Shown here: positions 1 through 64,000 of the stretch, in pieces | How positions within the stretch are numbered: position 1 is the first letter of the stretch | How the letters are laid out: each line of letters opens with the position of its first letter | Assembly: GCA_030141605.1 (NCBI GenBank) | Contig: JAQGDQ010000331.1 | Span: forward strand, 62,001-126,000 | Direction: 5' to 3' | DNA: 64,000 bases | Source of the DNA: Tubiluchus corallicola | Lineage: Eukaryota; Animalia; Priapulida | The notes under the pieces: model-generated | What the model was told of the DNA's origin: nothing | The model's database searches: none | What the model saw: only the letters and a program-made list of their open reading frames with translations | Made by a program: the position numbers and the translations under genes

Positions 1-942
1 ACACAAGATAATGTAGCATGTTGTAAGCAAAAAGTTGTCATAGTAAGTCTGTTTAAGTGACTGAACTAGACTAAATGGTTTAAGCAGATACACAATGTAA
101 TAGTGAAGTTTCTTATTGTGTGCTTGCTAGAAGCTTCTTATTTAGCAAATGCTGTTATGAAACATTCGTTGTGAAAGCGGGGTTGTGTCAATAATTTTTT
201 AATGTAATTTAATTGTTTTATTAATTATATATTAATTTAATAATTAATAATAATATAGTAAAGTTGGGAATCAGTAACCATAAAAGCATGATTTTAGTGA
301 GCTTATTATTGTTTTGAAATTATTGTCATCTTTTATAATGATTCAGCAGTAGAATTTGGTTGAAGATCTTGATTTGTCACAGACTCCCGAAAAATTATTT
401 GTTTTAGATAACACAGTAAAAGGATCAGATTAACTACAGAATCAAATAAAATCTTTTTATTAAAAGGAAAAGATTGATTGAATTTACAAATATGCTTTGG
501 CTTTTTCCGAAGTATAACTGGAATTCCTTGCCACCAAATGTTACTCATCATGCTCGTTCAGTTGCTCAGAAGGATTATATCGTTGATGGAAACTAGTACG
601 TGCATTTCTCTGATATTATTTTATTCTGAATTTTATTCAGAATCTACAAATTGTGTATATTTTGTGTAACTATAGTTGTGTAAACTCATAAGTAAATGTT
701 TAAAATTGTTCTCAATGTTATGTTAATTATTTAATTATGGTAATATGTACCGTTCTGTAGTGATAATAGTTTTCATTCTGTAGACAATGTGGGAAACAAC
801 TGTTCTCAGTCTTGGTTAAAGCGTTTTTCACAGTAGACAAAGAATCCAAAGTGACATCTTAAATAATTAATGCCTGTTCTATTCACTTATCTTTGGGATA
901 ATAATGATTCTTACATTCTACCTGGTAGTGTGAAGTGAGTGA

Positions 943-1020
943 GGGCCCATGTTCACAAACCATCACTAAATTAATGATATCGTTATCAATAGTTAACTGA
1001 TGGCTTTGCGAAACTAGCCT
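943..1020. repeat. Short imperfect palindrome, MITE-like
   Basis: ggcccatgttcacaaaccatcactaaattaatgata pairs imperfectly with tatcaatagttaactgatggctttgcgaaactagcct. Confidence 0.4.
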
Positions 1021-1709
1021 CAGCAAACATCAGGAATTTGTTAATGGTGATTTAACTAACCAGTGAGTGTATTTGACAGAAAAACAATTCTTCGTGTACA
1101 AGAATCGTTGGAAAGAATATGTCGAATATTTCAAATAGGAACGAAAAAAGAATTCTAAGGCAACTTTCTTAATACATAAACTTCATTTCTGTAATTACTT
1201 ACCTAAAATGTTCATGTGTGTTTTAAAGGAACAGCCTAAGAGTGACTAAAGGTTTAAAAGTTTGGTAGCACTGATTACACTTCTGGTTTCTGTTTTTTTC
1301 AAAGTTATATGATTATGGACTTTCTTGCTAAAAACACCAACAACTGCTCATATTAAAATTTATTATGTATGCAACAGTAGACCATTTAAACTTTAAAGCT
1401 TCCAAAATTATTTGTAAAAATATGATGATGAGCCTAATGTAATTTGCTTTGATATTTTTTGTAAAATGAGTATTTTAAATATTCTTTTCCACTCTTGTTT
1501 TTTTGTTAACTTTTCCATAATTTTATTTTAGAGTTTACTGTAGTCATGTGTGAAATACGTATACACTATTTGCAAAATATTGCAATTTTGTTATTATAGT
1601 AGTGAATACGATAAAAATAATAGATTAGTTGCATAAGTTATTTACCTATTTGTCCTAACTAATTTATATTGTTGTTTCCTTTTAATAGCATCTAGCTATT
1701 TTTACATAG

Positions 1710-4700
1710 GCCATGTATGAGGGGAATAGTGATACATTGCCTATTGACACTAAGGCAGTAAGGGTATCGATGGAAATGTCTCTTTTTGGGCGCACATTAG
1801 ATGATGATGTTTCAGACCTTGTCAAGCAGCGATATAAGGCAACTTATGTACCAAAGTGGAAACAATATAAAGTATTGGTTTTTATGTATGCTGTAGGTAT
1901 ACATTTATTATTTTAAATGTTTTGTTTCTGCAAATTAAAGAAGTATTGAATTTGTGTTTATGATGAGGTATTTTCTTTGACTATAAACTTGCTGCTATGT
2001 AGGAATGAGTTGTGTCATCATTTGTGCCTTGTAAGTTTTTTTAAGCGAGGCAACATGCTGTTTCCAACTTCTTTGTTTGATGAAACCATGAAAGGTAAGT
2101 ACTTTCCATTACAAATTTAGAGTAATTAAAATAAAGCAGCAGGCAATTTGCTGCAAAATTTGTATCTTGTGGAGAGACTTTTTTACAGGTAAGACATTAG
2201 GAAATTAGAGTTATGTTTGTATGAATATCAAAACATAAGGTCACACATTTCTAGTTGTTTATGTTATCGAAGTTTAATATCTGGTAAAATTTTTTTTGCT
2301 AACAACTGCAAAAAACTAATAATGAAAGAAATGAAATGTAGTTATTGGCAAGACTGTAATCTTAGTGAAAAATGAGATACTTTCAGTAAAACATTTGTAA
2401 AGTAACATTTTTTGAAGGCAGAACTTGGAACAACACTACAGTCAACATTAGAGTCAGTCATTTTGTGGCAATGCCATATAAAAGCCTTTGGCATATATTA
2501 TAATTTCAACTCTTATCACTTTAGTTGCACATGTCCACATTTTCAGTTAAACGACTAATAAAATGCAGTCACTATTTTTTTCAATTCCCATAAGTATATT
2601 TGAATTGTAATTGCCAGATGGTGGTTCCTTTTCACATAGGATTTCATTAAAAATAGTTTACATCTGAAACTGCAGCAGGTAAATTCTCTACAACAGCAAT
2701 TTTTACAGCAGCACAACGTACCTCTAATTTTTTATTACATTTACATGCATAGTCTTGTTTAGATTTAACACAGATAATTATATTCTTTGGTGTCCCCAGC
2801 TTCCCCTATCTGTGAATTTTTCTGTTTGACTGTCCTTGGCTAACATAGGTTTTTAAAGTTACTGCTACATTAGAGTATCACTTGGAGCGTTCTTATAACT
2901 CAGTGGGCATTAAAATTGTATATTAAAATATATATATATATATATATATATATGTTCTGATGTATACTAATCTGTATCTATTCATCCATACCAATTTTCA
3001 AACTTTTTGCTTCGTTTGTTCAAAACATATAGAAAATATGGCTGCTGTATATTTTGATCTGTTCGACATGTAGGTTAATTATCTAGTAGTCGTTTCATAT
3101 TATAAATGAATTTTTACATTTTACATTTATTATTAGATGACTTTAAAAGGCAAAGGTTCTGTAGTATCTGCCAAGAAACTTGTCTCTCAAATGCATCTTG
3201 ATGTAACTCATTCTGACTTCTGGAAGCTGTACAATGACCTGGAAGAACAGATAAGGATGGCTTTTTTCGTGAGTTAACTAATTTCTATGCAAGAAGTGTA
3301 ATAGAATGGAAAAAGTTTAGAACTCAGAGTGTAAAAAATTTTATTAAACAGGATAATCAGGCATAATGGTTTTCAGGTATACTTTATTTCCTAATGCAAT
3401 CATTTATCATAGTGCTTTAAAGTTGGTGGCTCAAGTGAAAGTGATGTCGATATTTGATACAGCAATTTTGAAATGAAGTTCGATTTGATATTTAACCTAA
3501 AAAATTTACATTTAATAGTTGATCAACAAGGATTGATACAGTGTAGGCTTGCTAACCTACAACCTAAGAGTAGGCAAAATAATATTATAATAAAACATTG
3601 CCAGCATTTTACAATTGCAACTACTTCTAAAAATATACCTCGGTCAAACAAAAATTAGTAATATTTTCTAGTATAACACTTAAAATTTCATTGCAAATCT
3701 TCTCTCAATGGCAGCCTAAGTTTCAACAGTCGGTCCAATATAGTTTTTAATATAAATATTTCTACAGTACTCTTTCATTATCATCCATTTTAAGATATTA
3801 GAGCATCATGCATTTTTCGGGTATGACATTACTATAATCATCTGGAAACTGCAGAGAAATAAGAAAAATCTGAATCTTTCAATCTTTATTACAGTCCGTA
3901 TGAAACAATGGTGTCTTAAGCGTTTTTGCAACTACGTTATATTTTTATTTCATTTCAGTCTCAAACGCATTTTTAAGAACAATTTAGATCACCAACTTGT
4001 ATAAGCCAGCAGGCCCACTGAAAGTTGGAATGCAGCCATGAGGTCCAAAAATAAATTTGTAGAGCAGTGAAACGTTTTAGATGGTTTTGGCAGAATCTGC
4101 ATAACAGCAGGATGAGACTGCAATTGCAAAATCAGTTGATTTTGATGGTAGTTTGTAGGTTTATAGAACGGGTGAGAAAGAAATATTGGGAGAAGAGTGA
4201 AGAGGGGGGCTACAAATCAATTTCACACGGACACATTTTCTTCCTCACAGCAGGTCTGAGCCTCACACGTCCTAAATTTCTATAATATATCATAACCTGT
4301 TGTAACTAGCCATTCTATTAATGCTGTGTTGTTAGTCATGTTTGCATAACTAGTTGATGAGTGACTTCTATTAGTTCCAAACGCTGTTTCACATTTTATG
4401 AGCAAAACATAATATAAGTGTGAAAGTGCCATATATACAAACATATACATAGAGGAAATTGTGCTTTTGTGAAAGTATTACACTATCAGTGGCAATATGG
4501 TTGCTTTAAGAGAGCAGATGTTACACAAAGTCCCTGTAGTTGACAATACTGATGAGCAACTGAGCACGATTTATCAATATGTTATCTACATGATGCCAAC
4601 ACAGCTCTAGCTACTTACTGTTTTTCTTTGATTTGAACTGTTGTTTATTTTGCACTTCAGTTTTTGCATCATTTACATAGGGCTACTCAAGGTGAGGGAA

Positions 4701-6317
4701 AATGCTGTTGAATACTTTAGTAAGAAAACAACCCTTTATTAGCTGTTTTATTCTTTTTTGTTTCTGAAAGACGACATGGAGCTTGTTTCACAACCGTCAG
4801 GGCCAGAATGAAAATGACTCAAGCTTATGTTTAACAAAATGCAAATTAACTTTCCAAATGTTCACGTTTAGAGGAAATGACTTGGTTTTGTTTGCAATAT
4901 ACAATGCAATAACCGCTTTTGTAGCTTTCCCATGCTAAGCTGTTTGGAATACTTTTTTTATGACAGGAGATTTTTTACTGCATAAAACATTCAAGACACT
5001 TGGAGAAAGTTTATAAATTTTTGCATTGATGACAGTAATCACAGGATAATGAGGAGGTTAATTACAGAGACCATCGTAGATTATGCAGTCTATTTTGCAC
5101 TCACTGTAAAACTTTTTGAACAGTTAACACCAATAAATCATCAACAATCAACTTATTCGTTTCAATACATTGTAGGTATGGAATAATCACATGATAGCTA
5201 CACAGGCTTCAGCAATGTTATCCAACTTTTTGAAAAGTATAATTTTGGGCAGTGAAATTGCAGGTACACTAGCTTTTGTGTTGCATGTTGTGTTGCCATA
5301 AGATTTTCGAGCATACTAAAAATGATGCAGTTAGCCTGTCGTGAAAAATAGTAAAAGATGCATACCATTATATTTTGTTGAATATAAATATGAATAGTAT
5401 ATTATTAGGGATTCTAGTTGAGAATTTTTTTTCAGGAGCAAAGTAATAAAAAGTACAAATTTTAGCAAAAATAACTTAATGTTTTTTTAATAGCTTTAAA
5501 TGTTTTTAAAAGCAGAGATATCTTTTAATTTCATTTGCAATGTTTTTTGTCTTGTTATTTGTAGATGCACGTAGTGTGATCATACTAACTCGGTGTTCGT
5601 GTACTGTATATGTACCTTTGTTAACTGCTGTCTGCATTGTCAAACTTTAATGCAGTGTGAAGAATAACTGCAAGTCTGAATGTAATAAGGTACATAGTTT
5701 TAAACCCATGTCTGGTACGACTCAAATCAGCTGTTTTGTAGAAAATCTGCAAAGAGCTGTTTAAATATAGTTCTGAGTAATTAATATTCAACTTTTGCAT
5801 TTGTATTTTATGTGTTTTGCTAGTGTTTCTATCTACATTAGCTGTCTGAAGTGAAATGGTATCTCATCTTTTCATGATTTCCTTCTCTGGTGTTGTAGTG
5901 AGAAAGATGATCTTGTGCTTCTTTTGTCAAGTTTTTACAGGTTTTACAAGAGGAAAGTTGTCTTGTTTCATGTCCCTATGTTTGCGTTTGGTTTTAGTAT
6001 GCCTTGTAATCTTCTGAGTGGTAAACATATTTATATTTGAGTTTCCAAGTTCCAACATTGACATTTACTTATAAGTGTAATCACAAGAAAAAAAGAGATT
6101 TGAGATGTAGACAAATGGTCACTTTTCCGACGACTATTAAGAATTATAGAAATTTCATTGAATAACAATTAGGAAGAAGAACATGATTGCCTGGCATTTC
6201 AGCTTGACACATTCCAGTTACATTGTTCATCCACCAAGTAGTGTATGGTCAGTCATTTTTCTTTCTTTCTGACAAAACATTTGGGAAGTATAATAGGGAA
6301 CATAAATAGATATTTTT

Positions 6318-6404
<87 letters not shown>

Positions 6405-9400
6405 TTCTTGATAAAAATATCTACTAAAAATTTTCAGATTTAACTGTATTAAAAAATCCAATTTTTACATGGAAAAGTTACTTTCTGAGTATTATCACTG
6501 CATATAAAACTGAAGTAAAGTGAACCATTCAGTGATTGATTTTGATAACATTTTAGGTTGGCCATTTTCACATGCTGATTTCGCGTCTTTCAGTTTTGTT
6601 GTCTGACTTTCTGAAAAGTCTTATTTTTGGCAGTAGAACAGCAGGTACACACATTTTATCACTTTAATTTTTGCCCTACAGTTTTGCATTTCGTCAAGTT
6701 TTTTTTGTTATGTAATTATGTCAGGTGCATGTTTCACACCACCTATAGCTGTCTGTGGCAGTAAGCAGTTAGCTAACAGGAGACAATTTAGTGAAAGTTA
6801 ACTGCTGTTGCACTATTTATCAGTTATGAAGTTTGGTGTATTAGTAGCCTTCTTTATGTCTGATTTTTGGCTCCCATGGGATTCTTGTGCTAAAGTTAAC
6901 TTTTTGATAAAAAAGTGTGACCTCCTCAGACCGAAAAAATTGTGTGTCATTTTAATTGCCTTGTTAAGGGAGCCCCGTTAAGGGCATTTTGGGGCGCCAT
7001 TTTCAATTTTGTTTCAGATCAGAGAAATGGCCCTTGTTGACTATGAAGACATCCTATAATCACAGGAAAGGGTATTTTATGATCCTGAATGCTAATTTAA
7101 TATTACTTTCTTTGTAACGATGGAATTATTTTCATTATTGTCATTTCAAGCATTGGAATAAAAGATCCTGGGTAAGAGTTAAGTATTTGCTGTAAACTGT
7201 TAAGTGATTTGGCTGTTGTTGTGCCATTCTCTGGTCTTTGAAAAATCATGAAATCACCCATTTGGGTAACTAGGTCCGTTATCTCAGTAAAACCAATAGT
7301 ACATTTGCATTTGGCATGGCAAAAAACATTTTCCTGCAATATTTAGAATTTTGTGCTTAATTTTACGATTTGCCTTATTTCAGTTCCCAGAAGACCCCAG
7401 AAGACCCTATAAAATGACCCGTCTGGGCAAGTAGTTCCATCCACACAGAAGAACTAAATTCATATTTGCACTCAGCACTCTAAAATATGCCATCCCAGAA
7501 GTTTTCGGATTTGTGCAGTCAATATTACAGCCTGCTGTACTTCCAGACCCACAGAACCCTAAAATGGCTTACCCGGCATCCGGGTCAGCTCGTACAGAAA
7601 AACTAATACCAGATTCGCAGTCAGCACTGCCCCTTGATTGAGTACCCGGGCTTGACTGAGTACCCGGCCTTGACTGAGTACCCAGCCTTCATTAAAAACT
7701 TGCTAATGCAATGGGGGAAGAAAGCAACGGGCCAACAAACTTGTAAAACCCGTTGTTTCATAATTCTCAGGTTTACTTAATCAATAGTGTGGCATATCTC
7801 TGATCGATCTGGACCCAGAATGCCCTGAAATGCCCCTATTTCATTAAGTCATTATTAGAAAAAGTCACACCCAACCTTCTCACACTCTCTAGAGGGAACT
7901 GAATCCATTTAAGCAAAAAAATCTATTTTAGCAGAAAATCTCACGGGATGACATCATGGCCCCTACTATATGCATGTATTAGTGAGACAATGGTTGCTAT
8001 TGGATTAAATGAAGAAAGTTGGGTAATGGTTTGCAAGTGAAAAAAGGCTTGTGAGTGAAACCCTGGAATGACAGTGTTTTGATGTCTAAGTTGCTCAAGC
8101 TTATTAGTGTCTAGATTATAATACAATGTATGTAAATAATATTAATTTTGTAAAAGTTTTATTAGCTTTTGTCCCTCATGGACTTCATCAGTTGTACAGA
8201 GAGACATGAAATATGCAAGGGACAAAAGTTTCTGAGAAAAATAGAGAATTTTTTTATACTTCATGGGCTTTTTGACTTCTTTTATGGTTATGACCATGGC
8301 AAGTCTCAGAAGAGCACTACCTTATTGTAAAGTTTTTGCTTGTTTGACAAGTTGGTTGTTTGGCTTAAATATTGTTGGTTTTGGAAAACAGTAATGCTCT
8401 AAACAGGGAAGGTTTAACAGCGTTTGTTTTTAAAATTTAGGGGATTGATCTTTGTGGCACATTTGTTTTTTGGTTGTCTGTTACTGACCTTTGGCTTTGG
8501 ATACTTTAGAGCAAACTCAAAAGCCTTGAACATTAACTTAATTCTGCTTTGGAAATGCTTATTGTTTGTTTATTACATCACTAGTTTTATATACCGTTAC
8601 TGCTTCTGAAAAGGTTTTTTGAATTTTTCATGAGGATTTGTAATTATTGAACGATCACCTTGCAGAATAAAGTATGCACTATCTGTGGTGAATTTTTCTT
8701 TGCTCTGTTGTGGAAATCAGGCATACTTTTTTAAAAATTGGCATATTGCATTCCAATTATAGAAGTGTATTTAATTGCTTCCAAGTGTATGATGTTTAGA
8801 ACATTGCGAAAGTTTGTTCAGAAATTCACAAGCAGATAATGCAGTTCTTTTCTTTTTGTACTTTTTCAACTTTTCAAGGCATGATTATAAATAAGTGATC
8901 TTGGCATATTTTTGTAACTAGCAGACTGCAAAAGTTGTATGTTTAATGATATTGGGGGGGGGGGGGGGTTAGGTTAACTGATGCCACTCTGAGAATGCAG
9001 CAGACAAAGTCAGAAGAAACTGTCAGCAAATGAGTATTCCTACGTAATTTCTTGGTTTTATAGTTAAGTGACTTCAGAAAGTCTAGGGAAATTAAAAAAA
9101 ATGAAAATAGAAAGTGGGATATTTTGTTACAAAACAAGCATAACTCTGAAAGATACTATTTCATTAACTTTATAAATGAATATATTTTATGAAAGTTTCA
9201 TTGTAAGAGAATATTCATGTAGTCAGTAATAATTGTAGGTGTGTGTTGGTTTTAGGTGTGGGAGCGGCATATGATGGCTTCACATGCCTCAGCGGGAATG
9301 TCAAATATTGTGAGAACTGCCATAGCGGGTAGCCAGACTGCAGGTATCTAGTGACTGATTTTTAGCTGGTCCTTCACAAACATCTAAGTTTCCAGTTTTT

Positions 9401-10648
9401 AATTGCTGATGTGATGTTAGTACATAGGGCAATTTTCTCTCTGCTTCTTCCCACTCCCATATTTCATGTTTTCAAAACAAGTTCTAATGGTCAGAGCATA
9501 TCAGTTTAAATCTAAATTAAATCTTTGTGTTCGCCTCAAAGAAAACTTGAATTTATAAACCTGTGCCAATGGCTAATCATGTGACAGAATGTGAAAATTT
9601 CCATGCTTGTTTTCAAGTTCAGTGATTGACTTGTAAATGTCTTTTTTACATTTCGTATTCTTATATTACTCAGACAGAACTACTGTTGTCAATTAACAGT
9701 GATTGAATAAGGAAGTTTTCATGTTTGCTTTCATTTTCAATAATTATTTAATCTTTGGTATGTTCTTTACTGAAAAAAAGTAATGTGCAAGTGTAAGGCC
9801 AATGGCTAATCATTTGATAGAATAAAGAAGAAAGTTTTCGTGATTGTTTTTAAGTTTAATGGTTTCTCTTACTCAGTTTTGGATTCGTACATAATTCGTA
9901 CATAAATTTCTGCTGGTTGATTAACCTATGAGGGTGTTGTATGTCTAATGTGGCTCATTAAAGTGTGTGCAGCTAGACATTGGACAGTATGGACTATAAT
10001 CAAAACTTGTAATGCTGTGAGATTTTTCTTAGGCTTTTTAGCACTTTTGAATTGTTTCTGTTTTGGCTTTTGTTGGTCGTGTTATAGATTTAAATATATT
10101 TTTCTTTCTGGGACCCTGTAGTTGTTTCCGTACATGATCTTTTGCTTCTCTGCTTTTGCTATTACAATCAGGTTCATGTCACCAGTGTTAATTATTAGCT
10201 TTTATAAACGCTATCTAAACGAAGTAACGTTGCTATAAACTTTGTATAAAGGAGTAAGAGCGCAGATAATGTCTAGGAACAATCAAGCAAATGATAAAGA
10301 AATGTCAGGTGGTAAGTAGGCAGGAGAGAGTCTATTTAATACCTGCTGAAAGAGAAGAGGAACTTTGTGATATGAAAATATGCATAGAACAAAACATAAT
10401 GAGTAGGGGAAAGGAATGGAGGATGAAGAAGAGTAAAAAAGATGTGTGACGGTGCATTGTTTTTAAAGAAAAAGCAAATATGTCTGTCTTGCTTGATAGA
10501 AGATATAACTAAAATTTACTTTGCACCTATAGAATTCCTATTTGAATAGCAAAAGTGCAGTTAAATGAAAGTGCCTAGCAAAGAATATAGCATATTATTT
10601 CTTTCCTCTGTTATTGATTGTGTGTGCATGTGTGAGGGGGTGTGTGTG

Positions 10649-10687
<39 letters not shown>

Positions 10688-13600
10688 ACGCATGCGCGTG
10701 TGCATGTGCGTGTGTGTGTGTGTGTGTGTTTTGCATGATGGCTAATGCTATATTGTGACTTATTCTGTAAGTTAACACATTGTGATGTCAGCCATGTAAT
10801 TGTAGCAATATTACAATTGCATTGTGTCTTCAATGTTTTAATAGACATATTTAGTATCTCATTATGTAGAATCTATAAAAGGAACTTGAGATGTAAAATA
10901 TTATAAAAAACGTGATATTTCAGCCATCATAATGCAAGTCATCATCAGATGTCATAAGAAAGTTTAAAAAAAAAATAAAACGTAAAATTTAGAATAACAT
11001 CATAAATTAATTCTTTATATTAACATTTTAGTTTTACGCACTCTGTTTTTGGGTTAATTTCTTGCCATGTAACTTTATAAACTGATCTTTTTTGCCCTGG
11101 AGGTGGTTTCATTCCCGTGCTCATTGTTTACATGATGTTTTCAGCTAGTTTTTATATTATAAAGTCACAATAGAGTAACTATGTATTCTAACTTTTTATG
11201 ATAAAGCAGATTGACAATAGTAAATGGTTACGTAACATGTTCACAAAATGGAGTTCATGAGAATGCTAAATGGTGTTCCAAAGGACATATCTAACCATTT
11301 GCTGAGAGAAACACAATAAGCATGTAGCTCAATGCTTTGAGTACCAGACTAGTTTAAAAAATAACTTGCTATAACATCTGCTTCCATTTAGGGGATTGAA
11401 ATATCATGTTGTTTTTTAATATATATTCTACATTTCATTTGCTTTTATACTTATTGTTTGTTAACAGTAATTTGTTTAAGTTCTTTTTGTGTTTCCAAAG
11501 TTGAAAATATGAGATATTGTGTAGTTTTAGCTGTGTGTAGCTATATAGTTATATACTGCGTAGCTATTTTATCTTTGGTTATAGTTTTCACAAATATTCT
11601 TTAAATTACATAAATTCCTGTAATGTTTCATAAATTTACATTCCAATATTGCATCAATTTTTATGGTTTCTATTTATTTTGTCTGACATTCTAGTCCATT
11701 TTTTTTTCATTTTTGCTAGAAATAAATGCAGATGTTATGGCTGATGTTGCTATGATTCTTTCCTCATGCCCAGATGTGCTTAGTGCTGATGTTCCTGCAG
11801 CACTGAAGGTAAAAATTTCTAAAATTCTCCTTAGGTATGTCTAAATTTCATTTTTAGATGCTTTTTTTGTTTTTAATAGTAATATTAAAAAAACTTATTA
11901 ATAATATTTAGCTGTGTTTTTCTTTGTAGGGATTGGCATTAGATATTGTAGAATCAGGACATGATGCTCATTTTCGTTCAATGTCACCTGAGGTAAGAGT
12001 ATAGATACATTTATTTATTTGGTGTTTTTCTGCTTATGTAAAATAAGACAGCTTATCCATGTAAATGGTATTAAAAGATATCACTTATTTTTACAGAAAG
12101 CTACTGAATGGCTTCATAGTAGTGAAAGCGGTGAATTGAAAGACAAGTTTGCAAATTTCATAGAAATTCATGGTCACAGATGCATAAGAGAGGTTTGATT
12201 TTTTATCCAGTTTGAATAATGATTCATTAATTTTTCTTAAAATGCATTAACATCTGGACAGAATTTAAGAACTATTTGTGGCTTTTTTGTGAAAAGTAAT
12301 ACATTGAGTGAGGTATTACAGCTCAAATAAAGTATCACCATTATTCTCTGTGATTTTGTTTTAGGCCGAGTTATGGGAAAAACCTTGGCGCGTGGTTCCC
12401 GAGAAAGTTGTTAGAACTTTACAGGTAAACTTTTATGTACAAATCTCTCTAGACAAGGTCAGTGACTACCCTGTTGAAGTGCTACAGTTAGAGTGCAAAC
12501 AAAAAAATAAAATGATTAATTTTCTCATGATAGCAAGCATCTTTTCGTATTTTTCTTGGAGCATAATGGCGTTACAGTCAATGAAAAAACTATTTTTGAT
12601 AAAGAATTCAACAGTTAGCAAAACTGAAACAGGATTTACAGTTGATGAGCAAAAGATTGCATGGTAGGCCCAAATCAGACACTGCCAAACTAACAACATG
12701 ATTTTGCAATCTGACATATATGTGTCATTTTATGGCAGCAGTGCAAATGTGAATGCAGTGTTCCAGTGCAAGTTTGGATAATTGATTTATAGAAATGAAG
12801 ATAATATCAGGAGTTAAATATACAGCACTGCAGCAATCTTATATTTATTAAATATTAGTGTAGTATTTATTGTGTATTAATGTAATTACTTCTGTAAAAC
12901 ATTCAATAGACTTGGCTGATATTAAGAAATAAAACTTCTGTTCTGATATAACATCTATATTGATGTTATGGCTACAAGACAAGTTTTTGATTTGGAAATA
13001 ATAGACTGGCATAATTACTGCTGTTAATGTTATCACATTTGAATAAAAGTGATTGTACTATGATAGATTCCTTATGTTGTCATTTTTACAATAGCTGTAT
13101 TAAGTATATGCATTATTTATTTTGCAAGTATGCAAACTAAACTAAATATGTGGCATCATCTATGTGTCATCTTTGTGTTATGTAATGTAGCTGTATCACT
13201 AATGTTTCAATGAATTGCCACCATAAAATATTAAAGTTTTACTCAAGTTTGCAAAACCAGAATGTAACCAGACACCTAATATTTTGGCCATTTTGTTAGA
13301 TGCAGATGAAAGATAATGCAAAATTCGTCTCATTGCATGTATAGCTTAACATCAATGTGTTTTAGGTTTTTTACATGATGTAAATAACATCAGCAAGTAT
13401 GCACATTTATTTTATAATTTAACTTCTTGCATTTACTTACGTTATACAATTAGTGTGGTGAATTTTAGGAAATGACAAGAGATCCAAGCCACTTGAAGCA
13501 GAAAAAGACGATTTTAAATGAAGCAGAGGCATTAGCTGCCATCAAAACTCCAGTCGGCAGAATAGCAAAGTAATGAAAGTTGATAAGGTTGACTAGTTTT

Positions 13601-16600
13601 AATAAAACAATTTAGCTGTTTTATAAAGTGATTTTTAATCACTGTCAATGGATAACACTTTACATATAGCATTCAATGTTCTACTCACTTACTTACTTAT
13701 TTACTTGAAGTGCCACCTGGCAGAAGTTTGTGTACTGTACCTATCTTGCTAAAGAATCTTGGGGAACACTGTAAAACTCCTGGGTGAGGTTTGGGAGAAC
13801 TTCAGATGTAAAAATGCATTTAGCTGTGTTTCACGCTTTCCTGTGTCCCCTCCTTGTCCTGTCACCTTTGTTTTCCTCTTTCCTGCCTCTTGCTTGCCTC
13901 TCTTTTTTTCTTTTAATGTATTTTTGGTTAAATTAGTGTTTATATCCAGCATGCAAATGGAGGGTCTACTTAAACCAAAATCCAACTCATTATTTAGTAT
14001 AATACGCTAATATGAGATACTGAACTGGCAGGTGTGTCTTGGTCACACTTGGTGCATTTACATGTGCCAAACAGGCTTGGACTAGTCACCGAATACATGC
14101 ATGCTTGGATACAAGAGCCTTTTGAGGTTTGAGACCCTAATTTGCACAATTTTCAATAGTAACCAAAAAATTTTGACTATATTAATTTAAATTAAGCATG
14201 TTAACTATGCTGAAAATTACAGTATGTGTCAGAAACTAAATAAACATCGTAGTAAGACAATTTAAATCATTTGTAATTTTTATTAAATTTTGTATCGGAA
14301 TTAGTATTTGTACTTTTAAAAATATATACTGTTTGTTAAGTTTCGTCAATATAGGAAGTACAACAATTGATACTTAAAACAATTGCTGCAACTTTTAAGT
14401 GATACTTAATTCAGAAAAAGATCTCAGACCGGTTGAATGCTAAACTATTTAAACATCCCAGTGACCTTCTCTTCCCTCTGGTTCACATGGGCCTTTTGAA
14501 TCCAGTCCACCCCTGACCCTAATGAGTGAGCAGCAGCAGCTGTTTTGCAGCTGAACTTCTGGGCAATCATCCATCCATTTACTCAACAAACACCCACCAT
14601 TACCACTTCACAATTTCATCCTATAAAAATAGGCAAATCAATTCAGTGTTTTTTAAGCACATTGTCGGCTGGGTTTAAGGCCCATGGTTTTTGAAAATGT
14701 GCCCCCAAGCTGTGGTAAATGACAGCTACAGCACATATACTGTATTATCACCTAAATAACCACTTATGTAATGATAACTGTCGTTTTGACGGCATTTATG
14801 ATTTTGGCACATAATTTGTTAGAAAAAATGTAAAGCAATAACTGCTATAGAAAATCAAGCCCGTCCAGCAAGTGGCAACTGCTTTCTTTGAGTGACATCA
14901 TTTCTCATGCATAATACCCATATAAACATTTAACATTCGAACATCCAAAGGAACCTTGGAAGTAACTGCATATAACCAAAAGTGTCAGGTTCAAAGTACA
15001 ATACAAAAATATATCCCAATGTTTACAACAGATGGGCATATGAAGAAGATATGAAAATTAGCTAAAATTTTGCATTATGGTGACTGTTATTAGTATAGCA
15101 CTTGCCTTTGGTTAGACTTCTGTTGTGAGACTTTACTGTCACACGTGGGACTTGAGCTGGTCAAAGCATGGCAATTATAACTACTACCAGCATTGCTAAC
15201 ACTTATTTAAGTAAACTCTAATTGCGGACATTGACAGTAGAATGTTTCACTCTTGATTTTCTTACATCTATTGGGTGCAGTCATCATTTACGACTGTAGG
15301 AATTGAAAATTATTAGCATCAATGACTCAAAGGCACGTCACAACACGAACACTGTTAATTTTATATTTGTTTTGCAGGTTTGTTCTGAAGTTTCTTCTCC
15401 CATATGCTCGGGCAGGCGTTGGACAGAGAGAACAAACGAAAAGTCTGTCCATCAAGGCAATGGATATTCTTCGCCAAGGCTACACAAGATTGGCAGAGAT
15501 TCTTGTGAATGAAGTATGTTACATTTTATATCAAATGATCAGTTTAATGTGTTTGATTCTATTTAATTCTTGTTTCATTAAGTTTGCATTTTGTGTGGTT
15601 TTAAAAATTTGATAAAATGCAATTTGCCATTTTAGTACACAAATTGTTTACTATGTTACTGCTACAATGATCTGCATCAGTGCTGCTCTTAATATTAAAG
15701 TAGTAAAGTAGCAGCATATGCTAAATTAACAATTGAATAAACTAAACCACGAATTTTACTACTTTACAGGGAATACTGCCAGAGGAAGAACTTATATTTT
15801 TCTTAACTCATGATGAAATAGCAGTTCTCAAGAAAACTCGTTCAGCACGACTGATTGGAAAGTACAAAAATGTTTAATAAATATTTACTTTCTTTTCTAT
15901 ATAAATTTAAAATTTCTATATCTCTAATAATTTAAATCAGTTGATGCAAATATTAGTATTTTTAAGTACTTCACTGTTTGGTGTTAGTAGTCAATGTGAC
16001 TAATTAGACTGTGTGGAAAAATAGTCTCACACAGACTAATTTTAAAGTGCACTTTTTGTGTATTTTTCCAGTATTTAATTAATCTGTGTTTCGATAATTG
16101 TCTGTATTGTGCTGTGAAGGGCAGATCTTGAGCACGTGAAACAAAGAATAATCTAGCATCCCAACAGAATATGGCATGACTTTTGCTAAGAAGAGAATGA
16201 TATGCACTGGCCTGGTGCTCAATGCAGACGACAAATGGAATACAATGCAAGTGAACACGGTGTTGCAGGAAAACATGGCAAGCCGGTTGATGAAGAAATT
16301 TCTAGCTCCGATTTTGAATCCGCTGAAGAAGATTCTGATTGAAAAGCAAAACATTGTTATTGCCATTTGAATTTCATTGAAAATAAACTTCATTTTGGAG
16401 TGAAAAAAATTCCATGAAATTAGTCTGTGTGGAAAATTACTCTAACACAGGCTAATTTTCATAAGGCACGTTGAAAAGTTGGTTTCAAAATTAGTCTCAC
16501 ATAGACTAATTACAATAAACAGTGTATTGAACTTGAACTACAATTGTAAACAAATTGATACAACGTGAAATTCACACCATCTTGCAGTTACTAGGATCAG

Positions 16601-19600
16601 CTATGACAGGACAACTGAGAATATTTTGTTTATATAGCACTCTTTTTTGCCTATGCCAAACATTTTATCTGATTAAGTTTTCTTATAAAACAGTTGCAGC
16701 TACACACCAGAAAATCTCAGTGGAAATGATGCTAGCCCTAAATAGAAAAAGTGTTCCATTTTTGTTTTAGTATTGTCACTTATAGACATTTGCTTGATTT
16801 CATTGCTGAAAATTTTTTCTAGGGCTTTTAGGAGAAGAAAATTGATGCCAACAATGATGGCCATGGAATTTCCTGAGATATGCTTTGGTTATCCCAAACC
16901 TGTGAGTTAGTTAATAGTGCTGTTTTTAATTACGCAGTTTCTGCAATTAGTCATCTATCTATTTTGCTGAAATATTTTGTGATGATTTTACTTGCAGATT
17001 TCTGCTAATACATCGGCAAATCATCTACACTATACTCACCACTCCCTCTTATTACTTTAAGGGCAAACTCGAAGAAGTTTAGTAGTACATTTTCAAGTCA
17101 AATTAAGTAGCTTCCTTCCAACTTTGTTATCTTTACCCTCTCTAAACAGATGTTGCTCATTGATTAAATAGTTCTTTAAAATACTCTCATCTGTACAAAA
17201 AGTATTCCTAGGTTTCCTAAAAAATTAATGACCTGATACTAATAAAATATCAAGTGATATTTGTCATCACTTCTAGCCTATTTTCAGCCATTATCTGCTA
17301 TGTGAGTTATTAAAGGGTAAAGCTATAAATTATATTATTTGTAAATGAAGTCCTAACTTGTAACCTTAAGCTAAACTTTGCCTGTCTTTCTTCTGTTTAT
17401 TATTGCAAAAAGATTAAGCATTATATTATTTTTTAGGAAGCAGAGCATATCACTAACGAGCAAATTGCAACTACGATGGAATTAAAAGGTTACCTAAATG
17501 TCTTATTATTTGATATAAAGTAGAGCAGCTAATTTGTTTTAAGTTTGAGTTATCTTTTCTGAACATGTTTGAGCTTCATTTCCAATGAGCTTTTGGCTGT
17601 TTTTTCAAGTGAGAACCCCTTCTGCAAAACATGTGATGTATGTATGATGTCATGCAAATATTTAAAGTCCAATCCCAACTAATCCATTGATGGTTACAGA
17701 ACTTCTCATCTTTGTTGTCGATGTACATGTGCTGTGCTTGTTTTACGTGCATCATTAAACTGCTATGTTGTTGTCTATATCGGTATCACAGCCACGAATT
17801 TCACCTTCTCACTACATTTTTCATTTTGGTAAAATTATATTACAATAGTGAAGGGCGTTTGTAAAGCTAACAAAATTTTATGATGAAGTTGTAACTAGTT
17901 ATTATTGTTTCTTTAGGAATGCCAGTAAGTAATGGCGTAGTGCAGGGCAAGTGCAGAGTTGTGAAATGTCTAGAAGATGCTAATTCTATTCAGGTATGAA
18001 TATTATCCAGTGTGATGACAACTTTTCAACTTCTAACGTCACTTTGGGATCACAACCCTAACAGAAAGTTAAAATTCACAACAAGAAATGACTTTATATT
18101 CTGTTCTTATATTTTTTCACGTAATATTTTTTTCCAATACCGATTCTTTTCTTTTGAATTTAAACTATTGATAGAGTTCTTTGCAGTAATCAAGCCAAAG
18201 TTTTTAGCTTATGAACAGAACTTTATGTTTTATAAAGTTGCACAAATGTTTTGAGTGCAGGAGTTTTGAGCTACATCCATTTAAACATTTCAAAAATAAA
18301 AATTATTCAGAATGACCACAAGATGTCACTTCCATGATTACTTACTACACCTTTTGGATTTCAAGGCTTAGCCAAATTTTCCTTGTGGTCTTTTAATAGC
18401 TAACATTTTATTTGGCTATAATACCAAAAATCAAATAGTAGGTTCACTTCATGCTAAATCTTGCAAGTAAGCAAAAGCCCGATGCTGTGCAGTTGACATT
18501 CTAGTGAACTTTTCGTGGAATACGCTACTATTTTTTGTATATTTGGTATTGTAACACCATAGTTGAATGAGGTCTTAACACCAATCATGAGGTATATTCG
18601 TGTTGTATAATGACTGGTGATTTTACTTATGCTGAGTTTATTATTCATTTGTAATCTATTTGATTAATTATTTAGTATTTTATTTGCTGTTTAGTTTATA
18701 GACTCAACTCCGCAAAGTGTTGAAACTTGCACGTCAGTTCTCAATTAAGTTATTTCAAATCAGATTTTGAAGTCCTGATGGGCACATGCATTTGCACTTA
18801 AACCAACTTATTCAGTCTCCGTTTATGTAGTGACTGTGTTAAATAATAACATAATGATAGCCTAACAGATGGCTAACATTTTTTAAACATTTTGGGCTTT
18901 TTTAGTAGCTTTGTGCTGGTTAGTGAATAACAGAGTTAGTTATGTTTCATCAATTTGTAGATTGGAGAGATATTAATTGCACAGTACACAGATATTGGCT
19001 GGTCTCCATATTTCCCTTTGATCAGTGGACTTGTCACAGAGCTTGGCGGGCTTCTCTCTCATGGTATGTATTTTATTTGTGTTGAAGAATTATTGCAGAT
19101 GAAGTTATAACTTACTTGATGTTTCATTTGTAATGACATAAGGTTGCCAAAAGGTTCTAATGATTTTTTTCACAAATGAACAATTATAACAATAAACAGT
19201 ACAATCTAAAGAAATAAATGGTGTAATGAATACTCATTTTGTTTTCATTGTGAAATACACAGTATGCTTAAGTTTGTTAATGTTTAGCTTATCTTATAAT
19301 CTCATACCAAGAATTATTAATTTTTATTTTAGGAGCTGTAGTTGCAAGAGAGTATGGTCTGCCTTGTATAGTATCTGCAAAGAAAGCAACTAGTATCTTC
19401 AAAACAGGTAATTTCTGTCAGTGTGCAAACACAGCAGATGCAAAAGATATGTTACAGGCACCGTGTAAAATTCACACATTTATAAAATTCCTAGGTATTT
19501 CATATAACACCTATACATTTCGGGAAAACTGTAAAATAAATCCTTTTATTGCCACTCTTTCACACTTTGCCGAGACGTTTTGTATAATAGCTAGCGTTTA

Positions 19601-20140
19601 TTTAAAATGCGTTTGTGACCTTAGCAACGTAAAAAATGAACATAATTTTTGTTTGGAATCGAATTTTTCCTACGTATTTTTGCATGGAATGCATAAAACA
19701 ACTTAGCTACTAAACTAAGCAAGCAGTTTAAATAAGTTAATTGAAGAATATTCAATTAAAAAATAATATGGAAAAGCATATTCAGAATCTAAGAATTACA
19801 TGCTTTGCCTAAACAAAACTTTTGCTTTGTATATAGTGCTTTGGAAAAGTGTCAAATCAACTGTTTTAGACACTTTACCTGTTTTGTTTTGGCATTCCAT
19901 AAAATGCCTAAGCATTTTGTAAAATACCCGGTTTCCCATTTTGCCAATAAAATATATACTAAAGTAGTGCCTAGGCATATTGTGTTCAGTATGAGTTAAC
20001 TGAGCAATATTTATCATTTTACTAATTTCTATGTAGGAGAAGAAGTGATATTAAATGGTACTGCTGGAACCATAGCAAAAGTTGCTAATGCTCAGACACA
20101 GACACTGAAGACTGGCTCAGAAAGTTCTGCTGCTGAGTGA
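1710..20140 (+). CDS. Paralog 1 (5' part lies outside the window): PEP-utilising phosphohistidine phosphotransferase, rifampicin phosphotransferase/PigC/YvkC-like; central helical domain plus C-terminal swivel His domain
   Basis: Phase-consistent GT-AG exons: 1710-1892, 3137-3268, [one of 5176-5263 / 6557-6644 / 9256-9343], 11720-11808, 11930-11992, 12097-12192, 12365-12424, 13469-13569, 15378-15513, 15770-15861, 16823-16901, 17437-17488, 17917-17993, 18961-19063, 19333-19407, 20037-20140 (TGA). Total 1530 nt = 509 aa + stop. Motifs SADVP, HGHRCIREAEL, QREQTKS, GMPVSNG and [37 protein letters not shown] (PEP-utiliser mobile domain with catalytic His). Most exon sizes match paralog 2 exactly. 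Confidence 0.9.
2928..2953. repeat. (TA)n microsatellite
   Basis: Seen directly. Confidence 0.9.
5176..5263 (+). CDS. Alternative exon A of paralog 1 (88 nt, phase 0 to 1)
   Basis: cattgtag|GTATGG...ATTGCAG|gtacac; encodes VWNNHMIATQASAMLSNFLKSIILGSEIA. Confidence 0.85.
6322..6400. repeat. (CA)n microsatellite
   Basis: Seen directly. Confidence 0.97.
6557..6644 (+). CDS. Alternative exon B of paralog 1 (88 nt, phase 0 to 1)
   Basis: cattttag|GTTGGC...ACAGCAG|gtacac; encodes VGHFHMLISRLSVLLSDFLKSLIFGSRTA. Confidence 0.8.
7385..7689. repeat. Degenerate tandem duplication plus a 3 x 18-bp minisatellite (ccttgactgagtacccgg) in a GC-richer, probably TE-derived block
   Basis: 7385-7480 resembles 7543-7630 (cccagaagaccc..aaaatg..acagaa.aactaa..cagcact). 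The 18-mer repeats at 7632-7689. Confidence 0.65.
9256..9343 (+). CDS. Alternative exon C of paralog 1 (88 nt, phase 0 to 1)
   Basis: ggttttag|GTGTGG...ACTGCAG|gtatct; encodes VWERHMMASHASAGMSNIVRTAIAGSQTA. Confidence 0.85.
9565..9870 (+). repeat. Local ~70-bp direct duplication
   Basis: gccaatggctaatcatgtgacagaat at 9565 and gccaatggctaatcatttgatagaat at 9798, with weaker similarity continuing downstream. Confidence 0.7.
10620..10728. repeat. Compound (TG)n microsatellite
   Basis: Seen directly. Confidence 0.93.
15972..16524. mobile_element. Internally deleted DNA transposon with imperfect TIRs (Tc1/mariner-pogo-like) in a paralog 1 intron
   Basis: Left end cactgtttggtgttagtagtcaatgtgactaatt vs reverse complement of right end cactgtttattgtaattagtctatgtgagactaatt. 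Right end is followed by TA. Subterminal aattagtctgtgtg/cacacagactaatt motifs at both ends. Internal remnant GMTFAKKRMICTGLVLNADDKW. Confidence 0.55.
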
Positions 20141-20800
20141 TTATTGAATGTCAAATCTGGTGATTCTGATATTGGACAGTTTGTCACTGTACTTGTCGTA
20201 ATTAGATCATAAAAAACAAACAGTCATATAAAAACAGAGTAAGTGAAATGTGAAACTGAAATTGATTATTAAATAAGCACTAATGATATAATTTAATTTT
20301 ATATACATGTACCTCATACTGAATTATGGAAAATTTTTAGTGAAAAGGTTTGCAGGAGCAAATTTATACCCTTTAAAATCTTTCCAAATTATGGCAGGAA
20401 GTAGTGTCGTTATAAGATGTCTGAGATAGCTATTCTAATGGTGTTCTCATAGAAGTCTGTTTTAAATGCACTGAATGCTATGGAAGCTGCAACTAGTGAT
20501 GCTAGACTATTAACAAATATTTCAAAGCACTTACAACAATATTAGGGTATTTTTGTTTGCTTATTGAAATTGTTTGTAGCAATGAATATATACATTGTGT
20601 TTGTTGCCAATGAAATAGCTGGGAAATGTTGCTGCGTACATTTAAATGTCATGATTCATTTGTTTATTGTTAATGCTAATATATATATTTAATAATTCTG
20701 TTATTTTGATATTAATAATATTAATCATAATTACGTTATGCATGTTGTTGATCATAAAACTGTTTTGCTTTGAATTTTAAATTGTATTTCAATTCATATA

Positions 20801-21262
20801 GAGAAGAAAAGAGGGGAGGGGAGAGAGAAGAGAAGCAGTGATGGAAAAACAGTTTGTGTGTGTTTGTATGCACTTGCGAATATTTCATTTCCATCTTTTA
20901 TATTGAATGAATTTGTTTTACATGTCTAAGAACATATTACATAATGTAAAAAAAACAAGGAAAGATAAATGAAACTTTGTTGTATGTAAAAGGTTCATTA
21001 TATGTAGCATAGCTTACTTTCATGTAGGTGGTTCATATTTTTATTCTCAGGTTCTGCTCCTGCTAATTGCTTCTGCGATTAGTTTTTATGCTGATTACCT
21101 GGTGCTATAAAGGTGCATTACATGTATTTACTGCCAATCTGCAGCAAGTTGTGAAGTCAGTATACTGACTGCCTTTAATTATCCCCAAAGCTCTTTTCAG
21201 CTCATTCAAAATCCATTCACTTATAAGATCAATTGATTTTGCTTTTTTCTCTCAATTATGTT
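20801..21262 (+). repeat. ~460-bp direct repeat, copy 1 (intergenic)
   Basis: Co-linear with 24113-24550, with long identical stretches such as ttcattatatgtagcatagcttactttcatgtaggtg and ctgctcctgctaattgcttctgcgattagttt. Confidence 0.9.
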
Positions 21263-22488
21263 ATCATTATATAGGAGACTTTAGTAGTGGTTGCATAGAG
21301 ATGAAAGTCGATTGCATACCTTCACAAATAAAATATTATTGGCATTCGATTTGTTATTGTTGCACTGAAGCACACGCTTTGCAAGATAATGAAGTAGTTC
21401 ACTGAAAAGATGATTTGTGTATGGTGTACAATGTCTCATTAGTTATTACAGCTTTGTAATAAATGAGGTGAAATCCATGTAATCGTAAATAGAGTTGGGC
21501 ATCAAGGCAATTAGTGACAGTTGGTAGTAGTTTACATGGGCATGTATGGCACAAAAATTAAGTCATACTTGTACATGTTTCCTGTGGATCTGCAGTAACT
21601 GAAGACTCATTGCACAGCTTTTACCTTTGATCTATATCACACATTTCACCTGCACACGACTGATGTGTGTGCAAATTAATGTATGGCAAGAATGCATTAA
21701 AATATAATTTGAATAACTGCACCTGAGCTTGCATTCTATTACTGGGAGCCACTTGCTCAATCGTGTATGCCACTCTCTTAACCTCATCTCTGTGCCAAAG
21801 AGTTCCATTTTGTTTTGTTTTTTCAGTGTTTTCCAGACATATTTTATACACATTATATAATATTGTTTTAATCGGCAAATTTTTTTCTCTGTTTGGAAAC
21901 ATTTTCATTACCAGACAAAATTGCCATCAGACTTTTTATTGTACTACTTATATTCATTTTTGCGTATTAGCCTACTTGCGGCCAATGTGAGTTTCACGCT
22001 CTACATATTTACATATCATGAAATCCTGCTGCTTATGTAATACGACTTTTCGCATGACATTCATCTTGCATGTTTGCCTTCCCTAGTGATATGCATGTAA
22101 TTGCACTTTTGTTATAGGTTTTACGTAATTTTTGTTCCCTAATAGTTGCGCCGTTTCATGCCCCGTTTGATTCAAATACATTATCGACCGTGCATCCATT
22201 GCACAATTTTGCTTTGTGTAGCAATCATTAAAGTTTTATCTAAAGAAGATTGCACATAGGTAACTGTAAAAAATTACCTTTGAACTATAATACAAGCGGT
22301 TTGGTTTAGTTGAATGGCGCAATGCAGCTGCATGAAAGTCGCCATGGAAACAGCAGCTGATGGAGCGACACAGTTCAGTGATTCATTCCATCAGGAACAT
22401 CTCAACAGCTGATGTAGATTGCTCATAGTACCTCAGTGCTTATAGTTCAGCTGTATAAAGAGTAAATTTTATATTGACCTTGTTTATA

Positions 22489-25400
22489 ATGAGTGCAGTT
22501 GTGTTTCTTTCCCTGGCGATCATACTAATATTTGCTGCTTATGGAATTTACTGTATAGCTGAGCCTGACTTATTAGCTGGAAGTAAGGGCTCAACAAGTA
22601 AGTACAGTGACAATTTAATTATAAATGCACTTTTCGATGTTTGAGTAGAGATCCACATTCCAGGCCATTTCTGAGCTGTCGTAATAATTTGCCTGGCAAT
22701 AATTTCACTTCAACATGTATTTCGTTTCGGACTTCAGGGAGCAAGGAAGTAATCGTACACCTCCCTGAAAGACTGTGACTAACATTGTTACATAATGCGC
22801 GCAAATAAGCTCCATTAGTTTAGGAGCAGCTGCAGAAGCGCATTAGAATACAGCTTAAAACCCGTACAAAGTATTAACTAAACTAATTGTTAAAATGGTA
22901 TTTTGAAACTATATATTATGTAGTACAAAGAATATTAAAATTGAATGAGTAAATTCAGTTTCTATGAAGAAGAAAATTTTTGTGCGTTTGGATAAGAAAG
23001 GAAATAAAATAATAGTTTTGTTAATAATTTAAAAGATAAAAGAAATTCAAGATAACAAGCTTCAAATGATCACCGTATACAAACTTATTTTAATAAAGTA
23101 TTAATAATAAATGTCAGTATGACGAGTTTAATTTAATACATTTAAATTAAATAATACCTCTTATGATACTTGCACAATGGCAGTTTTACTATGAGGCATA
23201 AGTCTCAGGGCCCCTGTAGTCATAGAGAGGATCCAGGAGCAGCTTTTTAAGAATAAATTGTTCAATAAAATTTATACAGTATTTGTATAGATTAACTGCA
23301 AAAATAAGTGGTTGGTTACTAAGCAAAATTAGATTACGCACAACACAAACTCTAGAGCAGCATGTTTCCTGCATGATGTCGGGCATTCGTTAATGCATTA
23401 TCATTCAACAAGCTCCATGTCATCCTGCCACTGCTTATTCTCCATTTTTTGTAGCCAAATTGTACTCATTCAAGTTAGTCCTTAATTTCTGTTCATCTAG
23501 TAATTAATGTGATACTGTATAAATACAGTTGCTTAGTGATTCGTTACAATGTACTAGAAGCCATCATGCATCTTAAAGGTTTCTTATCTATCTCAGCTGC
23601 AAAGTGTCATCACCCTAACGTTGGACCAAAAAATATTAGTGAACTTTTTCTTCACATTGGTTCTGCTACCCAAAATATCCATGCAGTTGTAGCAAAGAAC
23701 CAACACGTTATGAGATTGTCATTGTAGTTTACCTGTGGCAAAAATATTTTAAAATGTTCCCACAATTGATTTCAGAGCAAAAGAGCCTTCTAATGATTCC
23801 CCTAAACCTTAGCCTTTTCGCTGGTGGGAAGAGAGCCTCCCTGCATGGCTTCATTTTCATGGACTCCGGTCCCCTTCACCTCTATTGATTTGATTTGGAG
23901 TCCTTGATTGTTTCTTTCTTGTTTTTGGTTAAAAAAGGATCTTCATGACAGTTGAAACATCAGGGATCCCAAGGTATACATTCAAAATAACTGAAATCAT
24001 TAAGTAGGTGATACTTGTACCTCTATTTTTTCACAAGTTCTTGCTCTTCACTCTGTGAATATTTTAAATTATTGTCACTCACCACCAGAGATTAATTACC
24101 TCATTAATTCACGAGAAGAAAAAAGGGAGGGAGAGAGAGAAAAAAGAAGAAGAGAAACAGTGACACAAAAACAGTTTTTTTTGTGTTTTATATTTCGATG
24201 TTTTACATTGAATGAACTCGTTTCACATGTGTAAGAACATTTTAAATAATGTAAAAAATCAAGTAAAGATAAATGAACCTTTGTTGTATGTAAAAAGTTC
24301 ATTATATGTAGCATAGCTTACTTTCATGTAGGTGACATATTTTTATCCTAAGGTCTGCTCCTGCTAATTGCTTCTGCGATTAGTTTCTATGCCTGATTAC
24401 CTTGTGCTATAAAGGTATATTGCATGTATTTACTGCCAATCTGTGGGAAGTTGTGAAGTCAGTTTAATTATCCCCAAAGCTCTTTTAAGCTCATGCAAAA
24501 TCCATTCACTTATACGATCAATTGATTTTGCTTTTTCTCTCAATTATGTTTTTCGCCACGCTAATTTTCATAGTTGCAGCTAGGACTGCCTAATTACTTT
24601 TACACTGGTTTTCGCACTATTAAAGCAAACTGGTAGGTTTGGGAAGACTTTGCTCTTTAAGCTTTGTTTGGCAAGGTATAAATAGATTTAAATTCCAAGT
24701 CCATTCCTAATACTTCCTGCACTATGGAAGTGTTTACGAAGACCTACTTCTCTTAAATTAGAAATACTTCTTGTAAGTGAGAAACCAACCAAAACTATAT
24801 AGTTCATTCTTTATTCCTTTTAAGGAGTCTTGTAAACAAATGAAATGTTCAAAGTTACATAAGCCACATTTCTTTTACTTTTTTTGTTTTCCTAATAAAT
24901 ATAATCTCAGAAGTAAAAAATTGGTTTAGGTAATAGATTAAAATAATAATAGGTATAGTTTTAAAGCCAATTTATTGGTTTTTTTCTGAACAATAATGTT
25001 TTGCTTATTTAATTTATATTAGGCAGATGGCACTATATAAAGAAGATTGTTTTTCTGATCGCATTGCACATCCGGAAATGGAGAAGGAAGAAAGATGGTT
25101 ATGAGTTAACTCTGGACCATCCATTCATCAGAGAGATGGACTTATGTGCATTGCTTGAACATCCCCAGAAACTGCAAGAGGCAAATTCTCAAGTTGGTTT
25201 ACTTTCAAAGTTTACTTTTATAGCTAGGTTACTCCAGAAGTTGGAGCCAACATACCCAGGACTTTCTGTATACTAAAGAATTTTTACTATAAAAATGCAT
25301 GTACAATGAGGTTCAATAAACTAAGAATCCATGCAGTATGTATGAGAAAATTTTTTATAGGAAATTAAATTATAGACCAGTAATGTTTTGCAAAATTACT

Positions 25401-28400
25401 GCATTGCTTTATTTTAATGGCACACAAGTGCAATAATAATATCAATTGCTATCAATGGAGTTTGGAATATTATATTGCATAAGGCCTGAATCGATTGTCA
25501 AGGAAAAAATTCTGTTATAAGATAGGATCTTACTAACTTTTATAGTAAATTGCTTATCTTTGCAAAGGTTAGGCTCAATGTTGTATTGTTAGTGTAGTTG
25601 TATTTATTGTTTGTGTTAAGCAGTGTTATCTAACACCAGAGATGTGATTTTAGGCTGTCGACTGTATGTATTTCAATGGATTTGACAAATTAGGATCTAG
25701 ATTAGTAGCAAGAATTGCTCGTCGACCTGGTAGGACTGCAGAGGTAAGTAGCAGACTCATACACCTTAGTTCTGCATTTAGCATATATAAATTCAGCATG
25801 CAGTGTTGCATCAAAGCAAAATGTGTGCTACCATCACTGACTAATTTTAATCTTTGCTATTCTTACAATGTGTAAGAACTCTCCTGGGCTTGTAATATCT
25901 TTCACACTAAAAATGTTCAGAAATAACTGCTCAATTTAGTACATTAAAATATAATAAATAATTGAAAGCAAACTAGTTTTGCCAAGGCCATGGAGTGTAA
26001 TTCTATAAAAGCAATTTTATTTACTTTGTCTGGAACATCTCAGATGTATAATAAGATCGTAACTTTAAGCAAAACTCATCATTCAAGATTAGTTGCCCAA
26101 AGTGATCATTATACAACTTCATTTCCTAATTGTAGCACAAAACAGATTGAATTTTGAGATGATTCTTTACTTTGAACAAAAATATCGCATTCAGTTAGCT
26201 GCAACATCACTGTAATTTTATTCACAACATGTGTAATGGCCAATGTTCTAGTAAGCAGGCCTATTAAAGGTGGGCGGGCAGCCAGTGTGCAGCATCAGGC
26301 CCCTTAAAGCCCAAAAATTTGGAACCATGGAAGATTTTTTGTTAATAGCTTTGTTAGAATTGGTAAAACTAGTAACTAAACAAATTTTGCTGAAACATGG
26401 TAGCCTGTGTTTAGCATTTGTATGATTTAATCTTGGTTTTTCATTTTCAGATATGGTTGATGATACGACTACCAGATGGTCGATACTTCCATTATCCTAC
26501 ATTACCCGATACTGTACTTTACAATGTAGCTGAGGAAAACTTTGAAGCTGGAGGATTGAAGTTTGAATTGATAGAACCTTTATGGAAATGGCGATTATCA
26601 TTTAATGGTTTATTAAGGTAACTATGATTATTAAGGCTCGTAGCTAAAATTAAAATGGTGCTACTTCAGAAAATTTTTAGCAATTGTTTTAATATAGTGT
26701 AAAATGTAACAAACATGTGTTTGTTTAATGTTGTAGTTATATTTGAAGATCGGGTGTTGAACGGCCTCTTTTCTTAACTGAAACTTTCTCATAGAGAGAC
26801 AACTGAAAAATTAAGCTGTTGTAGTTCACTTAAAGTCACAGAACTTATTTTTTGGTGATGCAAGGCGTCCTAATTAAATAATTTATGTTTTAAGCACACA
26901 CGCTAAGTTTATCACATCCAAGAAATATAGTACATGGTAATCACATGGCAGTTGTTATAGTGATAAGCACAGTACTTTTCTACCTAGCAGCAGACAATAG
27001 TGTATAACGTGTTATCTCAGACATGTGCGCATGGCTGCATGCGCACAACAGCCGAAGACACGTTGCTTGGGCGTGAAACAAATTGTACTTTCCTCGCGTT
27101 TTCCTGTGCCACACAAGTATAAAAAAGAACTAAAGAAAAAATACCTATCATATTTAATATTATCGATAATAATGAGTGAAAACAGGGGGGCTGCAGTACC
27201 AGAGTACCTATACATGGGCCACCACTGCATTCTACATACTATATGCATTTAAATCCGGTTCCTTTTTTAATTCTCTTTAGTTAGTGTACTTTTAGTAATC
27301 TGCCTCCATCAGGTCAGTTCTGGTTATGAAATGATTGCCAAAAAAGTTAGATGTAAATCAGTATTATATATATATATAAGTCCACTTTTTTTCATGTCCC
27401 TTCGCATGCATTAGAAGACTGGCATCAAATTTGCAAATCTGTATGAGTTTTACTGTTTGCAGTTAAAGGTTACTGTGCAATTTTTTGAGTCGTTTTGTTT
27501 GGCACTTAAGTAGTCCTCTTGAGTCATTTAACTATGCGTACCTCTCCTCGAGTGTTTTAATTGTTGTGGCAAACATTGTATTACAATCACTGCACATTGT
27601 GACAGAAACATTCATTATGTTGTAGAGAAGGTGAGAGACACGAGTGGTCAGAGCAAGATGGAAAACTTGTGCATATCACATTCGCTTTTACGTAAGTTGT
27701 ACATTGTTTTTTTTTTAAATAGCTGCTGTGTAGCGTGACATAGCATAAGCAAGTGGTTACTTCGGAGACGGTTTTCAAAAATTAAATGTCACATTATTGG
27801 TTCAGTCAAGTTTGTTTTGGTTAGATTTTGTATGATGTGAAATCTGTGGTTTGTCATTCTTTACAGATCTGGATAGAAAGTACAGTGTGTCCAAATATAG
27901 ACTTTTTTAAGCCTGCTATCCATTTTAGTACAGTAAAAAAACTTCCTACTTGTTTGCCTCATTTCCCCTGCAAGTGCTTACATATAGTCTAACTATAAAC
28001 ATTATACAGCTGTATCTGTTATTTGGTATTTATTAGGAACTCTAAAACTTCGATATTGCTGATGGTTTGACTATGGATTGTGTGTATGCATACATTCTGT
28101 AAGAATAGCTTTATTTTTGTGTGTTTAGTTGGACAGGTATCTCAGGCAGAGTATATGGTACCGAAGAGTTTAATATACAAACTGCAGCTGATGGCATTGC
28201 TAGGGCCCCATGGTCATGGCAAACATTTAGCAAACTACAAGACCGCAGGCATGTTACTTATTTTTAGCTTTGTGTGTGACACAACATGTGAGATAGGAAA
28301 TTATAAATTTTTTATCAACTCATAACCTATAGAATGTAAGGAAAAGGAAAAATCATTTTTGTGATAAAACTCTAAATTTTGTGCATTGTTTGCTGTTTAA

Positions 28401-31400
28401 ATATTGAGAAAATGTCAGATCGTTGAGAGTCAAGTTTTCCAATAAGTTTATTCGAGCACACATGACAGGTTTTCTTTTTGAATAACTAATTACATTAAGA
28501 AGAAAATTATTTGCATAGTTCACAAAGCTTCAGAGTTTTTTATGTGCATGTTTAAGTAGTTGGTATGTCGACGTTCTTGTATTAGTTTTGTATCTACCAT
28601 TAACTGTTATCATCATAAATTATACTCATCATTTATGAGTCAGTTTCATTGTTTCATGTAGCATATTGCAACTGATATTTTTCTATATTTCTGCATTCTA
28701 GCTTTTATACATTTTTACTACTTGGTATTTTTTTTCATTAATTAAGTTTTATGTATCTAACGAAGAAGATGGAAATATTCTTTTGTATAAGGTAGAAAAA
28801 CATCTATAGCTCTTTCTGTTTTATAGTTGTAGTTATCAGTGCTATGAACAGTGGGGATCAATGATAGGAACCTTAACAGCAGAAAATGAAACACCAAAAG
28901 TAATGCAGTTACAAGGCGCAAGAACTCACAGCTGGAATGTTCTTAACTGGGCTGTCATAGAAAAATACATTTTAATATATGGATACGTAGAAGATGGAAC
29001 GTGTTTTACCTTTGGAATTTTAAGCATACGTGGTTTCTGCAGCCAGTAAGTTTGTACTTTTACGTACTGTGAGTTTACTCAAGTTATTGTTGTTGTAGTG
29101 TCTGTTTTCTAACATTTTCATTTTCTTGCTGGTATCATAGTATTGTAACTTATTATTGAAGTTTCAAGTATTGTTACTTGTGTATGTAGTTTCTAGCGTA
29201 ATCATTTATGAAATCGTAAACCGTTATTTCAGAAAATTCTTATCCTCGTATAAAAAACTGCTATTCATTAAATTTTTATAGTGCAGACTCACATTTGGGA
29301 AGATAGTATAATATTATATGATTTCGTTTTGCTGCATACTAGTTATAGTGACAATTACTTTCCTACGTTATTGGAATCAGGTAATCACTTTGCATGGCTC
29401 AAAATCTGGATGGAGTTATGCAGCTAATCTTGTATATTTGAAATACTATATTAGATAACTTTATTAGAGTAATAGCAGTCTCAAATTCTTGAGTGAAGAT
29501 CAAGGCTAAGTAGTGTTTTCAAACTAGGCCATCTTCTGAAAAACTAAATATTCATAAAGAGCGAAGTGGAACAACAAAACTTATAGCACAGTACAAACTT
29601 ATAGCAAAGAGCATGTAGGCAAATGGCTTTGGTTAGCTAATAAATAGTCTTAGAATGGTACTGGGTTGTCATTGATCAACAGCTGTTTTTATTGCATTAA
29701 TACTAAATTTAAGGGGACTGACTTGTTTCTCAGAAAAGTTTTTTGCCAGAAAAACTTTTTCCCAACAAAAAAAAAATCACAGAAAACTTTTTGCCAAAAA
29801 ATTTACTTGCCCGACAAAAATTCCCAGAAAAGATTTTATGCAGAATTGCCATTTCCCAGAACCCTCATTTCATAGAAAATAAAATTCAAAGAAAATGTAA
29901 CAAATCCTTCTTAAGGTGCAATTAGATAATATGCAATTAAAAGTAGTTTATCTTAACTGGGTGTACTGATTAATGAAGATCATATGTTCAAAAAATTTTG
30001 CCAACAAATTAAGGCAAGAGAGTAGATTTGTAATGTCAGAACGATTAATTAGCTAGCGAATCATGTTGATCTTTGTAAATACACAATAGTGAGTGGCCAC
30101 CACGGTGCCTGGCTATCAAAGTTTCAAAGTGCCGGTGATCACTTATGAATCTCACTATTGAGTAGTTTCTTGTACTGTGATTCCGAATTATTTCGTTCAT
30201 TTCTCGGTTTTTAGAGAAAATGTACGTGCATCAGAATATGAATGTGACACATCTCTGCCAGTTTAGTATTTCATCTCAGAGGATTATCTTGATAATGAAC
30301 TTAAGGTCTGGTCCTGCCATAAAAGAACCTATTAGAAAAGTCTTGCAAAAGAGAATAATCTCTGGGGAAATGTTGGCCCTTAAGATATTCACAAATCCGT
30401 ATAGTTTGCAAAGCCTTGGCATTTTCAGTTTTTGTAATTATTATTAATTTTTATTAAATTTTATTTCAAATCCTATGAAAATCAATTATATTTGAAGTGA
30501 TTATTTACAGCAAATAGTACACTGCAAATTACTTTCAGTTTGATAATGCAATTTCACAATCGTCAAAGCAAATTAAAATTCTAACAATGAAATTTCCAAG
30601 CAAAATATTCTCTAAAACTGGGTTGGCACTCTAAACATTGTGTCGTTTTAAATTATTCTGATTTTTGGTAGTTATTAGTCAAAGCACTGTAGAAAGGTAA
30701 AGGAGAGCAGAAAAAGAAAGAATGAGAGAGGGAGCCAGAGAGGGGAAGAAGGGGAAGGAGAGAGAAACAGAAGGAGAGAGAGCTAAAAGTTGGGAAGAAC
30801 AATATTACGCAACTTGCATGTAGTTTAGTGTAAGTGAAGAAAAGTGACTCTTACTTTGTTTCAGGATGCTGTTTGGGTATGTTCATTTTCCATCTGGTAT
30901 ATGTTGCAATGTGAAATCTAGCACCTTGAAGTTGCCTGAAGTTAGTGATGAACAATTGCCACCCCATCGACTTACTTTCTCTTTGAATGCTGGCAAGTTT
31001 TGCCTATACGTTTTTAATTTTTTATTAAGTAAATTTTTTAATCAATTAAAAATATTATTGAAATAAAAAATTTAATTTTTTTTTAAAATTTTCCTTCTTG
31101 TGAATGTTTTATAATTTGTTCACAATGATACTTGTTCACTATAACAGTTATTTTTGTTATAGGAAAGTCTAAGGCTTCTGGGAAGTTAAGCTTATATCAA
31201 TTTTTTCCAAAAAACGTTGGTATTTGGAAATAAAAAGGGTGGAAATATGGAAATAAAAAAGTAATAAAAGAGTGATAAGCGCTTCGTGTAATTAGTAAGA
31301 TCACTTTGAAATTGCGATCATTTCACGCTTGCACACTCTCGTTTTTCTACCAATGACGAAGTTCATCGACTGTTAATTTCCATCAAAAGTATAATTAGTT

Positions 31401-34400
31401 TTTATGAAAGCTAATTTTGTAATATTTTTGCATGAGCGCTAGGTAGGCTGCAGACGTTTGAATTAGTTTGAGCAGTGTGCATTTATGGGAAACCACGATA
31501 CGCTTACGAAAAGTCACAAAGTCCACCAGTTACGTTGTAATTTTTGAAGTGAACGGCGGCTTACCACCATGCCTGAACATTTTTATACAGCGGTATTATA
31601 AAATAATTCTACACTATTTAAACATTTTTTGCAAATTTCTTTGTTACATTTTTCGAAATTTACTTGATAAGCCCAACATGCTAAGTTACTTGTCCTTTCC
31701 TTTAAAATACATTGTCATTTTAAAATACGTATAGATGCTCATTTTAATAGTACAGTAGGCGCCTCTTAGACTCAATTGCTTAATTGACTCAAAAACGCCT
31801 GGTACGAGCCGTTTCTATTCAAATGTATACAAAAATTGTCAGTAATTGACTCAAATAACTTCGCATAACTGACTCAATATTTTTCCTTCACGTATTTAAA
31901 ATAAATCATTTATCATTGAAGTACCATTTTGTTTGTAAGCAGGTACGTTTATCATGTGCTGCGCTAATACGCTAGCATGGCGGTTTTGCTTTGAATTTGT
32001 TACTTGCTCGTCCACTCGTTACCAAAGAATTTCTGGAAGCTAAACATTTAATCACTTGCCAAACGGTTTCCTTTTGAAGCTCTCATTGCAAATCACGCTT
32101 TCACGCTTAATTAATTAACAGTTAAAGATGCAGGTACTGTAATCAGCCGGTATTCCTTGTGATTTGCAAGAGTAAACCTCATACAACAAATAAGAGCATG
32201 AAGTTAAGAAGTTTGAAAAATGGAGCATAAGAGTAAAGATATAACAGTTAAGGACGAAATCAGCACCATTGCAAGGCAGAGTCAAGATGAACCTACAGAG
32301 GATGACGAAACCACTTGCGAGGAAACAAGCAAGTGCTAAATGTTTTACAAGAATACGTGCATCACACAGCAACTGTTTTTCAACATTTTTTACAATTATG
32401 AAAACTTTGTAAGCCAACTTCTTCGAGAGAAAATGAAGCAGCGGTCTTTGAAGGAATTTTTGTAATTTTTGCAAGTAAACAGACTTGGTGTGATTTAGAA
32501 AAGTATATTTTTTCATTTTTTCTAATTCACCTACTACACTTGAGCAAACAAAGCGTTTATATGCAGAATACTGGCACAGGTGTTTAATGGCAATGTTATT
32601 ATATCATGCAACACTTATCTGCATCATTAATCTAGTTTGCAAGAATGAATGCTCACATTGAACGTGTATTGATTTCTTAGCTCCTATGTAAACATGTAAT
32701 TATCTGGGTGAGTATTAAGACGCGGACTATATTTTTTCTTCTTAAGGATTGGAAACCTGAGGTTAGGCCTAAAAATTTTTTGAAGTAACTTGATGGGATT
32801 AAAGTATTCCCTATATATTATTTAAATGACCTATAATCCTGGTTGTTGTTTATGGAATAATATACGTAATTTAGTTTTTAAATTTATATTAAAAATTACT
32901 GTCTCTCTTAAAACTGAAATTGTTCTTGGAAATCATAAGCCTTATGCCTTTGTATTAAACTGAAAGCTGCAGTGTTAAACTTCACTGAGAAAAATGATCT
33001 CACATGGCAAGAAAATCATTGTTTAATAGGTATAAACTACACCATTGTGTTTTCCAAAGGTCGGACTGTCACTCAAGGAGAAAGGTTGTGTATTGATATT
33101 GTATTGTAAACCAGTTCATTTTTCAATCATGACAATAAAAGGTGTAACTCAAAATCAGTGGGTCAGTTTGATGATTAGCAGAGAAATAAATATTGGTTGT
33201 GTGGTTACTTTCTGCTTCATGTTTATGTGATTATTTTTTTAGAATCTCGAATTTGCAAGGTTGAACTTGATAGCAAGTTTGACCAGCAGATTTTTCAAGG
33301 TTTGCACTGGAGTGCTAAAATCGTTGAACAATTTGTTGATGTGTCTTTTAATTCTTCCAAAGGCTGGGGAATAGCTGAATATCTTTATCATAGGTAAATG
33401 ACTTAATTGTCTTAATGCTCTGATCAAGCATCATTCTACTAGCAGAAAGAACAAAAACAGCTCAAATGTCCTTACTAAGCTACATCATTTTGTTTTAAAG
33501 CTACTGGCAACTGTCCTCATTTAAGTATTTATTGCCTGCAAGTTTATTTGATCTCTCATGCTACAAACATCCGATAGTAGATTAACTGGAGTAGAGTGTT
33601 AGGATGTATATACACTCACATATGGCTGAGACAGCTCTGCTAGTTAGGTGGCTCATCTTTGAGAGGGATATCCTTAAACATGAGTCTTGATCAAACATCT
33701 CATTAAGTAAGCCCTGCTTTGAGTTCCGAATTCTTGCTTACAGTGTGCCAAAGTATATAAAAAACAATCATTTCAATGTAAATTTCCAAAACTGACTACA
33801 TATATCAGAGGATTTAAAAAACAATTTTTAAATTATTTGATATCTACGAGCCAGCTTACAAATAGTAATAATGTTAATAAGTAATTAGTTAATAATAGGC
33901 TAAATGTAATTAGTTAGTTATTGACAAAGAAGTATTGCCAGCATGCATGGATTTGAAATAAGAAAAACCTGGGATTCAAAAATACTTTTTGAAATGATTG
34001 TCTCCTTTCTCTTCGTCTTTTGAAACTTTCTTCCGCTGTAAGTCTAATGGGTAAATCACAACCATTAGAATGAATGAGTTACCAGTGCCTGCTAGCATGC
34101 TTTTTATATTTTATTACACAATATGTAGGGGACATATAACAGCATTTAGCATAAATTATGTTGTGTATGTATTTTGGTCAATAGTGTTTTCTATTCAGAA
34201 ATATGTGGTAGTATAGGAGCATGTTCTTATTATTTATACAAGTGCAATATAACCACAGTGCATGATTAGGTGAGGTTAATAATCGATGCTGCTTAAAGTT
34301 GAGTGATGCGTTATGTCAACCGTTTGTAATTACTAATCAGTTTTAATATAATTATTCACAAACCTGATTAGTGATTATGTATAAGCTAAACTATCATGAG

Positions 34401-37400
34401 CAATATGTTCTTGGTTTTTAACTTCCAACTAGTAAACATTAAAAATTACTTTTCCTTTTATAAATATTGCAACTGTGTCTCTAACATTGACAGCACTTTT
34501 TGCATTGTTGATAGTTATAAAGCTGCAACTTTGCTGCAGGTAGCATGAGGACATCTTGGCAACTTACTCATGTGCATTATCATTTTTTTACTAGTTGAAG
34601 TTTTTGTGTTTATAGGGTTTTACAATTTTATACCTTACTCTTCGCTAAATTTTATCTTGTATTGTTTGTTTTAGAGAAGAGGAAAATTGTCTTGTTCCAA
34701 GGTATCACTCAGTTCCATTGCTGTCAGATCCTTCTTTACCAGGTAACACAACTTTTGGTATATTATTATTACTTCTTGCCCTAAGTTTTACATAAGATGT
34801 TTATCTACATTTCACAAATTTAATTTTCAGATAACTTCAAAGAATTGCATGTAATTCCTTTGGAGATAGAGACATCTTCTTCAATTTTAGTTGGTGGAAA
34901 GGGAACTCAGCTAGCTTTGCTCAAACATTTGTCTGTTAGTACTAATGCAAAGGTAAATAAAACGTTCTTAAAATGAAATATTTGAAGCTGTACTGACCCC
35001 TACTAATAATTTATTTGTATTTTTTCCGGTAAAAGAGGTGTCAGCTGGTGAGAAAAACAATTGTGATTTGTAATAATCAATTGTTAAGGTTAAAGTGATG
35101 TGGTAAACTTGCTGAGGTTATAAATGCTGTTTGTGTTGCTGAAATTTAGCAAAGTTGACACATTAGTTTTGATTATGGACAATCACTCGCATTTGTTGAG
35201 TAAAATTTTTCATCTAAAAACGATGCCGTTGTTTTACAAAGTTACATGCATGCTATTAAATAAACGTATATTATTAACAAAATCTGAAGACATTGTTAAT
35301 GCTTATTTCAAAATGTCATTGATGTGCATGACAAAAAAAAAGTTGCGTAACAGCTATTGAGCTTAGAACTTTCGGCACAAAGTCATTGCACTTTCTTGCA
35401 GCAGTGACATCATGCCAGAACTAAAGCAAAGAAATTCCATGTGTATGAAACTTTTAGTTAGTTGCCAGTATGGTTATCAGCACCGAACAAATTACTGTTT
35501 CAGACCCAATCATACTGTGCATGTGCATGTGTGTGCGCGCTTCAGTGAAGGTGTGCGTGTATGTGTGTGTGTCCCAGTGTATATGATAATTATGGTAGTA
35601 TGATTACAGTAACAACAAGTAAGTGCTTTGTAACTAATCTTACTCTTTGTCAGCTTTTTATAGTTCCAAATGCTTTGCTAGTGACAGTGAACATGTATCA
35701 GTTGCAGTTAGCTAGCACTCCACTAGTAAAAGCTAAGATACAAACTCTTCACGAAAGTTGCAAGTGAGTATACATCAACTACCCAAAGTGCTATATAAAA
35801 GTTTTTGTGGTGCTTGCTTTTTTCTTTAGCTCTGACCATATGATTAGAGAAATTTCGGTAAAACTTGTACAGTTGTCATTCCACAAACGTTAGAGTGACT
35901 TTTTTTAATATAACATTAGTTTTAAAGGGAAACATATATGGAAAGTGGAATGAGAAGTTATAATAATAAGATGTCAATCATGCCTTTCTTTCATTTGGTG
36001 TTCATCTCTCTTCTAATTGGACCATTAGCGTGCAATGTTTCAATTTCTTTACAACGTAGGCCTTTTTCCACATTTTTAGTTATATTTTCTTGCAAATTAA
36101 CTGTCTTCTGCAATTTGTAAACCATTCAAAGTTTTAACAAATTAATTAAATGTATTAGTTAATGAGTAATCCTAGTGATGTTGAGGTGTTGGCTTTTGAG
36201 TTAGTATTTTTTAATTATCATTTTAAATTCTATTGTATTTATGTTGATTCATTAAAACTAACACCCTTTGTTGCTCTTTTTTTCAGCTCTCTTACCAAAT
36301 TGAAAATTGCCTGTGATAACCTTGTAGAGGAAATTAGCAGTTGTTTGCTGTGTTTCGAAGCCAGACAGAAGATTGCAGATGAAATGGAGCAAGAGTTTGG
36401 ATACGACTGGACAAATAAGCAGTTTTCTGTTCGTTCGTCAGCTGTCGGAGAAGATGGTTTGGAAGCATCCAGTGCCGGGATGATGGCCTCTTTTTTGGGA
36501 GTAAAAGGGAGTGACAATGTAAGTTTGGAGAAATTATTATTACAACAGACTTTTGTATTTGTTTTTGAGACTGAACGTTATTACAATATGTACATATTTG
36601 TTGCATTTAACTGATTACTGTGCTTTTTAGTTATATGAAGCTGTTGTGAAATGCTGGGCTTCTTTGTTTTCTCTTGATGCAGTGCAGTACAGAAGGTAAA
36701 TCATTATATTCTTTTATTTGTTTCTGGTCCTTCTGATATTTTGCACTTTTTTGTTTTTACTGGTTTTACTTTTTTGTGATATAGTTTTCTGTTCCAGAGT
36801 AGAAAATATATAAAACTTAAAATATGGCAGTACTTTAATTTTAATCAGCTGTCAAAGCTTTTAAATTTTAGGAAATCAGTGAAGAAGAGACTTATTTAGT
36901 AACTAGTTATATTAACTTGTGCACAATCCAGTGATTTTTTTCAAAATTGATTGTATGTGGTATTTCAAGAAATAATTAAGCTTCATCGTTAACCCATAGT
37001 AGATAGATATTAAACTATATTAGAAACTGTCGCATTTTTCATATCTTGCTTCTATGGCACTTGCTGCCCAATCTAAATTGCAGATATAGTATTTTTATTT
37101 TTTTTATTCTTCTTTGCTTGATAACTGTAAACACACAGGCACAGAGAACTTTGTTCATACTCCTTGCAGAAACTAAAATTGTATGATGTGCTGATCCAAG
37201 TTCAGTACAAGTGCAGGGGTATGATTTCTGTCTCCGTCCAGACTTAACTTCCTAGTGCAAATCGAAAACTGAAACATAAATTGAAAACTGAAGTACTGAA
37301 AACCTGTCATCAATTTTGTACACTGATTTTTTTGCGTTGGTGATGTCTTGTTGGTTAAAATTGTCTCTTTGCAGCTGATTTTAAAATTATTAAATATTCT

Positions 37401-40400
37401 TTCACCTTATGGTGTTAATAAACATGAAATGCACATACTTTACTTACCTTTTCTTCTTTAGAAATCACGGTCAACCAATAACTGTTGATATGGGAGTTTG
37501 TATACAAGAAATGGTTACTGCGGAATGCGCAGGTGTCTTGTTTACTAGAGATCCAGTTACTGGAAACCCTGGGATTATGACAATAAATGTGTCCTATGGC
37601 TTAGGAGAGGTACAAAAACTTAAGCTTGCTTATTAAAAATTAGTATTAATTGTTTTTGAATGAATCATTAATAATTCCCTTTAAATGCCATTTATTTTTG
37701 AAGGCACTTTTATCTTATAAAAAGCGATTTGCCAGTTAATAAATTGCTGTTATTTTGAACAGGCTGTGGTGTCTGGTGTGACTGAGCCAGACACTATATT
37801 CCTAAAGAGAGCTTTTAATAACAGGTTGGCTGTCAAGGAGAAGGTAATTGGTAGCAAAAAGACTAAAATTGACATATCAGGTATTATTGGTCATTTATCA
37901 GTACTAACTTTCAACTTATTTTTCATTGTGAAGATTTACTAAAATTAAGTGATTGAATGAATGTTGAAGTGACTGTATGTTGATTTCACTATATTGACTG
38001 TTTCAGATAGTACAGAGGGAGGAACAATAAATATCAATGTAGCTGAAAACGATGCGTCAAAATGTTGCTTGACAGATGACTTGGCTTTACAACTAGGAAA
38101 AATTGGGATATTGGTATGATAATTTGCATAATGAATTCCAGTACCTACCACTGTGTTTAGTCTTGATCGTATTATATATGTAACCCGCAATCTTTTTGAA
38201 TACTTAACAGAGTAGCCTGTGTCCTGGGGTAATATTCTTTCAAATGTGTTTTTAGTTGCTTGAATGTGCTTCGTTTATGTTATAATTAACTGTTTTGTTT
38301 TGGTTCAAATGCATCTTAGTACAGAGTGTTCTTAGCAATCAAGGCAACACCAAAAAATCTGTCAGAAAAAATTAAATATATAGAGGTTTTGGTGTTTAGC
38401 AAATAATCTAGTACTAAGTTCATCTAAGACTAAGGAGCTTATTCTTTATCTATATGACAGTCCTGTTCATATCCCAGTTTTTGTTTCTGACTCTTTTGTT
38501 GAAATTCGTGATGAGGTCAAGTACTTGTCATAATCTTCCTTTTTTAGCCATGGTGCCATGGTGATTATGCAGTTTCTAAGCATACTAAGAAACTTTTTTC
38601 TGTTTTTGAGATACTTAAGAAGTTTGGTGTTAGTATCAATGCATTCGTTTTATAAGTCAACGATTGAGAGTGTAATTTACTACCATTTGGTTAGCTCTTT
38701 CAATTCACTAACTATTGAAAATAAAAAAATAAAATCTGTCCTTTAACTAAACAAGGAGAAAAGGTAATAGGATTTCTTGTTGTACATCACAATAGTCTCT
38801 ACAATAGGACAGCCTTGATAAATGTCAAAGACGTTGTTGTGAATCCTGCACATCCTTTATGAAATTTTGTTCTTAACAGTGTGTTTTTATATACTTTAAA
38901 ACTCACCCTATTTTAACCTCACTCGTTGTGTTGAGTGTACTTGTTTTTGATAGCTCTATCTTTTTACTCAATTCTGTAACTGCAACTAGTTTTTATGGTG
39001 ATTTTTGTTTCTATTTGTTCTTTTGCTGTAAGCAAAACAACAAAATTCCCTTCAGGGTACTCATAAAAATCTTAATCTTCATTGATAATGCTTATCAATA
39101 TTTTATTGTTATTGTTTTGCAAATATGATTGTTTGAAATAGATTGTGCACACTCGGAACAGAATGTATGTCTAATGTCAGCTGATTTATTTGCTATAACA
39201 GACTAATACATCACTTAGTTTGTTTTAATTGTTTAATAGCAAAAATTATTGTTTTTTTTTGCAGTTCACTAATGCTCTAGAATCAATTGGTAATGTTTGT
39301 AAATTGTAAGATTGTCGTAAATTAATTATTCCTCCATTTTTAATTTAGAGTTAATTAGTGTTCAAATTATATCAGTCTTATAAAAAGTTTTGGTGCCAGT
39401 AACTGTAGTGGTAAATTGAGAATTATGGTAAGGTGAAATGGGCACCTTACCTTAATTTTGTAGCTGGACACTTGGTTTGTGAAGAAAGTGAGCAGTTAGA
39501 AAGACCTTTCAATGTAAGCATAGTGTAAAAGTGTCCATGAGTCAGCGAGTGAGTGTATGATCTTTAAAATGCAGGAAAGTGAGTCAGTAACTAGCCTTCT
39601 TCTCAAAAGCCACTAAACTAAAACTCTCTAGACTACTGAATATATTGCTTTAAATGGCTACACCTTTACTTACTACAGTAAAATACAAACTTGCCTTGAT
39701 TTGAACTGTATCAGTACTCAATTGATGACTGGATAGAGCAAGAAGTTTATGAGAAGAAATCTTGTAAAAGAAGTATAGTGGTATTAATATATATATATTG
39801 CGTATATGTACATATATAGCATATATGTGTGTGTATGTGCGTGCATGCGTGCATGTGTGTGTATAAACCATTGACACTAAATTTGTTAATGCAAATATGT
39901 TTTGCAATTACAGGTGGAGCAGTCATTTTCGGATCCTCGGGATATTGAATTTGCTGTAAAAGACAATGAGATATACCTGTTGCAAGCTCGTCCTATCACA
40001 TCCTTTAATATTGAATCTGATTTTGAAATACTGCATGAATTCGATGCGGGAATTTTATCTAACGAAGAATTACTGACGACGGGAAACACTGGGTAATTTA
40101 AATGCAAATTATTATTCGTATGCGTTCACAGTAGCATAGCATTCAAAATGTTAAAAATGAAGCAACTTATGTTATCAATGCAAGATAAATATTTGCCTTA
40201 ATAAACATTTTTCAAATTAATGATAATTTTTTTCTTCTTTGCATTTTCAAACTGTGTGTAGCCCTTAAAATTGTATACAAATTTATGCTATGTTTGTTGT
40301 AGAGAAGTCCTGCCTCGAGCTGTTACACCACTGACATCATCTCTTTGCAAAATGGTGGAATTTGGATCTCAGGTAATGAATTTTGTTTTGTTTATTGCAA

Positions 40401-43400
40401 CTGTTGTTAGAAAAATTTCATAATGGTACATGTTGAAATGTTCTAGACTATACCAATGAAGGGCTATTTGTATGTTTTTTTTTGTATATGAAAATTGTCT
40501 TTTTAAATAGGAAGAATGAAATTAAAATAACTATAATTTTTTTAAATTAATTTGTTCCCTGTTGAGTATTCAGCATATATTTATCTTCTGCATTTTCCAT
40601 TTTCTGCACACTCTGTAATTTACACATATTTTTTTACATTTAACAAATCTTGCCACTGTTCAATTTAATGAGATGACGTATTTGCACTCAAGTAGATAAT
40701 GTAAAATGTACAGCATAGTTCAAATATTTCTAACTTTATCATTTATTTTGCTCTGATTTTCAAATAATGTTTTTATCATTACATGCAGATGCTCACATAC
40801 ATACTACACTTTAAGATGAGAAAGATCAAACCGATATATGTTGATTTTGCTGTATTTTCACTACATCCATTTATCAACATGCTGAATGTAAGTTGAATGC
40901 TCTAATTCCTGTATGCTGGCATGCTACCAACAGTTTTAGTTTGTCTCGAAGATACAAAATAGATTGTGAATAAGCTGCAGTCCGGAATATTTACAGCTAA
41001 CAAATTTATTTTAACTACTTTGGCCATTATTATTTTTTCTTACTTTTGAAATGTTTGAGATTGATATTCCTCTGTTTAAATTGTTGGATAATTTCTTCAT
41101 AGTGCATCTTAATGGTTTTTCTGATTAAGTAGAATTGAGGCAATGGATCTGGTTAGCTTGTTGGCAATCTTGTGCATTTCTGTTTTAACAAAATGCTTGC
41201 AGTTCTTTCTGTTTTTTTAAATACCAAATATAGCTTTTTTGATGTGAGTACCAGGTGGCTTGTGTAGATTTCCTCAGTGTTAGGTGGAGGAGTTAAGGCA
41301 AAGTGATTTTATTGAAATGAAACCAGAGAGTAGTGTCAAAAATGTATTTGACATCGATTGACTTGTTTAGATGATGTATAAAAACAATAAATACACAACA
41401 TTGAGAGACACTAGTGTACAGAAAACTACCGTTGACCTGGCAATATTTGGACACTGTACTGATACTGGTTTTGCCAAAATGATAGATCATAGATACAGTA
41501 GCATTCAAAGATCATATTTCATGAAACTTCGTGTTGCTGCAAGATTTATTTGGGTAAGTTCAGTTAATAGCACAAAAATATTTTGTACTGTAATACAGCA
41601 TTATACAGTGTTTCTATCATTTTAAACAATGTGGTAGGAGCTGTTGTAACTGTATGTTGTCTTAGAGTTCAACATGTGATCTGTAAAATACAAATAGTTA
41701 TGTATGACATACTGCACATACGAATGCAGAGTTCTGTTTGTACCGAACTCGGAATGTTGTTATTCGCAGGTCCAGAATGCACTAACCTGCTAATCTTTGA
41801 CTTTTTCAACTCCTGTCAATAATGTTTACTACATGACATGAAATATTTATTTTTTCTAAATTTTAAATTGTATTAACAGAAGCATGAAGTCTGCTTCCTG
41901 AATGTGAAAATTTACACATGTTGTACTTTATTATAATACCTAGCTCTTCAACTACACAACTATTTTTAACCTACTTGTACACTTATATATGTATTCCTAA
42001 GGTAACTACAATATGCAAAACCTTCAAAATGACATTATACAAGCATTCAACTGCAAAAGGTACATTGAAAAGAACTGATATTCAAGGCATGCACACAAAT
42101 GCTCAGTACTCACACACTTTTGTTGAACAATTCCAGCCTGATATTGACTTATCTAACAATTCAACATTATTTCCTTAGTTATGTGTAGTGAAATGTGCCT
42201 AGACTGGAGGGCATAATTTTTCATGTCACATCATCAATAACAGCAGACGGCTAATTAATGTGCTGTGGAAAAAACCATTTTAAAAGAGTCAATTGCTGTT
42301 TTCACTTTCAAAGGAGTAAACAAATGGTTCCCACAACCATTGATGGTGTGACAAATTCGGATTTCGTTTGAACTAACTAAAGGATATTTAATTATTGTTT
42401 GATTTATTTTATTAGCTTTAATCAACAGATCACTGCATTAATTTTGTAGATGGTATCTAGAGGTCAAGCTGCAATTAAATCTGCTAGAGCAATGTTGGCA
42501 AAACTGTGCATAGATCAGACATTGACAGAGCCATTGGTTTTATATTGTTCCATACAGGAAAATTTTAAATACGGCTATGGAGTGAGTATCACTTTTTATG
42601 TTTAGGTGGAAAGTTTAATCACTTAACATTTTCTTTATTTTTAAACACACTTGTTTGCTGCAGTCTACATTAATGTCCATGTAACTACATTTTAGATGTC
42701 ATCAGCACTGACACATAAATGACTTAGTGGCTCATTTTTATCACCAGCTAAAATTTTCTGTACTGAATTGATATGAACTGAAATTGCAAAATGATTAATT
42801 CACTGTTTTGTTAAAAGTTGTGTATGTCAACAATAAAAACTGTGGTGAACGAAAAAACTTCATAAATTCTTCCAGAATTTTGCTGATCATTTTTGTTAGT
42901 AATTGCTAGTTGACATGATAAGAATCACAATTGTGTCATTATCTTATGAATGATTTTGTAATTTTTATCTTTGTTGGTTTAGATTTGGTTTCAGCATTTA
43001 TTCTGTTCAGCTAGTTCTGCATTTTGGTCTTCAATGATCAGGAGAATTCTTGCTGATGGCACAAATGGTAACTGCACTTAGTCTATTTAGTCTCTACATG
43101 GCCAGCAGCTATAACAGGGAAGTCATGTGTGCATTGTGATTGCCAATATAGAATACAAATTTCTCCACTGTTACTGAGAGCCCGTTTTTGAAGCAGTATC
43201 ACAAACATTGATACATTAGCCATGGTTTAGGTTTGTGAGATCTAATCCAAAATGTAACAGCAAGCATAAGTATAAATTTCCAGTGTCTGTTAAAACAAAA
43301 ATATTCTTTGTTAAGTGAAAAAAGACGTGGTAATAATTATTGTTAGTCGCCATTTAGATGTATACTAAATGCGTACTTAACTGTATTTTAAAAAGGTTAT

Positions 43401-46400
43401 CTTTATAAACAGTAATAATACTGCAGTTGTTATCCTACTTAAATTAATAAATCTAGCTTGTTTTTACCTGAAATCTGTTCAGCTTTTAGTGTTTTATGAA
43501 TGCTGTAGATTATAGGTCATCTTTTTATATGTATTTCCTCTTCTTTAACTAATTCATACTTGACACATATGTTTGATTAAATAAATATTTCATTTAGAGG
43601 CAACAAACGAAATTATGTCTGATGTTGCTTGCTTGCTGTCTAACTGTTCTGGTGTTATCAGTGCAGATGTACCTACGGCAATACAGGTAATATTCTCATC
43701 ATTTTTGTTTTAAATACTTTTCTTTTAATCATTTTAACTGACTGTTTTATTTGATAGTGACTTAATTGCTGTAAGTGCAAGACTCGCACATACATGTGTA
43801 TACAAGCACGCTTATTGTTCCATTTCATTTGAATTTTTTAAAGCCTAATAGCATAACATTTCTTACTAGCAAAATGCTGGGTATCAATAAATGTAAATCC
43901 AATGGCATGTAATTTCAAGTAAAAAGCTTCTTTTTATTTGAATCTTATATATTTGAAGTAATTTATTGCATTATAACTTGTTGTGAATAGGATTTGGCAG
44001 AAACAATTGCTAAATGTGACAGAAAAGCCGTTTTTACATCATTGAACAAAGAAAAGGCACTGGAGTGGCTGATATCTGCAGAAAGTGGGGAAGCAAAAAG
44101 CAAGTTTGGTGAATTTATCAATAAACATGGTCATCGTTGTGTAAGAGAGGTAACAGGCTACTGAATTATTAACACAAGCTGGACTCTTATAATATAAATA
44201 ACTCTTACTTTTATTTGTAGCATTTTCAAATAAGCAAAATGTAAACAAGCAATTTTGCAACCTTGTTTTGCAGCAAAATGAATAATTGTGTAGCATTCAA
44301 AGTCTTTACCTTTACTTTGCAAATTTTAGATAAGTTTGTTTATTTTTCATTATACAGCAAGTTCTCTACTTAACGACTGTAACACATACTAGCAAAACAC
44401 GACATTAAGCGAAACACAAGTATGCCATTGCCGGTAAACAGTTTGAAGCCCTGCTTAGCAAGTTGCACTTTGCACTACACACTCAGATACTAAAGCTAAG
44501 CCTCGGTTGCTAGGCCAGGCCAATTTCGTCTACACACTGGTTTCTATAGCAACAGGTTGTATGAGTAGACTCCCAGTCTTCAGCTGTTGGCTTCAGGGAT
44601 TGTTGTTCACATCAATGCAAGATACTTAAATTGACAACAAGTTTTCTGATCCTCTAGGGTGGAAGATACCAGTATTACTGCAGCAGACTTCTGCCTTAAA
44701 ATATAAATAATGTAGTTTTAGGTTATTAGCAGCTTTTTTAGAACAGAATAACAAGAAGCAGTGTTTTAGTGCTTCAAAATCAGGTAAAAAACTTGCTAAA
44801 ATAAAAAATTGCTTTAAACAAGGTCATAATATTAGCGTTAATATGAAACATGCGTTGTTAAATGAGAAAAAGGTGTCAAGTGATCAGCATCTTTAAAAAG
44901 AAACATTGCTACACAGTTTGATAGTCGTTAAGCGAAGACATAACGACTTAAGGATGGTATATTAATGCAGAGACCCATCAGAGTGAGAGTAAGTTAGCCA
45001 ACAGGCATTTAGCAATTTTATGATGGCTTACTAGCAAGCAATAATAGTTGCAAAGATTTTATGGAACAGGCTCTTTGAGGCACAGGTTCTCTTAAACACC
45101 ACAGCTCCCGCTGGCGGAGCCAAGGGATTCGGTGCTAAACTTTACCCTGTTTATGCGTTGTTACTGAGGAAATCCTTGTTAGTTTCTTTCCTCCTCTTAG
45201 TAATATTCTTAAATTCAGCGCGTCATTGCACCCAATATGAGGTCGAAAGAGGTGTACACACAAATGCGCATGCTTGTTCATCAATCTTGTGTAACATTCT
45301 GCACCAGTTGAGATGGACGGATATCTACTCTTGAGGTGACATCGAGACTGATTGATAGCATCCATATCACTGCAGCCAGGCTGCGATTTTTCAGCCAACC
45401 TTGAGGCTGATGCAGGCTCTTGTCTCTTGGTTATTTGCATCTTGCTTTTTTGGCCGCCAGCGTAATTTTCTACAAAACTAGAAAGTAAATATTATTACGT
45501 ATTTGTTGCATTAATCCAGATTAAACATGTATATTTTGCACGTGCCATTTCCAAGCTGAAATAGCACATTGAATATGCGAGGTGAATAATTATATTTTTG
45601 TACTACTCTCTGACATGACTTTAGGGTGAGCTAAGAGAAAAGCCTTGGAGAGATGCTCCATTGCAACTAATTCCAGTCTTACAGGTTAGTTTCAATTAAA
45701 GCTTTCTAATACTTCAGGACATTTTAACCAGACATACTTTTGTGACATATAAGCAAACAATATAACAATATATTTCTCGTTTGACAACTCAGTTTTTTAT
45801 GATTGAAAGTTTTATTATTGTTTAGTGTGTATTAAGATCATAAAAGTTTAAAATGATATGAGATAAGTTCGCAAAAAATTGTCAAACATGGTTGACAGAC
45901 TTTAAAGCACGTTATGTACAACTCTTTTAATGTTACGTTATGTCACAGTTATAAAGAGGCAGTTCTAATAAAGCTTTTAGAACGGTTAATTAAGCTTAAA
46001 TTATATCAGGTATTATTAATAATCTTTATATGTGCTGGTCAGACATGTGCCTAAGACCAGGGTAGTCAAGAGCAAGATCATTCCCTAAGACCACAAGATG
46101 AAGACCTACTATTTAAATACTTCATTGTCAGAGACTGAGACCAAAACCGAAAACTGCAATTTCACAGAAGGCAACTTTAGGCAAAGCAATAATTCCCAAA
46201 AATGAATTCCCAAAAGCATTAAAAACAACCAAATTTGGCAACATTAGGCTGCTAGTACTGCTGTGTGAACTTGAAATGCGCTGCCTTTTTCAATGTCTAT
46301 GCCTTCTGCTGTCTTTTGAAAATTAATATTTCGGCTGAATGACACTATCGCACCAGGAGTTGAGTTTTAAATTCCATTATTACATTGTGCTGACCAAGCC

Positions 46401-49400
46401 TTTGTTGCAGCTATGAAGTTGTTAAATGTAAATTTCAAGATACGTGGTTTAGACTTCATGTTTATTCTCCGATTTGACTATTTTTACCCAAGTCCACTAA
46501 CTTGCCATAAAATGAGAAATTTCAAGAAACTCCCCAATTAGTTTGTTAGCTAGTATTATACAGTGTTGTTAGCAATCATGAAAAGATTTATTACGATCAC
46601 GATCGATTTTCACAGCTGGCTACAATACCAATCATGATGATTCACAAATTAAAGCAAATTGGAATTTTTGTTTACATTTGTTGTATTTGTGTTTACTTGT
46701 TCTAGACTTTACCATAGCCATAGGCTTTACCAACATTGTCAGATTAGCCCAGTCTTTCATTTTCGAAAGAATGCATTTTCGTAATTTACTGTGTTTCCAT
46801 TATCTGAAACTTGTGTAATTTGTGCATAATGTAATTGTGTTTCTATATCTTGTGTACATTATTGTATGGGTTGTTTTTTGTATTGGTCATGTGTTTTTAT
46901 CTGAAACCACTGCAAGTGCATTTTGCCTGCTGGCTAAATCTTAACATAACTGTAACATAATTTTGACTAGTCAGGGCTTGCACTATTACAATAGCATTAT
47001 TCCCATTGCAATTCTGACAACGTATACCACATGTGTTTGGTAATTATTTTTATCATATCAAAATTAAGTATTAGGAAAAATTTACTAGGAATTCTGAAAA
47101 TTTCTTTCAAGGTTGAAAAGAAATTGTCACAAAAGTGATCGCTTAGTATTATGATGTAATCACGATCAACGATTACATTTTAAAAAATGTTGCAATCATT
47201 TGTGCAATCACAGAATTTGATCGCGATACTGATCACGATTATATTTGATTACGATCATTGCAGCCCTGGTATTTTGACAAAATGCTACTAAGCAAGTTTA
47301 CCTATTGTGTGATCAAATTAACTGCATTTTACAGTAATTGGTACAAATTGCGAGACCGAGACTCGACCAGTCTTGAATGCTACATTTCTGGTGTTGATGT
47401 ATATGGAAATAGAATATTTTCATTTTTATAGACTGCAGTAAAATCTGGTGGTAAAAAGGAAAGGAAGTTGTGTGGCATAAATGAAGCCATCGATAAAGTA
47501 AAGTCTCCATTAACTTCCATGGCAAAGTAAGCAAACAATGGTAAAATACTTATCAAATCCAGCATGCTGTAAAATGTACAGCAGTTGGTAGAAGAAGTAG
47601 TGAATTTGTTTAATTTTCGTTAACCTGCAGTGCACCTGTCCACTTATTGTCACAGTTGGGTTGCTGACACAACTGTCAATAATTATTTTCTTATATAATA
47701 TAGCTGCTTAATTTAAAAAAATTATAACCTTAAAAAACTCTGCTGGTTTTTTGGTCCCTGTTATATGGTCCAATTTGATGGTGTTTTTTGAATTTTCTTT
47801 ACTGTAGGAAAAAGTTGAAGTGGTTTGTGCCTAGAGCAAGGCGAGCAGTAGCAGCACGGGAAGCTACCAAGGAAATGGGCGTCAAATGTGTTGATATTTT
47901 TCGTGCTGCATTTAACAGACTTGCAGATGTAATGGTTGCAGAAGTAAGTGTATTGCGATTAACTGCGAAGCCTAACACACTTTTCTACTCATGGGCTTGC
48001 TTGCAAATTCGAAGTTGATACCCCCTATTTCAGTTCCACTTTGCAAACTTCAGAAATCATAGACCTCTGGTGGCTTCTCTGAGCAAATACTCTAAGTATG
48101 TTAACGTATGATTCTAGTGTAACATTTATCTGAGATACTGTGCTTTCATTTCGTTGTAATTAATTCGTGTTGTCGTTCTATTCTCAATGCACTGATTGCC
48201 TTTCAGGTCATAGTGCAAAATTCTTGTTTATTTATATCTTTTGTCTTGATTTATTATTTCCTTTTGTCTTTAGTCAAGGATTCCTGATTCGGATCTCATT
48301 TTCTTCTTTTCGTTCTCCGAGATTGGCTTGCTGTTGAGAACACGATCTGCCAAACTTGTGAAGAAGTAAGTTTTTGAAGCAATTTGTATCCTAGAAAGTT
48401 GGGATACATCATCTTAACGATAAGAGCTACCTAATAGGTGGTTGTTGCAGGACTGGACCTAGATGCTTATCAAGGAGAATTTTGTAAGATGAGGCCCTGA
48501 ACCAACCGAGGTATTTCAGCCAATGTGTATACATCTCTTTCGATGAGATAACTTTTCAATGGCAGTATACAGCTCAATCGTCTAGAAGCACTTTTTATAG
48601 CAATTGCCTCTCATTTACTAAAGAGGTAATTCTTATATACCGTAATCTGTTTAAAGCCATTGTAGTTAATAGGTGTACTGTTGTTAATGTCGTGTTACTA
48701 TAATTACATTTATTCATTAAAATGTCCTGTTATTTTCTGCCAGTTTTCTGAATTTTATATTGCTGTGTTGCTGTACTTCTCAAAAACACTTATAAGTTAC
48801 AAAATGGTACCTGTTTGAGTTAAACTGATGCAAATTTAAGTTACTGCTTTCTAAAATAAAAAAAATTGACAAGGACTTTTTTTAACAGGGCACTGCGAAG
48901 AAGAAAAATGTTGCCAACTTTTATGGATCTTGAATTTCCTTTAATCAGCCGTGGTTATCCACAGCCGGTATGTTACCATATCGTTAATAATAATATACTG
49001 TTAATGTATGAAGTATTTGACTGTTTTAATGAAAATATAGTCTTTTATCCAGAGTCATTGTCTTTGCTTTGGGTAATTTGTTAATCGGGCAATTCACACA
49101 AATCAATAAATAAATTCGCTTTCGAGGATCTAAACTTTTTTTACTTAAAAAAATGTGAAATCATTGGCTGTTAGTGTAATTTTTAGTAGTAAAAGTTATT
49201 TATAAGATATGCTGCAGTGGGAAGATTCAACTACCAATCTGGGTCTTGCAATATTTCTAATGTTGGAACTTCTAGCATAAGATAGAGGCATTGAGTGTGT
49301 AAAGAATTAGAGACTCATTTTATGGGAATTTTATCTCAGAATTAATAAAACAACTAGAAGCATCTATTTTAATATTATGTATTAAAATTAAGACAAAAAA

Positions 49401-50693
49401 CAGATATTGCGGTAGTCATTAATCATTTTAATAGATAATATTGAAATATATCCTTCTAGTTATTTTATTTTTTCTAAGAATTAGAGACTTGGTTAATTTG
49501 GCAGCTTGTATTTCTAAGGTGGTTATTTTTTCATTTTAACATGTTGTTTAATTTAGACATTAACCCTTAAATGGGAGGTGGGCTCCTGTGAATTATGTGC
49601 CTTAGTACTCAGTCACATTATAGATTCATGGTCAGTCAGGCCTTATATTTCAGATTGAAGAATATTCTGAAGGTGATATGGTTTCTTATGCAACAAAAAC
49701 AAAGATAGTTGGTAAGTTATCAAATGCTCTAGAAGTAAAAGTGTGAGTGAGAACATATGAATGTAATGCTGTGTGCAGTCAGCTGCAACTGTAATGATTT
49801 GCAAGTGACCATCACCTGAAAGTGATAGACATATTAGAAAGGTATTTTATCACTTTGGACTTTTTAAGTAATTTGTTAAACTATAGAATGGTGCACTTTG
49901 TGATCAGTTATTTAATTATGTTGATGTTCAAACCCAGTCTAACTTAGTTTTTGTAGCCAATTCTTCTAGAATGCCAGGACTGTGACTTCATTGTATATGC
50001 TTGAAAATTGAAATTAATTATTTTTCAGGTATGCCAGTCAGCCATGGTAAATGTCAAGGCAAATGTCGTGTTGTAACTTCATTAGAAGAAGCTGTACACA
50101 TAAAAGTTTGTGTTTATTATTAACTGTTGTTATATTAGCGGATTTTATGTGCATTGTCACTTCTATTATAAATATTGAACCTATGACTTTTTTGCAATTT
50201 CGTATACGTAACTTGCAAAATAAGTAAATGCATTTTGTATGTTTTTCCAGCATGTTTTCTTGTTTCTAGGCAGGAGAAATTCTGATAACTGAAATTACGG
50301 ACATAGGATGGTCACCATACTTTACATTACTTGCTGGCTTAGTCACAGAAAAAGGTGGTTTACTTTCACATGGAGCTGTGGTAGCTAGAGAATATTCCTT
50401 ACCATGCATAGTCAGTGCTAAAGGCGTGCTTGTTGCTTTGAAAACTGGTATGTTACATTGTTAAGCTGTATTAAACATTTTTAGTGCAGTTTGTGTTAAG
50501 TTGTCTGTTTTTCCAATAAGAATACTTATGAGTTATTGGCATGAACTTATTGTGAAGCAAAATATAAAACAGTCTTATATGGAACTTTCGTTTGTGTTTT
50601 ACAGGTGATGAAGTAATATTAAATGGGACCACGGGAACCATAGAAAAACTGGTGAAAATAAATCAAGCGAGTGAAGCACCCACAGGCAAGTGA
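22489..50693 (+). CDS. Paralog 2 (complete, 34 exons, ~1349 aa): membrane-anchored PEP-synthase/PPDK-family phosphotransferase, rifampicin phosphotransferase/PigC/YvkC-like. Order: N-terminal hydrophobic anchor, beta-rich domain, ATP-grasp, helical domain, swivel phospho-His domain
   Basis: Exons: 22489-22597, 25023-25192, 25654-25743, 26451-26617, 27626-27691, 28129-28248 (GC donor), 28827-29045, 30865-30992 (GC donor), 33243-33393, 34675-34742, 34831-34952, 35654-35763, 36287-36518, 36631-36695, 37462-37609, 37763-37880, 38007-38113, 39914-40092, 40303-40372, 40789-40887, 41371-41553, 42450-42581, 42983-43067, 43598-43686, 43991-44149, 45625-45684, 47432-47526, 47808-47943, 48274-48365, 48889-48967, 49654-49711, 50029-50105, 50270-50447, 50605-50693. 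Sum 4050 nt; all phases match and there is no internal stop. ATP-grasp motifs: VGGKG, VRSSAVGED, KCWAS, IQEMV, AGVLFTRDP, GLGEAVVSG, DIEFA, LLQARPIT. His domain: GGLLSHGAVVAREY. N-terminus MSAVVFLSLAIILIFAAYGIYCIA is hydrophobic. Confidence 0.9.
24113..24550 (+). repeat. ~440-bp direct repeat, copy 2 (intron 1 of paralog 2)
   Basis: Co-linear with 20801-21262, with scattered substitutions and indels. Confidence 0.9.
31753..32729. mobile_element. Possible decayed pogo/Tigger-like non-autonomous element
   Basis: TA-flanked start cagtaggcgcctcttagactca weakly matches the reverse complement of the end (tagtccgcgtcttaatactca); interior is richer in CpG. Confidence 0.3.
38399..39080 (+). mobile_element. 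Decayed LINE 3' fragment (Rex1/Babar- or L2/CR1-like RT C-terminus) in a paralog 2 intron
   Basis: Frameshifted pieces ANNLVLSSSKTKELI, VEIRDEVKYL, FLRYLRSL...FYKSTIESVIYY, EKVIG and NPAHPL occur in the order expected for the post-YADD RT thumb region. Boundaries are approximate. Confidence 0.6.
46561..47268. mobile_element. Possible hAT-like MITE
   Basis: Ends cagtgttg... and ...cagccctg. Clusters of gattac/gatcac(g) motifs near both ends. Flanks gtattata and gtattttg resemble a degenerate 8-bp TSD. Confidence 0.35.
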
Positions 50694-50863
50694 TCTTACT
50701 CAGATCGGCAGATGTCAGTTAACCAGTACTGGTCCGTCTTGCAATGGCCAATCGACTCTTCTTTTGTCTTCTCATCTAACTGGTTGCTGTTGTGTAACAA
50801 GAAACTCACAAACAGACGTGAAGCATGTATTGAAATACACTGTTAGAGTTAACGTCAAGTTTG

Positions 50864-50864
<1 letters not shown>

Positions 50865-50896
<32 letters not shown>

Positions 50897-50901
50897 GATT
50901 A

Positions 50902-50944
<43 letters not shown>

Positions 50945-51125
50945 CATTATCATTATCATTATCATTATCATTATCATTATCATTATCATTATCATTATCA
51001 TTATCATTATCATTATCATTATCATTATCATTATCATTATCATTATCATTATCATTATCATTATCATTATCATTATCATTATCATTATCATTATCATTAT
51101 CATTATCATTATCATTATCATTATC

Positions 51126-51160
<35 letters not shown>

Positions 51161-51218
51161 CATTATCATTATTATTGTTGTTGTTGTTGTTGTTGTTGTT
51201 GTTATTATTATTATTGTT
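50865..51218. repeat. Compound (ATT)n-(ATCATT)n-(GTT)n microsatellite
   Basis: Seen directly; source of the spurious HY, ND and poly-I ORFs. Confidence 0.98.
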
Positions 51219-53356
51219 GCACAAGTCATTCAACATTTCTGCAACTAAAATTTGCTTAGCATTGAAACAGAAACATTATAATGATGAAACATTGTGCTTG
51301 GGTAATAGCAATGCAAACGTATAGAGCCCGGAAAGGTCAGATTTTTCTCCAAGTTTCTCCAAGCCAAAAAACTTAAACTTGCTGTTAAATTAATCTTCTC
51401 CCACCCTGGGAGACACCATGAGTTTAACCATTTCAAATTAAAACCCTACCTGTCTCAAGGTAATTAATTTCTTATTTTTTTAAATTAACTTTTATGTTGT
51501 TACAAGAGATTGCCAAATACTAATCTACAACATGAACTAGTACTTAATGTTTGTTAAGGTTGAACATTCAGTATTTGAAACACCTCTTAATTATTACATT
51601 CATAATGTTTGTGTTGTTTAAACCCATGGTGCTTACATCTGTCTTTGAGACTGATCGTGTGTAAGACACCAAGGGCACATTAAAAAACAATAATTTCAGA
51701 ACAAGTTTATACAGGAATTGACATTTTTCATTAATGCCTGCGCTTTGGTTGTAGGTTAACTCAATGTTTAATCTTTCACACAAAATCTTTATATAATTTT
51801 GAGTCTTTTTGCGTCATTTTGTTGACATTTTCTTGTAATTCGGTAAGTACATAACAGTGATAGATTATCTGGAATAATTGCCACCAAGGAGCTTGTATTC
51901 TTCATGTTTTTTTCTGATTTGCCAATAGATTTTATGTTTTAGAAGTTAGCTGTCAGCCAGTAAGATTTTGTGAAACTGGGCTGCTTCGCCTGGGTTTAGT
52001 ATGCACTGTCAAACTGTCTTTTGGGTTTCTATCATTTAAAAAGTAACTAATTTCTCAGTAGGCCTAGCACTATAAGCTATCCTATTCAAATTCACCGTAA
52101 GAATCTGACACTGAAAATTGAAATGAATGTCTGGCTAACTAATCCTACACAATTACAGAACTGTTGTTGCATTCCTATATCAAACTGAGGAGACTATTTA
52201 TTGTCAAGTGATTTATCATTATTGTCTCTACTGAAAACAGTGTGTAGGTATCCATCGATCATAAATACCTTAGTCTTTTAAAGCACAGCATAACTTCATA
52301 TTTGTTAAGCACAGTGTAAAAAGTAAATCTATTCATAATTGTGTAAAATTTTCTGGCAACGAGTATCTAAATAACATAACACTGGACTTTAAATATCTCA
52401 CCAAAAGAAAATGTTGGAGTTATTTTTATTCAATGCAAGGTTTGTGAAAGTGAAATTTGTTTCTCTGCACAGCGCCTGCAGCTACAGCTCGTCAATATAA
52501 TGTAGACGAAGTTCATGGTATGAACAGTGTGGACAATAAGATAGAAGAAGTTGAAAGAGAAAACAGCAGTGATATGGAGAGTCCAATAAAGAATAGTGAA
52601 ACTCATGGTGATGTGAATAATGTGTAAATGCTTTTATAATTATTTTCTTAGCTTGGATCTTCTTTAGTTTAAGCCTTAGAGGTCCCACATTTCTCACACA
52701 TATTTTTAAAAATACAGACCCATTGGGCAATGGCTGAATAATACGTGGTTAGGTGTTGTTAAACTGTGTGAGCCTTTGCTGGTACCACCTGTCAATATTG
52801 CAACCTGCTTCTTTATAATTATTGTTTTTTAAGCTGAAGCTTTAAAATGTGAAATGTAAATGTTGTTATCATTATTGTATGTAAATTACTAACTTGTAAA
52901 GTGTCTACTGTAGTCTGTCATTTCAACTAACAATAGACCATTAATAAGTACAGGTATACTATGCCACAGCTGTAAAGCGGTATTTTAATATCTTGCCACA
53001 TTGCTTAGGCCTATTTTGCTTTTATTTTCCTGAGAAAATGTTCTCAGCTGATACGTAAAAAATTTACATATTTTTTGTCCTCCTTTTGTAATTTACATGT
53101 TTCCCAATTCATAAGCATTAAACAACATTGGCTATACACCACTTTTTCACATTATGTGTCAATTACTAACTTCTTAACTAGTGCATAATTGGTGTGCATA
53201 AGCGTCATTTATTTTTTTGTTGGTCCCTATCATAATTCTATTGTCAGATTTTCGACTGATAACCAGAATAACGTAACAATAGTTCTTGAAAATCTAGCAC
53301 CTTGAAAAACCTGTTAAATTAGCATACAAGTATTATTAGGTCACATGGTTGATAAA

Positions 53357-53535
53357 AAATGCTGTACATCTAAGGACAGTCTGGTAAGTAAACTGGTTTG
53401 TTGCAAGTACTTGATTATCTTAATTAATTACTAATAGTAGATATAGTAGATTTACTTCTAGTAAATAATTAAGATAATCAAATACTTGCAACGAACCAGT
53501 TTACTTACCAGACTATCCTTAGATGTACAGCATTT
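53357..53535. repeat. Long inverted repeat (~85-bp arms, short loop)
   Basis: aaatgctgtacatctaaggacagtctggtaagtaaactggtttgttgcaagtacttgattatcttaatta... is the near-perfect reverse complement of ...taattaagataatcaaatacttgcaacgaaccagtttacttaccagactatccttagatgtacagcattt. Confidence 0.92.
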
Positions 53536-55451
53536 AATTCTACTATGATCTCTTCAATTTAACCACTGGTAATACTCATGCACCCCTCTACAACTATTTG
53601 TTTTTTAATTTTACTACATTTAGTACTTGCTCCATTATGCAAATATTTTAGTTTATAAGATTTCATTTTAATGTGGTTTTTATGTATATAGTGAAGTACA
53701 TTTTAATGTTATTATATATCTTGTTTGTAATCAGTGTTTAATTGAGGGCAGTTTTTGACGTTTCACATAAATACGCAGATGTATAAGTTTTTACCGTTGA
53801 TATAAAATTTGTGCTATGTAATAGTTCCGAGCTTACTGAAATCTATATTATCAAGCAGTCATAGTCTCATGTATTATACCTTAATAAAACTGTAGTTGTA
53901 TCTGGTAATCAGATTAAATTATTGTTTTAGAGTTTTCGATATTAGGTGGCCTGTGATTGTAGAAGCACATATCACCATAGTCTTTCAATTGCACGTTTTT
54001 GTTGGTAGTAGTTTATAAAGAGTCGAAATGTGCAGAGTCGAAATCTAACATATTTTTTGCAAAGCTTTTTATTCTTATTATATATTTTCGTTTTTCTGGG
54101 TTTATGTTGCTTAATTAAAAGCACTAAACCCCACTGACCATTTATTGTGTAATACCTTATCTTATAATTTTTATTGTATTATATTTATGTGCAAATAATA
54201 TTTTGCATTTTTAACATATGATTATATTCTTGGGATTTAAGTAACACAATTTTAAAACACAGTTTTGTTCAAATCTTTCATTGTAAATTTCGGGTGGTTA
54301 TTGTCTGTATTAAGCGTGTACAAGATTAGTTCCAAACTGTACTAGACTGCATCTGCAAATCGATTAGCATTTCCTGAATTAGGGTTTACAAGTTCCCAAA
54401 GGGGTTTGTTGAACTCAGTTTTGTATGAAGATCATGTTATTTTACTTGACTGTAATGTAAAGTGCTTAAATTTTACCAGCTTTTATTAATGTATGTATTA
54501 CTTTGTAGATAAAGAAAGTACTCAGAGATATTTTTTCTACTTTTTACAGTTAGAAACCCACTTGATTTATTAAATCATACACAATGTATTTTGACAATAA
54601 GGAGGAAAATTTCCGCCTTTAAGCGTAAATATCCTTCTCGTGGCCATGATTAGTTGTTCTAATTTATTTAGTGTTACAGTGCTCGTTCATTCACGTGCGT
54701 GAATAGTCAATTAGTGATATTAGTACTATTTTCTAATTTTGCAATTCATTCACTTTTCACTGGTCGATGTTTTAAATAAATTCTAAATTATATTCACTAT
54801 AATTTACGTTACTTAGATGCTCTAGTCTAAATTCAGCTTATCTAACGATCATTGCATTTTTCTAACACTTGAAATAAACAGTTCATAATTTTCGCAAGTA
54901 CCAAGTTTATGCTATTGCACCATAATTAATTGAAGTAGTACATAATCATCTGTCAGACTTAATAAGCATCAATTAGCAGATTTGCAAGAACATTGCAACA
55001 AAATATTCTGTTTTTCGGAAATAAATCTCTCGAACATATCCAGATGAGCTACATAAGACAAATACCGCAGTTCTCATTATTGCGCGACTCTATGACAATA
55101 ATATGAACGCTATTTAAATATGAATGCTAATATATTTGTTGCGTATTTTTTACCCTGAACACGCTTGGGAAACCGTCTTGGGAACAGTCTTTTGCACGTA
55201 TTGCAACCTTCAATTATAATAACTGTTTTCCTTTCTGGTATATGTACATTTCAGTAAACTCTTTTCATTATCAAATGTTTACCAAAAACCGGCATATTAA
55301 CATTTTGCTCATTCTAGAACTTGTTTTCATTATGTCATCTTATTGAAGTGGCCACCATGTTTACGTGAACGTAACCTGTCTTTGCTGATCTGCAACTTTG
55401 CTGAAACTACAATTCGTAGAAATTTAATGACAGACTTTTGCACAGGCTAGT

Positions 55452-60359
<4,908 letters not shown>

Positions 60360-60990
60360 CTGAAACTACAGAAGAAAAAGCAGATCATCATTTTTAAATT
60401 CGTGCTACGATATGATCTATTTAAAGGCCTGGCTTTATAACTGCAAGACCAGATAGCTGTTTATCACAAGCCGTATTTGGTAGGTGTTAAGAAAGAGTAT
60501 TGGAATGGAAGGTCAACCAGCAATGATCACTGATTTTGATCTTTGAGTTTTAGCCAAAGGGTTTAGGCTTCCTTTACGTGCGGTTTGATAGATCCACTTG
60601 CACAAGTTGTGAACATATTATAGGTCCGTATGCAAAACCGTTGGCAAATGGGCATTAACGGAAAACTGACTGTCCATAATGCAATTAATATAACTGCTGC
60701 AATTACTTCACAGTGGCTTTTAACAATCATACTAAGGCATGTTAGCAGAGAAACCCAAGCGAGGTCGAATGTGATTTAAAGGTCACAAGATGCAAACTAC
60801 ATACAAGTATCAGCGCCCTAGTTACGCACTGAATTATTGGCAGATTTTATAAAGTAAAATGTAATAAAGTTTAATATCATGAATGCCGAACAACATTGTG
60901 TGCTGAGTTTAGTAACGTGCACAGCTCTTACAACTTCTTTATACACATTTTATTTATAAAGACTAGTTAATAATACTAGCAAAACCCGGC

Positions 60991-61137
<147 letters not shown>

Positions 61138-61738
61138 CCTCCCTTCCTCCCTCCCGTATGCGCCAGTTCAGTTTTTGTGTGTTTCGCCAGTTTATATAAT
61201 AATTATACAGATACATTTTGTGCGTTTGCTAGTTTGTCTTTGTTTTACATTTTTTTATGAAAAGAATCAGATTAACATGTTTAGGATTTTTCGACTTCCT
61301 AGTGGACGCATTCTAGTTTTATTATAGAAATTATTTGCATAAAAAGAACGAATGTGACATTCTTACATGTACCAGTTCTACTCTGCCATTTTTACCTGTG
61401 TCATTTTTGCCGACACAAAGCATTTATGACTAATTACAACGCAGTTTTTTACAATTGTTGACATCATGCTGCTCAAAGAATCTTTGCGATTGAAACAACA
61501 TTTAACCGTCGAGAAAGCAGCCATACGATGATATATAGAATAAAATTTTCGGACTGCCCAGTGGCCACGCTCTGTGGGGGCCTTTGCGGAGGCGTCGTCA
61601 AGATCTAGCGTGGACACTGGACACATACGTACGTACATGCCTTTTGCTCCATTATTAGTAGTTGCACCATCGGCAGATGTATTTGTAAAGTGTTAACAAG
61701 CTAAATTACATCCTCAAATTCTGTAATATTGGTCAATC

Positions 61739-63969
61739 ATGGGCGGCAGCAACATTCCAGAGTGTCTTGTTGTTTTTAACATTGACATGCAAATAAACAC
61801 ACTAATAAATAATATGGAATACTGCCTGGATATCTATGCACCGTATAAAAAAATTAAAATACATCAGCAGCAATTTAATGCAAAATCTGCTTGCCCTTGG
61901 GCGGATACAGAACTCGCAAGACTAAGACACAATAAAAATGAATTATATAGAACATATTTACATTTAAAAGGTAAAAGCAATTACAATAATTACAAAAAGG
62001 CACGAAATAAATTTAATAGCTACAACAGGAAACTCAAAAATAAATATTATATTAATAAATGCAATGATGCAACTACACCTAAGCAAAAATGGCGTTTAAT
62101 TAATGACGTACTTAACAGGTACAGAAACGATCAATTACAAATAAATAGTTTACGAGAAAATGACAGTATAATATCTGATCCAGTTGACATTGCTAACAAA
62201 TTAAATTCCACATTTATCAATCTCGGAAAATTTGACAACTTGCCACACCAACATACTGCAAATATACACAATATATACAAAAACAAATCAGTAATACAAT
62301 CCACTTTCTCATTTACTAGCGTCACAGAATACGACATCTTTAGAATATTAAACAGTTTAAATATAAATAAAGGAAGTGGACCCTCAGACATGCCAATAAA
62401 AATCTTAAAAGACTGTGCCAGCATCATTACTCCTCATCTAACATATATCACAAACCAAGTCTTAATGCGCTCAGAATTTCCAGCAGTGTGTAAACAAGCA
62501 AACATAACTCCAATACACAAGAAAGATGCTAAAGATGACGCTAAAAGCTACAGACCAATCTCAGTAGTGCACGTACTAGCCAACGTATTTGAAAGAGTTA
62601 TCTACAACCAAATAAACCATTACATTGAAAATAATAAGTTACTGTCAAATCATCAATTTGGTTTTAGAAAACTACATTCTACAATAGACGCGATAATTGA
62701 TGCCACTAAAAAGTGGCGTTACAACTTAAATAAAAATAAATATATAACAGCAGCATTTTTAGATCTAAGTAAAGCTTTTGACAGCCTCGATCACAATTTA
62801 CTACTAGACAACTTACGCCAACTAGGATTCGATTATACTTCTCTCAAACTAATTAATAATTACCTACACAATAGAAAACAAAGAGTCAAGCTGAACAAAC
62901 ACACTTTTTCAACATGGGACACACCACAGAGAGGCATCCCACAAGGTACGATATTAGGTCCATTACTCTTTTGTTTATACGTAAATAAAATTCATTTAGT
63001 TTTACATAATTCAGACTTAACACAATATGCCGATGATACAACACTCTATACAGCACAAGCAGACTTTCTAACATCAAAAAATAATCTAGAAAAAGACATA
63101 ACAAATATAAATGCAGCATTTAACTATTTTGGTTTAAAAATGAATGATGATAAGACAGAATTTATGGTAATATCACCCAAATCAAATGACATTACTTCTT
63201 CTAATGCAACACTAAAAGTAGGTGACTGTTCCATAGAACAAGCAAAAACTGTAAAATTTTTAGGCATTACAGTCGACAATAAACTCACTTGGGATGAACA
63301 GTTTCATCAAATACACAACAAGATGGCATTAAGCACGACATGCTTACGCCAAACCAGAGGCCATCTAACCAAGAAAACAAAAATTCTCATCTACAAAAGT
63401 CTAATATTACCACATTATCTATATGGTTGCACTTTACTTCAAAACGTTAAATATGAAAACTTTAGAAAACTAAATACAATGCAAAACTACGCACTTAGAT
63501 TAATTCATGGTTACTCTAACAAAACTGCTAAACAACATGCTGCTTCTTCAACAAGCTTAAGAACGTCTACAAAAATACCAATATTAGAAGCCTATCGAGA
63601 TTACAAAACACTGATATTTCTTTATAAATATATAAATAAACTGAGCATTCCATTTATAAACAATCCCTTGGCATTTATTCCTGATACCACTTTAAACACT
63701 AGAACATACAATTTAAAGCAAATTACAGTAAACAATAAATTTGGAAATAACTCTATATCAAAACAGGCCATACATTTATGGAACTTACTACACAGTGAAA
63801 TAAAACAAATAGAATCTCTCCACCACTTTAAAAAGAAATAAAAAGAATATCAATATAACAGGTTTCAACTTCCACATTGTGCATCTGATACTAATTACAC
63901 ACACTCCACTTTCATCTACCCCCGCCCCTGACTCCATATAACGATTAAAAATGAAAATTTAAAAAAAAA
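61739..63969 (+). mobile_element. 5'-truncated non-LTR retrotransposon (LINE, CR1/L2/Jockey-group-like) with an open reverse transcriptase frame (61739-63841)
   Basis: 700-aa ORF with RT motifs YRPIS, QFGFR, FLDLSKAFD, GIPQGTILGPLLF, QYADD, KTEFM, KFLGI. No endonuclease domain. Abrupt A/C-rich strand bias, short 3' UTR and an A-run at 63961-63969. The ATG probably lies in flanking DNA; no TSD found. Confidence 0.92.
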
Positions 63970-64000
63970 TTATGTAATGTAATACGTGTTATGTTAGTTT

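What the first reader, a model, noticed from the sequence alone, without database searches (positions are those of the whole stretch)
5176..9343. Three-way mutually exclusive exon cassette in an animal rifampicin-phosphotransferase/PigC-like enzyme
Seen: between constitutive exons 3137-3268 and 11720-11808 lie three homologous exons, each exactly 88 nt, phase 0 to 1, stop-free and bounded by AG/GT. A = VWNNHMIATQASAMLSNFLKSIILGSEIA, B = VGHFHMLISRLSVLLSDFLKSLIFGSRTA, C = VWERHMMASHASAGMSNIVRTAIAGSQTA. Pairwise identity is only 11-14 of 29, but V1, H5, M6, S12, S16, I23, G25, S26 and A29 are invariant. Including two exons gives a stop inside the second (TGA in B, TAG in C); skipping all gives AAA TAA at once. 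Only one-of-three mRNAs encode full protein. Paralog 2 has a single counterpart (42983-43067, IWFQHLFCSASSAFWSSMIRRILADGTN). Known: in bacterial RPH the helical region between the ATP-grasp and His domains binds the acceptor substrate. Inference: one gene makes three enzymes with a swappable pocket segment on a constant ATP/phospho-His engine, a splice-encoded way to diversify substrates (xenobiotic or metabolite phosphorylation or activation). I know of no description of this for the family.
Basis: partly seen in the sequence, partly recalled or inferred. Interest (0 to 1): 0.88.

Follow-up and report, generated by a model that had tools for sequence, protein, structure and literature searches.

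The report
Swappable pocket-helix exons in animal dikinase
An invertebrate gene for an enzyme related to bacterial rifampin phosphotransferase carries three diverged copies of one 88-base exon, only one of which fits the reading frame at a time, so it likely makes alternative enzymes that differ in a helix predicted to line the substrate cleft, although no transcript across these exons was found.

Summary
Three homologous 88-nt AG/GT exons (A, B, C) lie between two constitutive exons, and only one-of-three splicing keeps the frame. No neighbouring exon is duplicated. The flanks no longer align, yet length, frame and splice sites are intact and dN<dS in all three pairs. A and C fit the family profile far better than neutral drift allows. 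B is aberrant (W2G, A→I/L/V) and could be a remodelled pocket or a decaying copy.

A predicted model of a Priapulus homolog, cut to start at the cassette, aligns from residue 477 of Listeria RPH (Z 14-15). The cassette therefore begins next to Leu478/Phe479, which are published rifampin contacts. No transcript covers the cassette. No docking-site RNA structure was supported. None of 14 homolog sets shows an exon swap here.

Verdict: likely a mutually exclusive cassette that changes an acceptor-cleft helix, like coq-2 exons 6a/6e. The mechanism is a known kind; I found no report of it in this enzyme family. The substrate is unknown. Priapulus expanded the sister lineage into six genes instead.

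The parts
1710..1892 (+). Gene 1 constitutive exon (61 codons, acceptor domain); first gene-1 exon found in the window
   Evidence: Homologous to gene 2 exon 41371-41553 and Priapulus proteins
3137..3268 (+). Constitutive upstream exon U (132 nt, phase 0-0); its end encodes the first half of the long apex helix
   Evidence: helix 588-633 in the homolog model
5176..5263 (+). Cassette exon A (88 nt, phase 0-1), closest to the family profile
   Evidence: profile score 29.9, family median 30.0
6557..6644 (+). Cassette exon B (88 nt), aberrant: W2G, N4F, A8I, A11L, A13V relative to A; keeps H5, S9, S12
   Evidence: (score 10.7)
9256..9343 (+). Cassette exon C (88 nt), strongest splice sites of the three
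   Evidence: (score 24.5)
11720..11808 (+). Constitutive downstream exon D (89 nt, phase 1-0)
11930..20140 (+). Twelve further gene-1 exons to the stop codon. They include the catalytic R-E-x-x-K motif (exon 15378-15513; RPH Arg666/Glu667 equivalent) and the swivel-domain His (end of exon 18961-19063)
   Evidence: Open 509-codon partial model; motifs; three of these introns are spliced out in a contig of run X2
6323..6400 (+). (CA)39 tract upstream of B; complementary to the TG-rich tract 10609-10732 downstream of C. Possible regulatory element, unproven
10609..10732 (+). TG-rich tract downstream of C
26451..50693 (+). Gene 2, tandem paralog with N-terminal extension, ATP-grasp, acceptor and His-swivel domains; open 991-codon model from 33243 on; 43% identical to gene 1
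42983..43067 (+). Single counterpart of the cassette in gene 2 (85 nt, same phases)

Best explanation
Three diverged copies of one 88-nt exon lie in tandem in an RPH-type dikinase gene and are likely spliced one at a time, which would give up to three enzymes identical except for a 29-residue helix predicted to begin at the acceptor-substrate cleft. Shown: the anatomy, the one-of-three frame rule, intact splice sites with unalignable flanks, constraint on A and C, and the structural register in a homolog model. Inferred: the exon was duplicated twice inside this gene (A and B are the closer pair). Wrong combinations make early stops far upstream of the last exon and would be removed by nonsense-mediated decay. 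The shared His domain would carry phosphate from ATP to an acceptor held beside the shared R-E-x-x-K motif, as in RPH. The swapped helix keeps H5, S/T9 and S12 but changes positions 2-4, 7-8, 10-11 and 13-14, and so likely tunes which small molecule is accepted, or how fast. B would be the most remodelled form. The substrate is unknown; a phenolic or otherwise hydrophobic metabolite or xenobiotic is my guess from RPH, PigC/HapC and HpeHI.
For: Frame logic. Exactly three copies and no duplicated neighbours. Ranks 1, 2, 4 of 89 chance segments; splice scores within the range of 41 acceptors and 39 donors of constitutive exons. Flank alignment scores no better than random intron pairs in 6 of 6 comparisons; dN/dS 0.39/0.82, 0.40/1.83 and 0.58/saturated. 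Neutral simulations with half the divergence on the target reach A's profile score in 0 of 2069 and 0 of 2628 stop-free runs, and C's in 36 of 1898. The chance that B keeps splice sites, frame, H5, S/T9 and S12 after 19 neutral changes is 0.041 before indels, times 0.15-0.39 for no indel. H5 (74%), S/T9 (86%) and S12 (85%) are three of the four most conserved columns among 157 homologs and are kept in all three copies. Truncated homolog model (pLDDT 96.4) aligns 248-249 of 256 residues to RPH from residue 477, Z 14.1-15.0, rmsd 3.3-3.4, next unrelated hit Z 6.7; one profile alignment gives the same start. Gene 1 is spliced in run X2 at its 3' end.
Against: B scores 10.7 against a family 5th percentile of 17.5 (in-sample, so inflated); 992 of 1988 neutral simulations reach that score. 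Private changes are 3 synonymous to 11 nonsynonymous in B (p 0.64) and 1 to 4 in A (p 0.72); only C (9 to 9, p 0.0096, which includes the A+B stem) shows a clear excess, and all together give p 0.055. Another profile alignment puts the cassette six residues later, at RPH 483-507, which leaves Leu478/Phe479 just outside it. The structural range gives only the first and last aligned residue. The models are of Priapulus homologs, not of the three isoforms. None of 14 multi-member homolog sets swaps this segment. Exons are only 29 codons, so all selection tests are weak.
Confidence: 0.6

Rival explanations
1. Two live exons (A and C) are spliced mutually exclusively and B is a dead or dying copy of A.
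For: B's low profile score and neutral-like 3:11 ratio; loss of W2, the commonest residue at that column (36%).
Against: B keeps exact length, frame, both splice sites and H5/S9/S12 while its flanks have lost all similarity to A's (about 0.006-0.016 under the neutral model). Its differences from A lean to the cleft-proximal half, 10 of 14 against 5 of 15, though p is only 0.066 and the split was chosen after looking.
Confidence: 0.2
2. The cassette is live, but the swap tunes turnover, stability or docking of the His swivel domain, not the identity of the substrate.
For: H5 and S12 are invariant, position 9 is T/S/S and M6 is invariant among the copies. The swivel domain contacts all three acceptor subdomains in RPH (PMC4844700). 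Register is uncertain by six residues.
Against: Positions 2-3, which likely overlie Leu478/Phe479, differ (W-N, G-H, W-E). Paralogs differ widely in this helix (6-11 of 29 identical in most pairs).
Confidence: 0.12
3. Only one exon is now used; the other two were functional for a time and have recently fallen out of use.
For: Sequence intactness records past selection, not present use. Private-change tests for A and B are not significant.
Against: Two independent recent losses without a single splice, stop or indel lesion are needed; A and C both fit the family profile.
Confidence: 0.07
4. The three copies are an assembly artefact or the remains of tandem partial gene duplications.
For: None found.
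Against: Copies differ at 30-43 of 88 nt with unrelated flanks. No copies of U or D lie between them. Contigs of run X1 match the DNA across B (6413-6770, 0 differences) and most of C (8976-9330, 1 difference); X1 may be the source sample, so it is not independent.
Confidence: 0.01

Closest known systems
coq-2 exons 6a/6e of nematodes, annelids and molluscs (PMC7434440; passages seen)
   Same: Equal-length internal mutually exclusive exons, not a multiple of three (134 nt), that swap helices near the active site of an enzyme; shown there to switch the substrate from 4HB to 3HA.
   Different: Two exons, an unrelated enzyme, shared across phyla and tested. Here three copies, seen in one genome, untested.
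Homologous mutually exclusive exons in general (PMC7954323, abstract and passages); UGT1A first exons (PMC9013439, passages)
   Same: Tandem duplicated exons whose variable residues cluster at or near functional sites. UGT1A puts alternative substrate-binding parts on a constant catalytic part.
   Different: UGT1A uses alternative promoters and large first exons; this cassette is one internal helix.
Rifampin phosphotransferase RPH of Listeria monocytogenes (PDB 5FBT/5HV1; PMC4844700, passages and part 1 of 7 seen)
   Same: ATP-grasp, helical acceptor domain, C-terminal His swivel; R-E-x-x-K and His motifs kept; best structural match.
   Different: A Priapulus homolog scores 353 bits against a cut-off of 999. 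Gln336 aligns with Gly in the family profile. Many animal members, gene 2 among them, have an extra N-terminal domain. RPH has about six extra residues around 477-482.
PigC/HapC/RedH prodiginine ligases (PMC13534948, passages and one section) and HpeHI/AcvAB aromatic kinases (PMC12624787, passages)
   Same: PigC/HapC share the three-domain phospho-His architecture with other acceptors; HpeI matches the ATP-grasp part and HpeHI is described as a dikinase for aromatic compounds.
   Different: Homolog scores 326 bits against 1300 (PigC) and 290 against 1350 (RedH). Bacterial, no splicing.
Priapulus caudatus 'putative PEP synthase / YvkC-like' paralogs
   Same: Nearest named proteins (53-67% identical to gene 1). 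Six of them form the sister group of gene 1 (that seven-row group 100/99; names).
   Different: Each is a separate gene with its own version of the helix. RefSeq isoforms of three of these loci show no swap of this segment.

Membership tests
Tandem-duplicated mutually exclusive exons | Homologous exons in tandem between shared constitutive exons | tested here: met
Tandem-duplicated mutually exclusive exons | Same length and phase, working splice sites, frame kept only with one copy | tested here: met
Tandem-duplicated mutually exclusive exons | Transcripts include each copy singly | tested here: inconclusive
   The only spliced run found does not cover the cassette
Tandem-duplicated mutually exclusive exons | Each copy under selection | tested here: inconclusive
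   A and C constrained by the profile test; B ambiguous
Tandem-duplicated mutually exclusive exons | Cassette conserved in related genomes | not testable with these tools
   No genome of this organism or of a related animal could be read; the metagenome scan gave one unrelated 20-residue match
Docking-site/selector controlled cassettes (Dscam type) | One intronic docking site pairs with a selector near each exon | tested here: inconclusive
   Best candidate beat 30 of 30 shuffles, but 355 of 595 pairs of real intron zones did as well; no cross-species data
RPH-type dikinases (ATP-grasp, acceptor domain, C-terminal His swivel) | Domain order and fold | tested here: met
   Gene 2 exons hit PPDK_N and PEP-utilizers in this order; homolog models match RPH. 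The ATP-grasp half of gene 1 lies outside the window
RPH-type dikinases (ATP-grasp, acceptor domain, C-terminal His swivel) | Catalytic Arg-Glu of the apex and swivel His | tested here: met
   Present in both genes; R, E and K invariant in 127 homologs; aligned to RPH 666/667
Rifamycin-inactivating RPH (NF041857) | Reaches the curated score | tested here: not met
   Priapulus homologs 353 bits against 999; tested on homologs, not on the spliced window protein
Rifamycin-inactivating RPH (NF041857) | Phosphorylates rifamycins | not testable with these tools
   needs an enzyme assay
PigC/RedH prodiginine ligases | Reaches the curated score | tested here: not met
   326 against 1300 and 290 against 1350 for P0013
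PEP synthase / PPDK | Central His domain and C-terminal pyruvate-binding domain | tested here: not met
   His domain is C-terminal in both genes; the distinction is described in PMC4844700

The most novel reading that the evidence does not exclude
One animal gene encodes a splice-programmed set of three phospho-His dikinases with different acceptor clefts, B having an opened, more hydrophobic pocket. This is the single-gene counterpart of the six-gene expansion of the sister lineage in Priapulus, and a natural specificity series for an enzyme family that is widespread in animals and has no substrate that I could find in print.
Probability: 0.35. Interest if true: 0.75.

Novelty: new member of a known kind. 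Interest (0 to 1): 0.55.

Why it matters
RPH-like dikinases turn up in sponges, molluscs, nemerteans, arthropods, echinoderms, a shark and priapulids (names). My searches found no paper on their function in animals. Three natural variants of one cleft helix on an identical scaffold would be a clean way to find the substrate and the residues that set it. It would also add a three-way case to the short list of enzymes whose substrate choice is set by mutually exclusive exons, and it offers a contrast between exon and whole-gene duplication in related lineages.

Tried and rejected
Transcript evidence: no RNA holder listed for 3000-12800. Run X2 (RNA by guess, same species label) gave 5 contigs on 300-20250 and 2 on 3000-12500, none on the cassette; this is no evidence on use. 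A search with exon U for longer proteins gave 3 candidates and no hit. No whole genome is held. The metagenome scan gave 1 locus of 353 pattern matches, a 20-residue match with no other similarity. Babylonia isoforms X1 and X2 have equal length but differ at one residue only. Docking site at about 4915-4940: rejected against real intron controls (355 of 595). Downstream docking model: 7 of 30 shuffles as good. Steric exclusion is unlikely, as the introns between copies are 1293 and 2611 nt. All donors are GT and none matches the minor-spliceosome consensus (consensus recalled). Candidate exons at 2003-2094 and about 440-595 were dropped because they break the frame or lack homology. A VIA run on the full-length model was not obtained. 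Qi et al. 2016 (PNAS) is not held and a search for M488/M491 found 0 papers, so my recollection that these residues line the pocket is unchecked and not used as evidence. Earlier findings: 4 look-ups, nothing shown. Literature searches that showed no report of this cassette or of the animal family's function: (listings only; subscription journals are mostly missing). No supplements were read; those of PMC4844700 and PMC13534948 hold alignments that could bear on the register.
Full report
Observation. A, B and C are 88 nt, AG/GT-bounded, phase 0 to 1 and stop-free. Only U + one copy + D reads through; pairs, the triple and the skip all stop early. Identities are 14, 14 and 11 of 29 residues and 58, 54 and 45 of 88 nt. 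tblastn of nine exon peptides against the window finds three copies in gene 1, one in gene 2, and no second U or D between them. This is exon triplication, not partial gene duplication. Among 89 stop-free 3n+1 AG..GT segments of 70-106 nt in the interval, C, A and B rank 1, 2 and 4 by a splice-site matrix built from 41 acceptors and 39 donors of the two genes. Their scores sit in the lower-middle to upper range of those constitutive sites.

The gene. I built exon models for both genes. Gene 1 runs from 1710 to a stop at 20140 and gives an open 509-codon partial protein with any one copy. Its 5' half lies outside the window. Gene 2 (26451-50693) is open over 991 codons from 33243 and has the ATP-grasp and His-swivel domains in RPH order. 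The nearest named proteins are Priapulus caudatus paralogs (9 of 12 hits; 53-67% identity to gene 1), so the organism is probably a priapulid or a relative (inference). In a 29-row tree of the acceptor and His region, gene 1 groups with six P. caudatus paralogs at 100/99, as their sister (their own clade 90/85), and gene 2 lies outside (names). Both genes keep the R-E-x-x-K and SHGA motifs, which align with RPH Arg666/Glu667 and the swivel His. Homologs fall far below the cut-offs for RPH, PigC and RedH. The enzyme works like RPH by architecture but is not a member of those families. A contig of run X2 joins four 3' exons of gene 1 across three GT..AG introns, so the gene or a close allele is transcribed. 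Nothing in X2 covers the cassette.

Are the copies alive? The 300-nt flanks of the three copies align no better than random intron pairs in 6 of 6 comparisons, while dN is below dS in all pairs: 0.39/0.82, 0.40/1.83 and 0.58/saturated. In a profile of 157 of 165 homolog rows (8 dropped for gaps, 12 near-duplicate isoforms and the window's own models left out beforehand), the strongest columns are S12 (85%), L/I23 (L 74%), H5 (74%) and S/T9 (86%). All copies keep H5, S/T9, S12 and I23. A scores at the family median and C near the lower quartile. With half the divergence placed on the target, neutral simulations reach A's score in 0 of 2069 and 0 of 2628 runs and C's in 36 of 1898. B is different: 10.7 bits, below the 5th percentile, and reached by 992 of 1988 simulations. 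Private changes are 1 synonymous to 4 nonsynonymous in A, 3 to 11 in B and 9 to 9 in C; only C is significant (p 0.0096) and the sum is borderline (p 0.055). Yet B keeps length, frame, both splice sites and the three conserved residues, which the neutral model gives at 0.041 before indels and about 0.006-0.016 with assumed indel rates. B's changes are W2G, N4F, A8I, A11L and A13V, and lean to the first half (10 of 14 against 5 of 15, p 0.066, post hoc). B is therefore either a remodelled form or a recently relaxed one. These tests rest on 29 codons and simple models.

Where the segment sits. An AlphaFold2 model of Priapulus P0013 (pLDDT 84.6) places the segment (605-633) in the second half of a long helix, 588-633. 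Its best matches are the Listeria RPH structures. Profile alignments gave two registers: cassette start at RPH 483 or at 477. To decide, I modelled a 256-residue stretch of P0004 that starts at cassette position 1 (pLDDT 96.4). It aligns over 248-249 residues to RPH 477-738/741 in 5 of 6 RPH chains (474 in the sixth), Z 14.1-15.0, rmsd 3.3-3.4, with the next unrelated chain at Z 6.7. PMC4844700 (passages) assigns 428-505 and 648-693 to the apex subdomain, names Leu478 and Phe479 as contacts of the rifampin ansa chain, and shows that Arg666 and Glu667 are needed for transfer. Cassette positions 2-3 (W-N, G-H, W-E) thus likely overlie the two contacts. The tool gives only range ends, and the models are of homologs, so residue-level contact is inferred.

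How exclusivity is kept. Every wrong combination makes an early stop with 13 exons still downstream, so decay of those mRNAs could act as a filter (inference). The introns between copies are too long for steric exclusion. A docking-site candidate looked good against shuffles but not against real intron zones and is rejected. Two leads remain unproven. TGCATG, the RBFOX motif (recalled), lies within 100 nt downstream of A and B but of 0 of 39 constitutive donors; there are 35 in the window. The window's only long CA tract (6323-6400) is complementary to a TG-rich tract at 10609-10732 (-137 kcal/mol), and pairing would loop out B and C. Both were noticed after looking.

Other species. In 14 multi-member homolog sets (3 Priapulus, 6, 5; for the oyster cluster 11 of 41 members), none swaps this segment. 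The cassette looks lineage-specific, but annotation may miss such exons. The Priapulus paralogs each carry their own version of the helix.

Comparison and novelty. The closest working model is coq-2, where equal-length mutually exclusive exons swap helices near the active site and switch the substrate (PMC7434440, passages). Variable residues of homologous mutually exclusive exons cluster at or near functional sites in general (PMC7954323, abstract and passages). The mechanism is therefore a known kind. My searches (listings) showed no report of it in RPH-like enzymes and no function for the animal family.

Verdict. The feature is real. My estimates: at least two live exons about 0.85, all three about 0.65, a change of substrate preference about 0.5. 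New member of a known kind; interest 0.55, rising to about 0.75 if three isoforms with different acceptors are shown.

Noticed in passing
window 6323-6400 and 10609-10732: The window's only long CA tract and a TG-rich tract bracket exons B and C and are complementary over about 83 nt (predicted duplex -137 kcal/mol); pairing would favour exon A. Microsatellites are common, so chance is not excluded.
   Followed up: partly
window 5282 and 6726: TGCATG lies 19 and 82 nt downstream of A and B; 0 of 39 constitutive donors have it within 100 nt.
   Followed up: partly
window 1710-20140 against Priapulus proteins P0004, P0005, P0006, P0016, P0043, P0080: Gene 1 is sister to six Priapulus caudatus paralogs: whole-gene expansion there, exon triplication here. 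The paralog count of this genome is unknown.
   Followed up: partly
window 11930-12192 and 18961-19407 against 43991-44149 and 50270-50447: Gene 1 has two introns that gene 2 lacks at the same places: intron gain or loss between the paralogs.
   Followed up: no
window 26451-33393: Gene 2 encodes an N-terminal domain ahead of the ATP-grasp that Listeria RPH lacks; a mollusc homolog has a sub-threshold DUF7064 hit there (24.3 against 24.7 bits). The exon model of this part was not completed.
   Followed up: no
window about 20800-21260 and 24090-24550: A diverged direct repeat of about 450 nt between the two genes, seen by eye.
   Followed up: no
window 61727-63841: A 704-codon open frame with a reverse transcriptase domain (RVT_1, E 2e-35), probably a retrotransposon.
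   Followed up: partly
window 17464-20196: Run X2 holds a spliced contig of gene 1 (5 differences in 263 nt) and a 3'-end contig with 13 differences and a 5-nt gap in 149 nt: a divergent allele, population or close paralog.
   Followed up: no
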